Assembly: GCA_021788365.1 (NCBI GenBank)
Contig: JAJYKS010000001.1
Location: 70,113-134,112 of the forward strand
Reading direction: 5' to 3'
Origin: a bacterium
GTDB lineage: Bacteria; Patescibacteriota; Microgenomatia; UBA1400; UBA12108
DNA length: 64,000 bases
Positions 1-64,000 of the stretch are shown piece after piece. The translations under genes were made by a program, and so were the position numbers. How positions within the stretch are numbered: position 1 is the stretch's first letter; each line of letters begins with the position of its first letter. The notes under the pieces were generated by a model. It was given only the letters and a program-made list of their open reading frames with translations. It ran no database searches and had not been told where the DNA came from.

Positions 1-599
1 TCGGCGTCGAATTCGAGACTGGTGGGATCCACGACTGTCCAGGTATCGGTCGCAAGCACGGTGGCGCCGGGTGCGGTAACCGGCGAGGAAACCAAAAGCC
101 CGTTGAAGGGACTATAGATATACGACAGCTTGATAAGCAGGTCTTGGTATTCGACGTCCTTGACCGTGTTGTCGAGCGAGTATTGATTGTTTTCGAGGAT
201 ACGGCGCAACGTATTGTCGATACTATTGGCGTCTATGGCGGTTTGATTGTCGGCTTTCGTTTGGTCGAAGGTATTCAGCTGTTTTACGTACAGATTAAGC
301 TTTTCTTTGAGGGTATTTTGGAGGGTACGGGTGTCGAGACCGGCTAGCGTCTGTCCCGCCTTCACCGCGTCGCCCTCTTTCGCCCCTACATAGGTTACAA
401 GCCCACCGGCACCGAGGTGCAGATTCGCGATTTTCCCTGCTTGGACTTTGCCGGACAGCTCAACCACGTCGTCGATTTTGCCACGCGTAACTTTAACCGC
501 GTCGTATTGCACTACCGGTTTCCTGCCGAAGATGAGCCAGCCGATGGCGACCACTCCCGCAACTGCCACTGCCGAAAGGATATATTTCTTCTTTAGCAT
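1..599 (-). CDS. HlyD-family membrane-fusion / periplasmic adaptor protein, C-terminal part cut by window edge
   Basis: Minus-strand translation from the ATG at 597-599 gives MLKKKYILSAVAVAGVVAIGWLIFG..., a single N-terminal TM helix followed by a long coiled-coil and beta-rich region typical of HlyD/RND adaptor proteins. The frame stays open to position 1. Confidence 0.6.
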   Translation of the reverse strand, partial: MLKKKYILSAVAVAGVVAIGWLIFGRKPVVQYDAVKVTRGKIDDVVELSGKVQAGKIANLHLGAGGLVTYVGAKEGDAVKAGQTLAGLDTRTLQNTLKEKLNLYVKQLNTFDQTKADNQTAIDANSIDNTLRRILENNQYSLDNTVKDVEYQDLLIKLSYIYSPFNGLLVSSPVTAPGATVLATDTWTVVDPTSLEFDA

Positions 600-611
600 A
601 GAGTTTGTATT

Positions 612-1541
612 TTACCACGGAATGCGGAAAACCAGGCGGAGCAGAAGCGTGTGGAAGAGATAGATGGGGTATGACCATATGCCGAGCTGCACCAGCGGGC
701 GCCAGGACTTGAACGACCCCTCGCCAATGCAATGCGCGAGTGTAAAGAGTGCCACAATGGCGAACCCGGCGTAGACAAGGGTCCCTATCTCGGTAAATCG
801 CATGGCGATAATGGGGTCTACCCCGCTCCCCACAGCTTGAATGGCACCTGTAGCAACAAACAAAAAGGATACGGCCGTGGCTATGTAGAGACTACTACGT
901 GTTGCGCTTGATTGTGTGAGATGGCGATGGATACGGGGGAGGTGCATGCCGAGCACATAGTAGAAGATCCAAGTGAAAAACCAGCGGTATTGCTCCTGAT
1001 CGTTCCCGAGAACCGTTGCGTGTGCATAGAGCCACCACTCAAAAATAAAGGCGGCGGCGAGTGATATCCACGGCAGTTTCTCGACGAGCTTTTTTACCAA
1101 GGGAAAAAGGAGATAGAGCTCGAAGATCATGGGGACAAAATAGAGCTGGTAGTCGGCGCTACCCCGCACGAGTTGCAGCCAGAGCGGCCCGACATCCCCC
1201 AGTGCTTTCCACGAGGGGATAAAGAAAAAGATGAGGTTAAACAACAGGCTAGCGCCAATATAGAGCGGCAGTAATTTGCCCGCTTGGCGCTTGACGAAGT
1301 CCCAAAAATGGAACGGAACTCCCTGATATTTTTGCCAGAAACTATAGCCAGAGAGGGCAACAAAGAGGGGGACGGAGAAGCGGGAGAGTTGGTCCAGACC
1401 GATTGCGACCCACGACCAGCCGGATGAGGGATAGTAGTCGCCGTGGATACTCGAGAGTGTGTGGATTGCAAGAACGGCGAGTATGGCGAGACCGCGTAAA
1501 ATATTGTTGACGAACGCGTCGCGCGCGGTGGGTTTGGCCAT
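612..1541 (-). CDS. acyltransferase family 3 (OafA-like) integral membrane protein
   Basis: 309-aa ORF with about 10 hydrophobic helices; N-terminal motif ILRGLAILAVLAIH and overall layout match acyltransferase_3 family. Confidence 0.6.
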   Translation of the reverse strand: MAKPTARDAFVNNILRGLAILAVLAIHTLSSIHGDYYPSSGWSWVAIGLDQLSRFSVPLFVALSGYSFWQKYQGVPFHFWDFVKRQAGKLLPLYIGASLLFNLIFFFIPSWKALGDVGPLWLQLVRGSADYQLYFVPMIFELYLLFPLVKKLVEKLPWISLAAAFIFEWWLYAHATVLGNDQEQYRWFFTWIFYYVLGMHLPRIHRHLTQSSATRSSLYIATAVSFLFVATGAIQAVGSGVDPIIAMRFTEIGTLVYAGFAIVALFTLAHCIGEGSFKSWRPLVQLGIWSYPIYLFHTLLLRLVFRIPW

Positions 1542-1747
1542 ATCGGATTATTATACGGTGAAATGTGAGGCTACCAAAGGGAGCAATAATGAGTGTCGAG
1601 AAGGAGCGAAGAACCTTGAACCACCTGACGGGCTCTCAGATGCCATCCGTAAAAGCTGGGATAGCAGTATCCTCAAGAGCGATCTTTTTTCTCGAGAAGA
1701 GGACAGGGTCTTGACTTCCCGGACTTATAATAAGGCTAGTCTATCAT

Positions 1748-1984
1748 ATGAATACTAATACGTCGCACCAGATCAGCCAGCTAGCTACCCCACCGTTGAG
1801 TGCGAGTAGTGCGTCCGAAATTGCTACTACTCCCCCCTCTCCCATTACACGCTTAGTCCAGTCACTACTGACTGTGGATGTGCATGCGGCAGACGCGATA
1901 GCAAATGCAGTGAGCGTCGACAACGGGTCGGGTCAGCGTATCGAGCTTAGCCACGATACCCCTGGACCAGATTTCATTAAGTAA
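1748..1984 (+). CDS. hypothetical small protein (weak call)
   Basis: 78-aa ORF in a 470-bp intergenic gap; Ser/Ala/Thr-rich, no obvious RBS. Confidence 0.2.
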   Translation: MNTNTSHQISQLATPPLSASSASEIATTPPSPITRLVQSLLTVDVHAADAIANAVSVDNGSGQRIELSHDTPGPDFIK

Positions 1985-2013
1985 TTAAGAAGTAGTAGCT
2001 TGAACCAGTACAC

Positions 2014-2739
2014 TTATTTAGCCAATCTAGCCCTTCCCCCCACCATGACATATAGTCCCTCGAGATGCCGGGAATAGATCACCGAACCTTTTCCATGATG
2101 TATTTCGATAGGTTCAGGGGTGTTTTCCGGCTGTAGTTCCAGTGCTAAGAGCATACTTCCCGAGCCGTTCGCCTCGTCCTCTGGTATGCCCCAGTCTGGA
2201 GCAAACGTTCGCGCCCTGATGCTCGCCCCCTCTTTTATCCAAGCCCATGAGACAGTATGTTGCTTTGTGGCGGCTTGTTCTACTGTAATTGCCTCCACTT
2301 TAGCTGGTGATGCTAATTGTTCAACATTCCAGTGTGGTAGGTGAGTTTTGTTTGTCCTAACCCAGAGTAGGTTGTCTTCCTCAACCACCTTACTCACCTT
2401 GCCCATACTTAGGACCGTGTCGGTATGTATGTGAGATATGTTACGTGCGTACCAGGCAGCTCCGAGGATGGCGTGACCGGCAAAAGCTACTTGTTCTTGG
2501 GGGTTGTGGATGGTTACCCGGAGAGGGTTTAGCATGTCGACGAAGACTGACTCGCTATACCCCAGATCTATGGCAATCTCTTGCCTCTCGCCCATACTTA
2601 GCTTGTGGTCAAGGTCAATGACTATACCGACAGCGTTGCCATACTCATCATGCTCATCGACAAAGACGTTTACTGTATGTGATTCGTGGTTACTTGGCTG
2701 ATACGTCATATGTAAATAATACCAGTAGCTGCTGCTCAC
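2014..2739 (-). CDS. PhzF-family (phenazine-biosynthesis-like) isomerase
   Basis: N-terminal HTVNVFVDEHDEYGNAVGIV resembles the PhzF VDAFT..GNPAAVV signature; the two-lobed length fits. True start may be the internal Met (MTYQP) at about 2709. Confidence 0.55.
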   Translation of the reverse strand: MSSSYWYYLHMTYQPSNHESHTVNVFVDEHDEYGNAVGIVIDLDHKLSMGERQEIAIDLGYSESVFVDMLNPLRVTIHNPQEQVAFAGHAILGAAWYARNISHIHTDTVLSMGKVSKVVEEDNLLWVRTNKTHLPHWNVEQLASPAKVEAITVEQAATKQHTVSWAWIKEGASIRARTFAPDWGIPEDEANGSGSMLLALELQPENTPEPIEIHHGKGSVIYSRHLEGLYVMVGGRARLAK

Positions 2740-2829
2740 ACAATCCTGAATTCCAAGTGGTACAATTGCAACATATCAGCCACATAGGCCGCCACAAGCG
2801 GTCTTTTTTGTTATAAGGGGGTGATTTAC

Positions 2830-2970
2830 ATGAAAGATAAGATCAGAGAAAAGCTTTGCAGTGTATGTCGAGCTCAATATGATAATCATGTGCCGCTTTG
2901 GATATGCGCACGGTGCGTTAAAAAGGTTTTCGGCGAGAAAACACCTAAACGTACAACTAGTGAGCAGTAG
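2830..2970 (+). CDS. small zinc-ribbon protein (46 aa), absent from ORF track
   Basis: ATG at 2830 preceded by AAGGGGGTGA RBS; MKDKIREKLCSVCRAQYDNHVPLWICARCVKKVFGEKTPKRTTSEQ has CxxC...CxxC. Confidence 0.35.
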   Translation: MKDKIREKLCSVCRAQYDNHVPLWICARCVKKVFGEKTPKRTTSEQ

Positions 2971-3092
2971 AGAGTGGGATTACATACCAAGACACCAATT
3001 AGACTTAAATGCGTGACAAAAATAGTCCGTGTCGTTCTACCAGCATAAGATGTGATGCGCATGCCCATTGTCTTGTGCCGTGGCTTTTTAGT

Positions 3093-3635
3093 CTAGGTTT
3101 CTTTGTTTTTCTTGAGTTGTGTGCCGGAGGTTATGGGAGGCGATGGTATAAATGGGAGGGTGTCCTTTCCCTCCCAATGGAATAGTCCAAATAGACCACT
3201 AAGTTTCTTGCCCTTGTCGATCAGCTGGTCTAGGTACAAAGCAAGTATCCCGATACTTACAAGTGTAATGGATTCTTGAGATAGTTCCTTGCGATAGAAA
3301 ATGTCAAAACCGACGACAAGAAATATTACCGTTACAATTGCTTCCTTATATTTCATTAGTATCTGTAGGGGAATAAATACCGTCTGCACAATTTGTCCAT
3401 ATATCGGTGTTACCATGACAATTAGAGCTTCTACTGGTGACACTTTCATAGCGTTACGGTATTCCCCTGTGGGTGGATCGTTGCTTTCTGGTGGTTTCTG
3501 TTCGGTGATATATATATGTTTCATTTTTCCAAACCACTCGGGAGGAAATAGTGGCAAAATACTCAACAGCCCCAACCCTAGTGGAACCCAGTTGTTCATT
3601 AGAAAACTTATAAGCAACGCATTCCCGTTTACCAT
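3093..3635 (-). CDS. hypothetical integral membrane protein
   Basis: 180-aa ORF with 4 predicted TM helices; no recognisable family motif. Confidence 0.4.
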   Translation of the reverse strand: MVNGNALLISFLMNNWVPLGLGLLSILPLFPPEWFGKMKHIYITEQKPPESNDPPTGEYRNAMKVSPVEALIVMVTPIYGQIVQTVFIPLQILMKYKEAIVTVIFLVVGFDIFYRKELSQESITLVSIGILALYLDQLIDKGKKLSGLFGLFHWEGKDTLPFIPSPPITSGTQLKKNKET

Positions 3636-3716
3636 AATGGCTTTATTTTACCAGTATCGTCTATGCTCAGTTTTATTTTGGCTTGACATAGACCCACTAT
3701 ACTTACATAGGAGTTT

Positions 3717-4187
3717 ATGTCGAATATAGATTGGCAGGCTGCACGGACAAAGTACATAACTAGCGGGTGTACTCTTGAGGAAATTTCCCAAGACTTCGGG
3801 TGTGACCCTAGCACGGTCAGGCTTCACTCCGCGATGGATAGGTGGGTAGATGCTCGAGAGGAAGCGCAACAAAAGGCCAACAAAATCACTACAGAAAAGG
3901 CTGCCGAGGACTTTGCTGAGATAAACCTAAGGCATGCAGAGTACGGCCAATACCTCCAACACCAGGCTTTGGCTTCCCTGTTAGACAAAGAGCGTCCAGT
4001 AGCCCCTAAAACTTTCTCAGAGGCTCTCTCTGCCCTCCGCGATGGCGTGAGGATCGAACGATTGGCCCTTGGCATGGATGAGGACAAGGGGTCTAAGACA
4101 GCCTGTGAGGTCGTGTACGTGCCTCCAACGTGGTATAAGCCACCTTCTGAGCCTACTGAGGTAGACGAGCCAACGAAAGTTGCGTGA
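3717..4187 (+). CDS. phage terminase small subunit-like HTH protein (could alternatively be an RDF-like DNA-binding protein)
   Basis: MSNIDWQAARTKYITSGCTLEEISQDFGCDPSTVRLHSAMDRWVDAREEAQQKANK follows the Terminase_2/P27-type N-terminal pattern (W..A...Y..G.S..EIA..FGV..STV......W...R); acidic C-terminus. Confidence 0.45.
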   Translation: MSNIDWQAARTKYITSGCTLEEISQDFGCDPSTVRLHSAMDRWVDAREEAQQKANKITTEKAAEDFAEINLRHAEYGQYLQHQALASLLDKERPVAPKTFSEALSALRDGVRIERLALGMDEDKGSKTACEVVYVPPTWYKPPSEPTEVDEPTKVA

Positions 4188-4194
4188 CGGCTAT

Positions 4195-4962
4195 TTATTG
4201 AGCTACTGCAAAGTTCACCGTACTTAACCCCGAAATGGTGATCTCATCACCATTTGTTAGGCTTACAGAGACGCTTGGCACCCCACCGTACTTTGTGTCA
4301 CCGCCTAGTATCTCATTGTACGAGTCAGCTCCCGACACTATGAAGTTTCCACTGTCTCCAGTTCCAGGAGTAACCATGTACCTACCAGCAGCAATGTCTT
4401 CCCCCACAGTGAACGTGCCAGCATATAGCTTTACGGGGCCGTATGCCTTCACAAATGGCGTGGTAACGGGAGTAAAGGTTACTTTGCTTAGACCGGAAAT
4501 TTTGATGCTGTCACCACCGCTTACCTTAACTCGCACTTTTAATACACCGCCCGCAGCGCCGGCACTGCCCAAGATTTCATTGTATGAGTCGGCGCCAGAC
4601 ATGATGAAATTACCGCTTTGGCCAGCTCCTGGCGTCACGTCATATAAGCCTACTGCCACGTCAGTGCCTCCAGTAAACGTACCAGCCCCGATTGTTTTTG
4701 CCGTTCCTACTACCTGTCGCTCGGCTGGTTGATTCGAGGGAGAAGCCTGAGTCTCAGAGGATGTCGTGGAGTTATTTCCCGTCGCGTTCGTGCTTTTGTT
4801 TCCGGAGTTCCCAGAACTCGCCACCATGGAAATTAGGATTATTGCGATAATGCCGGTTATGATGGGGTGTCGGACAAACCAGATTCTTTGATCTGCTTGG
4901 CAGTGGGGACACTTCTTTGCCTTGTCGTCTATGTCCATACGGCAACTTTTACACTTCTTCAT
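4195..4962 (-). CDS. Zn-ribbon / single-TM anchored surface protein with two tandem ~80-aa beta-rich repeats
   Basis: Start at internal Met: MKKCKSCRMDIDDKAKKCPHCQ (CxxC..CxxC), then a TM helix (IITGIIAIILISMVA), an S/T/N-rich linker, and two repeats sharing G.Y.VTPG.G.SGNFI.SGADSYNEILG....V.VS...GD.I.ISGLS.V.F. The repeat is visible at the DNA level at roughly 4200-4455 and 4456-4716. Confidence 0.5.
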   Translation of the reverse strand: MKKCKSCRMDIDDKAKKCPHCQADQRIWFVRHPIITGIIAIILISMVASSGNSGNKSTNATGNNSTTSSETQASPSNQPAERQVVGTAKTIGAGTFTGGTDVAVGLYDVTPGAGQSGNFIMSGADSYNEILGSAGAAGGVLKVRVKVSGGDSIKISGLSKVTFTPVTTPFVKAYGPVKLYAGTFTVGEDIAAGRYMVTPGTGDSGNFIVSGADSYNEILGGDTKYGGVPSVSVSLTNGDEITISGLSTVNFAVAQ

Positions 4963-5094
4963 ACTCTGTCCCTCCAGGCAGTACCTGCTATATATTGAGC
5001 GTAGCAAATTGCTATCTATAGTCAACACCTTTGCTTAAATGAGACCTTTATGTGACAGTGAGCTAGATTTCTCCGGAATCGATGTTGATTCTTC

Positions 5095-5679
5095 CTAGAA
5101 TAGCGGATGCGCGTTTTGGTCTAGATAGACGCTTATAGTCATATTTATCCCTGGAGGTACTCCTTGGAGCATAAACTTTATGCTAGACGGATTTAATGGC
5201 CAGGACTTAATAATTTCTTGGAACAGCTCGTCCACGTCAGCTAGATGAATTTCGTATACATTTCCTTGTATTTTGCGATCCTCCTCCCACTTTTGTTTTG
5301 GCATGACACTGGTTATTAGCGAAACGCTGTCACCGTTTTTATAGTTGGGGTAACGTATCTCTTCCCACCTGTGGATGTCTTTAACAGTTGCGTCAAATTT
5401 GGATAGTGACTGTTTGTCTGTCGTCCGCTTGTATTCTTCCCATAGCTTAGGTAAGTTGTGTCCAAACTTCTCGTATAGTTCTTCGGGAGTATATGCGCTT
5501 TCCTTGTAGAGCAACCTACCTTTTATTAGCATCTCGATGCCATGATGGAAAAGATTGCCGGCAACTGGAGATAGCGAGCAGAGATTGGCAAATCTTCCCG
5601 ATATGTAGTACTGAACGCCTATGCGCAGGTACTCACTCCATCTGGTGGACAGATACTTCACGCCATTCTTTGACCTCAT
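5095..5679 (-). CDS. hypothetical cytoplasmic protein (possibly HEPN-like)
   Basis: 194-aa ORF. N-terminal GRFANLCSLSPVAGNLFHHGIEMLIKGRL is vaguely reminiscent of HEPN R-x(4-6)-H helices; no firm family assignment. Confidence 0.35.
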   Translation of the reverse strand: MRSKNGVKYLSTRWSEYLRIGVQYYISGRFANLCSLSPVAGNLFHHGIEMLIKGRLLYKESAYTPEELYEKFGHNLPKLWEEYKRTTDKQSLSKFDATVKDIHRWEEIRYPNYKNGDSVSLITSVMPKQKWEEDRKIQGNVYEIHLADVDELFQEIIKSWPLNPSSIKFMLQGVPPGINMTISVYLDQNAHPLF

Positions 5680-5756
5680 ATTCTCCCCCTTTAGTGCTAT
5701 TTTCTCACGATAGGTGGGGTGGTTTACAAGTACTGGGGCTATAATGCGGTCAAAGT

Positions 5757-7307
5757 ATGACTATGAATACGGATGAGGTCGACGTCACAAAACTTCGATA
5801 TGTCCTTTATGCCAGGAAAAGTACCACCGACGAATCACGTCAGGTACGATCTATTCCGGACCAGATACGTGAGTGCAAGGAGCTGGTTACTAGGTTAGGT
5901 TTGCACATCGTAGGGAAGCCCCTACAGGAGACTCAATCCGCTAAACTTCCTAGGAAGCGACCTATTTTCCGACAAATGATTTCCGACATTAAACAAAAGA
6001 AGTATGACGGCATCCTCGCTTGGAATCCGGACCGTTTAGCTCGTAACATGCTGGAGGGTGGCGAGATTATTGACTTGATAGATCAGGGCATAATTAAAGA
6101 CCTTAAGTTCGTCACGCACCACTTTACCCCTGATGCCAATGGCAAAATGCTGCTTGGTATGGCCTTTGTTTTGTCAAAACAATATAGTGATGACCTCTCG
6201 CAAAAGGTCACTCGAGGAGTTCGGGCTAAATTTGCTGAGGGAAAGGGATCTGCACCCAAGCACGGTTACGTTCGGGATAAAGATGGTTACTATCGACCAG
6301 ACGGCAAAAACCATCGTTTGATAAAAGATGCTTGGCATATGAGGGTTGAGGGAAAATCCATCCTCGATATTGTTGCACATATGAACCGGGAAGGTTACGG
6401 GAGGAAGGTTAAGAAAACCGGAAAACAGGTAAAGATGAGTAAGCAGACGCTTAGTAGCATCTTCCACGACACGTTTTACTACGGAGTTTTAGCGCAGGGG
6501 GGAGAGACTATCGACCTTAGGAGCCAATACGACTTCGCTCCAGCGTGTACTGAAGCTGACTATAATGCTGTCCAGCAACTTGGCTATAGGAGAATTAAAC
6601 CGTCAAAGCCTCATACAACAGCTTTTTATCCCCTACGTCTTATGGTTTTGTGTTCGCATTGTGGACGAACTATGCGGGTAGGACCTTCAACGGGTAGGCA
6701 GAAGCGTTACCTTTACTTCCGTTGCGATAACCCGGAATGCAGTCGTAGCCCACGCTCAATCCGGTCAAAGATCGTGTTTGACTTTATCTACGGCTTACTT
6801 GCGGACGGATTGCCTCTAACTAAGGCGGATTATGACGAATATTCTAAAGCCCTGATCGCCCAGGCGGACGCGAAACGCCAAGAGCTGACTGTCGAGCTTC
6901 ATAAGCTACAGGCACAGTTAAAGGTTGTAAAGGCAGAGATACGTGATCGATCACTCAAAATCGTTAAGTTCGACGAGAAGAGCATCCCGTATAAGGAAAA
7001 CCTCCGTCGCATAGATGAGTTAGACGGACAAAAACATGACGTTCTCAGCAGATCTACGGCCATTGCACAACAATTAACCGACCCGGAATCTGACCGCCTT
7101 ACTATTGAGCAGTTCTTGAACCTAGCAAAAAATGCTGGTGCTATCGTTAAAAGTGGAAATGCCGTGGCAAAGGACACAATTTGCCGGTTGATTTTCTTGA
7201 ACCTGACTGTAGACACCGAGAAAGTCACGTCATATCAATTAAAAGAGCCATTCGCTACCCTACTGAAAAGCCGTAAAATCCTACCTGGTCGGGGTGCTGG
7301 GAATTGA
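5757..7307 (+). CDS. large serine recombinase (resolvase/invertase N-domain, recombinase domain, zinc ribbon)
   Basis: LRYVLYARKSTTDESRQVRSIPDQ catalytic-Ser resolvase motif; recombinase domain; C-terminal zinc ribbon CSHCGRTMRV...YFRCDNPEC with coiled coil. The last 22 nt overlap tRNA-Pro in antisense. Confidence 0.85.
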   Translation: MTMNTDEVDVTKLRYVLYARKSTTDESRQVRSIPDQIRECKELVTRLGLHIVGKPLQETQSAKLPRKRPIFRQMISDIKQKKYDGILAWNPDRLARNMLEGGEIIDLIDQGIIKDLKFVTHHFTPDANGKMLLGMAFVLSKQYSDDLSQKVTRGVRAKFAEGKGSAPKHGYVRDKDGYYRPDGKNHRLIKDAWHMRVEGKSILDIVAHMNREGYGRKVKKTGKQVKMSKQTLSSIFHDTFYYGVLAQGGETIDLRSQYDFAPACTEADYNAVQQLGYRRIKPSKPHTTAFYPLRLMVLCSHCGRTMRVGPSTGRQKRYLYFRCDNPECSRSPRSIRSKIVFDFIYGLLADGLPLTKADYDEYSKALIAQADAKRQELTVELHKLQAQLKVVKAEIRDRSLKIVKFDEKSIPYKENLRRIDELDGQKHDVLSRSTAIAQQLTDPESDRLTIEQFLNLAKNAGAIVKSGNAVAKDTICRLIFLNLTVDTEKVTSYQLKEPFATLLKSRKILPGRGAGN

Positions 7308-7359
7308 ACCCAGGCCTGACGCACCCCATGCGCCAATTCTACCGTTAAACCACACCCCG
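7286..7359 (-). tRNA. tRNA-Pro (anticodon GGG)
   Basis: Reverse complement is CGGGGUG-UG-GUUU..GAAU-U-GGCGC-AUGGGGU-GCGUC-AGGC-CUGGG-UUCAAUU-CCCAG-CACCCCG-A-CCA. The acceptor stem is a perfect 7 bp, the T arm is canonical, U33 and G37 are present, and CCA is encoded. D stem is weak (G.U, U-A, U-A, U.G). Coordinates may be off by 1. Confidence 0.75.
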
Positions 7360-7372
7360 AATAGAACAGGTG

Positions 7373-8014
7373 TTATTGTAGCATGAGGTAGGTGTGAATT
7401 TCCTGGAGATTGTCTATCGCACGCCCACCAGCTGCCCGAAAAACGTCTTTCGCCGTGGTATGTCCTGCAATTGCTAGAAACTGTATTCCTGCCATTCCTG
7501 CAGCTTGGAAATCAGTGAGTGCGTCTCCTATGTATAGTAATTCATTACGCACTATTCCACGGTCACTAAAATACCTGCATATCGGGTCAAAAACCCGGGG
7601 ATCGGGCTTGTGCACCTCTGTATCATCGGCGGTCTGAATGTACAAAAATGATCCTTGATCCACTCCTGCCTCTTCTAAGGCGGCATGGGTTAGTCGTCTG
7701 TTGGCTGCAGTCACGATTCCAAGTGGCAAGCGTCTGCACAGTTCGGCTACGACTGCGTGTGTTTCTGGGTATGGTGGTATGGGAAAATCACTGGTGATTG
7801 TGTAGTAATTGTTGAGGATGTTCTCAAGTTTATCGATATTGCCGTAGATACCTGCGACCATCTCCTCGAACGGTTTTCCCCAATGTTTATCGATATCTTC
7901 ATCTGTTAGCACTAGGTTGTAGAACTTTTTGGCTGCGTGTTTGTGAGCTGCGTATTTGGCAAGACGCGTTTGGATGAGCGTGTCGTCCATGTCGAAAACA
8001 ACGGCTTTTACCAT
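7373..8014 (-). CDS. HAD-superfamily hydrolase
   Basis: MVKAVVFDMDDTLIQT (DxDxT motif I), later GD motif. Confidence 0.7.
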   Translation of the reverse strand: MVKAVVFDMDDTLIQTRLAKYAAHKHAAKKFYNLVLTDEDIDKHWGKPFEEMVAGIYGNIDKLENILNNYYTITSDFPIPPYPETHAVVAELCRRLPLGIVTAANRRLTHAALEEAGVDQGSFLYIQTADDTEVHKPDPRVFDPICRYFSDRGIVRNELLYIGDALTDFQAAGMAGIQFLAIAGHTTAKDVFRAAGGRAIDNLQEIHTYLMLQ

Positions 8015-8041
8015 GAATATTAGTGTAGCAGGGAGCGCAAA

Positions 8042-8635
8042 TTAGCCGAGACGCTTGGCGACGTCGTCCCAATTCACCACACTCCACCAGGAGTCGACGT
8101 ATTTGCCACGATCGTTGCTGTAGTCGAGATAATACGCATGCTCCCAGACATCAAGGACGAGGATGGGCGTTGTCCCAACTACGCCTAATAGGTTGTGGTT
8201 CTGGATTTCGACAATGTGGAGATCTTCTTCATCCTTGACGAGTGCCGCCCAGCCAGATCCCTCAACTGCCTTGGCTGCACCGGCAAATTCTGCCTGGAAT
8301 TTCTCAAATGAGCCAAACTGTTCCTCGAGTTTTTTGAGGAGAGCTCCATCCGGCATGTTATTTTTCGCAGCTTTCTTCATGTTGGTCCAGAAAATACTGT
8401 GCAACTTGTGACCTGAGAGGTGAAATGAAAGGTCGCGCATCACGGCTTTGTAGTCTATTTCGAGTCCCGTTCCCTCGCGAAATTTCTCTAGCCTATCCAT
8501 GGCAGCGTTGGCACCCGTCACATAGGCAAGGTGGTGACGCGTGTGATGGAGTTGCATAATTTTTTTGGAGATCACCGGTTCCAGGGCATCGTACGCATAG
8601 GGAAGATCAGGAAGCTCTATCCGTTTCTGTTTCAT
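8042..8635 (-). CDS. Fe/Mn superoxide dismutase
   Basis: PDLPYAYDALEPVISKKIMQLHHTRHH...DVWEHAYYLDY Sod_Fe N and C signatures. Start moved to the Met at 8633-8635, which has an AGGAGG RBS; the upstream ORF extension is rejected. Confidence 0.85.
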   Translation of the reverse strand: MKQKRIELPDLPYAYDALEPVISKKIMQLHHTRHHLAYVTGANAAMDRLEKFREGTGLEIDYKAVMRDLSFHLSGHKLHSIFWTNMKKAAKNNMPDGALLKKLEEQFGSFEKFQAEFAGAAKAVEGSGWAALVKDEEDLHIVEIQNHNLLGVVGTTPILVLDVWEHAYYLDYSNDRGKYVDSWWSVVNWDDVAKRLG

Positions 8636-8669
8636 AACTCCTCCTTTTATATGTCTAGTATAGCACACT

Positions 8670-9998
8670 TCAGGAGGTATGTGCCCGAACGCGGTCCCAA
8701 TGCGGCCCTCGGCGGCAGAGCAGTGACGCATCTTTTCTATTTGCAAGTAGCGCTTCTACCGCTCGCTCTAAAAGAATGTTGTTTTGTGATCCTTTTACCA
8801 GTATGTAGGTCTGTTCTTTTACACGACCTTCCACGTACCTTATTAGGTCTTTCATGCGGGTAAAGTGGTGGACTGGGAAGCGTCGCCTCTCGAGTATTGG
8901 TAGTGTGTAGGTGAGTGTCTCCTTGCCAAACAGTATCGCTTCATCGGCTGATCGTATGAGCTCATCGGCAAGTTCTTTGTGGGCAATTTTTGTCTGCATT
9001 CCTAGCTCTCGCATATCACCTACTATCGCTATCTTGTGTGCGCGACCAGCAATCTTGGCAAAGTGTATAAGCGATTCACGTATCGTGTCGGGAGATGCAT
9101 TGTACGAAGAATCTATCACGGTACTGCCTTGCACACCTCGAAACATGCGAAAGCGACCGGCTGGAGCGCGAAAGCGTGAGAGGGCCACAATACTTTTTTC
9201 TGTTGGTACCCCCACTGCTGCCGCACCTGCAATGGCCGCGAGAAACGAGTATGCATAGTGCTCAGGGAGCGGATCGGGGAGGGCAAGTTCGTACGCTGCA
9301 TTTTGATAGGTAAATTGTAGGCAGAATCCACGCTTCCCGGTCGAGACGTGAGTTATATGGAATGTCGACCCTGTGCGTCTACCATAGGTTAACAGCCGTG
9401 CAGTAATATCTCGCGTTTCTTTGGCTATATATGCATCATCTTTATTTACGATAGCCACTCCCGTTGGATCGATTCCTTTCACGAGTACCATCTTTTCTTT
9501 GGCGATCTCATGGCGGATCTTTTCACCCCGTCTTTCGGGATTTTTGTCTTTGACGAGAGCGTCAAATGCCGCTCCGTGTACGAGGCCTGCGTTTAGCACT
9601 ATACCAACTTGTGGACGGATTATAGAGAGGAGATATCTCATATTTTTGGGAGGCAATGGCGAGTCTATCCCCATCTCTACTACGTAGTAGTCGAAGTGGC
9701 GCCAGTTGATAAGTATCATGAGTGGTGCAGCAAGCACAACTCTTGCCCAATCGAGTAGTGTGTAGGTGTGCATGGATAGTCCGAGCATATTGAGAGCAAT
9801 TCCTGACTCAGAATTTGCATTTATGGTGTGCTTGACTATCCCCTTTTCATTCAGGATGGTGACCAGTGCGAGGCGTGTTGTTGTTTTGCCTGCCGAGCCG
9901 GTTATCCCCAGTACAATCGCGTGACGGTTTTTTAGCTGTTGTATTTTTGCAAACGTCCGAAGATATCCCAGGATGCACAAGACAAGTATTTTTTTCAT
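8670..9998 (-). CDS. Mur ligase family protein, MurF-like (UDP-MurNAc-peptide D-Ala-D-Ala ligase)
   Basis: GITGSAGKTTT P-loop of Mur ligases, central and C-terminal Mur ligase domains. Confidence 0.6.
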   Translation of the reverse strand: MKKILVLCILGYLRTFAKIQQLKNRHAIVLGITGSAGKTTTRLALVTILNEKGIVKHTINANSESGIALNMLGLSMHTYTLLDWARVVLAAPLMILINWRHFDYYVVEMGIDSPLPPKNMRYLLSIIRPQVGIVLNAGLVHGAAFDALVKDKNPERRGEKIRHEIAKEKMVLVKGIDPTGVAIVNKDDAYIAKETRDITARLLTYGRRTGSTFHITHVSTGKRGFCLQFTYQNAAYELALPDPLPEHYAYSFLAAIAGAAAVGVPTEKSIVALSRFRAPAGRFRMFRGVQGSTVIDSSYNASPDTIRESLIHFAKIAGRAHKIAIVGDMRELGMQTKIAHKELADELIRSADEAILFGKETLTYTLPILERRRFPVHHFTRMKDLIRYVEGRVKEQTYILVKGSQNNILLERAVEALLANRKDASLLCRRGPHWDRVRAHTS

Positions 9999-9999
9999 T

Positions 10000-11361
10000 T
10001 TATTGTCCGCTATTCAATTCTGCTGCTAGTGTACTCGCCGTATTTGCATCGGTTGTGTCTGCAGTAATCCGCGTTTTCTCGTCCTCGGTAAGCCAAGCAC
10101 GTTTTTGCATAACACCGGCCACTTCCTGTGCTAGTGCTAGTCGGCGTCGGAGGATTGTTAGGAGCTCCTGCAGCTTTCCCTGATCTACTCGACTGTCACC
10201 CACTGCTCCTTCCCAACTTTTTATGACATTTTGCAAACTGGTGACTGCGTCTGTCCAGCTTTGTACCGTCGATGTGTCATATGTTGCTGGGATATAGCCA
10301 CCAAGCTCACCAACTATAACCTGTGTGGGACAACCATTTACCACTTTGTCTATGGCGCCAACACCGATGTCTTGATAGTTTTTGTTTAGCACCTGTGAGG
10401 CTGTGTCTTTAAATGCTAAGAGGTTTTGCATGAGTTCTTCGGCGGTGTAGTGGCCATGACTCACAAATTCGCCCCCCACGATATTACTATAGCCAGCTAC
10501 CTTCTCTGCCTCTTGCTGCGATGATACTGAGCCTGCAGCGCGTAATGACGCGGCGTGTTCTAGCGTTTTGTTTGCCGACAGCGCAGCTATATTGTGACTC
10601 TTTCGCGCTGAGTCCAGGAGCGCGTAAAATGCCGATACGTTAAGCGTGGGTTGTCCCTCGAGTAGCGCGTCTTTTGAGGTGTCGCGCCACAATTTCTTGT
10701 ACAGGTCTTGGTCGCTGTAGGGCAAGACAAAGCTGATATCTTCCGCACGAATGAGCCCCAGCTCATACCGTGAGTCTGAGGAGATTTTGCGATTGTCGCC
10801 CAAGACAAGATACTCTCCCTGCGGGACTACTACCTTTTGACAGTCTGTGATGTTGGTACCGCCATATGTCGAGCGCGGGGCGGCAATGTATGGCTCAGAT
10901 AGGAGTAAACCATTACGGTAGACAAAGCCGTCGCGAAATTCTATGGTGTCTCCTGGCGTACCAATGACTCGTTTGATAAATCCTGCATCGGTCGGTTGTC
11001 CGTCTTTTTGCAAGATGGCGCGCGTGGCACTATTTTGGAATGCAACCATATCGCCAAAGCCGATCGTGCGCCTAAGATAGGTTTGACCGAAGACCGTAAA
11101 TCCAGTGAAATCGCGATACATGAGTGGTGCACTTCTGTATTCTTCAATGACTCTCTTTGATGGGTCTTCCGGTCCCCCGTCGGCTTTATCCCAAAAAAGT
11201 GATGGATACATGGATCCGGTACCTACAACGGAAACGGAGACCGGCACCAGCCCTACAGATTTTTCTATCTCATTTATGCTGATAGCGACGATGGGCATGA
11301 CCGCAGCGAGAATTATCGCCGTCGGAATAAATCGCAAGAGCTTGCCGAGTATTTTTTTCAT
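10000..11361 (-). CDS. signal peptidase I (S26) fused to a C-terminal CAP/YkwD-like domain
   Basis: N-terminal TM helix; GTGSMYPSL (SPase box B with catalytic Ser); GDNRKISSDSRYELGLI (box E). An extra ~230-aa C-terminal region carries GHYTAEEL...NKNYQDIGVGAI, like CAP/YkwD motifs. Confidence 0.7.
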   Translation of the reverse strand: MKKILGKLLRFIPTAIILAAVMPIVAISINEIEKSVGLVPVSVSVVGTGSMYPSLFWDKADGGPEDPSKRVIEEYRSAPLMYRDFTGFTVFGQTYLRRTIGFGDMVAFQNSATRAILQKDGQPTDAGFIKRVIGTPGDTIEFRDGFVYRNGLLLSEPYIAAPRSTYGGTNITDCQKVVVPQGEYLVLGDNRKISSDSRYELGLIRAEDISFVLPYSDQDLYKKLWRDTSKDALLEGQPTLNVSAFYALLDSARKSHNIAALSANKTLEHAASLRAAGSVSSQQEAEKVAGYSNIVGGEFVSHGHYTAEELMQNLLAFKDTASQVLNKNYQDIGVGAIDKVVNGCPTQVIVGELGGYIPATYDTSTVQSWTDAVTSLQNVIKSWEGAVGDSRVDQGKLQELLTILRRRLALAQEVAGVMQKRAWLTEDEKTRITADTTDANTASTLAAELNSGQ

Positions 11362-12176
11362 TGCGGACTCTTACCACAGACCTGTTTCACTTCTCGCATG
11401 ACCGATGCGCGACTCGCCTCTGGAAGCAGTGCAGCATTGTCGCCTTCTAAAAGTTCGCGACATACGACAACTTTGGCGGCAAGCAATCGCTCTTTATCTT
11501 CCTTTGTTAAACTGTCGAGCATGGTCACGGGATGTAGACCCGTGCGTTCAATGAGGTCCATGATCCCCTCACCTTTGGGATACCCCCAACTTGTGATGCG
11601 AATATCGCGACAGCGTGCATAGTCTATGGCATCTCCTGAAAAACGAGTGTTGGTTACGATCCAGGAACCCGTATTCCCGCCCTTCCACGCGTCGACAATA
11701 TCTTCATAGCGAGCGTGGATGTATAGTGTTACTTTAACATCGGTCCGCTGGGTTGGATTTTTGTGAAATTTTGCCTCGATGAACCACGTCCGATCATCCT
11801 TCACCGCTTCGACGTCTATTTCATGTGAGACACACGATCCCTGAACGATTTGATTTGTTTTACAGCTATACCCGATTGCTTCGAGGAGCAGTGCGGTATA
11901 TTGCTCGAATGGATAGCCAGAAGGACCTATTTCGGATAGTGCTTTTTTTAGATTATATTTGGAAGCATAGTGTGGCATATCCTTGCTATGGAGATATGCT
12001 TTGATGATATCGAAGATCTCACGAGTTGTGATACCGTCGTAGAGCTTGCTGTGAATGTCCGCGACCATGTCGTTTTGCACATCTTCTGGTACACCAACGC
12101 GCGAGGCAGAGGCACGAATTTTTGCTTCAGAATATGTTTCTCTTTCGCCATTTGCTTTTATAACGGTAACGGACAT
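11358..12176 (-). CDS. ATP-cone domain fused to Mrr-like (PD-(D/E)xK) restriction endonuclease domain
   Basis: N-terminal VIKANGERETYSEAKI ATP-cone; C-terminal IDVEAV...WFIEAKFHK PD-ExK nuclease core. Stop overlaps the SPase start (ATGA). Confidence 0.6.
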   Translation of the reverse strand: MSVTVIKANGERETYSEAKIRASASRVGVPEDVQNDMVADIHSKLYDGITTREIFDIIKAYLHSKDMPHYASKYNLKKALSEIGPSGYPFEQYTALLLEAIGYSCKTNQIVQGSCVSHEIDVEAVKDDRTWFIEAKFHKNPTQRTDVKVTLYIHARYEDIVDAWKGGNTGSWIVTNTRFSGDAIDYARCRDIRITSWGYPKGEGIMDLIERTGLHPVTMLDSLTKEDKERLLAAKVVVCRELLEGDNAALLPEASRASVMREVKQVCGKSPQ

Positions 12177-12186
12177 ACTCCTCCTT

Positions 12187-13566
12187 TTACACCCACGAGG
12201 CGGTGCGTATTGTTTCTAGTACAAAATAGACAAAGAGACAAAATGCTATAAGTAGTATTCCTTGTCTCGCACGCGATGGGCGTGCAAACGAGGGTAATTT
12301 GGTTTTATTCAATATTAGTATTAGTGGAAATGCGACCATCATAGCTGCAGCATTGAGGATTGCCGCAATAGTAAGTAGCGCGCGCGGCGTCTCAAATCCC
12401 ATGTGTAGAAGTGCCACTCCTCCGACTATTTCTGCCCACAATACAATATAAAATGCTCTGCCAGCGTTTACCGGCTTGTCTACTCCATTTTTTGCAAGTA
12501 ATACGTTTTCTGCCGTGATGCGAGCGGCACTCTCGTACACGCCGAGCTGGGTAGAGAAGAGCATGAGGGCTGCTACCACTAAAAAGATTGTCCCGATGAG
12601 GGGAACTGTTTTATCTCCAATTGTTGCCGCCTCAAAAAAGAGAAAATTAATATCTACTGCGCTTGCCCCTCGCGCGGTACCCGCGGCTAGCGCGGCCAAA
12701 AGCAGGATGGTCGTGAGGCCGAGTACCCAAAATACCAGAAAGTGTTCACTATTTACGAGCCGCCACCACCTTGCCCACCGCGAGCGATTTGCCGCAGTGT
12801 CGACAAAACTGTTACCTTGTATCTCTATTTCCTTAGACTTTCCCTGCAAGAGTGACTTTATTCCTGCAAAGTAGCGACCCATGCCGAATCCTTTTTCTTT
12901 TATGTAATAACTTTGCGCGAGATTAAGATTGCCACCGGCTCCCGAATATGCAAATGCACCGAGGAATGCACCGATCCCGATGCCCGGTGGAAAGAAGCGC
13001 CAGCCAGCACCTTGGCCTACAAGCCCACGCACCAGTTCTAGCCATACCTCAGGTGTGACGAGTGCGAGTGTCACCAGGGTGATAAATGGAAGACCAACCA
13101 TAATGATGGTTTTTTGTATCCGCTCCATTGTTTTATATAGTGTGCGGCCGGTCGATATGATGACGCCGGTAAGTATGAGGAGTCCTATGGCAAAAGCTTT
13201 TTCGGGCAAAGCCGGAACTAGGTAGTGAGAAATTGCCGATGTGCTGGCGGCAAAACCTGGGAGCGCCCAAGGAATGGTGGTCGAGAGTATAAACCAATAA
13301 GGAATCGCACGACTCATTTTTCGCCAGCCGACGAACACCGACTCGCCCCATGCGAGGGTATAGCGCATAGCTTCGGTGTTTAAGAAAAACTGTAACGTAA
13401 TGCCGAGCAAACCACCCCAAATGAGGCCCAGGCCGTATTGTGAGGAAAGATATGGCCAGAGGATGAGCTCACCCGACCCTAAGGCTAAACCGAGAAGAAT
13501 AAATGACGGGCCGATGGATTTTTTAAGCTCAGGTGGTTCGGGTAAGTTGCGAGGGATTTCCGGCAT
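12187..13566 (-). CDS. Nramp-family divalent metal (Mn/Fe) transporter
   Basis: GPSFILLGLALGSGELILWPYLSSQYGLGLIWGGLLGITLQ matches Nramp consensus; about 11 TM. Start chosen at the internal Met to avoid overlapping truB. Confidence 0.7.
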   Translation of the reverse strand: MPEIPRNLPEPPELKKSIGPSFILLGLALGSGELILWPYLSSQYGLGLIWGGLLGITLQFFLNTEAMRYTLAWGESVFVGWRKMSRAIPYWFILSTTIPWALPGFAASTSAISHYLVPALPEKAFAIGLLILTGVIISTGRTLYKTMERIQKTIIMVGLPFITLVTLALVTPEVWLELVRGLVGQGAGWRFFPPGIGIGAFLGAFAYSGAGGNLNLAQSYYIKEKGFGMGRYFAGIKSLLQGKSKEIEIQGNSFVDTAANRSRWARWWRLVNSEHFLVFWVLGLTTILLLAALAAGTARGASAVDINFLFFEAATIGDKTVPLIGTIFLVVAALMLFSTQLGVYESAARITAENVLLAKNGVDKPVNAGRAFYIVLWAEIVGGVALLHMGFETPRALLTIAAILNAAAMMVAFPLILILNKTKLPSFARPSRARQGILLIAFCLFVYFVLETIRTASWV

Positions 13567-13621
13567 ACTTTTTACTATACCATGTCTGGCCCAGCCCCCG
13601 ACTGACGGGTATACTATACAC

Positions 13622-14299
13622 ATGGATGAGATACTTCCGGTATACAAACCATCAGGTATAACAAGCTACGATGTTATTCGCGCGTATAAGCGCGCGGCGT
13701 GCCCCGCGTGGAAGGTGGGGCACGGTGGCACCCTGGATCCCTTTGCCGACGGCGTCTTGCTCCTACTTCTAGGCAAGGCAACAAAGCGGATGAACGAGCT
13801 GTCGGCACTACCTAAAACGTACCGAGCGACGGCAGTACTAGGAGTAAAATCAGACACTCTTGATAGAATGGGAAAGGTAGATTCAAGATTTAAGATTCAA
13901 GATTTACGAATGATAACACGGGAACAAATTGAGGACGCGGCACAGAAGTTTGTGGGGACGTATGAACAAGAGATTCCCGCCTATTCGGCGGCAAAGGTAA
14001 ACGGTCAGCCGCGATACAAATTGGCGCGTAAAGGGCAAGACCTGGAAAAGAAAACAAAGCCGGTGACAATTTATTCGCTGAATATGTTGCACTACGATGA
14101 TTTGAATCATGGTAGTGGAGTGTCGTTCGAGGCTACTGTGTCATCCGGCACGTATATCCGGCAGCTCTCTTATGATATTTTTAAGACTTTGGGCATCGAA
14201 AGCTATCTTGATTCTCTCACCCGCACGGCGATTGGTGAATTTACTTTAGAAAATTGCAGCCGGATAGAAGATTTTGGAACGCTCGTTCACGGTGTGTAG
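13622..14299 (+). CDS. truB: tRNA pseudouridine(55) synthase TruB
   Basis: MDEILPVYKPSGITSYDV...GHGGTLDPFADGVLLLLLGKATK (catalytic Asp motif); upstream ORF extension rejected. Confidence 0.8.
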   Translation: MDEILPVYKPSGITSYDVIRAYKRAACPAWKVGHGGTLDPFADGVLLLLLGKATKRMNELSALPKTYRATAVLGVKSDTLDRMGKVDSRFKIQDLRMITREQIEDAAQKFVGTYEQEIPAYSAAKVNGQPRYKLARKGQDLEKKTKPVTIYSLNMLHYDDLNHGSGVSFEATVSSGTYIRQLSYDIFKTLGIESYLDSLTRTAIGEFTLENCSRIEDFGTLVHGV

Positions 14300-14858
14300 G
14301 GTGATCTAGTTGAAAATTTAGCGGTGAGGCGTGAAACTCTCCGAGCGTCATTGATAGTTCTGGGATGTAGAAAATTGGCCAAAATGGCATGCCGGCTTGC
14401 CGTTCTCGTCGGGGTTGCTCCAGAATTGTCCCTCTAAGCACACCATCAAAATATTGGATTGCGTGGCCTTGACACGCAACGGCAAGCACCGTGTGGAACT
14501 GTGCCCCGCGCGCGTTTGGCGGTACGCCGTTTAGACGTTTGAGACAATATTCAATTATTTCTTCATCTGCCATTTTGTACCCTTTCCAGCGGCGTACTTT
14601 GATCCCCGGCTCGCCCCCCAAGGCGTCAATTTCCAAACCGGTATCGTCGCCGATCACGACAGTTCCAGAAGGGATGAGATCGAGATAGGCCTCGGCTTTT
14701 AGCCGAGCATTTTCGGCGAGACTATTTCCCGTTTCTTCGACATCGAGCGAGATCCCCATGTCTTCGGGGCCTACGATTTCTAGACCGTGGTGAGCGAAGA
14801 TCTTCTGCGCTTCTTTCAATTTACCCGGATTGGTGGTGGCGTAGACGAGCGTGGTCAT
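14241..14858 (-). CDS. rdgB: non-canonical purine NTP pyrophosphatase (RdgB/HAM1, ITPase)
   Basis: YATTNPGKLKE...GDDTGLEIDALGGEPG signature of Ham1 family. Confidence 0.8.
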   Translation of the reverse strand: MTTLVYATTNPGKLKEAQKIFAHHGLEIVGPEDMGISLDVEETGNSLAENARLKAEAYLDLIPSGTVVIGDDTGLEIDALGGEPGIKVRRWKGYKMADEEIIEYCLKRLNGVPPNARGAQFHTVLAVACQGHAIQYFDGVLRGTILEQPRRERQAGMPFWPIFYIPELSMTLGEFHASPLNFQLDHPTHRERAFQNLLSGCNFLK

Positions 14859-16018
14859 ATAGTATGCCGTGCTTCTTTATACACCATCCAGTAGATATAG
14901 GTAATGGAAATTGAAATGGTGGTGATAATAAGCAATGCGCGCGTGGGGCCGTAGGCATCGGCAAGACCACCTAGCACTAGAGTCATCACGGCAAAGCCAA
15001 TATCGCCTCCGAGTGAGTTGAGGGATTCCATTGTCGCTCGTTGATGATCGCTAAATTCTTTTTGCATAAGGTGATTTTCAGCTACCTGACCAACCCCATA
15101 CAAAATTGATACGCTGGACATGATTATCGGAGAAAATACGGTCGGGAATACGAGACCAATAATGGTAACAATCTTCCCGTAAGCGCTTCGCAATAGTATC
15201 AGCGTTTCTGCTTTTATTCTCTTCATAATTTTTCCACTTAGGTAAAAACTAATTGAGGCACCAAAATTGGATATGACATTAGCGAAGCCAATAGCCCACA
15301 AGGGCCACACAAGGTTAAAAAAAGCTGCACGAAACTGGAAGGACAACTCGCTTGTAGAATAGCTGATAATTGATGCGATACTTAGTAAACGAAGTTTGCG
15401 GTTTTTTGCAAACAGGGAAATAGCTTCTTTTAGGTGGGCAAAAATATTGCTTTCGGTACGTATGCTACGTCTTGGTTCAGAGAAGAAGTAGCTAACTATT
15501 AATAAGGCTACTTGGAAGAATACCGTGGCCCACAGGAGGTAGGAGAAAGAAAAACTGGCAATGATACTGCCCACGGCTGCAGAGATACCGAGTGCAAGCT
15601 GCTCGGTAGAGCTCACTTTGCCTAAATATGTATGATATTCGCCCTCCACCCCAGATTCGGCTAGAGTGTCGTAAAGAAAAGCATCATTGTTTCCCGAATA
15701 CAGTGATCGCGAAAGTCCTTCCATTACCGCGCCAATAACGAGAAACCAATACGATCGACCGATTGCATAAAAGACGAATGCGGTAAGGCGAGCCCACGAG
15801 CCGATCACGATCGTGTATTTTCTACCCACCTTATCCGACCAAATTCCTGTAGGCACTTCGAAAATTGCCGCGGCCAGCATGGTTATGCCAAAAATACTAG
15901 TACCGAGAAGATACGAGCCGGAGACACGGGAGAAGTAAATGATCGCGATAGGCGCAAATAGACTCACCCCGATGAGGAAATTGAATATTGAAAGTAGCTT
16001 TACGTTTTTCCGATACAT
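14855..16018 (-). CDS. MFS transporter
   Basis: 387 aa, 12 predicted TM, motif GIWSDKVGRK between TM2 and TM3. Confidence 0.6.
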   Translation of the reverse strand: MYRKNVKLLSIFNFLIGVSLFAPIAIIYFSRVSGSYLLGTSIFGITMLAAAIFEVPTGIWSDKVGRKYTIVIGSWARLTAFVFYAIGRSYWFLVIGAVMEGLSRSLYSGNNDAFLYDTLAESGVEGEYHTYLGKVSSTEQLALGISAAVGSIIASFSFSYLLWATVFFQVALLIVSYFFSEPRRSIRTESNIFAHLKEAISLFAKNRKLRLLSIASIISYSTSELSFQFRAAFFNLVWPLWAIGFANVISNFGASISFYLSGKIMKRIKAETLILLRSAYGKIVTIIGLVFPTVFSPIIMSSVSILYGVGQVAENHLMQKEFSDHQRATMESLNSLGGDIGFAVMTLVLGGLADAYGPTRALLIITTISISITYIYWMVYKEARHTI

Positions 16019-16036
16019 GAGGGGATTATAGCGAGC

Positions 16037-16567
16037 TTAGTGGGTTAAAAGATACATCTCAAAATATTTTAGCGAGACAATTGTCGGTCCGTCTTTAATG
16101 ACGCCATCTTTTATCAGGTTATTCATTTCTTCTAACGTCACCCATTTCATCTGCATATCTTTTTCCGACAGCTCGCGCTCCATCCTTCCTTCCGTCCAAT
16201 CTGTTGCTACATATATGTATCCAACCTGATCCATAGTCCCTGGCGCGGGATAGAATTGGGCTATCTCGTTTATTGCTCTTGCGGATAAACCCGTTTCTTC
16301 CTCTAGCTCCCGCTTTGCGGCAAAATCGGGTGCGTCGCTTTCGGCGTGACCCATGGGGAATTCCCAGGAGAAGTACTTAATAAAGTGCCGGTGCTGACCA
16401 ACTAATAGCATGCGCGTGCCATCCCAGGGAATGATTATTGAAAATGGCTGTTTATGTACAATTCCATATGTCACCTGGTCTCCGTGACCTGTCATTACCA
16501 CGTCCTCAGTAACTGTCATATAGCGATTTTTATATATGACTTTGCTGCTTTTTGTTTCCCACTTCAT
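16037..16567 (-). CDS. NUDIX hydrolase
   Basis: GHAESDAPDFAAKRELEEETGL Nudix box. Confidence 0.7.
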   Translation of the reverse strand: MKWETKSSKVIYKNRYMTVTEDVVMTGHGDQVTYGIVHKQPFSIIIPWDGTRMLLVGQHRHFIKYFSWEFPMGHAESDAPDFAAKRELEEETGLSARAINEIAQFYPAPGTMDQVGYIYVATDWTEGRMERELSEKDMQMKWVTLEEMNNLIKDGVIKDGPTIVSLKYFEMYLLTH

Positions 16568-18189
16568 GACTTTCCTTTCTTTTTAACATGCGCAGCGACA
16601 ACGTGAGCCGCATCTGCGGGAAGTCCGATGTAGTCATCTACGATGATAAATCGTGGTGACCACTGTGGATTAAATTTGTTTTTAAAATTATAAAGCGATT
16701 TGTAGTCATACAACCTATTGAAACGTTCGAATATGAGACCTCGTAGTCGTCGCATTATTTGCGCCTCTGTTCTTATTTTATCAACATCGGCTAACGGAGC
16801 CATGCCTAGATGTAACGTGTCCCAGCCATTCTTTTTCCCGTATTGCACGGCTTCGTTTATCGTCGCCTCCATGACGCCGTTTGGCGAACTTGATCTTCTC
16901 ATCATGAGATCTATAACATATCCGCTCCCGTTTACCGGAAACAGACTTACCACACTCGTGAGTACGCCGCTCCGGTCATGTGAGATAAGTACTTTACCAT
17001 TAGCTATCGAGGGAAATGGGTAAAAACCCAGAGAAAACGTTAGTTCTGGCGCATGTTTTCTTGCAGTCCATTCTTGGTAAAGCTCGTCTATGTCGTGTAG
17101 CTCTTTCCATGGCAATCCCACCATGCTATACCAAGCGAAGTACACACCTTCTCTTTGACTGTGAGTAATCGCATGTCGAACATCGGCCATACGAGACCCT
17201 TCCAGTGTGTATGAAGGTATCGGGATCACTGCAGATTCTCCTACCTTTACTGCCTTGCCTGGCACGTGCTTTGTGGCACTTTCTTCTACGTTGTACCACA
17301 CGACGCTTAGACCTTGTCGGCGCGCCATATCACGAAATTCTAGTGCCGCCGCTCTAACATCAATACCAATCGGCATTCCAAGAACTATGAGGCTATTTTG
17401 TACACGCTTGTAGGCAACGGCTGACTGTCCGTTCTTGCTAAACCACCATACTTTATCTGACATAAGCGAAAAGTAATCCGTTTCGTCGTGGCCATACTGC
17501 TCAACTATTTTTTGCATGCGCTCACGATCCTCTGCGGTTGGCGTGGTGTGGTCGAATGCTGGAGCAAAGAGTGCTGTTGCAACGAGCGCGACAGCGAATA
17601 TTCCAATGGCGTTTATCGACCCTTCGAACCATCGTGCCCATTGCGTCTCGGCCCGTAGTGTATCCCTGCCTACGCCAAAACTTTCATATGCGTATTTTGC
17701 GGGAATGGTGCGTAGGTTGTATGGGCCCACAAATTGTGTGCGCATAAACCAATAGCCACCCACCATATACATAAATAGGAATGCAAGTATGATGGCGGTG
17801 GTTTTTAATGCCGAAAAAACTGCTAGCCGGTCGCTTTTGACATAGAACAGCTGACGCGAAACCACCAGTATTGCGATCGCACCACAGGTAAGTAGGAATT
17901 CTTCGACGTCTAGTCCTTTTATCATGTGCAATATGAGCGTGCCAATGAGGAGTACGATGCTGGTGAGCCACGCACGGTGCTTACGCCCCAGTAGATTTGC
18001 CGATAGTACCACGAGGCAGATACCCACGATGAGGGTGAGTGTGCGAGATGCATGGAGTACGTCCAGAGGTAATATTTCACGTAGCAACTGATATCGAGAC
18101 ATTGCTGGTGGCCACAGTGCCGATATGATATCCATCACACCTGTTGCCCCCACCGCGAGGGAAACGAGCTCTGAAGTCCAATTCCACAT
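16564..18189 (-). CDS. MprF-like aminoacyl-phosphatidylglycerol synthase (TM domain plus DUF2156/LPG-synthase C domain)
   Basis: N-terminal multi-TM region; C-terminal domain with conserved SDKVWWFSKNGQSAVAYKRV...LIVLGMPIG as in LPG synthase C domain. Confidence 0.55.
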   Translation of the reverse strand: MWNWTSELVSLAVGATGVMDIISALWPPAMSRYQLLREILPLDVLHASRTLTLIVGICLVVLSANLLGRKHRAWLTSIVLLIGTLILHMIKGLDVEEFLLTCGAIAILVVSRQLFYVKSDRLAVFSALKTTAIILAFLFMYMVGGYWFMRTQFVGPYNLRTIPAKYAYESFGVGRDTLRAETQWARWFEGSINAIGIFAVALVATALFAPAFDHTTPTAEDRERMQKIVEQYGHDETDYFSLMSDKVWWFSKNGQSAVAYKRVQNSLIVLGMPIGIDVRAAALEFRDMARRQGLSVVWYNVEESATKHVPGKAVKVGESAVIPIPSYTLEGSRMADVRHAITHSQREGVYFAWYSMVGLPWKELHDIDELYQEWTARKHAPELTFSLGFYPFPSIANGKVLISHDRSGVLTSVVSLFPVNGSGYVIDLMMRRSSSPNGVMEATINEAVQYGKKNGWDTLHLGMAPLADVDKIRTEAQIMRRLRGLIFERFNRLYDYKSLYNFKNKFNPQWSPRFIIVDDYIGLPADAAHVVAAHVKKKGKS

Positions 18190-18203
18190 ATGCTGATTGT
18201 ACC

Positions 18204-18959
18204 TTAGCGAAGACGAATAGCCTGGAGTGTGAGGAAAAGTGGAAATTCGCTTCTCGCGCGATTCTCCCGCATTCTTGCCTTACCTTGGCTTTCCTTGTCT
18301 GAGACCCATTCTTCACATGCATTCACCACGCAGCCTGCCGTGGTGAGCGCGTTTATATAGTACGAGAGTGGTTCGTGAAAGGTCCAAGTAATCGGTGACT
18401 TCTCGTCCCCTGGGTGCGCGTTTATTGGTATTTTGAGGGGCGACATATAGCGATTTATTCGCCGGTATTCTAACTTCTGAGTATCATCCACACCCCAGCT
18501 ACTTTGGCGGGGTATACGAAAACAAGGATGATTTATGACTAGTGTGATATCCCCACCAATCGTTGCGGTAGATACCATGTTTGCAATCGCATCTGCCGCA
18601 TCCTCGATGTTTTGCAGCGCAAGTATCGATACTACGTGGTCAAAACCTTGCGGGGGGACCGGAAGTGATTGTCGTGCGTCAGCGACAATGTATGTGTGGC
18701 GCTTGTTTTTGTCGAGCCGACGGGCTTCTTCTATGAGTTTCTCCGATATGTCGACACCTATATAGCTTACTCGCGAATCTATGGCTCTCGCGTACACTCC
18801 TTGACCACATCCGACATCTAGCACCTTTTCGCCAATTTTTAGATTGATAAGTTTTTTGAGACCGGGGAGGATAACATGCTGATGAAAGTAGTGGCCACTA
18901 CTCCCAACGATCTTGCCGTACCAGTCCGCAACAGGAGACCACGACGTGTTACTTCGCAT
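18204..18959 (-). CDS. class I SAM-dependent methyltransferase
   Basis: VLDVGCGQGVYA motif I, acidic motif II. Confidence 0.7.
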   Translation of the reverse strand: MRSNTSWSPVADWYGKIVGSSGHYFHQHVILPGLKKLINLKIGEKVLDVGCGQGVYARAIDSRVSYIGVDISEKLIEEARRLDKNKRHTYIVADARQSLPVPPQGFDHVVSILALQNIEDAADAIANMVSTATIGGDITLVINHPCFRIPRQSSWGVDDTQKLEYRRINRYMSPLKIPINAHPGDEKSPITWTFHEPLSYYINALTTAGCVVNACEEWVSDKESQGKARMRENRARSEFPLFLTLQAIRLR

Positions 18960-19119
18960 CGCTATCCAACTGGCGTTTGAGGAGATCGAGCGTATTTTTC
19001 ATTGCCTCTTCGCGTGACTGCTTTTCGGCCTTGGCCGCCTCGTCAAACGTTTTGGTCGTAATATTTTTTGGATCTCCCATATCATCGTTTGGGTTCCCAC
19101 AACCACAGTTGTAGCACAT
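18949..19119 (-). CDS. small Cys-cluster protein (56 aa), absent from ORF track
   Basis: MCYNCGCGNPNDDMGDPKNITTKTFDEAAKAEKQSREEAMK...; AGGAGG RBS 7 nt upstream; stop overlaps the methyltransferase start (translational coupling). Confidence 0.4.
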   Translation of the reverse strand: MCYNCGCGNPNDDMGDPKNITTKTFDEAAKAEKQSREEAMKNTLDLLKRQLDSDAK

Positions 19120-19122
19120 GCT

Positions 19123-19803
19123 TTACCTCCTTTTTCCCCAGTATAACATTACGACAAGTGTTGGTAGATACGTAAGGCCAAGTACTATTGCAAAAATCAT
19201 GATAATGCTGAGCTCTACTCGCGCTGCAATGAGCGTGCCGACATAAACGAAAAGTGTCACTTCTGGGATAACACCAAATCCTGTTGCCAAGAGAAAGGGT
19301 ATCGGGCGCATATCGGAAAAGCCGGCGAGATAGCTCACATTAAGCGGGGAAGACATGGTGGCACGAAGTGAAAATACGGCGAGTGCACCATGGCGATGCA
19401 AAAAGTTGTGAAAAAATTTGAGTGTGGGAGAGGTGGCGATCTTCTTGGCAACTACGTGTTCGAGCTTGTCCGATATTGCAAATGTGATGGCTGCCGTTGC
19501 CATCTGACTCGCCCAGGCGACAAACAACCCCGGCCAAAAGCCAAAAATGAGACCGACAGCAATTTCGACAAATTGTGCCGGGACGGGGAAAAAGGGAATG
19601 GCGTACGGCAGGAGAATCATTGCAAAAATGATCGCCGGCGTCAGCAAGCCAAATGATTTTATAGACTCGACTGTGGCGACGACGCTTTCGGTGCTGAAGT
19701 AGGCGCGGCCCGAGACGAGCCCGTAGAGCCCGGCAGAGAGGAGCAGTACGATCCCGCCGGTAATCATGGCGTAGTGGACATGACGGCGATGGAGACGTTT
19801 CAT
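19123..19803 (-). CDS. DedA/TVP38/TMEM64 family membrane protein
   Basis: PVPAQFVEIAVGLIFGFWPGLFVAWASQMATAAITFAISDKLEH matches the SNARE-associated/DedA core. Confidence 0.7.
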   Translation of the reverse strand: MKRLHRRHVHYAMITGGIVLLLSAGLYGLVSGRAYFSTESVVATVESIKSFGLLTPAIIFAMILLPYAIPFFPVPAQFVEIAVGLIFGFWPGLFVAWASQMATAAITFAISDKLEHVVAKKIATSPTLKFFHNFLHRHGALAVFSLRATMSSPLNVSYLAGFSDMRPIPFLLATGFGVIPEVTLFVYVGTLIAARVELSIIMIFAIVLGLTYLPTLVVMLYWGKRR

Positions 19804-19805
19804 AC

Positions 19806-20051
19806 TTATTTTGCTCTGTTCCTAGCAAGTACGCTGTACATGAGTAGATCTTCCGCGCTGCGCTCGGCGGTGGAATTCAAGGATAATTGGATTTTTTCTC
19901 TGAACGATGTGTCATTTATTTCGCGTAGCCTGTTCTTGGCCTCGTCTGTAAAACGTGTGGCCATTGTTTTTTGGCCGCGATAGCGGCCTACGGCCACACG
20001 ATATAAATCTTGTGACAGCGCTTGCATGGCGAGTTTTTGCTTGTCAGTCAT
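19806..20051 (-). CDS. hypothetical small protein
   Basis: 81-aa ORF tightly packed between neighbours on the same strand. Confidence 0.35.
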   Translation of the reverse strand: MTDKQKLAMQALSQDLYRVAVGRYRGQKTMATRFTDEAKNRLREINDTSFREKIQLSLNSTAERSAEDLLMYSVLARNRAK

Positions 20052-20385
20052 AGATTGCCTTGAAGAAGAATTTTGTCAGTTCTTCATATCGTTTCCGCAA
20101 TTTTATATCGAGAATGTCGTTGCTGGGATTATTATCTTGGGGGCGAATATTAATAAAAGAGTTATAGTCGATTTCTTTCGTTTCTGTATCTATGCCTCCG
20201 CCCCAAATATCGGATTGTTTGCTACCTTGGCTTAATAAAATTTTCTCACCCTCGTAGTGGCGATCCATGCCGGCTGAGCAGATTCTTTCTTCAATATCTA
20301 TCACCGTTTTTATATACCCGGAAAAATGAGCCTTGAGATCATTTATTTCTTCGAGCGTAAACGGCTTGGCGGATGTCTTTACCAC
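20044..20385 (-). CDS. conserved hypothetical protein
   Basis: 113-aa ORF, start overlaps the neighbour by 8 nt. Confidence 0.4.
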   Translation of the reverse strand: MVKTSAKPFTLEEINDLKAHFSGYIKTVIDIEERICSAGMDRHYEGEKILLSQGSKQSDIWGGGIDTETKEIDYNSFINIRPQDNNPSNDILDIKLRKRYEELTKFFFKAIYD

Positions 20386-20388
20386 GCG

Positions 20389-21102
20389 TTATATCCCCTG
20401 GATTGTGAGCGATCCATTGTCTAGTAAAACTGTTGCACCAGCGAATGAACGCTTATTTTCGTCAAGCAGCGTTGCGATAAATTCAGCCATTTCTTGGTGA
20501 CCAATCACCCTATCCTCTTCTGTAAAAAGAGGTTTTTCGTTTTGACTAGTTAGATGAAGATTTACTGAACCAAAGATGAGCGATGTGGCGGTAATATTAT
20601 CTTTCATATATACAGCGGTAATCTGTTTTGCTAATTGGTTTTCCATCGCTTTGGTGATGGCGTATTCTTGACCAAATTCAGAATGCCCTTTGATAGACCA
20701 GATGCTACCGATAAAAACTATCCTACCATGCCTGACTTTTTGCATTCCTGGGATAATTTTTTGAGATATAAGAAAGGGAAGTTTGCCATTGACAAGGACT
20801 GCTTGATCAAAGTCTTGTTCGGTGATCTTCGTGAAGGGATTTTTCGCATTTTGGCATGGAAAATAGACCATACTATCAAAGTCGCCATACTTATTGATAA
20901 GCTTATCCAACCAACTGATCCCCTCTTTGGTAATATCAAGAACTTCTTTGTGAAGATTGGCCTGTCCTAGTGCCATGAATTCGCGATGACGATCTGTGGC
21001 TTCTTCTATGGCCACTCCTATAATTTGTGTAGATTGGGGGATGCGATAAATTAAGTCTTGAGCGAGATAATTTGAGGCGCCGATTAGGAGCAAATTCTGC
21101 AT
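20389..21102 (-). CDS. NAD(P)-binding SDR-like oxidoreductase (atypical)
   Basis: LLIGASNYLAQ N-terminal Rossmann-like start, YAITKAM (YxxxK). Confidence 0.5.
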   Translation of the reverse strand: MQNLLLIGASNYLAQDLIYRIPQSTQIIGVAIEEATDRHREFMALGQANLHKEVLDITKEGISWLDKLINKYGDFDSMVYFPCQNAKNPFTKITEQDFDQAVLVNGKLPFLISQKIIPGMQKVRHGRIVFIGSIWSIKGHSEFGQEYAITKAMENQLAKQITAVYMKDNITATSLIFGSVNLHLTSQNEKPLFTEEDRVIGHQEMAEFIATLLDENKRSFAGATVLLDNGSLTIQGI

Positions 21103-21114
21103 GGTTTTATTATA

Positions 21115-21204
21115 TCAACCCTTTTGTGGGTAGTGGCAGTGCTTCCATTTTTTCCCGGGACCGCACCCTCCTATGCTGAAGCTTCGGCGGGTAAGCCAGC
21201 ATGA
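21115..21204 (-). other. degenerate in-frame duplicate of the SecA C-terminal zinc-finger tail, directly after the secA TAG stop
   Basis: Continuing the secA frame past TAG gives SCWLTRRSFSIGGCGPGKKWKHCHYPQKG*, against the SecA end LCPCGSGKKWKKCHYPEIPR. The DNA at 21121-21175 also resembles 21212-21265. Confidence 0.5.
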
Positions 21205-23901
21205 CTATCGTGGTATTTCCGGATAGTGGCACTTCTTCCACTTCTTTCCAGACCCACAAGGGCACAAGTCGTTACGGCTTAATTTTTTGATGGTTTTGGC
21301 GGCGGGAACAATGGTATTTTGCGGGCGAGAAGACCCCACCCCTACGGGACTTGCGGCATCTTTGCGAAGAACAATTGGTTGCGGTGTTGGTGGCTGCTGT
21401 ATTGGGGTGATTCTATAGATCTTGCGAACAACATCGCTTTCTATTGCGCCTATCAAACGCTCGAACATACCAAAAGCTTCTTGCTGATATTCTACCAGGG
21501 GGTCACGCTGGGCGTAGCCGCGTAGACCGATACCATCGCGTAGACTTTCCATATTGTCCAGGTGATCCATCCACTTTTCGTCGAGCGATCCTAGGTATAT
21601 AAAACTCTCGATTTGCGACGAAAGGTCGTCGCCGAATTGTTTTACCCGTCCCTCGTATGTCTTTTTGGCAATATCCTGCAGCGCGGCAGTGACGGCGTTT
21701 GGATCTTTTGTTTTACCGAGCTCTGCCTCTAGTCGTTTTTGCGAAGCGTCATCGAACGGAATCATCGTAATAAATTCCTTTACGATTGCGTTTATTTCTT
21801 TTGCCGATAACCCCTCGGCCGCGCGAGCCTGTACTGTAAGCGCTATTTCCTCTCCGATGAGAGAGAGAATACGGGCGCGAAGTGCGCTACGATCGTGTTC
21901 TGCTTCCTCCAAAAGTTTGTTTCGCAACTCATAGATCACCGTGCGGTGTTTGTTCATGACGTCGTCATAATCCACCACTTGTTTACGTTTGTCGAAATAG
22001 AATCCCTCAACTTTTACTTGTGCTGACTCGAGTGCCCGGGAAACCATCGGATGCTCTATTGCCTCTTCTTCGGGAATCTTTAAGGCAGTCATAATGCCGG
22101 CGATCTTGTCCCCGCCGAATATTCGCATGAGGTCGTCTTCTAAACTCACATAGAATCGTGAGGAACCAGGGTCGCCCTGACGACCGGCGCGACCACGAAG
22201 TTGGTTGTCTATGCGGCGTGAGTCGTGACGCTCCGTACCTAGAACATGGAGACCACCGGCTGCAACGACTGCATCATGATTCTTTTGCCATTCTGCAAGG
22301 TCTTTTTTGTAGGTTTTACTGGTTGGTTGCGGCTTTTCGCCGCCCAATATTATGTCCACACCGCGACCCGCAATGTTCGTGGCAACGGTGACTGCACCAA
22401 GCGTACCCGCATTTGCAATAATCTTTGCTTCAGATTCGTGATTTTTGGCGTTTAGCACGTTGTGTGGTAGATTCTTGCGTTTCAAGTATTTGCTAATTAT
22501 TTGGTTGTTTTCGATGCTCTTGGTGCCTATCAAGACCGGCACACCTTTTGCATGAAGTTCGGCAACGGCCGATGCTATCGCGGCATATTTAGCTCGCGTT
22601 GTTTTGTAGATGAGGTCAGGAAAATCCGTGCGAACTACGGGTCGGTGAGTGGGGACCACTACAACGTCGAGGTTGTAGATTTTCTTAAATTCTTCACCTT
22701 CAGTTGCCGCAGTGCCGGTCATGCCTGCCAAGTGTTCGTACATGCGGAAGTAATTTTGCAGGGAAATGGTTGCCAGGGTGCGCGACTCCTGCTGAATGTT
22801 TACCCCTTCTTTGGCTTCGATCGCTTGGTGCAGGCCGTCCGAGTAGCGGCGGCCATACATAAGACGACCTGTATGTTCATCTACGATGATGACCTCGCCA
22901 TCTTTTACGACGTAATCACGGTCGCGCTCGAAAAGCGTTGCTGCTTTCAATGCCTGCTCTACGTGGTGAACCGACTCATATGACTCTTCGTATAAATTCT
23001 TTACGCCCAGGCGTTGCTCCAGACGGCGAATGCCGTAGTCTGTGAGACTAACGGTGCGTAGTTTTTCGTCGACGTCATAGTCTGTGTCTTTGGTGAGGGT
23101 GGTAACTAGTCCGGCAAACTCTCGATACTTTTCTGTCGGTTCGGCGCCCTGGGCACTAATTATGAGCGGAGTGCGCGCTTCGTCTATGAGGATACTATCT
23201 ACTTCGTCTACTACCGCGAAGTAGTGGCCACGTTGTACTTTATCGCCGAGGCGGTGCACCATGTTGTCGCGGAGGTAGTCGAACCCAAACTCGTTATTGG
23301 TACCGTAGGTCACATCGGCGGCATAGGCCTCCTGGCGCGGCACGCGGCGGAGATGGGTCAAGCGTTCGTCTTCCTCGCCGGGATCGTGGTACTCCATGTC
23401 GAGAATATCGGCGGGGGTATCTCCCATACCGGAATAGATAGCGCCAACTTTGAGCCCGAGCATGATGAGGGCACGTCCATACCACCCGGCGTCACGGCGA
23501 GCAAGATAATCGTTCACCGTAACCACGTGGACGCCCTTGCCTGGTATTGCACGAAGATACGCGGCCAAGGCGGCTGAGAGCGTTTTACCCTCGCCCGTCT
23601 TCTGTTCGACGATTTTGCCATGGTAGAGGGTAAGTGCACTCATGAGTTGCACATCGTAGGCACGCTCGCCGGTCACCCGGCGGATCCCCTCACGGACGGT
23701 GGCCAGTCCTTCGGGAACGAGATCGTCCAACGACTCACCATTCTCTAAGCGTAGGCGCAACTCGGCGGTTTTGCTGGCTAGATCTTTGTCTTTTAGCTTT
23801 TGAATGCTTTGCTCAAAATCGTTTACAGCCTGAACAATCGGCTTTAGCCTATCTAATTCCCGCGTGTTGCCGTCAAAAAGTTTTCCCAAGATATTGAGCA
23901 T
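21205..23901 (-). CDS. secA: preprotein translocase ATPase SecA
   Basis: DEAD-like motor domains, preprotein cross-linking domain and helical scaffold; C-terminal CPCGSGKKWKKCH zinc-binding tail. Confidence 0.95.
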   Translation of the reverse strand: MLNILGKLFDGNTRELDRLKPIVQAVNDFEQSIQKLKDKDLASKTAELRLRLENGESLDDLVPEGLATVREGIRRVTGERAYDVQLMSALTLYHGKIVEQKTGEGKTLSAALAAYLRAIPGKGVHVVTVNDYLARRDAGWYGRALIMLGLKVGAIYSGMGDTPADILDMEYHDPGEEDERLTHLRRVPRQEAYAADVTYGTNNEFGFDYLRDNMVHRLGDKVQRGHYFAVVDEVDSILIDEARTPLIISAQGAEPTEKYREFAGLVTTLTKDTDYDVDEKLRTVSLTDYGIRRLEQRLGVKNLYEESYESVHHVEQALKAATLFERDRDYVVKDGEVIIVDEHTGRLMYGRRYSDGLHQAIEAKEGVNIQQESRTLATISLQNYFRMYEHLAGMTGTAATEGEEFKKIYNLDVVVVPTHRPVVRTDFPDLIYKTTRAKYAAIASAVAELHAKGVPVLIGTKSIENNQIISKYLKRKNLPHNVLNAKNHESEAKIIANAGTLGAVTVATNIAGRGVDIILGGEKPQPTSKTYKKDLAEWQKNHDAVVAAGGLHVLGTERHDSRRIDNQLRGRAGRQGDPGSSRFYVSLEDDLMRIFGGDKIAGIMTALKIPEEEAIEHPMVSRALESAQVKVEGFYFDKRKQVVDYDDVMNKHRTVIYELRNKLLEEAEHDRSALRARILSLIGEEIALTVQARAAEGLSAKEINAIVKEFITMIPFDDASQKRLEAELGKTKDPNAVTAALQDIAKKTYEGRVKQFGDDLSSQIESFIYLGSLDEKWMDHLDNMESLRDGIGLRGYAQRDPLVEYQQEAFGMFERLIGAIESDVVRKIYRITPIQQPPTPQPIVLRKDAASPVGVGSSRPQNTIVPAAKTIKKLSRNDLCPCGSGKKWKKCHYPEIPR

Positions 23902-23917
23902 GGGACGAGTATACCAT

Positions 23918-24568
23918 TTACAACCCTAAAAATTTGCTTAAATCGGAGCTAGCTCGTCGATAGTCACGCGAGTCATACAGAAATGTTTGCCAGCCAAGTT
24001 CGCGGGCAGGTATCAGATTCTTTTCTCGATTGTCCACAAAGAGAATTTCTTTGGCCGGTAGTTCGGTGCGCGCCTCGGCAATGCGATAGATTCTAGGGTC
24101 TGGTTTGTTTATTCCTTCAATGCTTGTATCTATAACCGCAGACCAGTTGTCAAAATCAAAAAGGCCGGCTGCACGAATGTCATTGAGTAATCCTGGATAC
24201 TGACCGGTAAGGAGGCCAACCTTCGTTGTTTTTGCCAATTTTTTAATGAGCGCCCATAACTCCACGTTTTTATCAAAATGCTCAATAAAATATTTTTGCA
24301 TAGAGAAATCGGGAGATATGGAGAGATTAAATTCTTTAACAATGCGTGGAACCAACTCGTCTACGTGGTACTTCCCTTCGCACACCTGCTTTTCAAATTC
24401 GTCGTAGATAATATCGAATGCTGGTACGTCAGCATCCTTAAACCCCATATCATGGAGCATTTTTGACCATTTATCTGAGTCGGAGAAATCTCTAACGAGT
24501 ACGCCACCGACATCGAAATACACAAAAGATATTTTTGGCATGTTACTTCTCTGCGACCGGGATGACAT
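23918..24568 (-). CDS. HAD-family hydrolase
   Basis: FVYFDVGGVL motif I (DxGGVL). Confidence 0.65.
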   Translation of the reverse strand: MSSRSQRSNMPKISFVYFDVGGVLVRDFSDSDKWSKMLHDMGFKDADVPAFDIIYDEFEKQVCEGKYHVDELVPRIVKEFNLSISPDFSMQKYFIEHFDKNVELWALIKKLAKTTKVGLLTGQYPGLLNDIRAAGLFDFDNWSAVIDTSIEGINKPDPRIYRIAEARTELPAKEILFVDNREKNLIPARELGWQTFLYDSRDYRRASSDLSKFLGL

Positions 24569-25805
24569 CTACCCCTAGGTATGGCTTTAGCACTTCGGGA
24601 ACGGTGACACTGCCATCTTCGTTCTGGTAGTTCTCGTAGATCGCAATCATGGCGCGGCCGAGTGCCAATACGGTACCGTTTAGCGTGTGCACGTATTCTG
24701 TCTTCCCGTTACGGTTTACTTTGATTCCGAGGCGGCGAGCTTGGAAGTCGGTGGTGTTACTGGTTGATGTCACTTCGCGATACTTTTTCTGTGACGGCAT
24801 CCAGGCTTCGAGGTCGTATTTGCGAGAGGCGGCATTGCCGAGGTCGCCGGTCGCCATTTTTATAACCTGATACGGAATGCCGAGCTCTTGCCACACTTCC
24901 TCTTCTATGTCGCGCAAATCTTCGTGGATCTTGTCACTTTCCTCTGGCAAGCAAAAGACCACCATCTCGACTTTGCGAAATTCGTGGACACGGAGGATAC
25001 CGCGGACGTCTTTGCCATAGCTGCCTTTTTCGTAGCGGTAGCATGAGCTGTATCCCGCATATTTCTTAGGCAAACTATCGGCATGAAAAGTAGTTCCTTG
25101 ATGCTGACCAACGAGCGTGATTTCTGCTGTTGCAATAAGGTCGAGATCCTCGCCCTCCAGGTGGTATATCTGCCGTTCTTTATCGCTCCGTGCCTGGAAA
25201 CCACAGCCAGTCACGCTCGCCTCTTTGGCAACGTTGGGGGTAATGACCGGAGTAAAGCCTTTTGCCATTAGTTTCTTCATGGCATACTGCACGAGCGCAA
25301 ATTCCAGCATGGCGCCCCAACCCTTTATGTAGTAAAAGCCGGACTGGGCCACTTTGGTGCCGCTCTCCATGTCGATCGTGCCGGTAAGACGGCCTATCTC
25401 GAGGTGGTCGCGGACGGAAAAGGAAAAATCCTTCGGCGTGCCGACTTGGCGAAGCACCTCGTTGTCTGCTTCTCCCCCTACTTTCACGTCGGGAGCGGCG
25501 GGGTTGGGGATGCGGTAGGCAAGAGAAAAACATTCTTTGTCAATTTTTTCTAACTCGGGCTCTTGCTTTGCAAGCTCGGCCTTTAATTCTTTGCTTTGTG
25601 CAATCAGCTCTTCCGTGCGGGCTGATTTAAGCTGCTCGTTGAGCGCATTGCGCTTGGCACGCAGGGCATCAACTGCAGTGATCAAGTCTCTACGGCGTAC
25701 ATCGCTGGCTAAAAACTTATCGACAACGGACGGGTCAAACCCCTTGTCCGCCGTAGCTTTTTTTACTGTTTCCGCGTGATCGCGGAGATATTGTTGGTCG
25801 AGCAT
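24543..25805 (-). CDS. serS: serine--tRNA ligase
   Basis: N-terminal coiled-coil arm, class II core motifs, AGGAGG RBS. Confidence 0.95.
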   Translation of the reverse strand: MLDQQYLRDHAETVKKATADKGFDPSVVDKFLASDVRRRDLITAVDALRAKRNALNEQLKSARTEELIAQSKELKAELAKQEPELEKIDKECFSLAYRIPNPAAPDVKVGGEADNEVLRQVGTPKDFSFSVRDHLEIGRLTGTIDMESGTKVAQSGFYYIKGWGAMLEFALVQYAMKKLMAKGFTPVITPNVAKEASVTGCGFQARSDKERQIYHLEGEDLDLIATAEITLVGQHQGTTFHADSLPKKYAGYSSCYRYEKGSYGKDVRGILRVHEFRKVEMVVFCLPEESDKIHEDLRDIEEEVWQELGIPYQVIKMATGDLGNAASRKYDLEAWMPSQKKYREVTSTSNTTDFQARRLGIKVNRNGKTEYVHTLNGTVLALGRAMIAIYENYQNEDGSVTVPEVLKPYLGVDVIPVAEK

Positions 25806-25824
25806 ATGCCCTCCTGTTGTTGGT

Positions 25825-25853
25825 CAATTTTCAAGTAACAATTTTCAATTTTC
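25825..25853 (-). promoter_or_regulatory. leader motif (GAAAATTG)3 between the T-box terminator and the serS RBS
   Basis: Three direct GAAAATTG copies in the minus-strand mRNA sense. Confidence 0.3.
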
Positions 25854-25892
25854 ATACAAGTACCAATGGCCATTGTTGCAAATTGGGCAACA

Positions 25893-26042
25893 AAAAACCA
25901 CGTACAAACTCCCCTGTGCGGACGTTTGTGACGTGGTGCCACCGTACTTACTTCTCTTTGCCTGCTATCACGGGCTTACCCGCTCCGAATTACCGGAGAG
26001 CATCGGCTGGTGGAAAGCCAACCTCAGACGCTTTTTATAACT
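25893..26042 (-). promoter_or_regulatory. T-box riboswitch leader of serS (Ser-specific) with intrinsic terminator
   Basis: Minus-strand leader contains AGUACGGUGGCACCACG, close to the T-box consensus AAUUAGGGUGGUACCGCG. Its UGGC matches the G73 discriminator of tRNA-Ser. Its 3' part is the 5' strand of a 13-bp terminator hairpin (ACCACGUCACAAAC...GUUUGUACGUGGU) followed by UUUUUU. A UUUCCACC loop may carry the UCC specifier. Confidence 0.6.
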
Positions 26043-26048
26043 GAGGTT

Positions 26049-26076
26049 ATTGTATCTTATTTGAACAGGTATTCAA
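26049..26076 (-). promoter_or_regulatory. candidate sigma70-type promoter of the serS T-box leader
   Basis: Minus strand TTGAAT-N16-TACAAT immediately upstream of the leader. Confidence 0.4.
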
Positions 26077-26323
26077 CTATGTATCCACCCCGGCTGCTAG
26101 GGGAAATAATTTCATTTTGTACACCAACAGTAATGATCTCACCTATATAGGGTGCGATATACGAAGCATCTTCTAGGCCTAAAACCGCAGCAAAGTTCTC
26201 TAAAGTGCGTTGGCTAATGCCCATACCAGATTCTGGGACTAATCTTGTTCCAGGTGCCCAAGCCTCTTTGATTTTTTGTGGGGTAATTCCACGGGTACTT
26301 ACAGTCGTTGATGTATAAACCAT
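26057..26323 (-). CDS. hypothetical small HTH-like protein, probably leaderless
   Basis: 88 aa from the ATG at 26321-26323 (MVYTSTTVSTRGITPQKIKEA...GISQRTLENFAAVLG); a consensus promoter ends 6 nt upstream of the ATG. Confidence 0.4.
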   Translation of the reverse strand: MVYTSTTVSTRGITPQKIKEAWAPGTRLVPESGMGISQRTLENFAAVLGLEDASYIAPYIGEIITVGVQNEIISPSSRGGYIVEYLFK

Positions 26324-26329
26324 ATTGCT

Positions 26330-26359
26330 ATTATAGCTATAGGATATTATGTTTGTCAA
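26330..26359 (-). promoter_or_regulatory. consensus promoter TTGACA-N18-TATAAT
   Basis: Minus strand TTGACAaacataatatcctatagcTATAATagcaatATG; predicted TSS at or near the start codon. Confidence 0.45.
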
Positions 26360-26388
26360 TTAGGGAGAAGGCTTCTTTCAAGAAGTAG

Positions 26389-26946
26389 TCACAGTCCTAG
26401 CTCCGGGGCAATGCTTTGCATGGCTGCAAGAACAGAAGGGATGTGTTCCTCCCACAAATCTACGCCAAGCTCACGAGCCCCCTGCTCTACTTCCTCGCGA
26501 TTGACCCCGGCGGCAAACGACTTTTCTTTAAATTTTTTCTTAATGCTCTTTACCTCCACGTCCCCTATCTGGTGACTGGGGCGAACGAGGGCCACGGTCG
26601 TCACGAGGCCGGTAATCTCGTCACAGGCGAAGAGGGCTTTGGCCAGGAGCGACTCGCGGGGGACCCCGGTGTGGTTGCCGTGGCCGAGGATAGCTTGGAT
26701 CACGTCTTCGTCTACTCCTCGCTCGCGGAGGATGGGCACGCCTTTGGTGGGGTGCTCGGCAGAGGTCGGGTGGATTTCCCAGTCAAAGTCGTGGAGGAGG
26801 CCAGTGACGCGCCATTTTTCCTCGTTCTCGCCGTACTTTTTGGCGTACGCGGCCATAGCCGCTTCTACTGCAAGCATGTGGCGGACGAGATTCTCGTTTT
26901 TTACGTATTCACGAACGATTTTTAGGGCGTCGTCTCTACTTACCAT
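26389..26946 (-). CDS. HD-domain phosphohydrolase
   Basis: HMLAVEAAM...GLLHDFDWEIHPT...HG metal-binding H..HD motifs. Confidence 0.7.
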   Translation of the reverse strand: MVSRDDALKIVREYVKNENLVRHMLAVEAAMAAYAKKYGENEEKWRVTGLLHDFDWEIHPTSAEHPTKGVPILRERGVDEDVIQAILGHGNHTGVPRESLLAKALFACDEITGLVTTVALVRPSHQIGDVEVKSIKKKFKEKSFAAGVNREEVEQGARELGVDLWEEHIPSVLAAMQSIAPELGL

Positions 26947-27526
26947 TCTTCCTCCTGTATTCTATTCGCTGATTATACAGCCTCTCAGTATAGCCACCCT
27001 CCCGAATGTGTTTTTGCTCCATGGCGGCAATTTGGCGAGACAACAGGAATGTGGCTTGGTGGCAAAGGGTCAGAAGAAGGTTGGCGGCAATCTCCGGTTC
27101 TCGCGGGAGCGGGAGAAGACTTAGGGTACTTAAGTTACCTAAGTTACTTAAGTGACTTACGAGATTGGCGGTCTTTGACCGCCAATATAGAGTTCGTTGA
27201 TCGGCTTTGTCCCAAACCATCAGATGTCTAACCCTTAAATAATCTTCGTAGTCCTCTATCAGCTCCTCAAGGGAGGCAGACGCCACATTAGTTAGCTTTA
27301 TGGCCATTTTGAGACTAGTTTTCATATCAGCCGAGCCCTCGGCAATATTTTGTTTGCCGCTTCTGGCGGCCTGAATCATTTGGTCGGCTAGTCTTTTGTC
27401 TGGAGCGTAGCCAATATTTCCGTTTAGACGACCATCAAGTATCCATCTTTGACAGAACTCTACCGTTAAATCGTAAATTATCAGAGAGAAGCGATATGTA
27501 AACAAGTCTTTGTAAGACTGTGGCAT
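26936..27526 (-). CDS. four-helix-bundle protein (TIGR02436-like)
   Basis: QMIQAARSGKQNIAEGSADMKTSLKMAIKLTNVASASLEELIED matches the family core; contains a short tandem DNA repeat insertion. Confidence 0.55.
   Translation of the reverse strand: MPQSYKDLFTYRFSLIIYDLTVEFCQRWILDGRLNGNIGYAPDKRLADQMIQAARSGKQNIAEGSADMKTSLKMAIKLTNVASASLEELIEDYEDYLRVRHLMVWDKADQRTLYWRSKTANLVSHLSNLGNLSTLSLLPLPREPEIAANLLLTLCHQATFLLSRQIAAMEQKHIREGGYTERLYNQRIEYRRKNGK
27131..27157. repeat. 3 tandem 9-nt units (taagttacc / taagttact / taagtgact) inside a CDS
   Basis: Seen directly in sequence; encodes a LSNLGNLSTLS insertion in the four-helix-bundle protein. Confidence 0.5.
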
Positions 27527-27540
27527 TGTTTTACTATAAA

Positions 27541-27801
27541 CTATTCACTCAAGTTCTTTTCTAACTGCCGAATTTTCTGGAGACGATAGTAGTTGCCAAC
27601 CATGGCATAAAGCCAATATCCAACACTGCACAAACCAAAAATGGCAACGACTGGAATGTAGGAACTAAGATCAAATCCTAAAGCCCCTAATACAAGTATT
27701 ATGAGAAGGACGATAATTGTTGTGGCAATAGATTCTAAGGCGTAAATGATTTTGTCTTTCCTAAGTTGATCTATAGTAAATCTTGTTTCGTCTTTGCTCA
27801 T
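27541..27801 (-). CDS. small 2-TM membrane protein
   Basis: 86 aa, two hydrophobic helices. Confidence 0.4.
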   Translation of the reverse strand: MSKDETRFTIDQLRKDKIIYALESIATTIIVLLIILVLGALGFDLSSYIPVVAIFGLCSVGYWLYAMVGNYYRLQKIRQLEKNLSE

Positions 27802-27816
27802 GGATCCCTTCTTTTA

Positions 27817-28605
27817 TTACAGTGAATTTGGAATATCTATGAATTCCACTTCCAGTTTGCTACCAAAATGTTCTTTTAGTTTTTTGCCTAGTTCTTGGAC
27901 ACCGAACACTTCGGTCGCGTAGTGACCGGCGGCAAAATAGTTGAAACCCATCTCTTTGGCAAAAGCTGGGCCCGGTTCGGCGATCTCCCCTGCAATATGG
28001 AGTTCTATGCCCTTGTCGATGATTTCCCAGATTTCTTTATCATATGGTTTAGCCGCCCCTGTGCACACTCCCAATCGTTTTACTTTACTTGGTCCGCCGT
28101 ATACGGAAAAAACATCATGACTCGTTATATCGGCTAGTTTTTTGGCGATCAACTGAGTGTCAACAGGGTTGTCGAATTCCGCAACCCAACCCCAACCGCT
28201 CGAATATGGTATTTCTAGACGACGGGCGCCGAGCAATTTTATTAGCGTTGCGTTGTTGCCAAACGCCGGCTGTACATCCAACGAATAATGATAGCCGGCA
28301 ACAGTCAGCTCCTCTGCAAAAATTACCTCCAGCCGCTTTTGTATTGCCGGATGAAGGCGCGAGTACACAAGATTGTGTGAGGTGAGGTCGAGGCCGTGGT
28401 GGAAAATGCAATAATCCGCGTCTGCTTTTACGGCTTCGTCGAGGAAGTCTAGGTTGCACGAGACGCCGAGCGCGATCTTTTTTACTTTTTCATTTCCGAC
28501 TACCTGGACGCCATTGCCGTAGATATCTTCGGTTTTCGCGCGCTCGAGGATATCTGCCCCAATAGTCGTTTCGACAAATTTGGTGATTTCGTCGCGCGTG
28601 ACCAT
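27817..28605 (-). CDS. Nif3-like dinuclear metal center protein (YqfO/GTP cyclohydrolase 1 type 2 homolog)
   Basis: N- and C-terminal Nif3 halves with CIFHHGLDL and HYATE motifs. Confidence 0.75.
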   Translation of the reverse strand: MVTRDEITKFVETTIGADILERAKTEDIYGNGVQVVGNEKVKKIALGVSCNLDFLDEAVKADADYCIFHHGLDLTSHNLVYSRLHPAIQKRLEVIFAEELTVAGYHYSLDVQPAFGNNATLIKLLGARRLEIPYSSGWGWVAEFDNPVDTQLIAKKLADITSHDVFSVYGGPSKVKRLGVCTGAAKPYDKEIWEIIDKGIELHIAGEIAEPGPAFAKEMGFNYFAAGHYATEVFGVQELGKKLKEHFGSKLEVEFIDIPNSL

Positions 28606-30152
28606 TATTTCTTTACCTTCACCGTCGTAGCGGGATTTTGTGTATGACTATCATGCTTGGACGAGCTCGACTTTTTTTCCTCTGGAAGATTATAGATGCG
28701 GCGGGTCAAGTCAGAGACGTGCCGGCGGGTCTGGGGGAAAAGTGTCCCTTCGCGCGCGGTAACGTCTTCCAGGAACCAAAATAGTCGTTCGGAGACACCG
28801 AGACCGGAGGTGGGGGGCATGCCGTACTCCAGCATTTCCACGTAGTCTATGTCGAGCATTTGGGCTTCGTCGTCGCCGGCATCTCTGGCATTTTGCTGCT
28901 CCCGGAACCTAGCCAGCTGGTCGGCAGGGTCGTTTAGTTCGCTATAGCCGTTTGAGAGCTCACTGCCGGCGAGGATGATCTGGAACCGCTCGGTCAATTC
29001 GGGATTGTCTGGCATAGACTTGGCAAGCGGTGAGATGAATTTCGGGGTGTGCACGAGAAAGGCGGGGCCGGCGACATCGGCGCGGATTATCTTCCACAGA
29101 TTGTCGACTAGGCGGGCGCGGTTTACCCCGCCATCCAGACGTACCCCGTGCTTCAGGAGTACCTCGACCATCTTTTTATCCGGATCGTGGAAGATATCTA
29201 CTCCTAGCCGGTCGAGGATAATCGTGGTGTAGTCTAGCTCCTCCCAAACGCCCCCGAGGTCAAACGTGTGTTTGCCACGGGTGAATTTCGTGGTGCCATA
29301 CACTTGCGTTGCCAGTTCGATAAAGAGATTTCTGGTTAGCTCCATGTTGTCTCGATAGTTGGCGTAGGCCCAGTACCACTCCAGTTGGTAGTATTCCTGC
29401 AAGTGTTCGTCGTCTATCCCCTCGTTCCGGAAATTTGGCGCTAAAGTGTAAATTTTCTCGAACCCACCACCTATCAAGCGTTTTTCGTAGAGCTCAGTTG
29501 AGATCCTGAGATAAAATGTTTCGTCCAAGGCATTGTGGTGGGTGACGAATGGCTTGGCGTCAGCGCCGCCGGTCACGTGCTCCAAAACCGGTGTCTCCAC
29601 TTCCATAAAGCCGTTTTTAGCCATGAATAGGCGCGCCACCGCCCAGAACTTGCTCTTCCTAACAAATAGATCACGATGTTCGGGGCTCAAGATAAGATCA
29701 AGGTAGCGGCGGCGGAACATGAGGTCGGGATCCTTTAGTGTCCCCCACGCTTCCGGCAGGGGGCGGAGCGATTTGGTCAGGAGGCGCAGCGTCTTTACAT
29801 CTAGCGAGATGGCGCCTGTTTTGGTTTTTATAACTACTCCCTTAGCTTCGACAAAGTCGCCGACATCCAAAAGTGAAAGATCGGGGAAACCATAGTCTCC
29901 CCGAAGAAACAGTTGGATGCGGCCGGACTGATCCTCGAGATCGGCAAAGGCAATCTTCCCGTGGGAGCGGATGGCGCGAAGGCGGCCAGCCAGCGAGACT
30001 TCTTTGCCTTCCAGCTCTATAAATCGAGCGGCAACCTCGCCGTTTCCGAGGTCTTTATGAGCTTTTGCGGGATAGGGATCCAGTCCCAGCTCGCGCAATC
30101 TCTTGAGCTTTGCTAGTCGTTGGTTTCGTATCTCTTCTAAACGTGATGCCAT
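28605..30152 (-). CDS. lysS: lysine--tRNA ligase (class II)
   Basis: N-terminal OB anticodon-binding domain, class II motifs 1-3 (FRNEG..., GGGFEKIY). Confidence 0.95.
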   Translation of the reverse strand: MASRLEEIRNQRLAKLKRLRELGLDPYPAKAHKDLGNGEVAARFIELEGKEVSLAGRLRAIRSHGKIAFADLEDQSGRIQLFLRGDYGFPDLSLLDVGDFVEAKGVVIKTKTGAISLDVKTLRLLTKSLRPLPEAWGTLKDPDLMFRRRYLDLILSPEHRDLFVRKSKFWAVARLFMAKNGFMEVETPVLEHVTGGADAKPFVTHHNALDETFYLRISTELYEKRLIGGGFEKIYTLAPNFRNEGIDDEHLQEYYQLEWYWAYANYRDNMELTRNLFIELATQVYGTTKFTRGKHTFDLGGVWEELDYTTIILDRLGVDIFHDPDKKMVEVLLKHGVRLDGGVNRARLVDNLWKIIRADVAGPAFLVHTPKFISPLAKSMPDNPELTERFQIILAGSELSNGYSELNDPADQLARFREQQNARDAGDDEAQMLDIDYVEMLEYGMPPTSGLGVSERLFWFLEDVTAREGTLFPQTRRHVSDLTRRIYNLPEEKKSSSSKHDSHTQNPATTVKVKK

Positions 30153-30171
30153 ATTTGTCTTTCGTCAGTAT

Positions 30172-30198
30172 ACCAAAACACCCGGCTGGTAGCCGGGG
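30172..30198 (-). terminator. hairpin (CCCGGCUACCAGCCGGG) plus short U-tract downstream of greA
   Basis: Inverted repeat seen between the greA stop and the lysS start; weak U-run (UGUUUUGG). Confidence 0.35.
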
Positions 30199-30221
30199 TA
30201 TACCGATCTACCACGACGTGC

Positions 30222-30692
30222 TTAGTGGATTTTTTTGATCTTGTAGATGACTTTGCCGGCCGGTGCCTCGAACTCTACCGCGTCGCCTTTTTTCTTGCCG
30301 AGGAGTGCCGAACCCAGGGGTGATGTGTGCGAGATGCGCTTTTTCATGGGATCGGCTTCCCACTCACCGACGACTTCGTAGGTCTGTTCACGACCCCCAA
30401 CTTCGACGGTTACTTTACAACCAATACCCACCTCGGAGTTGCCATTGTCCTTTTTGACCACGACGGCTTTTTTTACGATCTCCTCGAGCTCTTCGATGCG
30501 ACCTTCGATGAAGGACAGCTCCTCCTTGGCGGCGTGGTACTCGGCGTTCTCGGAGAGGTCGCCGAAGTCACGGGCACGTGCAACGCGCTCAACCGCGGTG
30601 GGGAGTTTTTTTTCTTTTAACTCGTCGAGCTCTGCTTGGATTTCGGCCAAGCCGTCGACGGTGAACTGGATTTTGTCGTTTAGTGTCGTCAT
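30222..30692 (-). CDS. greA: transcription elongation factor GreA
   Basis: N-terminal coiled coil with acidic tip and C-terminal FKBP-like domain; typical length. Confidence 0.9.
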   Translation of the reverse strand: MTTLNDKIQFTVDGLAEIQAELDELKEKKLPTAVERVARARDFGDLSENAEYHAAKEELSFIEGRIEELEEIVKKAVVVKKDNGNSEVGIGCKVTVEVGGREQTYEVVGEWEADPMKKRISHTSPLGSALLGKKKGDAVEFEAPAGKVIYKIKKIH

Positions 30693-30825
30693 ATATTCCT
30701 GTAAAGGATACGCCCTCTATACTGAAGGGCGCCTGAGCATAATAGCAAACCAGGTGGGAGTGTCAATATACCTATAGTACGTATGCTAACTAGGAAAATT
30801 AGGACAGTGTATATTAAAGGTAAGA

Positions 30826-31248
30826 ATGGCTGCCTACGTTAAAACTTCGGCGGCCGAGGAAGGAGCGCATATGAGCGGATACATCGGCAATTTGGAGGAG
30901 CTTACCAAAAAGAACGGTGACTTCCGCCGCGTACTCTACACCGGGCCACATTGTCAGCTGGTACTTATGGCCTTGCAACCAACCGAGGAGATTGGTGTAG
31001 AGACACATGATACGGTCGACCAATTTTTCCGCATAGAGGAAGGTACTGTGCAGATTGTCATGAATGGGGAAACTGCTACCCTTACATCGGGCATGGCGGC
31101 TATCGTTCCCGCTGGCACGACACACAACGTGATAAACGTATCTGATACTGCTGTTGCACGGCTGTATACCATATATTCTCCCGCAAACCACCCTGATCGT
31201 GTTGTTCACCACACAAAAGCTGACGCTCTCGCCCATCCGGAGGAGTAA
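30826..31248 (+). CDS. cupin-domain protein
   Basis: Two-His/Glu cupin motifs around GVETHDTVDQFFRIEEG and AGTTHNV. Confidence 0.65.
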   Translation: MAAYVKTSAAEEGAHMSGYIGNLEELTKKNGDFRRVLYTGPHCQLVLMALQPTEEIGVETHDTVDQFFRIEEGTVQIVMNGETATLTSGMAAIVPAGTTHNVINVSDTAVARLYTIYSPANHPDRVVHHTKADALAHPEE

Positions 31249-31251
31249 CCG

Positions 31252-31683
31252 ATGACTGATCACCAGCACCTTGGTGTAACGGTCGTTGTCCGTGACTACC
31301 AGGGACGAGTCCTTTTAGGTAGGAGGAAAAATAGTTATCACCAGGGATGGTGGGGGATGCCGGGCGGCAGGCTGGAAGTAGGCGAGACTCTGATAGACGC
31401 TGCACGGCGAGAACTACTCGAGGAGACGGGACTCTCGGCCGAGAAGCTGCTTTATGTGGGGGTGGTGCGGGACGGGCAGGACGGGTACGATTTTATTCAC
31501 TTTACGTTTGTTTGCGAGAGCTACAGCGGTGAGCTCACTCTGAGGGAGCCGGAAAAGTGCGAGGGATGGGAATGGATCGCGCCGGAAAGCGTGCCGGAGC
31601 AGACGCTACGTGCACATGTTGCCGGGCTCGCCCTTGCCGAGCGCCACGCACGGGACGTTGTAGACCTGCCGAAGATGGAATAG
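31252..31683 (+). CDS. NUDIX hydrolase (MutT-like)
   Basis: GMPGGRLEVGETLIDAARRELLEETGL Nudix box. Confidence 0.75.
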   Translation: MTDHQHLGVTVVVRDYQGRVLLGRRKNSYHQGWWGMPGGRLEVGETLIDAARRELLEETGLSAEKLLYVGVVRDGQDGYDFIHFTFVCESYSGELTLREPEKCEGWEWIAPESVPEQTLRAHVAGLALAERHARDVVDLPKME

Positions 31684-31720
31684 TCTTTATTTATATAGGA
31701 TATTTTGCTACAATGAGTAA

Positions 31721-31942
31721 GTGATTACACCGTCGACGGTTGAACATGAGTGCTCTACGTGTGCCCACTCGCTTAGCTTGCTGGGCGAGTTGTTTTGTGT
31801 TGGTAACGGAGAACTCAATCACACAGAACCACACGTAACATGCCCTCTATGGAAATTGAACTGGCGCAGGCAGCAGTTGCAAGTCATGGCAGCAGCGAAT
31901 GCCGGATTGCAACCTACTGAAATAGCTGCGCTAGTTGCTTAG
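31721..31942 (+). CDS. hypothetical small Cys-containing protein (weak)
   Basis: 73-aa ORF just upstream of tRNA-Glu. Confidence 0.25.
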   Translation: MITPSTVEHECSTCAHSLSLLGELFCVGNGELNHTEPHVTCPLWKLNWRRQQLQVMAAANAGLQPTEIAALVA

Positions 31943-31965
31943 TATACGGTATAATTCGCAGGTAA

Positions 31966-32040
31966 GGCCTCATCGTCTAGCCCGGTCTAGGACAGCGGGT
32001 TCTCATCCCGCTAACTTGGGTTCGAATCCCAATGAGGTCA
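31966..32040 (+). tRNA. tRNA-Glu (anticodon CUC)
   Basis: GGCCUCA-UC-GUCU-AGCCCGGUCUA-GGAC-A-GCGGG-UUCUCAU-CCCGC-UAAC-UUGGG-UUCGAAU-CCCAA-UGAGGUC-A; near-identical architecture to E. coli tRNA-Glu; no encoded CCA. Confidence 0.85.
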
Positions 32041-33703
32041 CAAGTAGCGACTGATCACGATTGAACTGCTCATTTAGGGCGATATATTCGGCTAAATTGG
32101 GTGTTCCAGAAATCAGATCGCTGTATGCTGGTGCAGTGTTAAAAAGTAGGCCAAAGTATATGGCTCGATTGATTGGATTTGAGCCTTCTAACAGCAATTT
32201 ATCGAGGTGTTCCAGAAAATATTTGATGGTTGCTGCGACTTCTTCTATATTGATATCTTTTTCGGGATCTTGAGCCTTTTTAAGGCTTAAGTCCTCGATT
32301 TGTTTTTCGATCTTGAGGAGATCCTCTTCCATAAACCGGATAGCGGTTTCTGAAGAAAGCATCTTGATTTTGTCGGCAATAAGCCTGGCCGACGTTTGCA
32401 GCTCTAGGATTTTTTGGTCAATATGAAGTTTATCTTTGTTTATCTCAGCCTGCCTTCTATTCCATTCCTTGACAACCTCCTCTTTGAACCGCTCGGCATA
32501 TTTAGGGGTTACATGGAGGCGTTTAACGAAGTTTAAGATCGTTAAATCAAATTCTTTTTTGGATACTCTGAAATAATGACCCCGTTTATTACAGTGATAG
32601 GCTGGGTAGTATTTTCCCATTTTACCGCGTGAGGCGCTGCCAAATAGAGGTTTTTTGCACTCGGGGCACATAACATAACGTTTATAGGGAAAATCGGGAT
32701 TTCGCACACCCTTTTTGACCAAATATCGGGGAGGAATATTGCGATAGATCTTGACGCTATCGTCTTCTTCAACAATCGTTACTTTCCCGCGGTTGGCCCG
32801 GTTAAACATATCGATAGTGACAATCCCGTCGTATTTGCCCTTTACTGGTTGTCCTTGTGTCCATTTCTCGACGTTTATGCCGGCGTATATCGGTCTTTGC
32901 AAATAGCGCCAAAGCTGCTTAATATGAAGTTTCTTACCGCCAAGTTTGCCGATTACCTGCTTTTTATCCTCATGAGATCGAATAAGGCGCGTTCGTGATC
33001 GAAAGGCAAGTTTATTCACCTCATCGACTATTTGCTCGTCGGTGAGTGTCCCTTGGATACGCAATTCAAACATTTTTAGTATCCAGTAGGACTCTTCTGG
33101 ATGCGGCTTGAGGATTATCCGTTTTCCGTGAGGAGTCTCAACCTTCTCATTAACATAACCAAAAGGCGCCTGACGTGCCCGATACCCAAGCCTGACGTAG
33201 CGGATTTCGGCGCCGATCATCCGACTCATGATATCGCGCATTTCGTCTTTTGCCCGTTCTGCTTCAAGAATTTCTGCTTTTTTGGTAGGGCTATAAACGC
33301 TCCAATTGTATTTGACACCGAGGTGTTCAAGCGTATTTACTTCTTGAGAGCCAATAATTCCGTAGATATCGACGAGTCTGACGCCGTAATTCGTCAGCTG
33401 CATTTTCAAAAAGTCATAGAAATAGGAGCCTCCGCGAGTGAAACGGTCAATCGATTTGATAATAAAAACATCGATGTGATTCTTGGGATTTTTGCAGTAG
33501 TCGATGGCCTCCTGGATCGGCTGCTGTTCTTTTGAGGCAGATTCCATAAATACAAAATATTTTTTGATCTGAAGGTTGTGTGTCTCAGCGAACCGATCAA
33601 TTTGCTCCTGTTGAGCTTGCGGAGAATCTCCTTGTAAACCCTGTTTGACTGATGAAACGCGGATTGCAGCGACTGCATTTTCCCGCTTTATTTCCATTTC
33701 CAT
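32003..33703 (-). CDS. large serine recombinase
   Basis: AIRVSSVKQ catalytic Ser motif, recombinase domain, zinc ribbon CPECKKP...YHCNKRGH and coiled coil; the last 38 nt are antisense to tRNA-Glu. Confidence 0.85.
   Translation of the reverse strand: MEMEIKRENAVAAIRVSSVKQGLQGDSPQAQQEQIDRFAETHNLQIKKYFVFMESASKEQQPIQEAIDYCKNPKNHIDVFIIKSIDRFTRGGSYFYDFLKMQLTNYGVRLVDIYGIIGSQEVNTLEHLGVKYNWSVYSPTKKAEILEAERAKDEMRDIMSRMIGAEIRYVRLGYRARQAPFGYVNEKVETPHGKRIILKPHPEESYWILKMFELRIQGTLTDEQIVDEVNKLAFRSRTRLIRSHEDKKQVIGKLGGKKLHIKQLWRYLQRPIYAGINVEKWTQGQPVKGKYDGIVTIDMFNRANRGKVTIVEEDDSVKIYRNIPPRYLVKKGVRNPDFPYKRYVMCPECKKPLFGSASRGKMGKYYPAYHCNKRGHYFRVSKKEFDLTILNFVKRLHVTPKYAERFKEEVVKEWNRRQAEINKDKLHIDQKILELQTSARLIADKIKMLSSETAIRFMEEDLLKIEKQIEDLSLKKAQDPEKDINIEEVAATIKYFLEHLDKLLLEGSNPINRAIYFGLLFNTAPAYSDLISGTPNLAEYIALNEQFNRDQSLLVTSLGFEPKLAG
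32026..32041. repeat. attL-side direct repeat (within tRNA-Glu 3' end and the integrase 3' end)
   Basis: Exact 16-mer atcccaatgaggtcac shared with 49887-49902. Confidence 0.6.
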
Positions 33704-33710
33704 ATCGTTT

Positions 33711-33914
33711 TTAGGTTACTTTTAACGTCCCCTGTCTTTGCATTTCCATGAGCCGGTCGACAATTACATTGGCTAAAATGTGTATCCGTTCCTGTGTGGA
33801 GAGTGATGACGCCACTAAACGTGTAAGATCGGCATTTTTCTTGTTTGCGGATGAAGAAATAGTATATACTTGGGTATTGGAGGCTAAAAGTTTATCAGTA
33901 TTAGACATAGTCAA
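33711..33914 (-). CDS. small hypothetical protein next to the integrase (possible RDF; speculative)
   Basis: 67-aa ORF, 8 nt from the integrase start. Confidence 0.3.
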   Translation of the reverse strand: MTMSNTDKLLASNTQVYTISSSANKKNADLTRLVASSLSTQERIHILANVIVDRLMEMQRQGTLKVT

Positions 33915-34002
33915 TGATTATTAACTATCCGTATACTGTTTATTTTAGACTCATCTTTTATGCTTGTCAAGAGCAATTAAGTGATTAAAGAAAAAAGCAA
34001 AT

Positions 34003-34227
34003 ATGTTAGGAAAACACAATCAAAAAGTATTAACCGCTTTAGGAGAAAAGCTAAAAAAGGCTCGTAAGAAGACTGGTTTAACCCAGGAGAAAGTAGCCGA
34101 AAAAGCGGGAATTCACGTCAATTTCTATGCAAGGGTTGAACGGGGTGAAGAAAATCCATCATTTGAGGTGTTAAATAAGATTGCCAAAATTTTGAAAGTT
34201 AAATCTTCGAATATCCTTCCAATTTAG
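34003..34227 (+). CDS. XRE-family HTH transcriptional regulator
   Basis: LKKARKKTGLTQEKVAEKAGIHVNFYARVERGEENPSFEVLNKIAKIL is a canonical Cro/C1 HTH. Confidence 0.7.
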   Translation: MLGKHNQKVLTALGEKLKKARKKTGLTQEKVAEKAGIHVNFYARVERGEENPSFEVLNKIAKILKVKSSNILPI

Positions 34228-34281
34228 CTAGTGTTTGATCGATCCTTTTAGTCTTTATTTCTTGTGAGTCTTCAGTTTTTG

Positions 34282-34963
34282 TTACTCGTAATATTCATTT
34301 TTTAAATCGAATCCATTTTCATCAATAACGAGATATTGGCCTATTCCATATTGAACCATTCCTGTATTAATAAAGTTTAAATTATTATCAATCTCGGCTA
34401 AATGTGTGTGTCCAAAAAGATAGAAATTATTTTTAGTCTGTTTATTTTTAATAATATTTTTGAGTTCTCTGTTCTGTTTTTCATATAGGAGTTTTAAGAT
34501 AAATTTATCTGATAACCTTATAATTTTCCCCGCTATTTTTTTAAAATACTTCGTTAACAACCTAGGAGGTCTCAGAATATTATCTTCGTCATTGAGGGCG
34601 TTATCAAGTTTGCTTAAAGATATATCATAATGATTTCCATGTTCTATGTGATAGGTCATATTTCCTATTTGAAGACGATATTTTTCTACTTGAATATCAG
34701 AGAAAAGTGATGTTTTTTTTATCCGTTAATGATTTTTTATCATGATTTCCATAAATATAGACTGTCTTCTTCGTTTTTAATAAAGGAAATAACTTTTTCC
34801 ATGGGGAATTAATAAAATCTGAAAAGCTGCAGATATAGGAATCCCAAAAATCACCGTTAATAATGACTCTGTCCACCTTAGAGATTATTCTTTTGAGAAA
34901 ATTGAATTTTTTTTCATCAAATTCTTCGTAGAGATGAGTGTCTGATAATACTATTGTTTTCAT
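34282..34963 (-). pseudogene. calcineurin-like metallophosphoesterase split by a frameshift
   Basis: Upstream ORF (34697-34963) has VLSDTHL...GDFWD...GNHD. Downstream ORF (34282-34659) has GHTH...G. The break coincides with a T9 homopolymer at about 34727-34735. Confidence 0.55.
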
Positions 34964-35033
34964 AAAGCTAATTATAGCAAGATTTCGCCCTTTCTCTTGA
35001 ATATCTGGTATTTTCTAGTACAATCTGTGCAAT

Positions 35034-37907
35034 GTGAGCACAGCCACGATTACACCCATACCGACTGCCACTTTATCCTCAACTGATCTTGAGCAGCTGC
35101 AGCTACTTCATCAAATCCAGAACCACGTTATGTCTGTAAATCATGCATTCCTGCTTACGGTAGCACTTGGACTACCACTTCCGATTAGCTGGCGATTGGC
35201 GTTTTACCACTTTTTAATCTCATTACCATTTCCCGCGCTTTCTCCTGTAGGTTTTACTCTCCTTGTTGTTCTTGGGCCGATTGTTACCATTCTTTTCCTT
35301 GTTCTTATTGTGAAGGTCATCGTTTGGTTTATTCGAACAGTAATTCCTTTTGCTGCCTCCAAAACAATGAAAACAACTCGTACGAATACCTATTTGGAAT
35401 TAACCTTTCCTGCCGATACCAGTAAATCCGCGTATGCTACCGAACAGTTGTATACACTAATTCACACCCTGGCCAAAAGAATATCATCTGCCGATTCGTT
35501 TCTGGGAAGAAAGAAACAGTTTTCGCTTGAGATTGTTTCAACCAAAAAAGAGGGAATCCGTTATTTGATGGTGGCGCCTGAGAAAGATGCCGAGATTTTA
35601 AAACGAAGTCTGTTATCGTATTTACCCGGTATAAAAATCAGTAAAGTTGACGATTACCTCACCGAGAAAAGAAGTGCCAGTGATGTAAGTAAAACAATTG
35701 TTGATCTGAAATTATCCAGTCATTTTGCCTTGCCTTTGACCAAACAGAAATCGTTATCTGAAAACGATCCTATTTCATATCTCACCGGTCAAATGGCGTC
35801 TTTAGAGGTTGGGAGCTTGGTTGCCTTTCAGTTAATTGCCACACCAGTACTAAATTCTTTCCATCAAAGCCAGGTCAAAGAAATGTACACGCTCCGACAA
35901 AAGATGTATGGGTCAGAAGCGTTAACTCCGGTATTACAAAAAGGACTTTTTGACCAACTCGCCACTATTCCGGTACTTTCCATTTTTGTTTTAGCGATTG
36001 AGGTTGTGTGGAAGATAGTTTCATTCGCTTTTATGTTTGTCTTTAGTATGTTTTTGGGATTTATCGATCCTCAAAGTAAATCCATACCGTTTTTAATGAC
36101 AACACAGGCTCTAGATAAGGCAATTCCCAGGGAGATATTAAACCCGTACGAGCAGGAGCTAAAAACGGTCGTCAAAGAGAAAATCGATCAACAGTTATTT
36201 GAATGCTCAATACGGATTCTGATTATGGGAAAGGACCAAGCTGATATTGAGAGTCGGTTAGAGGGGATTATGTCGTCGTTTGGCATGATGAGTAGCGCGT
36301 ATCAGTCGATCGTTGCTAAAAGCTCATTTATTGCACATTCTTTTGCCAGACGGTTTGCTGATTTTTCCCAAAGAAGGTTGTCTACAAATACCGGTTTTAA
36401 TCAAAATCCCATTCTTTCTGCCTCAGAACTATCCGATATTTACCATTTCCCATATACCGATACGACCAAAACAGAAGATTTGGTAAAAGTTCATAGCCGG
36501 GATTTACCGGCGCCCTTATCCCTGAAACAGGGAAAAAGATTGGACGTCGTTTTCGGTCGGAATAGCTACGGCAGCCAGACAACCGATATTGGCCTTACCG
36601 ATGATGACCGTTCCCGCCACGTCTACATTCTTGGCCAAACTGGTTCGGGTAAGACAACTATTATTTTCCATATGGCCAAAGGAGACATTCAAAAAGGCCG
36701 AGGCTTGGCTGTTATTGATCCTCATGGTGATTTAGCAGAGGATTTGCTGGCTACTATTCCTCCTGATAGGAAAAACGATCTTGTTTATCTTAATCCCTAT
36801 GATCTGAAATACCCGATCGGAATTAACCTTTTGGAACTGACGCCCAACCAAGACGAGGGTATGATGGAACTCGAAAAAGAACTAGTTTGTGAAGGCGTTA
36901 TTTCAATCTTTCGCCGCGTGTTTTCAAAAGATGAAAATGTCGACGCTCACCGGATCGAGTATATTTTGCGAAATACGATCTATACGGCCTTTACGGTTCC
37001 AAGCGCAACGCTTTTTACGATCTATGATCTATTAAATAACCCGCAATATCAAAAAAGCATAGTGAATAAACTCCATGACGAAAATCTGAAGAATTTTTGG
37101 AAATCAGAGTTTGGTCGGGCTGGCAACTATCAGATAGTGAAAATGGTATCCGGCGTGACAGCAAAAGTCGGAAGGTTCTTGTTTTCTCCTATTGCCAAAA
37201 GAATTCTGGAGCAGCCCAAATCGACCATTAACTTCGATAAGATTTTGGATGAGCAAAAAATTCTTATCTGTAACCTGTCCGAAGGAAAAATCTCGGAGGA
37301 CACAATGCAGCTACTGGGAATGACGATCGTTACTAAAATTCATCAGGCGGCCCTGCGACGGGCAAGAGTGAGTGCCAAACAAAGAACACCGTTTTATCTC
37401 TTTATCGACGAATTCCAGAATTTTGCTACCGCTTCATTTACCAGACTGCTATCCGGTGGACGAAAATTCGGCTTGAGACTAACTGTCGCTGAACAATCAA
37501 CCTCCCAACAGGAAGATAGGAATGTTGTGAATGTTATTCTAGCTAACGTCGGAACCGTTATTTGTTTTCGAACGGCAAGCCCGATTGATGAAAACCTCAT
37601 GCTTGCCCAGTTTTCTCCCTACGTTAAACCAGGAGAAATTGTCAATCTGCCACGATACAAGTTCTTTATGAAAATGTCAGCCATTGAGCCGGAGGAACCG
37701 TTCTCAGGAACCACACTCTCTATTGAGGAAAAGCGCAACCAGGACAAAATTAACGGCCTAATTGAATCCTCAAGGCGTAACTGGGCAAAAAAATACGTGC
37801 CGAAAGAACCAGTTGTCGTTCCAGTGGATAATAATCAACAAAAGATTGTTAAACAGGACAGCACACCTTCTAAAAGAGGTGGATTACCAGGTTCGAAAAG
37901 GAGATAA
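35034..37907 (+). CDS. type IV coupling protein-like P-loop ATPase (VirD4/TraD/TrwB-HerA superfamily) with N-terminal TM anchor
   Basis: N-terminal TM helices; Walker A HVYILGQTGSGKTT followed by VIDPHGDL (cf. TrwB VIVDPNGD / HerA VIDPHGEY); Walker B/DEFQNF region; basic C-terminal tail. Confidence 0.6.
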   Translation: MSTATITPIPTATLSSTDLEQLQLLHQIQNHVMSVNHAFLLTVALGLPLPISWRLAFYHFLISLPFPALSPVGFTLLVVLGPIVTILFLVLIVKVIVWFIRTVIPFAASKTMKTTRTNTYLELTFPADTSKSAYATEQLYTLIHTLAKRISSADSFLGRKKQFSLEIVSTKKEGIRYLMVAPEKDAEILKRSLLSYLPGIKISKVDDYLTEKRSASDVSKTIVDLKLSSHFALPLTKQKSLSENDPISYLTGQMASLEVGSLVAFQLIATPVLNSFHQSQVKEMYTLRQKMYGSEALTPVLQKGLFDQLATIPVLSIFVLAIEVVWKIVSFAFMFVFSMFLGFIDPQSKSIPFLMTTQALDKAIPREILNPYEQELKTVVKEKIDQQLFECSIRILIMGKDQADIESRLEGIMSSFGMMSSAYQSIVAKSSFIAHSFARRFADFSQRRLSTNTGFNQNPILSASELSDIYHFPYTDTTKTEDLVKVHSRDLPAPLSLKQGKRLDVVFGRNSYGSQTTDIGLTDDDRSRHVYILGQTGSGKTTIIFHMAKGDIQKGRGLAVIDPHGDLAEDLLATIPPDRKNDLVYLNPYDLKYPIGINLLELTPNQDEGMMELEKELVCEGVISIFRRVFSKDENVDAHRIEYILRNTIYTAFTVPSATLFTIYDLLNNPQYQKSIVNKLHDENLKNFWKSEFGRAGNYQIVKMVSGVTAKVGRFLFSPIAKRILEQPKSTINFDKILDEQKILICNLSEGKISEDTMQLLGMTIVTKIHQAALRRARVSAKQRTPFYLFIDEFQNFATASFTRLLSGGRKFGLRLTVAEQSTSQQEDRNVVNVILANVGTVICFRTASPIDENLMLAQFSPYVKPGEIVNLPRYKFFMKMSAIEPEEPFSGTTLSIEEKRNQDKINGLIESSRRNWAKKYVPKEPVVVPVDNNQQKIVKQDSTPSKRGGLPGSKRR

Positions 37908-38016
37908 AAAAAGTGTCCGCGTGTAGACACTAAAATAAACAAATAATAAGGCTAAAGTATCGATAATTACATCCTTATATCTTTATATATACATATAACT
38001 GGATACAATTAACTAT

Positions 38017-38790
38017 ATGTCTATTACTAATTGCTCAAAATCAGAACAACGAATTATTTCCTTTCTTTACTCATTCCGTTATTTACAAATTAAACAGATA
38101 CAAAAGTTATTTGATCATAAATCACCCAATCGAATTAAAATCTGGCTTAAACATTTACTGACAAATCATTTTATTTATGCCATTACAAACAAAAAAGACA
38201 GAACGAAACCGTATATTTATTGTTTGGATCAAAAAGCAAGCAAAATAGTAAGTGAGGTGATAAAAAAGGAAGATTTGGATAAAAGTTTTACCAATCGGAT
38301 ATACAAGGAAAAATCGTACAGCAGGAAGTTTATCAACAGAAACCTTTTTATCGTTGACTGTTATTTATATTTCTTAAAACATAAAGAAAAAGATTCAACG
38401 ATAAACTTTTTTACGAGACAAGATCTGTATGGCTATTCCTATTTCCCAAAACCCTTGCCAGACAGCTATATCGATGAGGAGGTAAAAACCGGACATAACA
38501 GATATTTCCTTGAGGTTTTTAGCTATAACGTTCCTATCAAATATCACTTTCAAAGAATTGAATACTATTTTGATTACTTTGATGATGGGCAGTGGAAAGA
38601 AAATACCAATGGCGCACCATTCCCGTCGCTTCTGATCGTGTGTGCCAATAACCAGTTAAAAAGAAAAATTTTCTTTCATGCAAAATCACTATTGGAACGA
38701 TCGTATGATGAAATTAGTGTCTTTCTAGCCACGGCCGACAAGATTACTCGGAATGATGAGAATGTTTGGGATGAAGTTAGAGTTGACTGA
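38017..38790 (+). CDS. replication-relaxation family protein (candidate relaxase)
   Basis: N-terminal wHTH QRIISFLYSFRYLQIKQIQKLF typical of Replic_Relax proteins of mobilizable elements. Confidence 0.55.
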   Translation: MSITNCSKSEQRIISFLYSFRYLQIKQIQKLFDHKSPNRIKIWLKHLLTNHFIYAITNKKDRTKPYIYCLDQKASKIVSEVIKKEDLDKSFTNRIYKEKSYSRKFINRNLFIVDCYLYFLKHKEKDSTINFFTRQDLYGYSYFPKPLPDSYIDEEVKTGHNRYFLEVFSYNVPIKYHFQRIEYYFDYFDDGQWKENTNGAPFPSLLIVCANNQLKRKIFFHAKSLLERSYDEISVFLATADKITRNDENVWDEVRVD

Positions 38791-38835
38791 TGAAGTAGAC
38801 CAAAAAATCGCAGATAAGAGTGATTAAGAGTTATA

Positions 38836-39228
38836 TTACAGATAAACAGCTTCTCCCACCTTAAATGCCAGCAGCGCGACGTCTTCTTTAATGTTATTCA
38901 CGCCTTTATTCCCCATGTACACTATGGCGTGAGTAGTACCGGTAATTATTTGTAGGGTCCCGTTAGCTACACTGTGAGTTGCATTACCGAAACGATTAAA
39001 GCCCTCTTCAAAACCACCCACGGCGGAGCTCAATCTACTTGCTAAGGCTACGTGTGTTTTTTCAACTCCGGTTGCCACAGCTTCCTGTAAGTTACCAAAA
39101 GCAAGGGCCGTAGTTTTCTTTACATCGCCAGTTACGTTGGTAGCTGCCTCAGAAATATCGGAAGCAGTCTTGCCGATAACTTTGAGGGCAGTCTTGGCAA
39201 CGCCCGGTGCAACATCTGTCAATGCCAA
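38836..39228 (-). CDS. hypothetical protein (weak; lies in a higher-GC patch between the two relaxase copies)
   Basis: 130-aa Ala/Gly/Thr-rich ORF; composition differs from the surrounding AT-rich DNA. Confidence 0.25.
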   Translation of the reverse strand: MALTDVAPGVAKTALKVIGKTASDISEAATNVTGDVKKTTALAFGNLQEAVATGVEKTHVALASRLSSAVGGFEEGFNRFGNATHSVANGTLQIITGTTHAIVYMGNKGVNNIKEDVALLAFKVGEAVYL

Positions 39229-39262
39229 ACTTGGCTTTTATACCAAAGTTGACCTTTTCGGC

Positions 39263-39625
39263 ATGAGATATATGATTCGCCCCGAACCATCCTGTTACTT
39301 GTCTATTGAAGACACTAATAAAGTGATTAAGCGACATTTTTTAGACATTTTTGACTATTTTGTGCCTGATGACTTATATAAACGGATTGATAAGTATATG
39401 TATTATTTTGAGAAACGCTTTTGGCAAGAGAATACGGATAAGCAATTCCCAGAAATTATCCCTGTTTGTCCGAATAAAGCTGCCAAAACCTTCCTTGAGA
39501 AAACAATTGCCAGAAGACTAAAAGAAAAAGAATTACTCATAGGTTTTTATTTATCCAGCTGGGAAGAGATTAGGCAGTATGGAATGTGTAGGCAAGCGTT
39601 ACATAAAGTTGAAATGGAAAATTAA
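39263..39625 (+). pseudogene. truncated second copy of the replication-relaxation gene (C-terminal half only)
   Basis: FLDIFDYFVPDDLYKRIDKYMYYFEKRFWQENTDKQFPEIIPVCPNKAAK aligns with YFLEVFSYNVPIKYHFQRIEYYFDYFDDGQWKENTNGAPFPSLLIVCANNQLK of the full-length copy. Confidence 0.5.
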
Positions 39626-39694
39626 ACAAATTAATTTTGCTAGTAGTACAATTCGCTGATTTGAAAATCGTTTGTAAGCAAAAGGACTATAAAC

Positions 39695-40099
39695 TTAAAA
39701 AGTTTTAGAAAGCGGAGTGAGTTCGGCAGTTTGCGTTGCCTCATTGCTCAACACCGCGCCCTTGTACGGCAAAATAGCTTGTATCATTTTGTCGGTATTG
39801 GTTTTGCTTGCGTCGTATACAACTTCGCCTCTGCCATCAACTGTTCCGTTCACAACTTCTTTGCCGACAAAACCAACGGTCGCATTCACAACACCAGGTG
39901 TATCCTTGAGGGCATTTTCTACATTGTAAGGGCAGGATGCGCAGTCCATTCCATCAATCTTTAGCGCAACGTGGCGCAAGTTATTCGTATTTGCCGCTTG
40001 CGTAGTGTTTGCTGGGTTGGCGTTGTGCGTTGCCAAACGAAAGCCGATAACACCGATCAAAACGAGAGGGACTGCGATTAAAACAAGTTTCTTGTTCAT
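39695..40099 (-). CDS. merP: MerP-like periplasmic heavy-metal-binding protein (HMA domain)
   Basis: Signal/TM helix then GMDCASC metal-binding motif in a ferredoxin-like HMA fold; last gene of the mer operon. Confidence 0.65.
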   Translation of the reverse strand: MNKKLVLIAVPLVLIGVIGFRLATHNANPANTTQAANTNNLRHVALKIDGMDCASCPYNVENALKDTPGVVNATVGFVGKEVVNGTVDGRGEVVYDASKTNTDKMIQAILPYKGAVLSNEATQTAELTPLSKTF

Positions 40100-40101
40100 A
40101 G

Positions 40102-40473
40102 TTAGTAAAGGTATTTATAAACGAGCGGCGCGAGAATAGGCACGAGCACGAATGTGAACAAAAGATACAGTGCAATCATCACACAGAGAGCAATCACAAC
40201 CTGCACCGCTATTTTCTTATTGTCGAGCTTGCCCGATCCGTCTCCGCAATTGCAAACGGCCTTTTGTTTCTTTCTGAAATAGAACCAACCGGCGATAACA
40301 AAAAACAGAAGCGCGCCGACAAGGAAGTAAGGTTTGTTATAGCCGATTGAGAGGATGCTTCCCGCAGTACCTACTCCAAGCGCAATCAGAATAAGAGGGC
40401 CGAGGCAGCAGAGCGAAGCGAGGAATGCTCCTATAATCCCGATTTTGAGAAATGTTTTGTCGTCGTTGTTCAT
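40102..40473 (-). CDS. merT: mercuric ion transport protein MerT
   Basis: First TM helix LASLCCLGPLILIALG (MerT Cys-Cys pair), second cytoplasmic pair CNCGDGSG, 3 TM, ~120 aa. Confidence 0.8.
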   Translation of the reverse strand: MNNDDKTFLKIGIIGAFLASLCCLGPLILIALGVGTAGSILSIGYNKPYFLVGALLFFVIAGWFYFRKKQKAVCNCGDGSGKLDNKKIAVQVVIALCVMIALYLLFTFVLVPILAPLVYKYLY

Positions 40474-41873
40474 ATGCAGCAGCTTAATTTTGAAATGTCT
40501 TTGGTAAAAGACAGTGCTACGATTTTTATTGCTTCGGAAAGCGTCGGGAACATCGGCAGAGAATTCACTACATCGTCAATGGTATTTTTGTTTTTCACCA
40601 ATATCATAGCTTCGGCGATAAGCTCTCCGGCATTCGGCGCGAGAATATGCACGCCGAGAATTTGTTTTGTCTGGGGGTGAATCGCCATTTTGATAAGCCC
40701 CTCGGTTCGTCGCATGATGATTGCCTTTGGCACATCCTCAAACGAAACCGTGCGGCAGGCGCAAACGCCCATTTGCTTCATTTGCTCGTCCTCGGTAAAA
40801 CCGACACCGGCAAGCTGGGGATCGGTAAAAATGGTATAGGGCACAGCGTTGTAATCAACAGAAAGTGTTGTGCCCTTGAGCGCGTTTTCTGCCGCAAGCG
40901 TTCCCTCGCGTCCGGCAGTTGGTTCAAGCCGCAAGGGCCCGCTTGTAACATCGCCGACCGCAAAAATATTTTTGGTGGAAGTTTGAAAATACTGATTGAC
41001 GACAATCGCTTGCCCTTTGTTTACTTCAACACCGACAACATCAAGACCGAGTCCTTGCGTGTTGGGCGTTTTGCCTACCGCCAAAAGTATTTCATCAGCG
41101 GATATTTCCTCTTGCACCCCTCCGATTTGATACGAGACAACTTTTTTATCGCCCTCTTTGCGCGCGCTTTTTACCTCAACATTTGTTTCGACTGTTATCC
41201 CTTCCTTTGAGAGTATCTCGGCGAGGCGATCAGTAAGTATTTTTTCAGAGTGCGGAAAAATTGAATCGCCGCGCTGCAAAATGGTTACTTTCGTGCCAAA
41301 GCGGGAAAACATTTGAGCAAATTCCAAGCCAAGCGGCCCCGAGCCGATAACGATTAACTCCTTTGGCTGCTTTTCCATTTTCAACGCTTTGATATGCGTA
41401 ACAAATCCAGTTTCTCGGATGCCTTCAATCGGCGGCACATTGGCGGTAGAGCCGGTGGCAATAACAAATTTTTCTGCACTTAACTTTTCGCCGTTCACTT
41501 CGATCTTGTTTTGAGAGATAAATTTTGCCTTCCCCTCGATTGCCGTTACATACTCTAAATTTTTCAGCACCTTTTCGTATTTCTCTTGGCGCAACTTTTC
41601 CACAAGCGAGAGTTCGTCTTGCACGACTTTTTGAAAATCAAAATTTTTTACTTCAAGCTCAACGCCGGCAACGCGGTGATGTTTGGCGTGGTGTAAAATT
41701 TCACCGGCGTACAAAAGCGTTTTTGACGGTACACAGCCAACATTGACGCAGGTGCCGCCGAGCGGGAGTCCGGCGTTCGCAAGGGCAGTTTTTGCCTTGA
41801 GTTCATTAGCCCGGATTGCCGCCGCAAACGCGCCTGCTCCGCCACCGATAACGATAAGGTCAAATGTTTTCAT
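40470..41873 (-). CDS. merA: mercuric reductase MerA (core enzyme, no NmerA domain)
   Basis: FAD-binding GGGAGAFAAA, redox-active GGTCVNVGCVPSK, C-terminal Cys pair ...KLSCCI, pyridine nucleotide-disulfide oxidoreductase dimerization domain. Confidence 0.9.
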   Translation of the reverse strand: MKTFDLIVIGGGAGAFAAAIRANELKAKTALANAGLPLGGTCVNVGCVPSKTLLYAGEILHHAKHHRVAGVELEVKNFDFQKVVQDELSLVEKLRQEKYEKVLKNLEYVTAIEGKAKFISQNKIEVNGEKLSAEKFVIATGSTANVPPIEGIRETGFVTHIKALKMEKQPKELIVIGSGPLGLEFAQMFSRFGTKVTILQRGDSIFPHSEKILTDRLAEILSKEGITVETNVEVKSARKEGDKKVVSYQIGGVQEEISADEILLAVGKTPNTQGLGLDVVGVEVNKGQAIVVNQYFQTSTKNIFAVGDVTSGPLRLEPTAGREGTLAAENALKGTTLSVDYNAVPYTIFTDPQLAGVGFTEDEQMKQMGVCACRTVSFEDVPKAIIMRRTEGLIKMAIHPQTKQILGVHILAPNAGELIAEAMILVKNKNTIDDVVNSLPMFPTLSEAIKIVALSFTKDISKLSCCI

Positions 41874-42177
41874 AATAGTTGATTCTTTCTTTCATCACCC
41901 CGACAATAGGTGATTTTTTGAGTTTATAATAAACAGTGCGAAATTCGCGGCGGCTCTCCACCATATCCGCCTTGTGGAGTTTGTGGAGCGTGTGAGAAAC
42001 GGCAGAGACCGAAACACCGACAACTTCGGCAATGTCTCCCACAGAAAGCTCTTTGTGACGGCATAGGAGATAACAGATTTTCAGCCGCGTGGGATCGCCG
42101 ACCATGTTAAATTCTCGCGCGCAAGCGAGAATCGCGTCTTTATTCTTGAGTTCTTTTTTGAGTTTATCCTTTTTCAT
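41860..42177 (-). CDS. ArsR/SmtB-family metalloregulatory repressor
   Basis: ACAREFNMVGDPTRLKICYLL...LSVGDIAEVVGVSVSAVSHTLHKL. Start set at the internal Met (MKKDKL). The stop overlaps the merA start. Confidence 0.75.
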   Translation of the reverse strand: MKKDKLKKELKNKDAILACAREFNMVGDPTRLKICYLLCRHKELSVGDIAEVVGVSVSAVSHTLHKLHKADMVESRREFRTVYYKLKKSPIVGVMKERINYYENI

Positions 42178-42195
42178 ACTTGAATCTATATTCAA
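42178..42195 (-). promoter_or_regulatory. candidate ArsR operator (inverted repeat TTGAAT-N4-ATTCAA) abutting the arsR start
   Basis: Plus strand cTTGAATctatATTCAAa directly upstream of the arsR ATG. Confidence 0.25.
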
Positions 42196-42347
42196 ATGAT
42201 AGCAGACGGAAAGAAAAAGGACAACAAGTATTTTGTGCACAGGGAGTTCCTTAACCTTTTCCGCGCAGGAAGAGTGGGTAGGAAAAGAAAAAGGACTATA
42301 AAAAAACCGCAAGCGTAAGAGATTAGTCTCCCGCCTGCGGCCAAGAG

Positions 42348-42653
42348 CTACTCCTTCATTATTTCCGATAACCGACATGGGGTAAAATACCAGTCTCGCT
42401 CGACTGGTAGCCCTAATTTGCCTTTATTATTCTGCAGTTCGGATAGACTAAAGTATCCAAGCTCTTTTTCGAACCCGTCCACCAATCCATAGAACAAGTC
42501 ATTGCCGTCAAATTCAATAGCGTACCATGTCCAGGAAAAATTCGGATAGAAAAACTTAGCAATCACCACCGGATCCTTGACTTCCTCCTGTGAGTAAAGT
42601 GGCGGTAATTTACCACGCAATTCTTTGGTTAACAATTCCATAATTTTCACCAC
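42348..42653 (-). CDS. DUF2958-family protein (common on conjugative plasmids and ICEs)
   Basis: FSWTWYAIEFDGNDLFYGLVDGFEKELGYFSLSEL matches the DUF2958 core. Confidence 0.55.
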   Translation of the reverse strand: MVKIMELLTKELRGKLPPLYSQEEVKDPVVIAKFFYPNFSWTWYAIEFDGNDLFYGLVDGFEKELGYFSLSELQNNKGKLGLPVERDWYFTPCRLSEIMKE

Positions 42654-42931
42654 CTTTCTAAAATTAAATAATCTGGATCAGGAATGTTTGTCCTGTCCAT
42701 TGAAAACGGGGCATGGGGTGAAAAACAGATGTCAAAAGTTTTTTAGAAGTTTATGAAGAAAAAAGGATTTTAACGCCTGTCAGAAAAATGCGTACCTTAG
42801 CAACATTCTCTTATTTAAATTGCATTTTTCTACAGGCTTAAACACCCACCTTTTGATAGATGTTTTGAACCCCATATAATGAGAAGAAACAGGACAGGAC
42901 AAAAAGCTCTTGTACTCTAATATAACGTATT

Positions 42932-42944
42932 CTACAATGTGTAG
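42932..42944. promoter_or_regulatory. BlaI/CopY-type operator-like palindrome CTACA-atg-TGTAG
   Basis: Perfect 5-bp inverted repeat 4 nt upstream of the blaI-like ATG; TACA/TGTA half-sites as in BlaI/MecI/CopY boxes. Confidence 0.4.
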
Positions 42945-42947
42945 TAT

Positions 42948-43328
42948 ATGAGACCAAAAGCGTTGAGTAATCTCGAACTAGAAATTATGAAGGTGGTTTG
43001 GGAGTGTCAGCGATGTTCAGTACGTGATGTATTAAGGCAGGTAGGCAACAGCCGTAAACTAGCTTATACGACTGTGGCTACCATTCTTCAGCGACTGCAT
43101 AAAAAAGGACTCGTTGAGAGAAAAAGTGACAAACTTGCATATATTTATTCCCCAATGCTATCCAAAAAATCATACGGTAAACAACTGACAGAGTTATTTA
43201 TCAAAAGATTTGTCAGGTCCTTTGGTGATGTGGCGATTGCCTCGTTTGCAGAAGGGATAGAAAGTCTGCCTCTGCAAAAAAGAAACAATTTACTGACACA
43301 ACTTCAGAACTATGATAAATCAAAATAA
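42948..43328 (+). CDS. BlaI/MecI/CopY-family transcriptional repressor
   Basis: LSNLELEIMKVVWECQRCSVRDVLRQV...YTTVATILQRLHKKGLVERK is a penicillinase-repressor-type winged helix. Confidence 0.8.
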   Translation: MRPKALSNLELEIMKVVWECQRCSVRDVLRQVGNSRKLAYTTVATILQRLHKKGLVERKSDKLAYIYSPMLSKKSYGKQLTELFIKRFVRSFGDVAIASFAEGIESLPLQKRNNLLTQLQNYDKSK

Positions 43329-44307
43329 ATATCTCCTCTTATTTTTGGGTCTGCTTTTTCTCCTTGGCATTGGTGTGGTGATTGACCTCGGCAAAGTGCT
43401 TCATTTGACTTTTCAGCATACTGCCTATTATTGTCAGGCATTCATAAAGTCATTCTCGCTAAGAATTCCTCACAGCTTAGGAACATTCCTTCTTTTTTTT
43501 ATCGGAGCCAGCGTCATGGCGGCAGCAGTGAAATTATTGAGCGCGTATATTCAGATTCATACAATGAAAAGATCACTTCGTCGGAACGTTATTGTTAATG
43601 AAAGTTTTCAGTTGATTTTGAAAGGGCTTAACCTAACCCATCAGGCACTACTAATAAAAGACAATAAACCATTTGCGTTTTGTTTTGGCCTACGGCGTCC
43701 GAAAATTTATCTTTCTACTAAGATGTACAACCTATTGGAGCAAAAGGAATTAGAAGCGGTACTCTTGCATGAAAGCTACCATTTACAAAAGAGCGATACC
43801 TTAACCCTGTTTGTGGCATCTTTTGTACAATTTCTCTTTCCTTTTTTTCCTGTAGTTTCAGATCTTGTCCGAAACTACAGAATAGAGCGAGAATTAAATG
43901 CCGACAAGGAAGCTCTTAAATCTATTAGCGATCCTGATATCCTTTTAAATACTTTTAAAAAGCTTTTCGTATATACAAATACTAATCCGGCATTTGTTTC
44001 AGCGATTATAGATAGCGAAACAATAGAATCTCGTATAAAGGCCCTTACAGCGCAAAACTTTTTGTGGCGGAAGTTTAGTACGAAAAATATGTTTATTTCT
44101 CTCCTTTCGTTTTCAATCTTCTATTTACTGGCGCTTGCACCCGTCTTTGCGATAAAACAAAATAATAAAAATAGTGAAGTAATGATATGCACAGTAAGCA
44201 ATGATTGTTCTCGTTGGTGTAGAGAGCATAGTACTGTTACTCCAAACATACCTTCTAGATCTCCAAATACATCATATCCCTATACCCCCGTCGTTCACTC
44301 CATATAG
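43312..44307 (+). CDS. BlaR1/MecR1-type M56 membrane metalloprotease without a beta-lactam sensor domain
   Basis: KPFAFCFGLRRPKIYLSTKMYNLLEQKELEAVLLHESYHLQKSD (HExxH) matches M56; 4+ TM; Cys-rich C-terminal tail (CTVSNDCSRWCREHS). Confidence 0.8.
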   Translation: MINQNKYLLLFLGLLFLLGIGVVIDLGKVLHLTFQHTAYYCQAFIKSFSLRIPHSLGTFLLFFIGASVMAAAVKLLSAYIQIHTMKRSLRRNVIVNESFQLILKGLNLTHQALLIKDNKPFAFCFGLRRPKIYLSTKMYNLLEQKELEAVLLHESYHLQKSDTLTLFVASFVQFLFPFFPVVSDLVRNYRIERELNADKEALKSISDPDILLNTFKKLFVYTNTNPAFVSAIIDSETIESRIKALTAQNFLWRKFSTKNMFISLLSFSIFYLLALAPVFAIKQNNKNSEVMICTVSNDCSRWCREHSTVTPNIPSRSPNTSYPYTPVVHSI

Positions 44308-44314
44308 TTTCGTC

Positions 44315-44354
44315 TTGACAACTATTTAATTATCTACTACATTTAGTAGTAGAT
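44315..44354 (+). promoter_or_regulatory. candidate promoter (TTGACA-N17-TACATT) overlapping palindrome ATCTACTAC-attta-GTAGTAGAT
   Basis: 9-bp perfect inverted repeat seen in sequence; shares a CTACA-N3-xGTAG core with the site at 42932. Confidence 0.4.
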
Positions 44355-44374
44355 CGGTTGATAAATTCCCTGAA

Positions 44375-45115
44375 ATGATTACTATGGCAGAAGAGATGAA
44401 TAAAAGAATAAATATTAAAGTAATACTAGTTGGTCTTTTAGTCATTGCCGCCTTTCTTATCGGCTCACTTTGGACCAAAGTACAAATGTTAGAGAAAGGG
44501 ACAACTGTAGCTAGTGCTACTGCTACCGTCCCAAACCAACCCAATCAACCACAAGCTCCTGCACCCGGACAAAAAGTAAATGTCTCTGTGGGACACTTGC
44601 CTCCTAAAGGAAATCCAAATGCCAAAGTAAAAATTGTCGCATTTGAAGATTTCCGTTGTCCGTTCTGCGACAGATTTTTTAAAGATGCCGAAGCGCAAAT
44701 TATTAAAGATTACGTAGATACAGGTAAAGCGGTTATTTACTACAGAAATTATCAGTTCTTAGGTCCGGCGTCAGTTGTTGCCGGCAATACCGGCGAATGC
44801 GCCAATGAACAGGGTAAATTCTGGGAGATGCATGATTACCTCTATCAAAATCAACCAGATGAATCAGATACATCAATGTATACCGTTGATAAACTTACAT
44901 CTATCGCTTCAAATCTTGGTTTAAGTGGTGACAAATTCAAGTCATGCTTAGAAAGTAAAAAATATGATAAGAATGTAGCTGATGATTTAAGCGCCGGACA
45001 ACAAGCAGGTGTACAAGGGACACCCACAGTCTTTATCAATGGCATATCAATTGTTGGGGCACAACCGTACAGTACATTTAAAACAATAATTGATCAGCAA
45101 CTAGCAAAATTATGA
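44375..45115 (+). CDS. DsbA-family thiol:disulfide oxidoreductase (membrane-anchored)
   Basis: N-terminal anchor; thioredoxin fold with CPFC active site (KIVAFEDFRCPFCDRF); DsbA-like helical insert. Confidence 0.7.
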   Translation: MITMAEEMNKRINIKVILVGLLVIAAFLIGSLWTKVQMLEKGTTVASATATVPNQPNQPQAPAPGQKVNVSVGHLPPKGNPNAKVKIVAFEDFRCPFCDRFFKDAEAQIIKDYVDTGKAVIYYRNYQFLGPASVVAGNTGECANEQGKFWEMHDYLYQNQPDESDTSMYTVDKLTSIASNLGLSGDKFKSCLESKKYDKNVADDLSAGQQAGVQGTPTVFINGISIVGAQPYSTFKTIIDQQLAKL

Positions 45116-45684
45116 AGAAGATATTTAGCAAAAAGTTTCTTATAAAAACTTTACTCATTGCCGCAGTGTATCTTATCACAATCAATTATTTGATGAATAT
45201 CTCATTAGTAAAAAATACTATTCTTGGTAGTTATCCACTAGGTTATAAATTTAGACTACTTGGTGACCTTTTAGAAGGTATGTGGACCGTAATGACGCAC
45301 GTAACCTTATTTGTTCTTATACTAAATTCTTTACTTACCGGTGCTATTTTAACCCTTCTTGAACAAAAAATTAGGATATTACGAGAAATGGGCCCCTTAC
45401 ATATCCTGGCAGGAGGAAGTACATTCCTTTCGATTGTAGGAAGTGGTTGTGCTGCCTGTGGGCTACCCATCCTTTCACTTCTGGGACTCAGTGGGGCTGT
45501 GCTTTATCTCCCTTTTAAAGGCGGAGAGCTTCTTTACATATCGTTTGTACTTCTTCTTAGCTCCTTCTACTTTATAGCCAAAGATTATGTTTCAATTCAA
45601 TGTTCCTGGGAGCAGAAGAAGAATAGTTCTTTTACGAAACCTGTTTTAAAGACTTTTGTAGGTCATATTGACGCTAGAAACTAA
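45112..45684 (+). CDS. membrane protein with intramembrane CxxC module (paralog of the TM part of 46431-48095)
   Basis: LSIVGSGCAACGLPILSLLGLSGAVLYLPFKGGEL aligns with IGAFAASCPVCSGLLLSLIGISGGLSVFPFKGLEL of the downstream gene. Confidence 0.5.
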   Translation: MKKIFSKKFLIKTLLIAAVYLITINYLMNISLVKNTILGSYPLGYKFRLLGDLLEGMWTVMTHVTLFVLILNSLLTGAILTLLEQKIRILREMGPLHILAGGSTFLSIVGSGCAACGLPILSLLGLSGAVLYLPFKGGELLYISFVLLLSSFYFIAKDYVSIQCSWEQKKNSSFTKPVLKTFVGHIDARN

Positions 45685-45686
45685 AT

Positions 45687-46418
45687 ATGCGGAAATTGTT
45701 TGCGATCATAAAAGAAAATAAATTACCTGCAATCATACTCGTAGTAGCCGTATTGATGATCGGATTTTTTGTGGCTAACACTTTTCATACGAATAGTACC
45801 AATAGTCAACCGACTACTAGTCAAAACACAAATTCTCTTTATCAGGAACTCTTAAGTATCTACAATAACATTCCCACTCAATCTGGAAAAACTAATTTTC
45901 TCAAACAAAGCAATAACCTCACCCAAAAAGTTGATCCGGAACTCGTAGATTTAGATAGTCAAATCATTACCTGTAGTGCGAATGTGGATAGTCTTCTTTC
46001 CAGTCAGCCAAGCACCGGTGGTAGTTGCGTTGGGGGAAACACCCCCTTAAGTAGCATAAAGGGGAAATATTTAAGCGGTCAATGCTGCGGAACCCTCATG
46101 GATACCAAAGAAAGGCATGAGAATCTTGAAAAATTACAAGCCTATAAAGGTATGCCAGATATTCCGCTTGATCCCATGCATACACCTATTGAGATGGCAA
46201 AAGGATGGATCGACTATGATAACTCGACCCAACTTACATCTGAAGAACAGAAAGTTTACGATCAGGCATACGCCATATCAAAAGAAAAACCCTGTTGCTG
46301 CAAATGCTGGCACTATTTTGTCAACGAAGGCATTGCCAAAAAAATGATAAAAGACGGTACATTTAATTCAAAACAGATCGCTGACTATTGGGATGCCTCA
46401 GATATTTGCGGAGTATGA
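45687..46418 (+). CDS. membrane-anchored cysteine-rich extracytoplasmic protein (PCC...C.H domain)
   Basis: N-terminal TM anchor; GQCCGTL and LTSEEQKVYDQAYAISKEKPCCCKCWHYF align with LTTEQEEHIRTLAENIYRPCCNNSTFFQDCNHG of 46431-48095. Confidence 0.5.
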   Translation: MRKLFAIIKENKLPAIILVVAVLMIGFFVANTFHTNSTNSQPTTSQNTNSLYQELLSIYNNIPTQSGKTNFLKQSNNLTQKVDPELVDLDSQIITCSANVDSLLSSQPSTGGSCVGGNTPLSSIKGKYLSGQCCGTLMDTKERHENLEKLQAYKGMPDIPLDPMHTPIEMAKGWIDYDNSTQLTSEEQKVYDQAYAISKEKPCCCKCWHYFVNEGIAKKMIKDGTFNSKQIADYWDASDICGV

Positions 46419-46430
46419 AAATAAAGAGCT

Positions 46431-48095
46431 ATGGAAAAATCAATAAGAAGAGAAAAAGAGTATCAGTGCCCAATTTGTAAATTGCATTATAAAGAAAGGG
46501 TTTGGGCAACCAAATGTAAAGCATGGTGTAGCAAACATGAAAGCTGCAATTTAGCTATTACTCGCCATTCACTTGAAGCAAAAAATGATAATATCGAAAA
46601 AACAGCTATTCAACAAAGAGACACTCTTTCCCATACAGAAACAAGAGACTCAAAACACGAGAAACAATCAAGTCAAAGATTACTGACCTTTCTTTTTTAT
46701 CTCTTAATTGGTATAACCGCCTCGATTGGGCTTTTTCTCCTCTATGATTTCTTTCTTACCAGAACCTCAAGTATCACCACGCTTATTCTTAATACTGTAA
46801 ACGATCCTTTTTACCTGTGGTTTTATAGTCTCTCCACGTTTGTAGCAATCATTCTTTTTGGTATTGATGTCGCAGTTTCCATCTATCTATTCAGGAGCTT
46901 ACACGTAGCTCATTTAAAGGAACAGGGCGGCAATACGGTGGGGGTTATTATTGGAGCCTTTGCCGCTTCTTGTCCTGTCTGCTCAGGACTTCTTCTCTCT
47001 CTTATCGGCATTTCAGGAGGACTGAGTGTTTTTCCATTTAAAGGACTTGAGTTAAAGACACTTTCGGTACTCTTTCTCGCTGTGCCACTTTTCTTCCTTT
47101 TGAGGAGATTAAAAAGTCATAACTGTGAAGATACCTGTTCACATCTAGAAAACGCCGCGTTTCAAACAAAAGATCGTGTACTCTTTGGTTCACTTTTTGT
47201 CTTTTTGCTTGCCGAAATACTTCTTGGTTACTCTTTTCTTCGTGCAGAGCCTATTCTAGCGGATTTATTTTATCCCATCCCGAAAGCCACTACTTCAGCT
47301 ACTGCTCCTAATGCGCAGCTATCGCAGCAAGTACAACAAGAAGTATTACCCACCAGTGGGTTTCAAACTCCAATAGTTTTGGGTAAGGTGATTCCAGAAA
47401 TGGTAGCAAACGGTATTATTGATGTCCAAAAACTCCAAGATTTGTATAAGGAGCGGGGTGGTATCCCCCAAGAGGAGATGGATCTTTTGACAAAGCAGTC
47501 AGACAAACCGTTAGTAATTACAAGCAAAAACCAGTTCTGGCTTGTCACTTTTCTCTGGCCTTTAGGATTAGCAAATAAAATGATTATTAATAACCAGAGC
47601 CCTCTCGCCGGTAAAGATTTATTTAATTTTGCCTCAACCGGGGGTTGGAATTTGGGTCAAGCGAAAAATGGAGGCAGTTACTTTAACCAATATTCAATTA
47701 TTCCCCTGACTACGGAACAAGAAGAGCATATAAGAACTCTTGCCGAGAATATATACAGACCATGTTGTAACAACTCAACCTTTTTCCAGGATTGTAACCA
47801 CGGTTCAGCCGCGCTTGCTCTCATTGAACTTGGTGTAGCCCAAGGTTTATCAGATCAGGAAATCTATAAAACAGTCCTTCATTTTAACTCTTTCTGGTTC
47901 CCACAAAATTACACGGAGATGGGCTTATACTTCAAAGCCGTAAAACATACTGATTGGAATGATGTTGATCCAGAGCTAGCTCTGTCGAAAGACTATTCAA
48001 GCATTAGTGGCTGGTCTCAAAATGTCGATGCCCCAATTCGCCAAATTCCAGGACTTTTGCCAGCCCAAAATGGTGGTGGGAGCTGTGGTACATAG
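46431..48095 (+). CDS. fusion protein: N-terminal zinc ribbon, CxxC membrane module, C-terminal PCC cysteine-rich domain
   Basis: YQCPICKLHY...CKAWCSKHESC; TM region with ASCPVCSG...PFKGLEL; C-terminal domain with PCCNNS..CNHG; ends GGGSCGT. Confidence 0.5.
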   Translation: MEKSIRREKEYQCPICKLHYKERVWATKCKAWCSKHESCNLAITRHSLEAKNDNIEKTAIQQRDTLSHTETRDSKHEKQSSQRLLTFLFYLLIGITASIGLFLLYDFFLTRTSSITTLILNTVNDPFYLWFYSLSTFVAIILFGIDVAVSIYLFRSLHVAHLKEQGGNTVGVIIGAFAASCPVCSGLLLSLIGISGGLSVFPFKGLELKTLSVLFLAVPLFFLLRRLKSHNCEDTCSHLENAAFQTKDRVLFGSLFVFLLAEILLGYSFLRAEPILADLFYPIPKATTSATAPNAQLSQQVQQEVLPTSGFQTPIVLGKVIPEMVANGIIDVQKLQDLYKERGGIPQEEMDLLTKQSDKPLVITSKNQFWLVTFLWPLGLANKMIINNQSPLAGKDLFNFASTGGWNLGQAKNGGSYFNQYSIIPLTTEQEEHIRTLAENIYRPCCNNSTFFQDCNHGSAALALIELGVAQGLSDQEIYKTVLHFNSFWFPQNYTEMGLYFKAVKHTDWNDVDPELALSKDYSSISGWSQNVDAPIRQIPGLLPAQNGGGSCGT

Positions 48096-48168
48096 AATTT
48101 GTCAAAAATAATCAATTTCTCCTCCAGATTGAAATCTTAAGGACTGACGTTTAATTTCTCATATATAT

Positions 48169-48552
48169 ATGATGTTTACATACATGTGTAGAACTTGTGG
48201 CTGTTCATTTAGGTCAAGAGATTTTGGTAATGTAGAGAGATTTATTGAGCCATGTATCTTATTACTTCTCTCAAAAGATTCTTCTCACGGATATGGTCTG
48301 ATGGAGGATTTAGAAAAGCATTGCGGTGAAAAAGTGGATATTGGCGATTTTCATAGAACCTTAAGAAGGATGGAAAGGGATGGTTGGGTCAAATCCGACT
48401 GGGAAAAGAATGAGGCTGGTGCTGATAGGAGAGTCTATACGATTACCCAAGAAGGTAAAGAATTCTTAAAGTCAGCGGCTAACTCACTTATCCGTACAGA
48501 CAAACTTATACATAAATTTTTAGAGGGTTTCCAAAAGAGTCAATCTGTATGA
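48169..48552 (+). CDS. PadR-family transcriptional regulator
   Basis: ILLLLSKDSSHGYGLMEDLEKH...FHRTLRRMERDGWV...RRVYTITQEG is a PadR winged helix; the N-terminal Cys-rich extension is of uncertain reality. Confidence 0.6.
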   Translation: MMFTYMCRTCGCSFRSRDFGNVERFIEPCILLLLSKDSSHGYGLMEDLEKHCGEKVDIGDFHRTLRRMERDGWVKSDWEKNEAGADRRVYTITQEGKEFLKSAANSLIRTDKLIHKFLEGFQKSQSV

Positions 48553-48643
48553 AATTGTCAATAATTCTTTCTACCAAAAATACGGAAACAAATTGGAACG
48601 CATTCAGACTTGCTAATCTGGCTTTAACTCACGGAGATGTGAG

Positions 48644-48910
48644 CTATTTAACGGCCTTCTTTTGTTTCAGCTCGTTATAAATTTTAAGTAGTGTTTCCGG
48701 ATCCTTATGACTCATCGTGTGAACTGTTGCCTGCAAATGCTCAAGTAAAACTATTGCCATTTCAGGTGTAGCATTTTTAGGATCGATAGTTTTTAGGAAT
48801 CGGATAACACTATCGATATCCTTTTCGTTCATTTCGTATCTGTCGGATTTAGTCATACCGTTATTATACAACACGTTAGTAAATATACTTTCCCAGGTTG
48901 ATAAAATCAA
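48644..48910 (-). CDS. hypothetical protein
   Basis: 88-aa ORF (apparent TTG start with GGAG RBS); no family recognised. Confidence 0.3.
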   Translation of the reverse strand: MILSTWESIFTNVLYNNGMTKSDRYEMNEKDIDSVIRFLKTIDPKNATPEMAIVLLEHLQATVHTMSHKDPETLLKIYNELKQKKAVK

Positions 48911-49418
48911 AACACTCCTGAACGTGGCTTTTGCTTTCGATCCTGCGCATAATCTCCCGGCTGCAGCTTTGAGAAAGAATATTTAAGCTTCCTTCCCAAA
49001 GAATTTGCCGATCAATGATCGCCAATTTCCTGTGGCTATATTCTGCCGAAAGAAGCACTTGAACGCCAAGCATTTCCAGCTTTCTTATTTCCTGCTCTGC
49101 CTGCGTTCTCATGGTTAAATCGTGATCTTCGGGATTTCGGGTGATAACGTATATTTTTACCTTTCTGCTAACTAAGGCTTCAAAAATCCGCAGGAACGAA
49201 AACATCCTGGTGGTTGTTATATATGGGCTTTCGATTATAATCTCCTTTTTGGCGGCCTTTAAGTCCTTCAAAAACCGGTTGTAAAACGTCGTCTCGTCAA
49301 AAAGTTGGGAATGGGTAAGATCCGGCGATAAGTGTAGGACCCTTTCTGCCAATTTGCTAATTAGCTTATTCATGGGTATCACCTCCGTTCTTGTTTGTGG
49401 CTGAATTATCGGGTACAA
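48876..49418 (-). CDS. PLD-family (HKD) nuclease-like protein
   Basis: SHRKLAIIDRQILWEGSLN is an HxK(x4)D(x6)GSxN HKD motif, single copy (Nuc/Bfi-like). Confidence 0.6.
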   Translation of the reverse strand: MYPIIQPQTRTEVIPMNKLISKLAERVLHLSPDLTHSQLFDETTFYNRFLKDLKAAKKEIIIESPYITTTRMFSFLRIFEALVSRKVKIYVITRNPEDHDLTMRTQAEQEIRKLEMLGVQVLLSAEYSHRKLAIIDRQILWEGSLNILSQSCSREIMRRIESKSHVQECFDFINLGKYIY

Positions 49419-49565
49419 TCAGGCTAACTGAGCCGTTATGGTAGGTAAACCCTAGCTCTTTGAGTTTCTGATATACTTTGAGTAAGTTAGGAAAGAGTGA
49501 GTTCCACCTGGCGGACAGTGAGCTCACCCTTCGACAAGCTCAGGGTTTTGGCGGATTATATAGAC

Positions 49566-49865
49566 ATGGCATGGTACACATATATTCTTCTTTGCGATGG
49601 ACTGTCTTATTATGTTGGGTTGAGTGGTAATTTGGAACAAAGAATTGCTTCGCATAAATCCAAGCAAAATATCGGCACAAAAGAATTTTCCCAGATAGAG
49701 CTTGTTTACCACGAAACCTACAAGACCCGCCATGAAGCAGAACTACGTGAAACACAACTCAAGAAATGGAGTAGAGCAAAGAAGAAAGCTTTGATAGATG
49801 GAGACATTGGTACATTGCGAAAGCTAAGCCATAACCCTAAACTTGTCGAGGATACATTGGGATAA
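49566..49865 (+). CDS. GIY-YIG nuclease family protein
   Basis: MAWYTYILLCDGLSYYVGLSGNLEQRIASHK is the GIY-YIG core; start set at the internal Met. Confidence 0.65.
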   Translation: MAWYTYILLCDGLSYYVGLSGNLEQRIASHKSKQNIGTKEFSQIELVYHETYKTRHEAELRETQLKKWSRAKKKALIDGDIGTLRKLSHNPKLVEDTLG

Positions 49866-49886
49866 TAATGGTGAGCCCGTCGAACC

Positions 49887-49902
49887 ATCCCAATGAGGTC
49901 AC
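49887..49902. repeat. attR-side direct repeat (copy of the tRNA-Glu 3' end)
   Basis: Exact 16-mer atcccaatgaggtcac with further degenerate T-arm-like similarity upstream (gcccgtcgaacc). Confidence 0.6.
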
Positions 49903-49907
49903 CGACA

Positions 49908-50642
49908 TTACCTAACTTTGCACATCTTTTTCGTTTGTGCAGCGTACACCCATAGCTTCTCTGGATTGTACGGCGTATTTTCATTTTCATTTTTCTCGAT
50001 GATTACCCGTGTCCCTGTTTCGATCTGCTCACCAACATCGATAACTTGTTTTATGCAGTCTGCAACATCTGAGGCTTTCATGCACCAATCCCAGTCAAAA
50101 TCTCGCCCTTCTCTTAACACATGTTGCAGCGGTGTATCAACGTATGACGGAAGAATATTTACGATTTTTACCGATGGCTCTTCTGCGGCCATGGCCTCGA
50201 AGAATATGTTTACCGCTGCTTTTGAGGCGCAGTACAACCCAAATTCTTGGTCTGGATATCTATCGGATAAGGAGGAAATATTGAGGAGTAAGCCACCGGA
50301 AAGCTTGGGGAAAAGTAGCTTTGCGAGTTTGGCGTACGCCTTAAAGTTAAGCGTAAACATCCTATCAAAGTCTGCATCCGTGTATTGCAATGCCTTTTGT
50401 GGAAAGTCGGTACCTGCGTTATTAATGAGAATGTCGATTGTTTCTTCGCCCACTAGCGCTGGTATTTTGTCTATATCTATGTCTTTGGCAAGATCTGCTT
50501 GAATCCAGATAAGATTCTTGTTGGGAGATTTTGGCTTACTTCTAGAGACACCGTAGACTTTATACCCCATCTCGATGAGCCGATGACTCATCTCCTCTCC
50601 TAAGCCATAGCTTGCACCTGTCACAATTGCAGTCTTTTGCAT
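49908..50642 (-). CDS. SDR-family oxidoreductase
   Basis: TAIVTGASYGLGEE Rossmann motif, YCASK catalytic YxxxK. Confidence 0.8.
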   Translation of the reverse strand: MQKTAIVTGASYGLGEEMSHRLIEMGYKVYGVSRSKPKSPNKNLIWIQADLAKDIDIDKIPALVGEETIDILINNAGTDFPQKALQYTDADFDRMFTLNFKAYAKLAKLLFPKLSGGLLLNISSLSDRYPDQEFGLYCASKAAVNIFFEAMAAEEPSVKIVNILPSYVDTPLQHVLREGRDFDWDWCMKASDVADCIKQVIDVGEQIETGTRVIIEKNENENTPYNPEKLWVYAAQTKKMCKVR

Positions 50643-50674
50643 TTTCGTATTCTTGCTACGTATACCCGAACCGA

Positions 50675-51415
50675 TCAGTCCTTGTAACGGTTGCCGCCAT
50701 CCATGTACAGGAATAGCCCATTTATGTATTTAGCTTTGTCGCTCACGAGATAGCTCACGCCGTCGGCTATATCTTCTGGTGTGGGAACTCGGCCCATGGG
50801 ATTATTTTTAGCAAAGCGCCCCCACATGGCGTCGTCTTCTAGCCCAAACCCTATCCAGTTGTCGGTTCTCGTGGTGCCTGGACAGATTGCATTGACCCGA
50901 ATACCTTCGGGGGCAAGCTCGACTGCCAGGTACTTAACCAGACTCTCTACACCGGCTGAGGCGATCGTGTAGGCGAGTGCACCGATTTGAGGGGTCTGAA
51001 CAACACTGGAAGTATTGAGAATAATACTTGGTGATTTCGATTTTTTGAGGAGGTCGTAAAACATTTTGGGAACTAGAAACGATGAGTCGAGCTTACTGTT
51101 TAGCACAAATTTCCAGTCCTCGTAGCTCGTTTCACGAAAGCTATGTGGGCGATCGTGCATGCCGCTTACGATCAAAACATCGAGATGGCCATATTTTTGA
51201 GATACTGCCTTTACCGCTTCGCTTACACTTTTTTCATTTCCCCCGTCGAGCTCGAGTAGCAACCCGGCTTTCTCGATTTCGTTGTAGACCCTTTCTCCCG
51301 CGACTTTGTCGTAACAATAGGTGACGATAACCTCATAGCCTTCGCTGTGCAAACGCCGTGCGATTGCCCGACCAATCCCCCTTGATGAGCCGGTGACCAG
51401 TGCAACTTTTTGCAT
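50675..51415 (-). CDS. SDR-family oxidoreductase
   Basis: VALVTGSSRGIGRAIA, NAICPG, YTIAS motifs; start at internal Met. Confidence 0.8.
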   Translation of the reverse strand: MQKVALVTGSSRGIGRAIARRLHSEGYEVIVTYCYDKVAGERVYNEIEKAGLLLELDGGNEKSVSEAVKAVSQKYGHLDVLIVSGMHDRPHSFRETSYEDWKFVLNSKLDSSFLVPKMFYDLLKKSKSPSIILNTSSVVQTPQIGALAYTIASAGVESLVKYLAVELAPEGIRVNAICPGTTRTDNWIGFGLEDDAMWGRFAKNNPMGRVPTPEDIADGVSYLVSDKAKYINGLFLYMDGGNRYKD

Positions 51416-51565
51416 ATGCGCTAAGCATACCATGTATTTCCTGACTTTTCTCCAGATATGGTGTATACTACAGGCTAGTGTCTGGCATGACGCCATGATG
51501 GTTTTTGGTTTCGACCGTACATCTCATGTGGTGCTTCTCACTTTAGACTACCTCAGGAGAACTTT

Positions 51566-52684
51566 ATGCGTGCGACAACGATTTTTGATGTACTCGTCGT
51601 ATATGGCGACACGCTCGCAACGAGCGCAATGTCACCAAGCGCCTCTACTGGACCTTTCTCACAAAGCGCGGGGTGCGAATATTACAACGATGCGTATGGA
51701 TATCTTCTTGCATCTTGCGAAAATGCTAACCTACGGGCCGCTTTTACTACTTCGGCTGATATTGTGGGTCCCGGTACGTGCCGGAGCTATTGGACATATA
51801 GCAAGGGCGTGTGGCAGGCGACAGAGCGCCGCGGAGTGGCAAAAATAATATTTGATAAGTTTGCTCCGAGTACTGCTCATCGAAAGCGTGCCCGGGAAAT
51901 ATTATTTTCATCCGGATCGATAGTGCCATTTAACGACCCTGCGCTGTACCAACTTTTTTTTGATAAGTATGATTTTTTTACCCATCTCTCCTCGTACACT
52001 ATACCAACCGTGGCGGTGGAAGATGACATACTCTTTGCGCTTTCCGAGCTAGGTCAGCTTATGGACTCTCATCCACACCCCGCAGATTTTTTGTCCGACT
52101 TTGTTCTTAAAGATCGCTATGGGTCGACTGGCTCTCACGTGTATCGCATAGATAGCCGTGGCGCTTCTCGTATCCGTGAAATCGTAGGTGCAAACCCGAA
52201 AATTTCTTTCGTACTCCAACCCATGGTTCGTTTTGACCAAGGCGGCAAGGGAACCCTAGCTCAGGCGGATATCCGACTCATTTTTAACAGCACAAAAATC
52301 ATCCAAACCTATCTTCGCGTGGCAAAAGAGGGCGAATTTAGGTGTAATGGGCATTATGGGAGTACGACCGTATACCTCACTGAGCGGGATCTCCCGGTTG
52401 CCGTACGAGCCCTTGCCAAACATGTTGTACAAGAGCTACCGAAGAATGATTCGATTTACGCCCTCGACTTCCTCCTGAGCAATCACGGCCATCCCTATCT
52501 ATTGGAGGGAAATACCGGACCTGGGATAAATTGGGATGCAAATGATCCCTATGACATACGAGTTACCAAAGGATTCATTCGTAAAATCGTAGCCGAACTA
52601 TCCAGGCGTGTACGGGTCTCGGAACGACCCCATCACCGGAACATCGCTATTTCAGAAACAGGACTTTCCCTAATCCCATCATAG
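51566..52684 (+). CDS. ATP-grasp-like ligase family protein
   Basis: C-terminal YALDFLLSNHGHPYLLEGNTGPGI resembles the ATP-grasp Mg/ATP-binding segment (RimK/GshB-like). Confidence 0.45.
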   Translation: MRATTIFDVLVVYGDTLATSAMSPSASTGPFSQSAGCEYYNDAYGYLLASCENANLRAAFTTSADIVGPGTCRSYWTYSKGVWQATERRGVAKIIFDKFAPSTAHRKRAREILFSSGSIVPFNDPALYQLFFDKYDFFTHLSSYTIPTVAVEDDILFALSELGQLMDSHPHPADFLSDFVLKDRYGSTGSHVYRIDSRGASRIREIVGANPKISFVLQPMVRFDQGGKGTLAQADIRLIFNSTKIIQTYLRVAKEGEFRCNGHYGSTTVYLTERDLPVAVRALAKHVVQELPKNDSIYALDFLLSNHGHPYLLEGNTGPGINWDANDPYDIRVTKGFIRKIVAELSRRVRVSERPHHRNIAISETGLSLIPS

Positions 52685-53102
52685 ATATACCCTGGAAAAA
52701 GTCGAGGACAACACCTAAGAGCAAAGCCACCCACCAATGGGCAATACCGAACCCAAGGTGCGAAGCGAAGCGGGCTATAACCCAGACGGCGACGACGTCG
52801 AGAACAAAATAAGCCATCGTCCAATCTCGCGGGCTGTAGATCCTGCCGCGCTTCCATTCGTGATAGCTCACCGCTGCCATACCCCAGACACAGAGGAGCG
52901 ACAGGAACGACATACTAAGAAACAGCGACCAGGATACAGAGAGGGCGTGGGTGCCGAGGACTACCACCGCAGGAAACCATAGGTGGGCGAGGAAAATAAC
53001 AAGCACGTTCACCACTAGCATAACCCAAAAGGAAAGGAAGAGGTTCACCCCTACTTTTGCTTGAATTTCTTCTTTTGACATCGCAGCTTTTGCCATACAC
53101 AC
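52647..53102 (-). CDS. hypothetical 4-TM membrane protein
   Basis: 151-aa hydrophobic ORF. Confidence 0.4.
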   Translation of the reverse strand: MCMAKAAMSKEEIQAKVGVNLFLSFWVMLVVNVLVIFLAHLWFPAVVVLGTHALSVSWSLFLSMSFLSLLCVWGMAAVSYHEWKRGRIYSPRDWTMAYFVLDVVAVWVIARFASHLGFGIAHWWVALLLGVVLDFFQGISMMGLGKVLFLK

Positions 53103-53144
53103 TCCTCCTTGGGATAACTACTAGCTAGCCTCAGCATAGCACTT

Positions 53145-53438
53145 TTATTTCACGATGGCTCCGACAAAATCAATCATCGGGAAGAGCTTGCGTACCTCTC
53201 CCCAAAATTTCTCGGAGAGTTTGGCAGAATAGACGCTGTTGTTACCTCGCTCCATGCGACCACAAAGCTTCCTATCCCAATCTTCGATGATACGGCGGAC
53301 AACCAGTCCCTGCTCGTTAAACACTACTTGATTGGCCTTTTTATTGGCTTTGTACAGGTCGTGTACAAACTTGAAGTCGTCGAAAACTTTCTTATTTTCT
53401 TCGCACATTTTTTGGAAATATTCTTTGTACTTGATCAT
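53145..53438 (-). CDS. hypothetical protein
   Basis: Internal Met start chosen to avoid overlap with the lon stop. Confidence 0.35.
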   Translation of the reverse strand: MIKYKEYFQKMCEENKKVFDDFKFVHDLYKANKKANQVVFNEQGLVVRRIIEDWDRKLCGRMERGNNSVYSAKLSEKFWGEVRKLFPMIDFVGAIVK

Positions 53439-53463
53439 CTGACCATAGTACGGGAAAGAAGGC

Positions 53464-55827
53464 TTATTTGGCAAGGGCAAGCGCAAGAACTTCATCGATG
53501 GATTTCACTGGATGGAAGGCGAGGCCAGCCCGCACCTCTTTGGGGATTTTTTCCAAATCTTTGGTGTTCTCTGCCGGATGGATGATCTCTTTTAGCCCTG
53601 CGGTGTAGGCGGCAATTACCTTTTCTTTAAGACCTCCAATCTCAAGTACGCGGCCGCGAAGCGTGATTTCCCCCGTCATGCCGAGATGTTTTTTGACTGG
53701 GCGGCGAGTCAGTGCTGAGACTATAGCTGTTGTCATCGTGACTCCGGCACTGGGACCGTCTTTTGGCACTGCCCCTTCTGGAACGTGAATGTGGATATCG
53801 ATTTTTTTGTAAAAATCTGGCTTGAGCCCTAGCTCTTTATAGTGCGCACGTACGTAGCTCCAGGCCGCTTGAGCTGATTCTTTCATGACGTCACCGAGCT
53901 GGCCGGTAATTTGTAGGTGGCCACTCCCGGGCATCGTGGAGACCTCGATAAACAAGATCTCGCCACCAGCAGCGGTCCAGGCCAAGCCAGTTGCCATACC
54001 GACGGTATTCTTTTTCTCGGCGATGGTACCGGAGAAAACTGCCGGACCGAGGTAGTCGTGAAGATTTTCGATCGTTATGTTTGGTCGCTTAGTTTTATTG
54101 TTACCGTTTCCTGCAAGCTTGCGGGCGACTTTTCGGGCGACCTTGGCAATTTCCCGTTCCAGATCGCGCACACCAGCCTCACGAGTGTAACGACTAATTA
54201 TTTCTTTTAAGACGGTATCCGACAGTTTGAGGTCACTTGATTTTAGTGCGTTTTTCTCTACGACTTTGGGGAGTAGATATTGCCTTGCGATTGACAGCTT
54301 CTCCGCCGCTGTGTAGCTCGTAAATTGGATAACTTCTAGGCGGTCACGAAGTGCCGGTGGAATGGTATCCAAGACGTTTGCCGTTGCAATAAACATGACT
54401 CGCGATAGATCGAACGGCACTTCCAGATAGTGGTCGGAAAAGTCTTTATTTTGCTCCGGGTCTAGGGCTTCAAGGAGTGCGGCGGAGGGGTCACCCCGAA
54501 AATCGGTTCCCACCTTGTCGAGCTCGTCTAGCATAAAGACTGGATTCATAGAGCCGGCTTGTTTCATCCCCTCGATGATGCGGCCTGGCATGGCGCCGAT
54601 GTAGGTTTTGCGGTGGCCGCGGATCTCAGCCTCATCGCGAATACCCCCTAGACTAATTTTTATAAACTTTCGTTTCAGTGAGCGCGCAATGCTGCGCCCG
54701 ATCGATGTTTTTCCAACGCCCGGTGGACCTACAAAACAAAGTATCGTAGGGAGGGCCACGGCTTTGCCTTTATTTGTCTTTTGTTTTAGTTTCATGACGG
54801 CCAGATACTCGAGTATGCGTTCTTTTACTTCCTCGAGTCCGTAGTGGTCTTCGTTGAGTGTTTTCTCCGCCGTTTTTAGTGAGACGCGATCGCTCGTTAT
54901 GTGGCCCCAAGGAAGCTCTACCACCGTATCTAGCCAAGTACGCATGTAGCTTCCTTCGGGGTTGTTTGGCGACATGCGCTCCAAGCGCTCGAATTCCTTG
55001 TGAATCTTGTCTTTGACTGGTTTGTCTGCAACTAATTTGTGGATCTTCTCGTGTAACTCGTCCAATTCTGTCTCTTCGTCGTCTAGTTCGCCAAGTTCTT
55101 GCTTAATCGTATTTAGGCGCTCTCTGAGAACCGATTCACGCATACTCTTGCTAAATTTTTCCTGGGTTTTACTGGCGATACTTTTTTCGATCTCTAGGAC
55201 TTTCACTTCGCGGGCAAGGAGGTCGACGACGCGCTCTAGGCGTATTTTGAGATCGGTCGTCTCCAGGAGATTCTGTCGCTCTACCGTTGCAATTGTCAGT
55301 GTTGCGCTGACCTGGTCTGCAAGCTCAGAGGCAGATACTCCCGACATGAGTCGCATAAAATTGGTGAACTCTACGGCTTTGCCGAGATTCACCGCTTCGC
55401 GGAATGTGGCCGTCAGGTGGCGAGCAAGTGCCTCTACTTCTGGTGACATGGCGATGTTTTCCTCGAGCTCCACTACTTCTGCAAGCTGTACGGGCTCGTC
55501 GGCGGCTATGTTTACGAGTTTTATACGAGCGATGCCACGAACCAAGGCGTTTAGTTCATTGTCGGATTTTAAGGTTCGCTCTACAACACAGAGGGTACCC
55601 ACCCGATACAGGTCTTTTACCGCCGGTTCGTCGACGCCTGCATCTTTTTGGGTAAAGAGTGCCACCAATTTGTCCTCACGAGACAAGGCAGCATGGATGG
55701 CGTTCATTGATTTCTTGCGACCAAAGGTTAAGACCAATTCATTTGTGGGAAATACCACTACATCACGCACCGGGATGAGGGGTACCTGGCGAATTGGTTG
55801 TTTGCGGACTGGAACGAGAAAGCTCAT
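53464..55827 (-). CDS. lon: ATP-dependent Lon protease (LonA)
   Basis: LON N-domain, AAA+ GPPGVGKTS Walker A, C-terminal proteolytic domain with PKDGPSAG. Confidence 0.95.
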
Positions 55828-55860
55828 ATATTAGCAGTGTAAACTACTGACTGCTAACTG

Positions 55861-56655
55861 TCAATTGATTTTGTCACCGACTTTTATGCCAAAATGCTCT
55901 GCAGCACTCTTGCCCTGCACAACAATTTCTATGAAACGGTGATCACGGTAGCCACTCGACCCCACAATAATACCTTCCTCGCTATTGGGGACGTCTTTTA
56001 GTCGGTTGTAGCACATGATTTCTCCCCAGGCAGTTTTTATTTTCTGCCCAGCTTTGTGCTCTACGTCTTCGGCCCAGGCAGTTGTCTTGCAGTTGCCAAA
56101 GTTATCGATGGAGTAAACGGCAAGAGGCGCATCCAAGAAATCGGCAAGAGCGTGTGTCTCAGAGGGTATGTCCATGCCTTGAAAATACCACTTGGCAACG
56201 CGTGGCAAAAACTCGAAACTACGAAATTGCGTGTCGGTAATAGGCTCACGTAAGTGCTCGGCGAGTTTACCCCCCTTGATCATGGCGTCTAACACTGTTG
56301 GGATGTCATACACTTCGATACTGTCGGCGAGACCGTATTTGCGAATCAACGATAATGTGGCACCGTCTACCGTCGCGAAGATGTCAGTATGGCGATATTT
56401 AATGTGACCAAAGGGGGTGCCGTTTGGCCATTTCTTGGCTTTACCGTGACGGGGAGCGACGTTGGCTAGAATAATGCCGGGCTCGTCCATGGCAGCATCC
56501 AGTGTTTCTATGATGGCGCCTGATGCCTCGAGGTCGGCGAAGTTACCGACAGCAACGAAGCTGACATTTGTCGCGGGGAAAAGCGTACTCGCCCGTACTA
56601 CTTGGCGATTGCGTGTTAGGGGATCATGGCAGTCATTGATGACGGTTACATACAT
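55861..56655 (-). CDS. SAM hydroxide adenosyltransferase / DUF62 (chlorinase-fluorinase-like) family protein
   Basis: N-terminal YVTVINDCHD (TDFG..D.Y-like) and two-domain layout of the DUF62 family; start at internal Met. Confidence 0.55.
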   Translation of the reverse strand: MYVTVINDCHDPLTRNRQVVRASTLFPATNVSFVAVGNFADLEASGAIIETLDAAMDEPGIILANVAPRHGKAKKWPNGTPFGHIKYRHTDIFATVDGATLSLIRKYGLADSIEVYDIPTVLDAMIKGGKLAEHLREPITDTQFRSFEFLPRVAKWYFQGMDIPSETHALADFLDAPLAVYSIDNFGNCKTTAWAEDVEHKAGQKIKTAWGEIMCYNRLKDVPNSEEGIIVGSSGYRDHRFIEIVVQGKSAAEHFGIKVGDKIN

Positions 56656-56666
56656 ACGGCGAGCTC

Positions 56667-56681
56667 CAATTTTCAATTTTC
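56667..56681 (-). promoter_or_regulatory. leader motif (GAAAATTG)2, identical 15-mer to the serS leader
   Basis: Plus strand caattttcaattttc at 56667-56681 matches 25839-25853; both sit 11-20 nt upstream of a minus-strand start codon. Confidence 0.3.
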
Positions 56682-56705
56682 GGTTTTCAAATAATAGAGA
56701 ACAGG

Positions 56706-57146
56706 TTATTTTAGCACGGCTTTTTTGGGTTCGCGGGAGATCCATAGGAGCACGATGATCACGGTGAGGGCAAGGAGCGAGAGTTGGGGAAAATCGATGA
56801 AGCCGAAGAGGCTCATGTAGCGCGTGGTGCAAGGTGTAGAGTTGGTACAGAGCGCGATCGTTTCGGGTATGACACCGTAATACAGCAGATTTTGATACAA
56901 ACCAAAGAGCCAGCCGAGAGCCGCAAGTGGGAGCGCATACATCCAAACTTTTTTATCGCCTCTAAACATGGCGATTGCGAGGATAATGGTCTGTGGATAC
57001 AGAGCGATCCGCTGATACCAACACAAATTGCACGGAGTGAACTTTAATATCTCGCTCCCGTAGAGCGAACCAACCATGGCAACCATGGCTTGCAGCCAAG
57101 CTAGTGGGACGGCATAGGGGCGAATGATGGCGAGTAGTTTTTGCAC
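56706..57146 (-). CDS. disulfide bond formation protein B (DsbB/BdbC family)
   Basis: PCNLCWYQRIALYPQ matches the BdbC/DsbB CxxC periplasmic loop; 4 TM. Confidence 0.7.
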   Translation of the reverse strand: MQKLLAIIRPYAVPLAWLQAMVAMVGSLYGSEILKFTPCNLCWYQRIALYPQTIILAIAMFRGDKKVWMYALPLAALGWLFGLYQNLLYYGVIPETIALCTNSTPCTTRYMSLFGFIDFPQLSLLALTVIIVLLWISREPKKAVLK

Positions 57147-57153
57147 AATGTGA

Positions 57154-57837
57154 TTATAACAAAGGTTTTTCTACTTCTTTCCACGTCCCTGGGAGTAGCG
57201 TTCCTAATTCCCAGGGTCCGAGGTGTGTGCGAATGAGGCGGAGAACTGGGTAGTGCAGTGCATCGCACATGCGGCGAACCTGGCGATTGCGCCCTTCGTG
57301 GATAGTCATGTCGAACCATGTATTACCACCCTCTGGAACAATGTTTTCTACTAGAGCCGGAGCGGTGACTCCATCCTCTAGGTGGACGCCTTCTCGGAGT
57401 ATTTTTAGCGATATTTCAGTTGGATTCCCTTTTACTAGCACGTGATATGTTTTCTTTATCTCGTATTTGGGGTGCGTTAGTTTTTCTGCGAGTGCGCCGT
57501 CGTTTGTCAGTAGTATCAATCCTTCTGAGTCGTAATCCAGCCGACCCACAGGATAGAGACGAACACCTTTTGGAACAAAGTCTAGGACAGTTTTGCGGCC
57601 CTCTGGGTCACTTGTGGTTGAGACCACACCGTGCGGCTTGTGGAGAAGATAGTAGACGTGACGCGCCTCGCCCTTAATTGGCACGCCGTTTACCAGTACC
57701 GTGTCATGAGCTGGGTCCACTGGCTGCCCTATACTCGCCACTTTGCCATTTACCGTAACTAGTCCTTGCCGTACCATGTCTTCGGCTTTGCGACGAGAGG
57801 TAATACCGGCGGCACTTAAGAATTTGTGTATACGCAT
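57154..57837 (-). CDS. rRNA pseudouridine synthase (RsuA/RluB family with S4 domain)
   Basis: N-terminal S4 (MRIHKFLSAAGITSRRKAEDMVRQGLVTVNG), catalytic GRLDYDSEGL. Confidence 0.8.
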   Translation of the reverse strand: MRIHKFLSAAGITSRRKAEDMVRQGLVTVNGKVASIGQPVDPAHDTVLVNGVPIKGEARHVYYLLHKPHGVVSTTSDPEGRKTVLDFVPKGVRLYPVGRLDYDSEGLILLTNDGALAEKLTHPKYEIKKTYHVLVKGNPTEISLKILREGVHLEDGVTAPALVENIVPEGGNTWFDMTIHEGRNRQVRRMCDALHYPVLRLIRTHLGPWELGTLLPGTWKEVEKPLL

Positions 57838-57871
57838 ATACTCCTTACCGCGTATGATACGCTATCCACAT

Positions 57872-58906
57872 ATGAAATGGATACTCGGTATTTTTGTTGC
57901 AGCACTACTTGCCTTTGTTGCTGCCGCACCCTATCTAACAGGCTCTACCGGTACTGTTGGGTCTATTATGGCGCTTCGAGACGCGACTAACTCTACAATT
58001 TCCGAGAAGATAGCGACCGTGCAGCTCTTACATCAAACGGTCGAGGCAACTTTGTACGATACTCAATCTTCCTACCGTGTCGGAGACCAAGTCATCCTGA
58101 CACGTGATGCGGCCGCTGGCGGCTATACCATTGCCGATCAGTTGCGAACTCCCGCGCTCCTTCAGATATTTGGTATATTCCTCATCGTTGCTGTGCTTAT
58201 GGCAGGACTGTCGGGTGTGCGTGCTTTGATGGGACTCTATATATCATTTGCCATCCTATTCTCATTTGTGTTGCCGCAAATCTCCAACGGGGCAGATCCC
58301 CTTGTTGTCACCCTCATGGCAAGCGTGCTTATTCTTGTCGTTACCTATTATCTTGCCCATGGCATCTCGACAAAAACTACCATAGCGGTTGTTGGTACTG
58401 CGATTGCGCTTTTTGTAACAGGGATCCTTGCCGTATCATTTGGGGCTTTGGCACACCTCAATGGGTTTGGGAATGAGGCGGCCGCATACTTACCCCAATC
58501 TCTCGCGCAGGGGTCCACTATCTATCACCTACTTTTGGCGGGGATTATTATTGCCACTCTTGGGGTCTTGAACGATATTACGATCGCACAATCCTCTGTT
58601 GTGTCTGAGCTACACGATGCCAGCACAAAAATGAGCACACGTGAACTTTTTACTCGCGGTATGCGAGTGGGACACGATCACATCGCCTCCCTCGTTAATA
58701 CCCTCATTCTTGTCTACGCGGGGAGTGCATTGCCCCTACTCATCCTTTTTACTAATAGCCGCGAGGCACCACTTGCACTCGTCAACTACGAGGCACTTGC
58801 AGAGGAAATTGTGCGAACCATGGTGGCGTCCATTGGTCTCGTTTTGGCTGTACCCATAACGACGGGCATCGCAGCATGGTGGTACAGTAAGAAAAAGCGA
58901 CGCTAG
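57872..58906 (+). CDS. YibE/F-family membrane protein
   Basis: Signal-anchor, extracytoplasmic N domain, then about 7 TM; start at internal Met. Confidence 0.55.
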   Translation: MKWILGIFVAALLAFVAAAPYLTGSTGTVGSIMALRDATNSTISEKIATVQLLHQTVEATLYDTQSSYRVGDQVILTRDAAAGGYTIADQLRTPALLQIFGIFLIVAVLMAGLSGVRALMGLYISFAILFSFVLPQISNGADPLVVTLMASVLILVVTYYLAHGISTKTTIAVVGTAIALFVTGILAVSFGALAHLNGFGNEAAAYLPQSLAQGSTIYHLLLAGIIIATLGVLNDITIAQSSVVSELHDASTKMSTRELFTRGMRVGHDHIASLVNTLILVYAGSALPLLILFTNSREAPLALVNYEALAEEIVRTMVASIGLVLAVPITTGIAAWWYSKKKRR

Positions 58907-59409
58907 TTGAGTATGACTATCCCCAGGTTGAGTAGCGTTGCAAATGACACCCAGGCGAGGTAGGGGTAAAGCAAGTACGCTGCTACCGGCGTCAATTTGT
59001 TGGCGAGCGTGATGAGACGGTAGATGACATACCATAGCGCGGCGATAATGAGCATACTCAGACGGATATTATGCGCGCCAAAAAATACCAGTGACCAGCC
59101 AAAGTTGAGCGCGAGTTGCAAGGCATAGGTTGTATAGAACGATTGCGCCTTGGGACGAAATGAGTATTTTACCCAGACAAGGTAGGCAGAGAGCGCCATT
59201 GCAATGTAGAGGAGCGTCCATACCGGTCCAAAGATACTATTGGGCGGCGTGAAGAATGGCTTATGCAGCCCTGCGTACCACGTTGGGATGGCACCCACTG
59301 TTGCAAGTGAACCCAAAAAACCAATTGCGAGCGCAATACCTATTGAGATCACGAGCGCGTCCCAGTGGATTTCGATGGGATCCTGTGTGCGACGAACTTT
59401 AAGTGGCAT
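58903..59409 (-). CDS. TspO/MBR-family tryptophan-rich sensory protein
   Basis: W..LHKPFFTPPNSIFGPVWTLLYIAMALSAYLVW matches the TspO core; 5 TM. Confidence 0.75.
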   Translation of the reverse strand: MPLKVRRTQDPIEIHWDALVISIGIALAIGFLGSLATVGAIPTWYAGLHKPFFTPPNSIFGPVWTLLYIAMALSAYLVWVKYSFRPKAQSFYTTYALQLALNFGWSLVFFGAHNIRLSMLIIAALWYVIYRLITLANKLTPVAAYLLYPYLAWVSFATLLNLGIVILN

Positions 59410-59426
59410 AGCCTAACTATAGCAAA

Positions 59427-60038
59427 TTAGACGGTTACTATGTATTTTTTGGCGCCATCTACGATGAGCGCTTGGTCATTACGCAGCCGCGTTACTGTAT
59501 CTCCCCACACCGCATCCAGCTTTTCGTACCGCTCACGGTACTTTTCTTGATCGTAGTGAGGAACGAGTCTCTCGGGAATAAAGCCGAGTGCCGTAAAGTC
59601 GGTGAGCTCGGGGACCTGATCAGGATGGTCAATTGTGATCAGATAATCGAGCGATGGGCCAAGCAGTGCCGAGCCAGCACTACTGCCGACATATACCTTC
59701 CCCTCGAGCAGATGCTTGAGAGCCTCAGTGAAGCCTGATTTTATAGCATGATAGAGCAGGTAAAACGTGTTACCGCCTTCGACGTAGATGACGTCGTACA
59801 CAGATAGATCTTTTGCAAGAACTTCTGGTGTTTTGTTTTTCAGATCGTAGTTGGTCGTCACAAATCCCATCGAGACAACCTTGGTACGGTCCAGGTCGTA
59901 CCATGGGCGGTTGTCGGTGGGGTATGGGTCGGCGGCTGTCGTAATAAAAGCCAACTTTAGTTTATGTGGATCGGCCGGCAAAAGGGGGAGAACAAGGTCG
60001 AGTGAATCACTGGCACGTGAGGCAAGAAAGAGTTTCAT
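59427..60038 (-). CDS. peptidase S51 (dipeptidase E-like) family protein
   Basis: YVEGGNTFYLL...VYVGSSAGSALLG catalytic Ser region. Confidence 0.65.
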   Translation of the reverse strand: MKLFLASRASDSLDLVLPLLPADPHKLKLAFITTAADPYPTDNRPWYDLDRTKVVSMGFVTTNYDLKNKTPEVLAKDLSVYDVIYVEGGNTFYLLYHAIKSGFTEALKHLLEGKVYVGSSAGSALLGPSLDYLITIDHPDQVPELTDFTALGFIPERLVPHYDQEKYRERYEKLDAVWGDTVTRLRNDQALIVDGAKKYIVTV

Positions 60039-60039
60039 A

Positions 60040-60342
60040 TCATTTCACTATACCGTTGAGCCAGTGAGTAAAGTCATCGTTTATATGTTCTACTTTGAGG
60101 GCGCCGACAAAATTGTCGTAGTTGATGTGAGATTTCACGACACCCAGTACATGGTCATAGTAATCTTCTTTGGTTTTCACGATGAGCACCGTTTCTGGCT
60201 CTTCAGTTACTTCACCTTTATACTTGTAGATACAGGTGATGGGGAAAAAGTTGACGCAGTTGGCGAAATTCTTTTCCAGGAGTTCATTGCCAATGGTGCG
60301 AGCCTCAGCGGCGTCATTTAGGGTTATGTAGATAGCTATCAT
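60040..60342 (-). CDS. cutA: divalent-cation tolerance protein CutA
   Basis: 100-aa CutA1 fold (IAIYITLND...CVNFFPITCIYKYKGEV). Confidence 0.8.
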   Translation of the reverse strand: MIAIYITLNDAAEARTIGNELLEKNFANCVNFFPITCIYKYKGEVTEEPETVLIVKTKEDYYDHVLGVVKSHINYDNFVGALKVEHINDDFTHWLNGIVK

Positions 60343-60581
60343 GAGACTATTTTATACCCCAATTTCTCAATGGTCTTGTAAATCTCCGACAGCGAGATTT
60401 TCGCGGGATCGTAATTAACGACCGACTCTTGTTTGGCGTAGCTTGTATGGGAAGATAAGACGCCGGTGGTTTCTTCTAGTTCGCCATCGATATTTATTGA
60501 GCACGAGCTGCAATGGAGGCCAGATAATTTTAGAGTTGCGGTCTCGCCGGCTGGTTTCGTTTTTTTAAAGAGATTAAACAT
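60339..60581 (-). CDS. HMA-domain copper chaperone (CopZ-like)
   Basis: LKLSGLHCSSCSINIDGELEE in a ~70-aa ferredoxin-like fold; start at internal Met. Confidence 0.65.
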   Translation of the reverse strand: MFNLFKKTKPAGETATLKLSGLHCSSCSINIDGELEETTGVLSSHTSYAKQESVVNYDPAKISLSEIYKTIEKLGYKIVS

Positions 60582-60625
60582 AGATGATCCTTTGACTTCG
60601 CTCAGGATCCTCTGGTACTGGCGTA

Positions 60626-61693
60626 CTAGAGGACCTCCATGGTGCCGGTGTACATGCCCATGCTGCACGAAAATGTGTATAACCCGGCTTGCGTGGGCGT
60701 AAATGTGTGTACCTTGAATGTTCCGGGACTAATGTAGTCGGCAATACCAAAAGACCTAAACGTAAAACTGGCTGCGCAGCTATAGACGCCTGTCGCGGTC
60801 GTGAGGGTGAGCTCCACGGGTACCCCGCGGGCAACCCGTACATAGCTCGGTGAGTAACCGGTATTTTCTATGGCTATTTTCACCTTTTGTACCCCATCCA
60901 CTACCGCTACTGTTGGCTCTGCCAACTGAGCTGCTTTGCCCATATTGTAGGGAGGAAGTAGTGCGACTAATTTTGGTCCCAACCTGTCGAGCGCGAGGGG
61001 AGCGTCTAGCGCAGTTGCAACACCATTTAATCCTACCAATCCCATAATGACGAGTACCGCCGCGGCAGCTCGCAGGAAGTGGCGTCGCCATACTTCTGAG
61101 AACTTTGCTGTTGCTATACCAATCACAAAGAACATGGGAGCGGTGCCTGCAACAAATGCCCCCATAGTTAGAGCACCAACGACGGGTGATCCTGAGTTAA
61201 TTGCCAGTACTTCCATGGCTTGCGTGACACCACATGGGATAAAAATCGTGAGGAGTCCGAGGAGCGCCGGCGTAAACAGTGCGCGGCGAGAGGTCGTGTT
61301 CTTTATAAGCTTATATGCGAAGCGAGGTGGGCGCATGGATAGATAGCGGAAGATAGGGTGGATCTCCAGTAAGTTACCGGCGGTGGCAATCATAAAGAGT
61401 GAAACGACTGCTTGGAATATCAGTCGTGGCGTAGTTGAGAGCACCAGTACGCCACCCAACACACCGAGGAGTGCGCCAAGCGCCATGTGTATGAGTAATT
61501 TTGCTGTGAGAAAGGCGGTAACCGGTCCCCAGTCGTCTACACCGAAGCTACCCGGGGCGATTGCTTTCCCACCGCGTTCTACTTGCTCTAATTTTTGATT
61601 GGCAATGGCTGACGCGAGAAATCCACCTTGTAGTGCGGCGCAGCTTACTCCTCCCGAAGTCAATCCGGTAAGAAAGATGAAAAGATAGTTCAT
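60626..61693 (-). CDS. permease with intramembrane Cys (TauE/CcdA-like?) fused to a C-terminal cupredoxin-like domain
   Basis: TM core with [11 protein letters not shown] and [11 protein letters not shown]; C-terminal beta domain ...[18 protein letters not shown] is cupredoxin_1-like; start overlaps the copA stop by 4 nt. Confidence 0.5.
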
Positions 61694-63864
61694 ACCTTTA
61701 CCTTTCGCAGCCGCAGCGCATTCGTTACTACCGAAACGGAGGAGAAGGCCATGGCTGCTCCGGCCAACATCGGTGACAGCTGTAGGTGCCAAACTGGATA
61801 GAAAACGCCCATGGCAACTGGAATGAGCACGATGTTGTAGCCAAACGCCCAAATGAGATTTTCTTGTATGTTGCGGAGGGTGACGCGAGCGAGACGAAAA
61901 ACAACGGGCACGAGCGTTATATCACTCCTCAGAAGCGTAATTCCGGAGGAAGCTATCGCTACGTCGGTTCCTCCGCCCATTGCAATGCCTACGGTTGCGG
62001 CTGCAAGGGCCGGTGCATCGTTTATTCCGTCTCCAACCATGGCTACCCCACCAGCCTGGTATTTTTGCACAATTGCTTCTTTTCCCTCAGGAAGCACCCC
62101 AGCCTCAACTGAGGTTATCCCAACCTCACGGGCAACAATGTCGGCAACCTGCTGTGCGTCACCCGTTACCATAACCGGCACGATGCCAAGCGCTTTTACC
62201 GCCCCAATCGTAGCGGCACTCTCCTGCCTTACTGTATCTGATACGGCGAGACGGCCAACATCTACGCCGTTTTGTGCGACATAGATTATTGTCCAGCCTT
62301 TTTCTCCCCATACTTTACTTTGTGCGGTAAGCTCACGCGATTCTAAGACTTTTTCGCGCGCAAGGAGCGTTGCACTCCCTATAAGCACAACATCTTTATT
62401 TACTTTGGCGATGACACCCATACCGGGAATATCTTTTACCGTGACTACGTTTTCTTTACTCCCTGATAATCCTTTGGCGATAGCTGTGGCTAGTGGGTGC
62501 GCCGATCGCTCTTCTATGGCTTTAACGATAGATTCCGTTCCCTTTATGTCATTCCCGATGAACAATTTTGCTTGTACTGAAGGAATTCCTTCGGTAAGCG
62601 TACCTGTTTTGTCAAAGAGTACGTGTTTTACTTTTGACGCTGCCTCAAGTGTTTCTGCGTTTTTTATTAAGATGCCGAGATGGGCGGCACGGCCGGTTGC
62701 CACAATGATCGATGTAGGGGTAGCAAGTCCCAACGCACAGGGGCACGCAACAACTAAAACAGCCACCATACGAATAAGCGCTGGCTGTACTCCCGCAATA
62801 GGGAACCATACCAAAAAGGTTAGTGCGGCAAGCACAAGTACTATAGGAACAAAATACGCAGAAACTTTGTCTGCGAGACGCTCTATCTGTGCCCGCGATC
62901 CCTGCGCCTCTCGCACAAGTTTAACAATACTCGCGAGTACCGTATCTTCTCCAACGTGACTTACGGAGAATTCTATGGCTCCGCCTATATTTACTGTGGC
63001 ACCTACAACAATATCACCTACCTGTTTTTCCACCGGCAAACTTTCTCCAGTGATCATGCTTTCGTCCACCGAAGTTTCTCCTTTCGTAATCGTCCCATCG
63101 GTGGGAATTTTTTCACCGGGTTTTACGAGGATGATATCGCCGACCACTATCTCGGCGAGCGGTACGGTAACTGGCCGACCATTTTTTAGTACAGTAGCAG
63201 ACTTTGCCGATAAATCGAGAAGTTTTCGTATTGCCTCTCCGGTCTTACCCTTGGCGCGCATTTCTAGGTATTTCCCAAGTAGTACTAAAACAATCACAAC
63301 GGCGGAGGACTCAAAATACAAATCGGACGGCGCGCGGGCGGAAAGTGTCGCCAAGACGAGCGCCATTACCGAATACCCATACGCAACGCTCGTACCCATG
63401 ACGACGAGCGTGTCCATATCTGCGACGCGATTTTTCAGCCCTGACCAAGCGCTTTGATAAAACGAGCGACCTATCCAGAACTGAACCGGCGTTGCCAAAA
63501 TGAGTTGCACCCAAGGGTTGTCGAGTATGGGAACGTGCAACATTGCCCCAGCTAGTAGGGGGAGGACAAGTGTGGCACCTATCGCTACCTTTTTGCGGAG
63601 TGTCGCAAGTGTTTGTTCCATGTCTCTCTCTGCTTCTACTTCCGAATCGTGAAGGTGCGGGATATATCCGAGTGAGCTAACGACGTCAGCGAGGGTTTGT
63701 TTTTTGCAACTTGTCGGATCATAGGTGATATGCGCCACTTCGGCGCCGTAATTGACTGCTGCATCCGAGACTCCAGATACTTTCTTTAACTTGCGCTCGA
63801 TATTGGCTGCACAAGAAGCACAATGCATCCCCCCGATACGGAAGCTAACGTTTTCGTTGTTCAT
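61690..63864 (-). CDS. copA: copper-translocating P1B-type ATPase
   Basis: N-terminal [20 protein letters not shown] motif [26 protein letters not shown]. Confidence 0.9.
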
Positions 63865-64000
63865 GCGACCCTTTTATCCACATATATCGAATAACCACAA
63901 CAAGCAGTATTACGACTTCACTGCTGATAATCCACGGTACAAATGACCATCCCGGCGACATATTCCGTGGATTTGATGTGCTAGGGGTTATCACACTATC

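Follow-up and report, generated by a model that had tools for sequence, protein, structure and literature searches.

A 5.69-kb island at the 3′ terminus of a tRNA-Pro gene, probably inserted by its own large serine recombinase, with the attachment site inside the recombinase gene

Introduction

In a 64,000-nucleotide stretch of bacterial DNA (GCA_021788365.1, JAJYKS010000001.1:70113-134112; one strand, hereafter the window), the gene for a large serine recombinase (LSR) ends inside the 3′ end of a tRNA-Pro gene. This locus raises the question of whether the recombinase inserted an element there, where the other end of such an element lies, and what the insertion does to the recombinase gene itself. 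The use of tRNA genes by serine integrases was unreported in a 2020 survey, and tRNA is never mentioned in the main LSR catalogue. The original prediction, made from the sequence alone, had proposed an integrated island starting at 3640. Here, we analyzed the boundaries, genes, and relatives of this island.

Results

Boundaries of the island

We compared the window with contigs carrying an empty site. In three of them (L012, L015, and L018), the alignment to the window extends to 1598 and continues from 7288, with an overlap of 4 bp (GTCG), thereby defining attB and an insert of 5,690 bp at window positions 1597..7289. The insert is precisely absent from these conspecific contigs, as expected from the predicted LSR-driven integration at tRNA-Pro. 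The start at 3640 was misplaced, and the suggested extension further left to the PhzF gene and its neighbors was correct. Occupied and empty alleles were both found in the sample ERZ27237563 (L005 and L012, respectively). The empty sites sit in strains that are 0.1–1.5% divergent, proving an insertion polymorphism and not ongoing excision. Viral contigs contained neither this element as an excised circle nor its attP junction, and the single match among JGI metagenome contigs (L104) was a chance 22-mer, the contig being GC-rich, unrelated, and without BLAST similarity. The junction features are as follows.

1570..1622, no strand: attL, host B arm plus element P′ arm, from the empty-site contigs L012, L015, and L018
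1595..1598: attL core GTCG, probable crossover dinucleotide GT at 1595..1596
1597..1622: attL P′ arm, with TTGAAC at 1616..1621
7262..7314, no strand: attR, element P arm (LSR codons ~503–511) plus tRNA B′ arm
7288..7291: attR core GTCG, probable crossover GT at 7288..7289
7304..7309: attR TTGAAC, the T-loop in antisense, which gives the in-frame TGA stop of the LSR
7286..7359, minus strand: tRNA-Pro(GGG), the integration target, by ARAGORN (7289..7359 by Rfam)

As shown by the occupied and empty sites, GTCG is the sole sequence common to both junctions. The crossover position corresponds to the discriminator base and the first C of the CCA end of tRNA-Pro(GGG), and for this reason the tRNA stays intact as far as these two positions. 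In the occupied site, the element provides the CCA end (..CCCCGACCA), compared with ..CCCCGACAC at the empty site. Thus, attP and attB are short sites of minimal identity that cross over at 2 bp and are not flanked by direct repeats, as is characteristic of LSRs.

The recombinase gene

5757..7307, plus strand: LSR in its integrated, truncated form, 516 aa, with Pfam Resolvase, Recombinase, and Zn_ribbon_recom domains

The last 22 nt of the LSR ORF overlap the tRNA-Pro 3′ end, so that the predicted ending of the gene inside the tRNA agreed with the ARAGORN, Rfam, and Pfam assignments. Residues 1–511 are encoded by the element, and residues 512–516 (RGAGN) and the TGA stop come from the antisense strand of the tRNA. 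The catalytic domain was identified at residues 16–163 (PF00239, E 2.1e-21), and alignment of 36 homologues showed a YARKST motif with invariant S22 and R20 and the invariant zinc-ribbon cysteines C299, C302, C323, and C328 of an LSR. PF07508 and PF13408 scored 28.6 bits (cut-off 21.1) and 26.1 bits (cut-off 25.3), respectively. In the structure model of the homologue P0098, two long helices occupy residues 356–402 and 410–439, as for the coiled coil within an LSR zinc-ribbon domain. Its fold resembles the full-length Bxb1, PhiC31, and LI integrases (Foldseek, E 1e-19 to 1e-10); these full-length matches came from the fold search, and the PDB sequence search matched the catalytic domain only. 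The island encodes no other recombinase, and none of tyrosine type. More than 1,200 LSR homologues were found; beyond a conserved S/G-R-G, their C-termini differ and consist of tRNA-antisense peptides.

Next, we analyzed the spacing of the TTGAAC hexamer. Its distance from the preceding GT is 19 nt in the P′ arm, compared with 14 nt in the T-loop arm of the tRNA. The same offsets (19 versus 14 nt, T[TC]GAAC) were observed in 15 of 15 independently found elements. In LSRs, the motif bound by the zinc-ribbon domain is 5 bp closer to the center in attB than in attP (Rutherford 2013; PMC3783163), and here the corresponding motif is likewise 5 bp further out in attP, as could be assessed on one arm per site. 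Since 5 is not a multiple of 3, TTGAAC encodes Leu-Glu in attP and provides the TGA stop in attR. Compared with the motif for the zinc-ribbon domain of the Listeria enzyme, the hexamer is 2–4 bp further from the center. Across 28 related elements, the P′ arm has the consensus cGAGat.aagcga....tcTTGAACt, and positions −24, −21, and −20 of attP follow a partial dyad symmetry centered on GT. The host-side attB arm is not conserved across relatives, which is unusual for an LSR. Taken together, window positions 1597..7289 probably constitute a 5.69-kb integrative element inserted at the 3′ terminus of tRNA-Pro(GGG) by its own LSR.

A detached tail exon of the recombinase gene

1597..1758, plus strand: tail exon, the separated 3′ portion of the LSR gene; 53 codons and a stop, continuing the reading frame of the LSR body once the ends are joined
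1748..1984, plus strand: orf78, a conserved small gene of 78 aa, with its ATG within the last codons of the tail exon (Y-E-Y)

The attP site is located within the LSR ORF, with 53 codons remaining to the natural stop. Consequently, after integration the enzyme encoded at attR has 516 aa and a terminus of tRNA-antisense codons, and the 53-aa tail, together with the overlapping orf78, ends up at attL. Joining 5757..7291 to 1599 onward gave a 564-aa ORF, the form expected in the excised circle; the tail exon itself (162 nt) has no start codon of its own. An unsplit homologue, P0098, aligned without gaps across the junction into the tail and carries an intact attP. By protein HMM, 18 related islands or loci were found to have a tail exon at their far end, always on the same strand, in phase, and 3–7 kb upstream of the LSR, and a DNA signature revealed tail exons in 13 loci of more distant relatives, one of them in a complete Nanosynbacter genome. 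In the 15 elements with both junctions, the tail was open and in phase without exception. An exhaustive HMMER search showed that the tail occurs almost only as orphan ORFs of 41–91 aa; it returned 30 small ORFs, compared with 5 from a word-indexed protein search with the tail alignment, and no further full-length unsplit LSR. Three candidates for unsplit junctions (P0125, P0128, and P0137) were LSR-deleted fragments on 0.8–2 kb contigs and thus give no evidence for a free circle.

These observations could also be explained if the stretch after attP were no functional tail, the ORF simply running through the P′ arm to a stop under DNA-level constraints only, with the layout reflecting compaction. 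Part of the conservation is indeed at the DNA level: at its start, the attP arm retains codons even at third positions (GAA in 18/18, GCG in 15/18), and at its end, where the promoter and start codon of orf78 would lie, "YN..YEY*" falls together with TATAAT-N7-ATG in some 9 of the 13 islands. Furthermore, the AlphaFold model of the tail has pLDDT <50 with one short helix, and identity is ~30%, well under the ~60% of the LSR body. However, the middle of the tail contains a motif, L-x-[ED]-S-I-x3-W-[DE]-x3-[FY]-[DE], located 40–85 bp from the core and hence beyond any LSR att site. Third positions there are free under conserved residues (S as TCA, TCC, TCT, or TCG; L with five codons), entropy is 1.5 at third versus 0.9 at second positions, and the W is invariant. 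The dN/dS values were 0.36–0.66 in the measurable pairs, and the frame was open for 45–55 codons in all 19 HMM-found cases, each with a chance of ~4%. A tail without function is therefore an unlikely explanation. The codon pattern indicates that the middle of the tail is apparently under protein-level constraint, from which we infer that the tail has a function.

Accessory genes and variable cargo

The only accessory gene common to the whole family is orf78. Its ATG overlaps the tail in 13 of 16 islands (the window included), and HMM searches located it in another 25 loci, where it either follows the tail or immediately precedes the LSR. It has the motif ..P.A.LN.[TS]SI.D..G.RIEL and matched nothing in Pfam, PHROG, or PADLOC; we consider it a candidate cofactor for recombination. 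The remaining features are as follows.

2007..3715, no strand: variable cargo slot, replaced in conspecific copies
2014..2739, minus strand: PhzF-like protein (PhzC-PhzF Pfam, E 1.7e-16)
2830..2970, plus strand: possible zinc-ribbon ORF, 46 aa
3093..3635, minus strand: membrane protein, 180 aa
3717..4187, plus strand: HTH protein, 156 aa, N-terminal HTH with a weak TerS/DUF1804/TnsD-like match
4195..5028, minus strand: zinc-ribbon and transmembrane protein, cargo (277-aa ORF; 255 aa in other calls)
5095..5679, minus strand: 194-aa protein, divergent from the LSR gene, in all same-species copies and one related island

In the conspecific copies L001, L002, L005, L006, and L007, the slot holds a Schlafen/AlbA_2 protein and a 136-aa protein instead. 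These copies keep 3716..7291 at ≥99% identity (1599..2006 was seen in L005 and L006 only), and the cargo variant occupies the same attB. From this replacement, we infer that 2007..3715 is exchangeable cargo. The protein at 4195..5028 has a duplicated C-terminal domain, matches phrog_32160 (E 4e-36), and has homologues in two related islands only, and the 194-aa protein has no family match in Pfam, PHROG, or PADLOC. PADLOC detected no defence genes in either cargo variant, no island protein matched a known recombination directionality factor (RDF) family, with orf78 and the 156-aa HTH protein as candidates for such a factor, and a promoter and terminator scan remained at chance level.

The small size, the integrase at one end, the cargo slot as in PICI-like tycheposons, and an HTH protein resembling a terminase small subunit would also suit a phage satellite or cryptic miniature prophage, in which this protein would serve helper packaging and the LSR would be the integrase only. 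The "terminase-small-like" label of the original prediction was not confirmed: the Pfam matches of the HTH protein are sub-threshold (17 bits versus a cut-off of 22), and the match to PHROG terS families (E 4e-5) covers residues 1–65 only. Apart from this, Pfam and PHROG matches of the island proteins were limited to the integrase and families of unknown function, with no capsid, primase, or other virion, packaging, or replication gene. In addition, the HTH protein is present in all same-species copies, but absent from the related islands of the wider family, which share only the LSR and orf78. A satellite is thus rather improbable, and for the integrative element preferred here, the HTH protein may be a regulator or, possibly, a directionality factor.

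Related islands and mobility

The LSR family comprises at least 598 loci among species-representative genomes, and the host is assigned to Patescibacteria, a group of ultra-small bacteria, only via the taxonomy of the LSR relatives. As observed for the window, a convergent tRNA contains the LSR stop in 50 of the 63 related Patescibacteria loci that could be scored, covering 10 tRNA types. The related elements are 3–8 kb islands without phage genes, one of which (L036) resides in the complete genome of Nanosynbacter sp. TM7-008.

The original prediction had noted the absence of a clean repeat of the tRNA 3′ end, and indeed no copy was found elsewhere in the window with up to 3 mismatches allowed, nor any long direct repeat by a repeat scan. 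It had therefore considered a decayed remnant. In such a case, the recombinase would be a fixed chromosomal gene, the tRNA overlap incidental, and no left boundary would be left. The missing repeat is consistent with this, as are the lack of replication, transfer, or virion genes and the lack of a compositional anomaly; the GC content of the island (0.468) equals the window mean (0.465), so that composition gives no island signal. Nevertheless, the insert is precisely absent from conspecific contigs, its ORFs are intact, with copies of 99–100% identity in other assemblies, the cargo is swapped at the same site, and the tail exon is preserved in 15/15 elements, which together make a remnant very improbable. 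The comparison proposed at the outset thus revealed neither a locus devoid of empty-site variants nor a recombinase that is a conserved chromosomal gene. The repeat is missing because the integrase is an LSR and not a tyrosine integrase. A serine integrase leaves only the 2-bp crossover and fortuitous identity, here GTCG; a tRNA 3′-end repeat is the expectation for tyrosine integrases, and the search for one was therefore misplaced.

Finally, a classical tRNA island formed by tyrosine-type, homology-dependent recombination, to which the location at a tRNA 3′ end and the partial similarity ttgaacc..cctgacg at 1611-1640 as an eroded distal repeat would point, can be practically dismissed, because there is no tyrosine recombinase, the two junctions are exact and have 4 bp in common, and TTGAAC is offset by exactly 5 bp in 15/15 relatives, which marks it as a site-recognition feature and not a decayed repeat. 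The match at 1611-1640 is thus real and meaningful, as the element-side arm of the left junction.

Discussion

For the LSR-driven element, we propose the following mechanism. The zinc-ribbon domain may read the near-universal T-arm of tRNAs, which would let relatives insert at a range of tRNAs (Pro, Leu, Lys, Ala, Ser, and others). Only the excised circle would give rise to the full-length 564-aa enzyme, in which case the tail would serve the circle-to-chromosome step, namely integration, and the resident 516-aa enzyme would be inert or act in excision. In this way, the split gene could act as a built-in sensor of the integration state, and directionality might be controlled by gene architecture instead of, or beside, a separate directionality factor. 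State-dependent expression of orf78 would not be general, since orf78 lies upstream of the LSR in some relatives. As a whole, the proposal of a Patescibacteria-wide LSR family that reads the T-arm, carries attP in its own gene, and has two isoforms (full-length in the circle and tail-less when integrated), with the Trp-containing tail setting the direction of recombination, is tentative, and we hold it with low confidence.

Apparently, neither the targeting of tRNAs by LSRs nor a bacterial integrase gene with an internal att site has been described so far. If true, a family of serine integrases, which are thought to avoid tRNA genes, uses them habitually, with a readable targeting rule, namely a T-loop hexamer at attB spacing. 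The split gene would be a convergent bacterial, serine-type case of att-in-integrase in which only a regulatory-looking tail is removed, and the two natural isoforms would make the question of serine-integrase direction testable. Moreover, 3–8-kb islands with swappable cargo may be a main path by which genes move in Patescibacteria, a group with poorly known mobile elements, and integrases aimed at a sequence in the tRNAs of every genome could serve as tools.

The island enzyme resembles phage LSRs (Bxb1, PhiC31, Listeria A118/LI, and SPbeta) in fold, in the domain order of catalytic, recombinase, and zinc-ribbon domains with a coiled coil, and in short att sites with a 2-bp crossover, no direct repeats, and the 5-bp motif shift between attB and attP. 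In contrast, phage LSRs target a protein-coding gene, whereas the island LSR targets a tRNA gene terminus; the island has attP inside the integrase ORF, such that the enzyme differs between integrated and free states, only one conserved attB arm, no phage genes, and no recognized RDF. Dependence of expression or protein form on the circular or integrated state is shared with other systems. In Tn4451/Tn4453, a promoter for TnpX is assembled only at the circle joint, and in mycobacteriophages such as BPs, attP lies in the repressor gene and integration removes a C-terminal tag (integration-dependent immunity). The change there affects a promoter or a repressor, whereas in the island it affects the recombinase C-terminus.

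Tyrosine tRNA islands of the Islander/TIGER type similarly insert at the tRNA 3′ part with the tRNA preserved, and have an integrase gene abutting the tRNA and variable cargo; however, the present island has no tyrosine integrase, displaced tRNA fragment, or direct repeat. Prochlorococcus tycheposons are likewise small cargo elements at tRNA genes in streamlined genomes. According to the available part of their description, on which the comparison is based, 27 of 937 encode a large serine recombinase, most have tyrosine recombinases, often with replication genes, and a split integrase gene is not mentioned. An att site inside the integrase gene has been considered a peculiarity of archaeal tyrosine recombinases. 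The SSV-type "suicidal" integrases of archaeal viruses and plasmids share this arrangement, in which integration splits the gene, although their enzyme is of the tyrosine class and unrelated to the serine enzyme of the island. SSV integration yields two inactive pseudogenes, whereas, judging from the ORF, integration of the present island would remove only the 53-aa tail and keep the catalytic and DNA-binding domains.

Boundaries of the island at tRNA-Pro(GGG)

The island, its integration target, and its junctions comprised the following features.

612..1541: acyltransferase gene, left flank of the island
5757..7307, plus strand: large serine recombinase (LSR) ORF, 516 aa, with Resolvase, Recombinase, and Zn_ribbon_recom domains
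7286..7359, minus strand: tRNA-Pro(GGG), ARAGORN
7289..7359: tRNA body, Rfam
attL junction: ...aataatgagtGTCGagaaggagcgaag...
attR junction: ...atcctacctgGTCGgggtgctggg...
attB junction: ...aataatgagtGTCGgggtgctgggaattgaaccc...
synthetic attB junction: ...AATAATGAGTGTCGGGGTGCTGGG...
synthetic attP junction of the window's element (predicted): ...AAAATCCTACCTGGTCGAGAAGGAGCGAAG...

The ORF is a large serine recombinase, because it contains these three domains, and its final 22 nt are antisense to the tRNA-Pro 3′ end, in agreement with the original prediction that such a gene ends inside this tRNA. Across the 64-kb window, the tRNA 3′ end did not occur a second time with up to 3 mismatches allowed, and a repeat scan of the window gave no repeats above chance level. 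The reported lack of a clean direct repeat was thus upheld. The expectation that one should exist was misplaced, since the enzyme is a serine integrase, and such enzymes leave a short shared core (here 4 bp) and no direct repeats.

Empty sites were reached by look-up of the exact HAD-hydrolase protein (7373..8014) flanking the tRNA. In three conspecific contigs (L012, L015, and L018), the HAD and tRNA genes were directly followed by the acyltransferase gene, without an island. These contigs matched the window from the right to 7288 and restarted at 1598 with a 4-bp overlap, thereby defining attB by comparison with genomes lacking the insertion, as had been proposed. The insert is 5,690 bp long, corresponding to 1597..7289 if GT is the crossover, and contains all sequence from one junction to the other, the PhzF-like gene included. 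Therefore, the limits of 3640-7359 in the original prediction were wrong, and its alternative, an island extending further left to include PhzF, was right; the weak match that it noted at 1611-1640 is the P′ arm of attP carrying TTGAAC. Contig DAHXIW010000001.1 of GCA_027372535.1 (L010) showed 100% identity to the window, and sample ERZ27237563 held both alleles, occupied (L005) and empty (L012). The island is a real, well-bounded mobile element, and its insertion at a tRNA terminus is of the LSR type. Three island-bearing metagenome contigs (L003, L007, and L009) ended a few bases into the tRNA (window ~7313-7317), which is consistent with assembly-graph branching among coexisting occupied, empty, and variant alleles.

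The LSR gene contains its own attachment site

The LSR ORF runs across attR, such that the tRNA, read antisense, encodes residues 512-516 (RGAGN) and supplies the TGA stop, and attP lies within the ORF. When the ends were joined as in an excised circle, the ORF read into 1597..1758, giving 564 aa in total with a predicted 53-aa tail (REGAKNLEPPDGLSDAIRKSWDSS...SLSYEY). This tail lies in the frame of a mechanical ORF (1459..1758) and lacks a separate start codon. More than 1,200 close LSR homologues (55-65% identity, ~510-530 aa) had the common C-terminal motif ...KEPFATLLKxRxxxSSRG and diverged after it; the endings that follow, e.g., AGN*, ERT*, and ERTRTSGLCVPNAAL*, are tRNA 3′ ends read antisense. 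The homologue P0098 (558 aa) instead ends in a long tail, which aligned without gaps across the junction to the window's hypothetical tail.

L100 6126..7802 (also L101-L103): P0098 gene, the only full-length unsplit family member seen

In this gene, attP is intact (GT-N19-TTGAAC near 7657 of contig L100), and a tRNA was absent nearby. It is surrounded by NYN, two DNA methyltransferase, Replic_Relax, DUF87, and AlbA_2 genes in a region of ≥17 kb, which may be an episome or an unintegrated element at rest. AlphaFold modelled the LSR body of P0098 well and its tail poorly (pLDDT <50), the latter as a single short predicted helix across the L..AI..HW motif.

Target tRNAs and gene content of the family

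Among the 63 related loci in which stop and tRNA were both scorable, the LSR stop lay within a convergent tRNA in 50. The target tRNAs were Pro (22), Leu (9), Lys (7), Ser (5), Gln (2), and Val, Asp, Ala, His, and Asn (1 each), and the record-named hosts were Patescibacteria (Roizman-, Davies-, and Gottesmanbacteria, Saccharimonadales, Nanosynbacter, and others). Elements with both ends known were 2.9-7.8 kb in size, and the only family-wide content was the LSR, the tail, and one small gene, orf78.

1748..1984: orf78; in 13 of 16 islands, including that of the window, its ATG falls within the Y-E-Y codons of the tail

In other relatives, orf78 is directly upstream of the LSR gene; it matched no known family. 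Conspecific copies conserved 1599..2006 (L005 and L006) and 3716..7291 at ≥99%, and 2007..3715 was swapped. One variant of this slot encodes a PhzF-like protein, a small ORF, and a 180-aa membrane protein, and the other a Schlafen/AlbA_2 protein and a 136-aa protein. Scans of the island proteins detected no phage or replication families, and no defence families in either cargo variant. Separately, a zinc-ribbon membrane protein (4195..5028, minus strand) has an internal duplication of ~90 aa and strongly matched phrog_32160 (E 4e-36), a phage family with no assigned function; in other copies, the gene was called at 255 or 210 aa.

Detached tails in related loci

Forward frames upstream of the LSR gene were searched in 80 related loci, using two tails as queries and then an HMM. 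A ~50-codon open tail segment was found in 18 loci, always on the LSR strand and 3-7 kb upstream of the LSR gene, starting directly after xGT-CGA and ending with Y-x-[YF]-stop. A DNA signature (GT-N19-T[TC]GAA[CT], then an open frame of 35-75 codons) gave matching pieces in 13 more distant loci (LSR identity 35-47%), whose cores match the neighbouring tRNA, Leu- and Ala-tRNA targets being among them. Two further matches lacked core agreement, about the number that chance predicts. The 13 loci include a complete genome.

L036 3973..11528: predicted element of Nanosynbacter sp. TM7-008, predicted attP joint ...ATCAATTCTGGTGCAACAAAAGCG...

With the tail profile as query, HMMER was run exhaustively against 1.8 billion representatives and recovered 30 proteins, almost all of them orphan ORFs of 41-91 aa, which represent tail exons wrongly called as genes at attL.

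Short fragments in L105 (1737..1961), L106 (337..555), P0128, and P0139 have lost the recombinase except for its final 20-40 codons, with attP intact and the tail present. The L106 fragment also has a small ORF after the tail; one fragment follows a PIN-domain gene, and in one the C-terminus comes immediately after the N-terminal YARKST motif. These fragments may be decay products or non-autonomous derivatives. Locus L052 has two near-identical attL-like junctions with tail exons (2554 and 3803, 1.25 kb apart) upstream of a single LSR gene, which suggests a duplicated or tandem left end. The LSR frame was interrupted in loci L032, L055, L066, L067, L073, and L075; the tail exon is still intact in four of these six (L032, L055, L066, and L075), which points to recently inactivated copies.

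Constraint on the tail

The first ~11 tail codons were kept even at third positions (CGA 13/18, GCG 15/18, CTT 12/18, and GAA 18/18), and this stretch is the P′ arm of attP. The mid-tail showed the motif L-x-[ED]-S-I-x3-W-[DE]-x3-[FY]-[DE] with an invariant Trp. Third positions under its conserved residues were free, Ser being TCA, TCC, TCT, or TCG and Leu using five codons, and mean entropy was 1.51 at position 3 compared to 0.91 at position 2. Tail dN/dS was 0.36-0.66 in measurable pairs. The free third positions, the invariant Trp, and dN/dS below 1 argue that the tail of the split LSR gene is under selection as a translated peptide, makeable only with attP intact. The last codons (YN..YEY*) overlay TATAAT-N7-ATG, the ATG being the start of the next gene, so this end may be constrained as DNA. 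The conserved Tyr-Asn codons near the tail end are TATAAT at 1726..1731 of the window and at equivalent positions in related islands. TATAAT lies 7 nt before the orf78 ATG in ~9 of 13 relatives, and the gap in the window is 16 nt; the 7-nt spacing is that expected for a putative leaderless-mRNA promoter.

Site recognition

We reconstructed attP and attB for 28 elements. The attP consensus was c..T..T.AaAa......a..t..t..cTg GT cGAGat.aagcga....tcTTGAACt, with dyad symmetry about GT at positions -24, -21, and -20, which favors GT as the probable crossover dinucleotide. The right arm of attB is the tRNA acceptor and T-arm (cGGgG.Ga.agGAcTtGAACc), and the left arm, host DNA 3′ of the tRNA, showed no conservation among the 28 elements. 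In each of the 15 elements whose detection did not depend on the DNA motif, T[TC]GAAC begins 19 nt past GT in the P′ arm versus 14 nt past GT in the tRNA. For an LSR, the zinc-ribbon-domain motif was shown to be 5 bp nearer the centre in attB than in attP (Rutherford et al. 2013, PMC3783163). The present sites follow this rule, with the T-loop hexamer, placed at attB spacing, as the probable motif. The 5-bp offset shifts the reading frame, and therefore the hexamer reads Leu-Glu (cTT GAA C) in attP and stop (aaT TGA AC) in attR. T-loops with TCGAA give no stop, so that the LSR ORF continues further and overlaps of 56-58 nt result.

Effects on the tRNA and flanking host genes

On the tRNA strand, the core is CGAC, in which CG ends the acceptor stem, A is the discriminator, and the final C opens CCA. 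The tRNA-Pro sequence is the same up to and including the discriminator in both alleles. After the core, the empty allele reads ..GACAC and the occupied allele ..GACCAgg; thus, CCA happens to come from the element. Between attL and the start of the acyltransferase gene lie 56 bp of host DNA with a promoter-like site (1577..1550, minus strand; TTGGTA-16-TATAAT, 10/12 match). As this site is retained on the host side of attL, the acyltransferase gene may be independent of read-through from the HAD-tRNA unit displaced by the island.

Proposed mechanism and comparison with known integrases

We propose that the full-length enzyme, available only from the circle, would carry out integration, and that the truncated resident enzyme would either serve in excision, perhaps assisted by orf78 or the 156-aa HTH protein, or be inert. 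That the tail sets the direction of recombination is a tentative idea, which we consider rather unlikely.

Every testable LSR feature was found in the enzyme. It differs from studied LSRs in that its target is a tRNA gene, attP lies within the gene that encodes it, and only one attB arm is conserved. The use of a t(m)RNA gene by a serine integrase had not been reported as of Mageeney et al. 2020, and tRNA is not mentioned in the LSR catalogue of Durrant et al. A literature search, with subscription papers mostly outside its coverage, returned no description of the present family. The att-in-gene layout resembles that of 'suicidal' integrases, SSV-type tyrosine enzymes whose described range is confined to archaea. 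In contrast to these, the present enzyme is chemically unrelated and loses only its tail.

Follow-up and report, generated by a model that had tools for sequence, protein, structure and literature searches.

Two co-directional cargo genes of a small tRNA-Pro island in a Patescibacteria genome: a predicted surface repeat protein and a stand-alone protein of predicted HEPN fold

A serine recombinase island at tRNA-Pro

The window (the whole 64,000-nt stretch of DNA analysed here) contains an island of ~5.69 kb at ~1599..7291, the ends of which are ambiguous within a 4-nt GTCG common to both junctions. Sister strains supplied the empty site that delimits it: empty site L120 matches the window at 1405-1598 and 7288-7497 with 98-99% identity and a 4-nt overlap. 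The junctions were taken from this empty site, the direct repeats looked for around the island having been chance matches only. The GTCG crossover overlap lies at 1595..1598 on the left (empty-site alignment) and at 7288..7291 on the right (empty-site alignment and Rfam), where it coincides with the 3' end of the tRNA-Pro (GGG) gene used as integration target (7286..7359, minus strand, ARAGORN; Rfam RF00005 at 7289-7359, 54 bits). A large serine recombinase of 516 aa, the integrase, is encoded on the plus strand at 5757..7307, the last 16 nt of its gene lying inside the host tRNA sequence. It contains the Pfam domains Resolvase (2e-21), Recombinase and Zn_ribbon_recom, and matches the integrase family phrog_95 of PHROG (9e-61). 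An empty site in relatives that shows the insertion to be precise, together with Resolvase, Recombinase and zinc-ribbon domains, characterizes an integrative element of the large serine recombinase type: in this Patescibacteria genome the enzyme placed the 5.7-kb island at the 3' end of tRNA-Pro(GGG). The sister-strain empty site thereby bears out the proposal of the first-pass annotation that the locus is cargo of a small integrated element.

The integrase gene, two minus-strand genes hereafter called B and A, and the gene of a 156-aa HTH protein (p156) form a conserved Int-B-A-p156 block that is 99.8% identical between island variants. The last gene of the block, p156 (3717..4187, plus strand), is convergent with A and weakly terminase-small-subunit-like, its weak Pfam and PHROG matches covering the N-terminal HTH only. 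Next to it lies a variable cassette (2007..3715) which differs between strains; in the window it codes for a PhzF-like protein (2014-2739, minus strand) and a 180-aa membrane protein, p180 (3093-3635, minus strand), and in other strains for a 136-aa protein and a 441-aa protein with an AlbA_2/Schlafen domain. The left end of the island is occupied by the gene of a 78-aa hypothetical protein (p78; 1748..1984, plus strand), which is kept in all variants and has no Pfam match at E 0.05 or better. Searches of Pfam and PHROG revealed no replication, transfer or capsid genes among the island proteins. This absence, the size of only 5.7 kb and the shorter call of A (210 aa) in one assembly would suit a decaying remnant in which both A and B are non-functional leftovers. 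We find such decay scarcely credible, as every ORF is intact with a good ribosome-binding site (Shine-Dalgarno-like GGAGG or GGGGGAG 8-10 nt upstream of the A and B starts), A and B keep all the residues that are invariant in their families, and the cassette has been swapped within the island. Moreover, filled and empty alleles are both present in sample ERZ27237563, so that the gain or loss of the island is recent.

More than 1174 relatives of the recombinase were found, the named ones all from Patescibacteria. The hosts are epibiotic, Gram-positive-like bacteria. A tRNA-Pro gene is the site of all the relatives sampled (5/5), and the cargo of sister islands includes a type IIG restriction-modification enzyme, an AbiU2-like protein, PIN_12, Abi_alpha, and AAA_21 with DUF4276. 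Other Patescibacteria thus have related recombinases at tRNA-Pro genes, and the cargo there is swappable and often of a defence type; the defence context of the islands and of the A and B families is guilt by association. P4-like satellites and defence hotspots, which Rousset et al. reportedly described in 2022 as tRNA-targeting islands with variable defence cargo, likewise combine a site-specific recombinase at a tRNA gene with a conserved core and swappable restriction-modification, Abi-type, PIN and ATPase cargo. They employ a tyrosine integrase, whereas the islands considered here use a large serine recombinase, are very small and reside in Patescibacteria.

Protein A, a predicted membrane-anchored repeat protein

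The coordinates first given for A (4195-4962, 255 aa) and B (5095-5679, 194 aa) are correct. Both genes are on the minus strand, and A is predicted to be an N-in single-pass membrane protein. Homologues that open with MKKCKSCQ favour the ATG at 4962 as its start over the GTG at 5028, which lies further upstream. The N-terminal CxxC..CxxC ribbon noticed earlier is formed by C4/C7 and C18/C21 (CxxC-x10-CxxC); this cytoplasmic zinc ribbon, read from the sequence, spans residues 4-22 (4897..4953) and gives weak matches to Pfam DZR and Zn_Ribbon_1, while phrog_14275 matches residues 1-84 at 6e-11. A single transmembrane helix region follows at residues 28-48 (4819..4881), with the best 19-mer at residues 33-51 (Kyte-Doolittle 2.08) and the AlphaFold helix at residues 33-47. 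After an S/T/N-rich linker come two repeats with cores at residues 93-163 (4474..4686) and 181-251 (4210..4422), the second of which matches phrog_32160 at 3e-36. The cores are identical at 46/71 residues, and their local alignment score of 221 compares with 32.6 +/- 6.3 in 1000 shuffles (max 62). The repeat had also been called obvious at the DNA level, which is not supported: the copies are 60% identical over 213 nt of DNA, the same codon is used at only 14 of the 46 identical residues, and neither a general repeat search nor Tandem Repeats Finder detected any DNA-level repeat in A. The duplication is an old one at the protein level and is shared throughout the family. In the AlphaFold model (pLDDT 89) the repeats fold as two beta-sandwiches of a generic kind, resembling carbohydrate-binding or nucleoplasmin-type modules.

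Based on the positive N-terminus, the one transmembrane helix and the AlphaFold model, A is predicted to be inserted N-in, with a small cytoplasmic zinc ribbon and two conserved beta-sandwiches that a flexible S/T/N-rich linker holds outside the cell. An anti-sigma factor was considered and dropped: a sigma-binding domain would not fit into the 22-residue ribbon, which also has no HxxxCxxC motif.

A position close to the integrase is the classic place of exclusion or abortive-infection genes, and A lies 711 nt away from it. The description of A as a membrane-anchored repeat protein near the integrase is thus supported, given the predicted topology, and a membrane anchor, a predicted extracytoplasmic domain and proximity to an integrase or repressor make up the layout of superinfection-exclusion (Sie) proteins. 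Known examples are prophage membrane proteins or lipoproteins such as the lactococcal Sie2009 type and Ltp of Streptococcus thermophilus TP-J34. Like these, A is small and membrane-anchored with an extracytoplasmic domain, its gene sits near an integrated element's integrase and repressor, and phage homologues of its domain are lipoproteins. Unlike them, A has no significant homology to any described Sie family (PHROG E 0.04-0.055: phrog_8545, E 0.041; phrog_4980, E 0.055), the two matches being confined to residues 22-81, that is, the transmembrane helix and linker. The ectodomain of Ltp consists of helical repeats, whereas that of A has two beta-sandwiches. A literature search found no superinfection-exclusion protein with a zinc ribbon.

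Pfam, NCBIfam and PADLOC assign A to no significant family and PHROGs to unnamed families only. A weak NCBIfam match to the "Rv1352/Rv1906c domain", obtained in the A and B searches, was rejected (19 residues, 18 bits for a cut-off of 25), and nothing functional was found in the literature on these names; a PF12869 "tRNA_anti-like" match of a Bacillus phage homologue of A fell below threshold and was likewise set aside. More than 617 homologues of A have a conserved ectodomain (50-75% identity) and interchangeable N-terminal anchors, with TM2 or proline-rich anchors replacing the zinc ribbon in many of them. The Bacillus phage homologues are lipoproteins with one domain copy. Among the 40 A-family loci flanked by 4 kb or more, a recombinase is found within 6 kb at 12, ten of which have it within 1.3 kb, and XRE repressors adjoin A relatives at 4. 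Members of the A family are thus frequent neighbours of the integrases and repressors that integrated elements carry.

We predict that A is probably a surface-exposed accessory factor which would bind a conserved envelope ligand; it might block phage adsorption or DNA entry, and thus possibly functions in exclusion. The strong conservation of the ectodomain between Patescibacteria and Acidimicrobiales suits a housekeeping-type ligand as well as a role in an arms race. It is possible, if doubtful, that A is instead an ordinary cell-envelope protein, active in wall binding or adhesion, which hitch-hikes on mobile elements and has no role in exclusion. Such a protein might well show the ectodomain conservation across both groups with variable anchors and the generic beta-sandwich fold seen here, and it would agree with the near absence of A from IMG/VR contigs and with the 28 of 40 well-flanked loci at which no recombinase was detected nearby (e.g., L033, beside an MFS transporter). 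However, the ~30% of loci within 6 kb of a recombinase are estimated to lie far above the expectation for a random gene in a ~0.6-1 Mb genome, and A is one of just two genes common to two otherwise different tRNA-Pro islands. The lipoprotein nature of the single-domain Bacillus phage versions and the phrog_32160 match also speak against an ordinary envelope protein.

Protein B, a stand-alone protein of predicted HEPN fold

Gene B (5095..5679, minus strand) codes for a protein that had been described as vaguely like HEPN. Its AlphaFold model (pLDDT 85, pTM 0.84) is all-alpha and shows the up-down helical bundle of the HEPN fold, with the PF05168-type domains TT1696, AF0298, ST0689 and sacsin HEPN as closest structural matches, which gives that impression firmer ground. 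The model also contains an inserted beta-hairpin and continues C-terminally for ~80 residues past the RYP motif. Pfam, NCBIfam and PADLOC returned no match for the window protein; PF05168 was detected below threshold in 4 of 17 relatives, over profile positions 5-93 of 117 (15-18 bits for a gathering threshold of 22; best relative 17.9 bits, E 0.0036), and PDB sequence searches with B-family profiles of 17 and 123 sequences gave chance matches only. The HEPN assignment thus rests on the predicted fold. With 1,316 clusters at 50% identity from many phyla, B belongs to a large, unnamed, phylum-spanning family of stand-alone cytoplasmic proteins of predicted HEPN fold.

Six residues, R29, H45, E49, H74, R109 and D150, are invariant in 123 sequences of 25-47% identity. 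B lacks the canonical Rx4-6H motif: R109 (...EEIRYP) is followed by YPNYKNG, and no conserved histidine occurs 4-6 residues downstream of R109 in either the 17 or the 123 sequences, so that RNase activity, which in HEPN RNases is metal-independent and uses a composite site of the dimer, is not assured. The motif arginine together with a conserved upstream histidine (H74, also H45) is the pattern of the AF0298-like HEPN-T proteins, which keep the R, lose the H and have a second conserved H upstream, and for which an alternative active site was proposed (Anantharaman 2013, PMC3710099). B resembles this group (PF05168; PDB 2hsb) further in the landmarks E..LK, H.L..L and RYP and in the existence of stand-alone versions. 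It diverges from it by a sequence similarity under the Pfam threshold, by the beta-hairpin insert and C-terminal extension, by the additional invariant residues R29, H45 and D150, and by having no nucleotidyltransferase partner.

No nucleotidyltransferase domain was detected in the six island proteins scanned, unlike in HEPN-MNT systems, and no neighbour recurs in 20 B-family loci. One relative lies by a P4-type integrase (IMG/VR provirus), one by PIN_12 and an AAA_21/AAA_15 ATPase, and one by HNH_2; B-family contexts thus lean towards conflict systems, mobile elements and defence genes. Many loci of both the A and the B family have no mobile-element marker. A search of deposited phage genomes did not find B, which occurs on one IMG/VR contig only, and PADLOC gave a single chance-level match (E 0.018) among 17 B-family members. 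A recombination directionality factor was dismissed since the family is mostly far from any recombinase.

By analogy, B most likely works like the solo HEPN conflict proteins HepS, AbiU2 and ApeA. It would form a dimer or tetramer that stays latent until triggered by an invading phage or element, and would then cut tRNA or mRNA, which would abort infection or stabilise the island. HepS, a solo HEPN abortive-infection anticodon nuclease of the Gifsy-1 prophage, provides the experimental precedent (PMC13043305). Like proteins of this type, B consists of one small HEPN-domain protein that rides as accessory cargo on an integrated mobile element and has no adjoining antitoxin gene. It differs from HepS, which has a canonical R100-x4-H105, and from the known solo HEPN defence proteins in that no PADLOC model matches it; its family profile matched no HEPN structure by sequence in the PDB copy used, which may or may not include that of HepS.

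We consider it rather unlikely that B is a non-catalytic HEPN protein, i.e., a nucleotide- or RNA-binding regulator or the former partner of a nucleotidyltransferase, and neither nuclease nor defence effector. The missing histidine would fit such a role, as would the closest structural matches (TT1696, AF0298, ST0689, sacsin HEPN), several of which have an unknown or non-nuclease function, and the inactive HEPN binders on record (Anantharaman 2013, PMC3710099). Yet the conservation of six charged or polar residues, two Arg and two His among them, throughout 123 divergent sequences suggests chemistry over simple binding, and the alternative active site was proposed for exactly the motif pattern of B (PMC3710099). 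A nucleotidyltransferase partner is neither present in the island nor recurrent in the 20 family loci, and the genomic contexts of the family point to mobile elements and defence.

A and B are independent genes

A and B had been presented as convergent genes and as a candidate defence or exclusion pair. They are co-directional, B lying upstream of A with a 132-nt gap. Promoter and terminator scans of this gap gave site counts at shuffle expectation, and its folding z-score is +0.65, with no predicted terminator or unusually stable hairpin. Homologues that never co-occur had been set beforehand as the observation that would speak against a pair, and this is what we found: relatives of B are present at 0/88 A-family loci (541 kb) and relatives of A at 0/19 B-family loci, in both cases with tblastn and profile HMM searches that recovered their positive controls, and neither A nor B is carried by any of three further sister islands (0/3). 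One sister island has an integrase (53% identity) and A (58%) and no B, integrase and A being all it has in common with the island studied here. A and B occur together in all eight island copies, which count as a single observation since they are 99.8-100% identical. The INDEPENDENCE of A and B is apparent from the lack of mutual co-occurrence, the absence of a recurrent B neighbour and the sister island with A but without B. This island is the only place where they travel together, and the two genes do not constitute an obligate module.

Consequently, it appears improbable that A and B form a coupled sensor-effector or exclusion module in which surface-exposed A senses envelope events and its zinc ribbon controls B. 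Their common strand and 132-nt spacing, the gap free of predicted terminators and stable hairpins, their retention in eight island copies, and a distant B-family member, P0136, bearing its own N-terminal zinc-ribbon extension would agree with such coupling. Against it, the copies are nearly identical and count once, no locus of either family (0/88 and 0/19) co-carries relatives of the other, B has no recurrent neighbour, the sister island retains A and not B, and the ribbon supposed to control B is swapped for TM2 or proline-rich anchors in many A homologues. PADLOC-DB v2 component models matched neither A nor B, nor p156, p180 or the integrase. Two bolder proposals, independent of each other, we regard as long shots. 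In the first, A and B would be a previously undescribed envelope-sensing abortive-infection pair, the beta-sandwiches of A detecting phage contact or DNA entry and the zinc ribbon releasing or activating B as a non-canonical HEPN nuclease. In the second, A would by itself be the conserved functional core of a family of tRNA-Pro islands found throughout Patescibacteria and would alter the epibiont cell surface through exclusion or host attachment.

Interpretation and significance

The island carries two co-directional, evolutionarily independent cargo genes. The reading of them that we prefer, and to which we give about an even chance, is that B acts in conflicts as a solo HEPN effector, probably cutting RNA as a defence or toxin protein, and that A is an independent surface protein, possibly serving exclusion. 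The observations of the first-pass annotation are borne out in part: ORFs, ribbon, transmembrane helix, repeats, island and HEPN fold stand, while the convergence and the DNA-level repeat do not; its interpretation holds for island cargo, a HEPN fold and an anchored repeat protein near the integrase, and fails for the functional pair.

The locus itself is ordinary in kind, being accessory cargo of an integrative island. B represents a family of solo proteins of predicted HEPN fold missed by the copies of Pfam, NCBIfam and PADLOC used here. Should its members prove to be nucleases, the "alternative active site" proposed for the AF0298 type would gain experimental support, and the repertoire of defence proteins would grow by one more solo HEPN effector. 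Small serine-recombinase islands at tRNA-Pro, with swappable defence-type cargo, appear widespread in Patescibacteria and offer a handle for cataloguing immunity genes in this hard-to-culture group.

Boundaries and gene content of the island

Contigs carrying the HAD hydrolase that flanks the island include empty integration sites. In three of them (L120, L121 and L124) the hydrolase is directly followed by the acyltransferase found at 612-1541 in the window, and alignment of the empty site with positions 1405-1598 and 7288-7497 (98-99% identity, 4-nt overlap GTCG) delimits an insertion of ~5.69 kb (~1599-7291) at the last bases of a tRNA-Pro gene. The membrane-anchored repeat protein A and the stand-alone protein B are therefore island cargo, as proposed in the first-pass annotation. 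Sample ERZ27237563 holds both filled (L006) and empty (L120) alleles.

The genes of A (4195-4962, minus strand, 255 aa) and B (5095-5679, minus strand, 194 aa) lie where they had first been placed, but they are not convergent as originally described, since B lies upstream of A on the same strand, separated by 132 nt. Good Shine-Dalgarno sequences precede both, and the start of A at the ATG at 4962 is supported by homologues with the N-terminus MKKCKSCQ. Neither a terminator nor an unusually stable structure was found in the B-A gap, on which basis co-transcription of B and A in the window island is possible. A is convergent with the gene of p156, a 156-aa HTH protein (3717-4187, plus strand), their stop codons being 7 nt apart. 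B is divergent from the gene of a 516-aa large serine recombinase (5757-7307, plus strand) with Resolvase, Recombinase and Zn_ribbon_recom domains, which matches the phrog_95 integrase at 9e-61 and overlaps with its 3' end the tRNA-Pro(GGG) gene (7286-7359, minus strand). This integrase ORF crosses the right junction, and its final 16 nt, stop codon included, are host tRNA sequence (7288-7307). In an excised circular island the ORF would extend into the left end (1599-1758) and encode 564 rather than 516 aa, so that integration would alter the recombinase C-terminus; by our estimate, the 53 extra open codons past the junction could be due to chance at roughly 8%.

The integrase-B-A-p156 block is 99.8-100% identical across eight filled copies and the remainder of the island is a swappable cassette, encoding a 180-aa membrane protein (p180) and a PhzF-like protein in some copies, the window included (2007-3715), and a 136-aa protein and a 441-aa AlbA_2/Schlafen-domain protein in other strains (L006 3765-5758, also L007). 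The PhzF-like putative isomerase (PF02567, 2e-16; 2014-2739, minus strand) is an unusual metabolic passenger for so small an element. p156 bears a weak resemblance to small subunits of terminases (PHROG 4e-5, below threshold in Pfam), and a sister island, L129, encodes a P22 gp3-like GP3_package protein (7586-8029). These resemblances may point to satellite-like hijacking of packaging; alternatively, the two proteins could simply be DNA-binding regulators or excision factors. In a host protein (11358-12176, minus strand), an ATP-cone domain is joined by a weakly matched catalytic domain of Mrr-type restriction endonucleases (Pfam).

tRNA-Pro islands in Patescibacteria

Close relatives of the recombinase number more than 1,174 at E 1e-60 or better, and the named ones are mostly from Patescibacteria. 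In five of five cases examined (window, 5757-7359; L126, 2700-4296; L127, L128 and L129, ~10500-10700), the recombinase gene adjoins or overlaps, at its 3' end, an opposite-strand tRNA-Pro gene; the related recombinases share 53-65% identity. This pattern suggests that small islands at tRNA-Pro genes, with exchangeable cargo, form a family spanning the phylum. Cargo varies from one island to another: L126 combines an A homologue (58% identity) with a type IIG restriction-modification enzyme (PADLOC 3e-106), PIN_12 and an HEPN protein of weak AbiU2 similarity that bears an RDKILAH motif; L127 carries Abi_alpha and a methyltransferase; L129 carries HTH_17, GP3_package, AAA_21 with DUF4276, and restriction-type genes.

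Protein A and its family

The N-terminus of A, MKKCKSCRMDIDDKAKKCPHCQ, contains a CxxC-x10-CxxC ribbon within a lysine/arginine-rich segment, followed by a single strongly hydrophobic helix (best 19-mer at residues 33-51, Kyte-Doolittle 2.08), an S/T/N-rich linker and two repeats. This bears out the initial description of the protein. The repeats align without gaps with 46 of 71 residues identical, scoring 221 against 32.6 +/- 6.3 (maximum 62) for 1000 shuffles. They had been called obvious at the DNA level, but there they share only 60% identity, use the same codon at 14 of the 46 identical residues and were reported by neither of two DNA repeat finders; the duplication is old. The AlphaFold model (93 homologues, pLDDT 89) predicts two beta-sandwich domains, and the positive-inside rule together with the zinc ribbon points to an N-in topology with extracellular repeats.

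A has more than 617 homologues, those named being from Saccharimonadales, Levyibacteriota and Acidimicrobiales. Throughout this set the ectodomain with its two repeats keeps 50-75% identity, while the anchors are interchangeable (zinc ribbon and TM helix, TM2 domain (PF05154), proline-rich segment and TM helix, or bare TM helix). A matches phrog_32160, of unknown function, at 3e-36, and Bacillus phages PS1, PK-1, Jayan and Moonbeam encode lipoproteins with a single copy of its domain. A serine or tyrosine recombinase lies no more than 6 kb away in 12 of the 40 A-family loci that have 4 kb or more of flank (in 10 of the 12, no more than 1.3 kb away), and in four of the 40 an XRE-type repressor adjoins the A homologue. 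Consequently, the family is a frequent though non-exclusive cargo of integrated elements, L033 being an example outside such a setting; it is nearly absent from IMG/VR contigs. Six loci of one sub-clade (L050, L051, L058, L060, L097 and L111) encode a ~85-aa protein (motif ...LGQRGGQIRAERLSAAERRAISKHAARVRW...) directly downstream of the A homologue on the same strand.

Protein B and its family

The window protein B has no match in Pfam, NCBIfam or PADLOC. Its initial description as vaguely HEPN-like is right at the level of the predicted fold, given its AlphaFold model (17 sequences, pLDDT 85, pTM 0.84) and sub-threshold PF05168 matches in 4 of 17 relatives (spanning positions 5-93 of the 117-position profile). 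When 1.84 billion representatives were searched with the family profile, 1,316 B-family clusters emerged, 1,045 of them at 1e-10. The many phyla in which the family occurs include Nitrospirota, Chloroflexota, Acidobacteriota, Planctomycetota, Myxococcota and Actinomycetota. Across 123 members (25-47% identity), R29, H45, E49, H74, R109 and D150 are invariant and Y24, Y25, N42, H46, K53, W80, E106, Y110 and P111 nearly so. R109 lies in the context ...EEIRYP with no histidine at +5 to +7, so B lacks the canonical Rx4-6H motif. In AF0298-type HEPN-T proteins the arginine is kept, the histidine is lost and a second conserved histidine lies upstream, for which an alternative active site was proposed (Anantharaman et al. 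2013, PMC3710099); B has exactly the same residue pattern. B is a plausible candidate nuclease.

Family members occur in conflict-type settings: in an IMG/VR provirus one adjoins a P4-type integrase, another adjoins PIN_12 with an AAA_21/AAA_15 ATPase, and a third HNH_2. One homologue, P0136 (288 aa), has a ~100-residue N-terminal extension with two CxxC pairs, so that its HEPN domain is preceded by a fused zinc ribbon.

No co-occurrence of A and B outside this island

A and B had been put forward as a candidate defence or exclusion pair. Searches by tblastn and profile HMM, with positive controls recovered, found B-family genes in none of 88 A-family loci (541 kb) and A-family genes in none of 19 B-family loci. 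Of the genes on the window island, L126 shares just two, those of A and of the recombinase (53% identity), and neither A nor B was found in three further sister islands. No recurrent neighbour of B was seen among 20 loci, nor was a nucleotidyltransferase partner found. The pair claim is thus not supported. A true HEPN two-gene module in these genomes is exemplified by a canonical MNT (NTP_transf_2/Polbeta) and HepT-like toxin-antitoxin pair at 17107-17753 of L126, a few kb past the far end of the island cargo on the same contig.

Proposed functions

HepS of the Gifsy-1 prophage is a single HEPN protein, a latent tetramer that becomes an anticodon nuclease upon binding of a phage tail protein (PMC13043305). 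With HepS as experimental precedent, B probably acts like solo HEPN conflict proteins; it would form oligomers, stay silent under normal conditions and cleave RNA through a non-canonical R/H site, to abort infection or to stabilise the island. The island probably supplies, in A, a binding protein displayed at the surface, whose role could lie in exclusion or which could be no more than an envelope or adhesion protein. We give about an even chance to both assignments holding together, and structural statements on the two proteins are much firmer than these functional ones. Both proteins fall into recognised classes: one is a solo HEPN protein, the other a membrane 'moron', and they ride on an integrative island that targets a tRNA gene. 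Two points deserve some attention: the B family is large and anonymous and its invariant residues are non-canonical, and serine-recombinase islands at tRNA-Pro genes, bearing defence-type cargo, seem to form a family spread across the Patescibacteria.

Follow-up and report, generated by a model that had tools for sequence, protein, structure and literature searches.

Two open reading frames (ORFs) for large serine recombinases (LSRs) end inside tRNA genes of the opposite strand in the window (i.e., the whole stretch of 64,000 nucleotides analyzed here, from a genome of the candidate-phyla-radiation type), and each of these overlaps marks where an integrative element has its attL junction. The overlaps were very likely left by circular elements that integrated at the 3' ends of tRNA genes by means of their own predicted LSRs.

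Integrase genes that end inside tRNA genes

The sequence-only reading of this DNA had proposed antisense overlaps of 22 nt at a tRNA-Pro and 38 nt at a tRNA-Glu, and both proved real. At the first site, ARAGORN placed tRNA-Pro(GGG) at 7286-7359 on the minus strand, and the Rfam model RF00005 was matched at full length at 7289-7359 with 54.2 bits. This gene is host-derived except for the core and the 3' trailer. It is overlapped by the 516-aa ORF at 5757-7307 on the plus strand over 22 nt (19 nt if counted to the Rfam end), and the stop codon TGA of this integrase (7305-7307) lies inside the antisense T-loop AATTGAA. At the second site, tRNA-Glu(CTC) is found on the plus strand at 31966-32041 (Rfam, 31966-32040, 55.8 bits) and is overlapped by 38-39 nt by the 566-aa ORF at 32003-33703 on the minus strand. 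The stop codon of the latter is the complement of TCA at 32003-32005; it overlaps the anticodon, and the TGA is opposite the anticodon loop. It had also been claimed that the last recombinase codons are the complement of the tRNA, which the coordinates bear out at both sites. For the final codons of the Pro integrase, the acceptor 3' strand and T-arm of tRNA-Pro serve, in reverse complement, as coding sequence; in the Glu integrase, the variable loop and the anticodon stem of tRNA-Glu are included as well. Specifically, the last four codons and the stop of the Pro LSR in its integrated, truncated form are host tRNA antisense, as are the last seven codons and the stop of the integrated Glu LSR, in which five more codons are encoded by the core. 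Only the start coordinate of 7278 had been set a few bases outside the tRNA; the remaining coordinates hold.

Judged from profile matches and predicted structures, both proteins are LSRs, and integrase activity is predicted for them. The resolvase catalytic domain (PF00239) was detected with E = 2e-21 in the Pro LSR and 1.6e-10 in the Glu LSR, and the catalytic residues show no variation among 25-46 sequences (R20/S22 in the Pro family, R15/S17 in the Glu family). The Pfam matches of the Pro LSR are Resolvase, Recombinase, and Zn_ribbon_recom. PF07508 scored 28.6 bits (above the cut-off) in the Pro LSR and 18.8 bits in the Glu LSR, just under the cut-off of 21.1; many Glu-family homologues have precomputed PF07508 matches, and the AF2 model of the Glu LSR contains the alpha/beta domain. 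The zinc ribbon of the Pro LSR (PF13408, 26.1 bits) has the invariant cysteines C299, C302, C323, and C328, and long helices, the putative inserted coiled coil, are predicted at 356-440 by AF2. The Glu LSR has the invariant cysteines C346, C349, and C371 and helices at 400-477 (AF2), with no Pfam zinc-ribbon match. Foldseek searches with the Pro model retrieved full-length LSR-att complexes (9y66, 9dxh, Bxb1 9iu2, PhiC31 9tep, and 4kis) with E-values of 5e-20 to 6e-10 over ~550 columns, at a sequence identity of only 12-17%. The Glu model has an LSR-like architecture with a tail (552-566) of pLDDT <50, and no PDB chain was matched by sequence with the Glu-family profile. None of the ORFs scanned in the two elements matched Phage_integrase (tyrosine recombinase).

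The two elements had been thought to belong to one lineage that uses different tRNA targets. They are not one close lineage: the two LSRs are 19-22% identical (BLASTP E = 0.17, 19%), and their homology is apparent only at the profile level, in the catalytic, recombinase, and zinc-ribbon regions. The elements are also unlike in cargo, size, core length (4 vs 16 bp), and tail architecture. By sequence comparison, the Pro and Glu LSRs belong to two distinct families, each of which is abundant in Patescibacteria.

The boundaries of both elements were set by empty-site contigs of the same population. Element 1 (1599-7291, 5,693 bp) contains, besides the integrase gene, a PhzF-like gene and a number of small genes, and a Pfam search recognized no replication or transfer genes in it. 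Its core GTCG is present as an attR copy at 1595-1598, located with the empty-site contig L170, and as an attL copy at 7288-7291. The latter corresponds to nucleotides 74-71 of tRNA-Pro (CGAC on the tRNA strand) and thus covers the final two bases of the acceptor stem, then the discriminator, then the first base of the trailer. In two contigs without element 1 (L170 and L173), HAD, tRNA-Pro, and acyltransferase adjoin one another. The two BLAST pieces of L170 (window positions 1-1598 and 7288-10797) overlap by exactly 4 nt, which gives the core, with no identity in the flanks. Direct-repeat searches gave nothing for the left end of this element, which a shared core of only 4 bp makes invisible to them, and a 26-nt degenerate-repeat scan of Pro-family loci yielded no signal (15.7 matches vs 15.0 in the reverse-strand control). 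Two candidate left junctions, TGGT at 2757-2760 and GGGGTG at 2819-2824 (near a hairpin at 2783-2810), were ruled out by the empty-site contig, in which the junction is at 1595-1598. Element 1 was also found, at 99.3% identity, at tRNA-Pro(CGG) with a different flank (L001/L177), and the GGG site is unoccupied in sample ERZ27237587, where the element sits at tRNA-Pro(CGG). Likewise, one element-side sequence adjoins three different tRNA-Pro genes (L131, L132, and L134).

Element 2 (32042-49902, 17,861 bp, low GC) is supported by a drop in GC content, empty sites, and Pfam matches. The attL copy of its 16-bp core, ATCCCAATGAGGTCAC, is at 32026-32041 and extends from the T-loop end of tRNA-Glu to nucleotide 74, just beyond the discriminator; the attR copy, an exact repeat also supported by empty sites, is at 49887-49902. 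In three empty-site contigs (L182, L183, and L185), the BLAST pieces overlap by exactly these 16 nt. Pfam matches in this element include a T4 coupling protein, a Replic_Relax protein, a mer operon, BlaI/BlaR1-like genes, and DsbA-like, PadR, PLD, and GIY-YIG genes. The TraG/VirD4-like ATPase is at 35034-37907 and the relaxase-like Replic_Relax protein, whose score is slightly under the cut-off, at 38017-38790; the Pfam scan of ORFs recognized no full type IV secretion set. The backbone of element 2 is also present in WWE3 RAAC2, where the far end of the island is not within the 10-kb flank.

Attachment sites inside the integrase genes and exchanged C-termini

It had been suggested that attP lies inside the 3' end of the recombinase gene, and the empty-site contigs confirm this, placing both crossover cores (7288-7291 and 32026-32041) within the integrase ORFs. 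No stop codon precedes the crossover in either ORF, and therefore attP is inside the ORF. A further suggestion, that integration rebuilds both the tRNA and the recombinase C-terminus, held in part. The tRNA-Glu gene, like tRNA-Pro, is complete after integration according to both callers, whereas the reconstructed tails indicate that the recombinase C-terminus is swapped rather than rebuilt.

In the reconstructed circular form of element 1, positions 5757-7291 are joined to 1599-1758, a detached 3' segment of the integrase gene on the plus strand that encodes a 48-aa tail and a stop codon in frame with the crossover, which results in a protein of 564 aa. Upon integration, this conserved tail is replaced by GAGN and a stop. 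In the Glu integrase, a 16-aa tail is replaced by FEPKLAG and a stop; this alternative tail of the circular form, WFDGLTIIIPMYPRQV and a stop, was reconstructed from 49837-49886 on the minus strand and would give a protein of 575 aa. No conserved counterpart of it was seen in attP-like relatives, and the attP-like tails of the Glu family are short and mutually unrelated.

A profile HMM of the Pro tail retrieved 28 loci at E<1e-3. In all of them, the tail is on the integrase strand and either lies upstream of the integrase gene or is directly joined to it. The tails of the Pro family are in frame at attR, and across 26 distinct sequences they are 47-53 aa long with a near-invariant Trp and a terminal Y-x-Y. 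Their dN/dS was 0.09-0.47 in the closest pairs, with an overall median of 0.69 that includes saturation in distant pairs. The tail is present in 22 of the 48 Pro-family loci for which the upstream sequence extends over 3 kb or more, and the tail-less loci among these 48 may simply be larger elements. Contiguous full-length forms were found in three cases (P0240, L142, and L144), and the tail is contiguous with the gene only in circle or tandem (attP-like) arrangements. Therefore, integration truncates the Pro enzyme from 564 to 516 aa. The integrated form keeps all confidently folded domains in the AF2 model, and the tail has pLDDT <50 and no confident fold, as predicted from a shallow alignment with only two tail-bearing sequences. 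An independent tail gene that would use the conserved AGGAG of the P arm as ribosome-binding site was considered and rejected, as TTG, the one start codon close by, is not in the conserved frame. Searches by terminal overlap among the whole-contig loci identified no circular contigs, and no attP junction of either element was found.

Overlap across the two families and proposed recognition of the tRNA 3' half

The overlap also occurs outside this genome. Among homologues from elsewhere, the integrase 3' end overlaps an antisense tRNA or tmRNA in 56 of the 65 assessable Glu-family loci and in 65 of the 74 Pro-family loci, with overlap lengths of 20 to 569 nt. Each family has more than 1,000 homologues in the databases, mostly from Patescibacteria, and the C-termini of nearly all 240 homologues listed look like antisense-tRNA peptides (e.g., GFEPR, GIRTxx, and SRGAGN followed by a stop). 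At a second tRNA-Pro, the integrase of element 1 ends in GAEN instead of GAGN. Among viral contigs (IMG/VR), no Glu-family member was found and Pro-family relatives were only ~30% identical; the integrases of the two families are not recognizable as those of phages. Many related contigs stop at the integrase 3' end. Such breaks are expected at a polymorphic att site.

Sequence logos of 22 distinct attR and 40 attL junctions of the Pro family revealed a shared motif, CTTGAAC, located at +17 to +23 in the P arms and +12 to +18 in the B arms. In element 1, the P arm of attP (1599-1623, plus strand) contains this motif at 1615-1621 and a conserved AGCGA at 1605-1609. In attB, CTTGAAC is the antisense of the tRNA T-arm (last T-stem base and T-loop). 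Its distance from the core is 12 nt in attB but 17 nt in attP, a shift of 5 bp. The zinc-ribbon-type motif of LI integrase is likewise 5 bp nearer the centre in attB than in attP (PMC3783163), and in its spacing the CTTGAAC shift matches the zinc-ribbon-domain model published for LSRs in that work. The P' arm does not mirror the P arm, and the logos revealed no conservation in the host-side B' arm. For the Glu family, a palindrome scan of attP and attB gave no convincing symmetry centre and no clear 5-bp shift between arms; since its core is also long for an LSR, the LSR half-site model is supported for the Pro family only.

These observations suggest the following course of events. A circular element would integrate at the 3' end of a tRNA gene and leave the tRNA intact. 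In the integrated state, the integrase ORF continues onto the strand opposite the tRNA, where it ends at the first stop codon. The LSR would catalyze this reaction, in the Pro family through a 2-bp crossover within GTCG, with its zinc-ribbon domain reading CTTGAAC and the host-side flank B' not being read specifically. The T-arm, a conserved sequence serving as zinc-ribbon motif, appears to be how a Pro-family serine integrase favours tRNA genes.

By analogy with IntP and IntX of phage Mx8, it is quite conceivable that the truncated integrated copy has lower or altered integrase activity, which would stabilize the integrated state or bias directionality. We also tentatively propose that the Pro integrase gene might act as a built-in state sensor, producing the full-length enzyme with its tail only from the circle and the tail-less enzyme when integrated, with the tail controlling integration versus excision or stability. 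In the Glu family, the swapped tails are short and unconserved, and the overlap there is therefore probably a mere consequence of attP being packed into the gene end.

Alternative explanations, known systems, and implications

The overlap might be a neutral by-product of a compact element that has attP at a gene end and its integrase linked to the site, the appended peptide having no functional or regulatory role in either state. The short, mutually unrelated tails of the Glu family agree with this possibility, as do the disorder predicted for both tails and the variation of the tRNA-encoded ones with the position of the first antisense stop (hence overlaps of 20-569 nt). On the other hand, the Pro tail has kept its frame, length, Trp, and Y-x-Y in 26 distinct sequences, and its dN/dS is low in the closest pairs; it is therefore unlike neutral read-through, and we consider this explanation rather doubtful. 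It is far less probable that the elements are immobile fossils in which decaying ORFs record an old event. Although no circular form of either was recovered and element 1 has no recognizable replication or transfer genes, both ORFs are intact with conserved catalytic residues, occupied and empty sites coexist with junction flanks that are 98.5-99.9% identical, and element 1 is found in two different tRNA-Pro genes of closely related populations.

Integration by another recombinase (an unrecognized tyrosine integrase or a homology-dependent process), with the LSR as a passenger such as a resolvase or invertase, could be argued from the 16-bp identical Glu core, which resembles those of tyrosine-type tRNA islands, and from several island ORFs without a Pfam match. 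However, no scanned ORF matches Phage_integrase, a serine recombinase gene abuts the tRNA in 121 of 139 loci, a 4-bp core without flanking identity is typical of serine recombinases and not of tyrosine or homology mechanisms, and a 5-bp shift specific to LSRs is seen between the P and B arms, all of which make such a process highly improbable. Finally, it is scarcely credible that the overlap is an artefact, whether of wrongly called tRNAs, of a chimeric assembly, or of the mechanical extension of an ORF. The ORF listing was indeed purely mechanical and many related contigs break off where the integrase gene ends, but the two independent tRNA callers agree on full-length models, the junctions recur in independent assemblies and samples, and contig breaks at this point are what a polymorphic att site would produce. 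Integration of circular elements by their own LSRs is thus retained as the preferred explanation.

The targeting of tRNA genes had been called unusual for serine integrases, which the literature supports. According to surveys from 2015 to 2026, serine integrases target tRNA genes rarely or never: tyrosine integrases were the only family known to target tDNAs (Islander 2015), 14 of 297 S-Int cases were reported with a call for experimental proof (TIGER 2020), and a 2026 provirus survey found that S-ints prefer CDSs. Our literature search found no paper describing serine integrases of this tRNA-end-targeting, self-overlapping kind. The LSRs of Listeria A118 (LI integrase), Bxb1, and PhiC31 have the same order of domains as those described here (catalytic domain, recombinase domain, zinc ribbon, and coiled coil), the same fold as the Pro model, and a very short shared core, as in the Pro family. 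Unlike in these systems, which have protein-coding or intergenic targets, the targets here are tRNA and tmRNA 3' ends, attP is inside the integrase ORF, and the B' arm is unconserved. The islands catalogued by Islander and TIGER share with our elements the intact tRNA, the distal att copy, the tRNA-proximal integrase, and the use of tmRNA genes, yet their integrases are tyrosine recombinases and here the tRNA-proximal gene is a serine recombinase. The displaced tDNA fragment characteristic of Islander-type islands is 16 nt long in element 2 and only 4 nt in element 1.

Closer parallels to the gene arrangement come from tyrosine recombinases. Myxophage Mx8 reportedly integrates into a tRNA-Asp gene. 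Its attP is within the coding sequence of the integrase IntP, as mentioned in a paper citing the original work (Tojo et al. 1996, cited in PMC4383910). Mx8 therefore resembles our elements in both respects, but its integrase belongs to the tyrosine recombinases and its common core is long, whereas ours are serine recombinases with, in the Pro family, a 4-bp core. In the abstract of PMC7253208, SSV-type 'suicidal' integrases of archaeal viruses and plasmids are described as having the site inside the ORF, with integration splitting the gene into two parts at opposite element ends. The Pro-family gene is split similarly; however, the SSV-type enzymes are tyrosine recombinases that are disrupted, and here ~50 aa are detached while the folded domains stay in one piece. 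Prochlorococcus tycheposons are likewise small cargo-carrying elements at tRNA genes, but the part of the preprint consulted presents them as overwhelmingly tyrosine-recombinase elements of other hosts (a large serine recombinase in 27 of 937), in contrast to the LSRs found here, and describes no antisense overlap of integrase and tRNA and no split integrase gene (bioRxiv 10.1101/2020.12.28.424599). In our elements, as in mycobacteriophage immunity, attP is inside a gene and integration changes the C-terminus of a protein, there with an effect on its behaviour; that gene encodes a repressor, whereas here it encodes the serine integrase itself. Broussard and colleagues are said to have described in 2013 mycobacteriophages with attP in the repressor gene and a tyrosine integrase, in which the removed tail is a degradation tag. 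Integration-dependent immunity of mycobacteriophages is named as such in the abstract of PMC4929511.

Two large LSR families aimed mostly at tRNA and tmRNA 3' ends run counter to the standing generalization and touch upon the open question of what makes tRNA genes favoured targets of tyrosine integrases but not of serine integrases. Because their shared core is so short, elements with a 4-bp core are missed by repeat-based island finders. Serine integrases are widely used genome-engineering tools. If recognition does rest almost wholly on the acceptor/T-arm half-site of the tRNA, integration would be possible in any genome with a matching tRNA. An integrase that needs little more of attB than a tRNA 3' half, and leaves the flank unconstrained, would have natural landing sites in many genomes, among them those of candidate-phyla-radiation bacteria, in which manipulation is difficult. 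As a candidate means of controlling integrase activity, the split-gene arrangement is open to direct testing. If the Pro integrase gene does sense its own state, directionality or commitment would be switched by gene topology, instead of or besides a separate recombination directionality factor.

Antisense overlap of serine recombinases with tRNA genes

ARAGORN predicted two tRNA genes: the minus strand of the window carries tRNA-Pro(GGG) (7286-7359) and the plus strand carries tRNA-Glu(CTC) (31966-32041). The Rfam tRNA model matched both at full length (54.2 and 55.8 bits, respectively), and this agreement argues against a mis-call. Each gene is overlapped in antisense by the 3' end of an integrase ORF, as the sequence-only reading had reported. 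The Pro integrase (516 aa, 5757-7307, plus strand) extends 22 nt into tRNA-Pro, and its TGA stop, previously placed in the T arm, indeed lies within the antisense T-loop. The Glu integrase (566 aa, 32003-33703, minus strand) extends 38-39 nt into tRNA-Glu and stops opposite the anticodon loop.

Both proteins match the Pfam Resolvase and Recombinase domains (the latter weakly in the Glu protein), and a recombinase zinc ribbon was matched by Pfam in the Pro protein, whose AlphaFold model resembles solved full-length serine integrase-att complexes, Bxb1, PhiC31 and Listeria LI integrase among them (Foldseek E=5e-20 to 6e-10). Both ORFs are large serine recombinases (LSRs). They share 19% identity by BLASTP (E=0.17), and profile-profile comparison detected homology (probability 96.9%, 22% identity) only across the catalytic, recombinase and zinc-ribbon regions. 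The elements that carry them are unlike in cargo, size, core length, crossover position and tail architecture. By sequence comparison, they are not one close lineage, contrary to the earlier proposal of a single lineage using different tRNA targets.

Each integrase has more than 1,000 database homologues at ~55-70% identity, and the named sources are Patescibacteria (WWE3, Woesebacteria, Microgenomates). The C-termini of almost all of the 240 homologues listed read as antisense-tRNA translations, for example GFEPR, GIRTxx (two T-arm frames) and SRGAGN-stop. Overlap with an antisense tRNA or tmRNA was found at 56 of 65 assessable Glu-family loci from GTDB species-representative genomes (targets Glu 19, Gln 14, Lys 13 and a few others), and at 65 of 74 assessable Pro-family loci from JGI metagenome contigs (Pro 43, Leu 14, Met 4, tmRNA 3, Val 1). 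The overlap is therefore not unique to this genome. At three Pro-family loci (L102, L114, L124) the 3' end of the tmRNA gene (ssrA) adjoins the integrase, with C-termini …GGDGGS-stop or GGDGGN….

In 15/80 Glu-family and 6/80 Pro-family loci (L002-L167) the contig stopped at the integrase 3' end or no more than a few dozen bases from it, which suggests that assemblies break at polymorphic att sites; this would hide such elements from island finders. Many Glu-family MAGs (L002-L081) were labelled Gammaproteobacteria, Pseudomonadales, Methanobacterium, Micrarchaeota or Limisphaerales, and many others were labelled as Patescibacteria lineages. The odd labels probably reflect mislabelled or contaminated bins, not true host range.

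Element boundaries and mobility

A perfect 16-bp repeat, ATCCCAATGAGGTCAC, occurs at 32026-32041 and 49887-49902 and brackets a low-GC block. Empty sites in other assemblies or samples (L182, L183, L185) contain NUDIX, tRNA-Glu and an SDR gene without the insert, and when they are aligned to the window by BLAST, the pieces share exactly these 16 nt. The repeat and the empty sites thus delimit the Glu island at 32042-49902 (17,861 bp). It encodes a TraG/VirD4-like ATPase, a Replic_Relax protein, BlaI/BlaR1-like genes and a mer operon, among others, and a complete WWE3 RAAC2 genome has the same backbone of integrase, HTH, coupling protein and relaxase. The mercury-resistance cluster (39695-42378) comprises a MerA-like pyridine-nucleotide disulphide oxidoreductase, MerT, an HMA-domain protein and an ArsR-type regulator. 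The cluster is compact, and it is notable that an element in a reduced genome of Patescibacteria type should carry it. At one Glu-family locus (L006, 2080-2350), the integrase is followed directly by two copies of GATTGTGACCCCAGAGGGAT separated by ~70 nt, and an intact tRNA-Glu lies 160 nt beyond, a duplicated att-like arrangement.

Repeat searches did not find the left end of the Pro element. In empty sites (L170, L173), HAD, tRNA-Pro(GGG) and acyltransferase genes are adjacent, and just 4 nt are common to the two BLAST pieces. The core shared by both ends is GTCG, at 1595-1598 and 7288-7291, giving an element of 5,693 bp (1599-7291). Sample ERZ27237587 has an empty GGG site (L173), and there the Pro element occupies tRNA-Pro(CGG) at 99.3% identity (attL on L001, attR on L177), with a host flank at attR differing from that of the GGG site. 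This empty GGG site and CGG occupancy in one sample are sequence evidence of recent mobility of the Pro element. An identical element end was also found beside three different tRNA-Pro genes in three other loci.

In assembly GCA_021839925.1 the Pro element is present and the tRNA-Glu site is empty (L169, L182), and the closely related GCA_027372535.1 carries both elements (L168, L181), so within one population each is gained and lost independently of the other. Where it was compared with DAHXIW010000001.1 of the latter assembly, in two stretches (14.6 kb; L181), the window is 100% identical. Within the Pro element, a terminator-like hairpin on the plus strand (2783-2810) precedes an ORF of 46 aa (2831-2971) that has a CxxC…CxxC zinc ribbon and a strong ribosome-binding site; it may encode a small accessory protein, for example a directionality factor.

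Exchange of the integrase C-terminus at att

Both cores fall within the integrase ORFs, which places attP inside the recombinase 3' end as anticipated. Integration had also been expected to rebuild both the tRNA and the recombinase C-terminus. The tRNA is indeed full length after insertion, but the C-terminus is changed, its tail (the segment encoded past the crossover) being exchanged. tRNA-Pro remains host-derived up to nucleotide 71-74. The empty gene reads …CCCCGA-CTCA with no encoded CCA (L170), and the integrated trailer reads …CCCCGA-CCAGG, with an encoded CCA supplied by the element (7286-7291). Many Pro-family loci belong to a 'TGGTCG' (CCA-encoding) or 'TAGTCG' class.

Joining 7291 to 1599 adds 48 aa to the Pro ORF, for a total of 564 aa. 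Related elements carry the same in-frame segment at their far end (10 found by tblastn and by eye), and these 10, the window's own included, were combined with the C-terminus of the Pro-family homologue P0240 in an HMM of 11 sequences. This HMM matched 28 loci at E<1e-3, all on the integrase strand and all upstream of or contiguous with the gene; no opposite-strand matches were found at this threshold. The tail is 47-53 aa long, starts at the crossover codon, and has a near-invariant Trp and a Tyr-x-Tyr end. dN/dS was 0.09-0.47 in the closest pairs, distant pairs being saturated. Contiguous full-length ORFs occur in P0240 (558 aa; within mobile-element DNA, not beside a tRNA), L142 and L144. 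The in-frame tail at the far end and these contiguous forms together indicate that integration splits the Pro integrase gene.

Confident structure in the Pro model extends no further than residue 504, and pLDDT is <50 in the tail; as modelled, the integrated integrase loses its tail and keeps every confidently folded domain. This truncation may alter enzyme behaviour, and transcription of the tRNA towards and across the integrase 3' end might have an effect as well. The Glu core encodes 5 codons, followed by FEPKLAG-stop when integrated and by WFDGLTIIIPMYPRQV-stop in the reconstructed circle. Tails in attP-like contexts of Glu relatives are short and mutually unrelated, and the Glu tail lies past the last confident helix of the predicted model. 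From these sequences and the model, we read the Glu overlap as an attP packed into the gene end, without evident function.

Four Pro-family loci (L100, L106, L122, L096) have a P-arm-like sequence (GTCG-N16-TAGAACC or CTCGAACC) after the integrase and a tail of only 2-5 aa; a proper tail segment lies ~2-3 kb upstream in L096, L100 and L122. These resemble elements arranged in tandem, with the tail of the neighbouring element decayed. Extra 11-12-nt copies of the tRNA 3' end lie tens to hundreds of bases outside attR in L143 (608-640; junction placed by eye) and L162 (2366-2572; candidate junction only); earlier integrations or tandem arrays may have left them behind as scars.

Site recognition and relation to known integrases

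Pro-family att sites were aligned on GTCG using 22 distinct attR and 40 distinct tRNA-Pro attL junctions. The host flank (B') showed no sequence conservation. On the element side, the P arm is GTCG-AGNAGGAGCGANNAANCTTGAAC and places CTTGAAC at +17 to +23; in the B arm, on the tRNA side, CTTGAAC lies at +12 to +18 and corresponds to the antisense T-arm (last T-stem base and first six T-loop bases). The motif thus lies 5 bp further out in attP than in attB, exactly the shift that Rutherford et al. (PMC3783163) described for LI integrase and its zinc-ribbon motif. The LSR would catalyse integration, with its zinc-ribbon domain reading CTTGAAC in the Pro family and the 2-bp crossover falling within GTCG. 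Neither clear symmetry nor a 5-bp shift was found in the att sites of the Glu element.

In 2015, targeting of tRNA genes was known only for tyrosine integrases, among which those of Mx8 and SSV run across attP (Islander, PMC4383910). Later, t(m)RNA genes were found to hold 14/297 S-Int islands, called previously unreported and needing experimental proof (TIGER 2020, PMC7192596), and a 2026 provirus survey still held that S-ints prefer coding sequences (PMC13626063). These three sources bear out the earlier statement that tRNA targeting is unusual for serine integrases. The Tycheposon preprint gives LSRs in a few elements (27/937), and the word 'tRNA' was counted zero times in a large LSR discovery paper (PMC10083194). 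Full-text searches of openly accessible literature returned nothing relevant on serine recombinases and tRNAs in Patescibacteria or the candidate phyla radiation; a prior description is possible. The LSRs described here share the standard chemistry of their class and differ in a target class that is unusual for it, and an att-within-integrase architecture previously documented for tyrosine integrases is here found in serine integrases.
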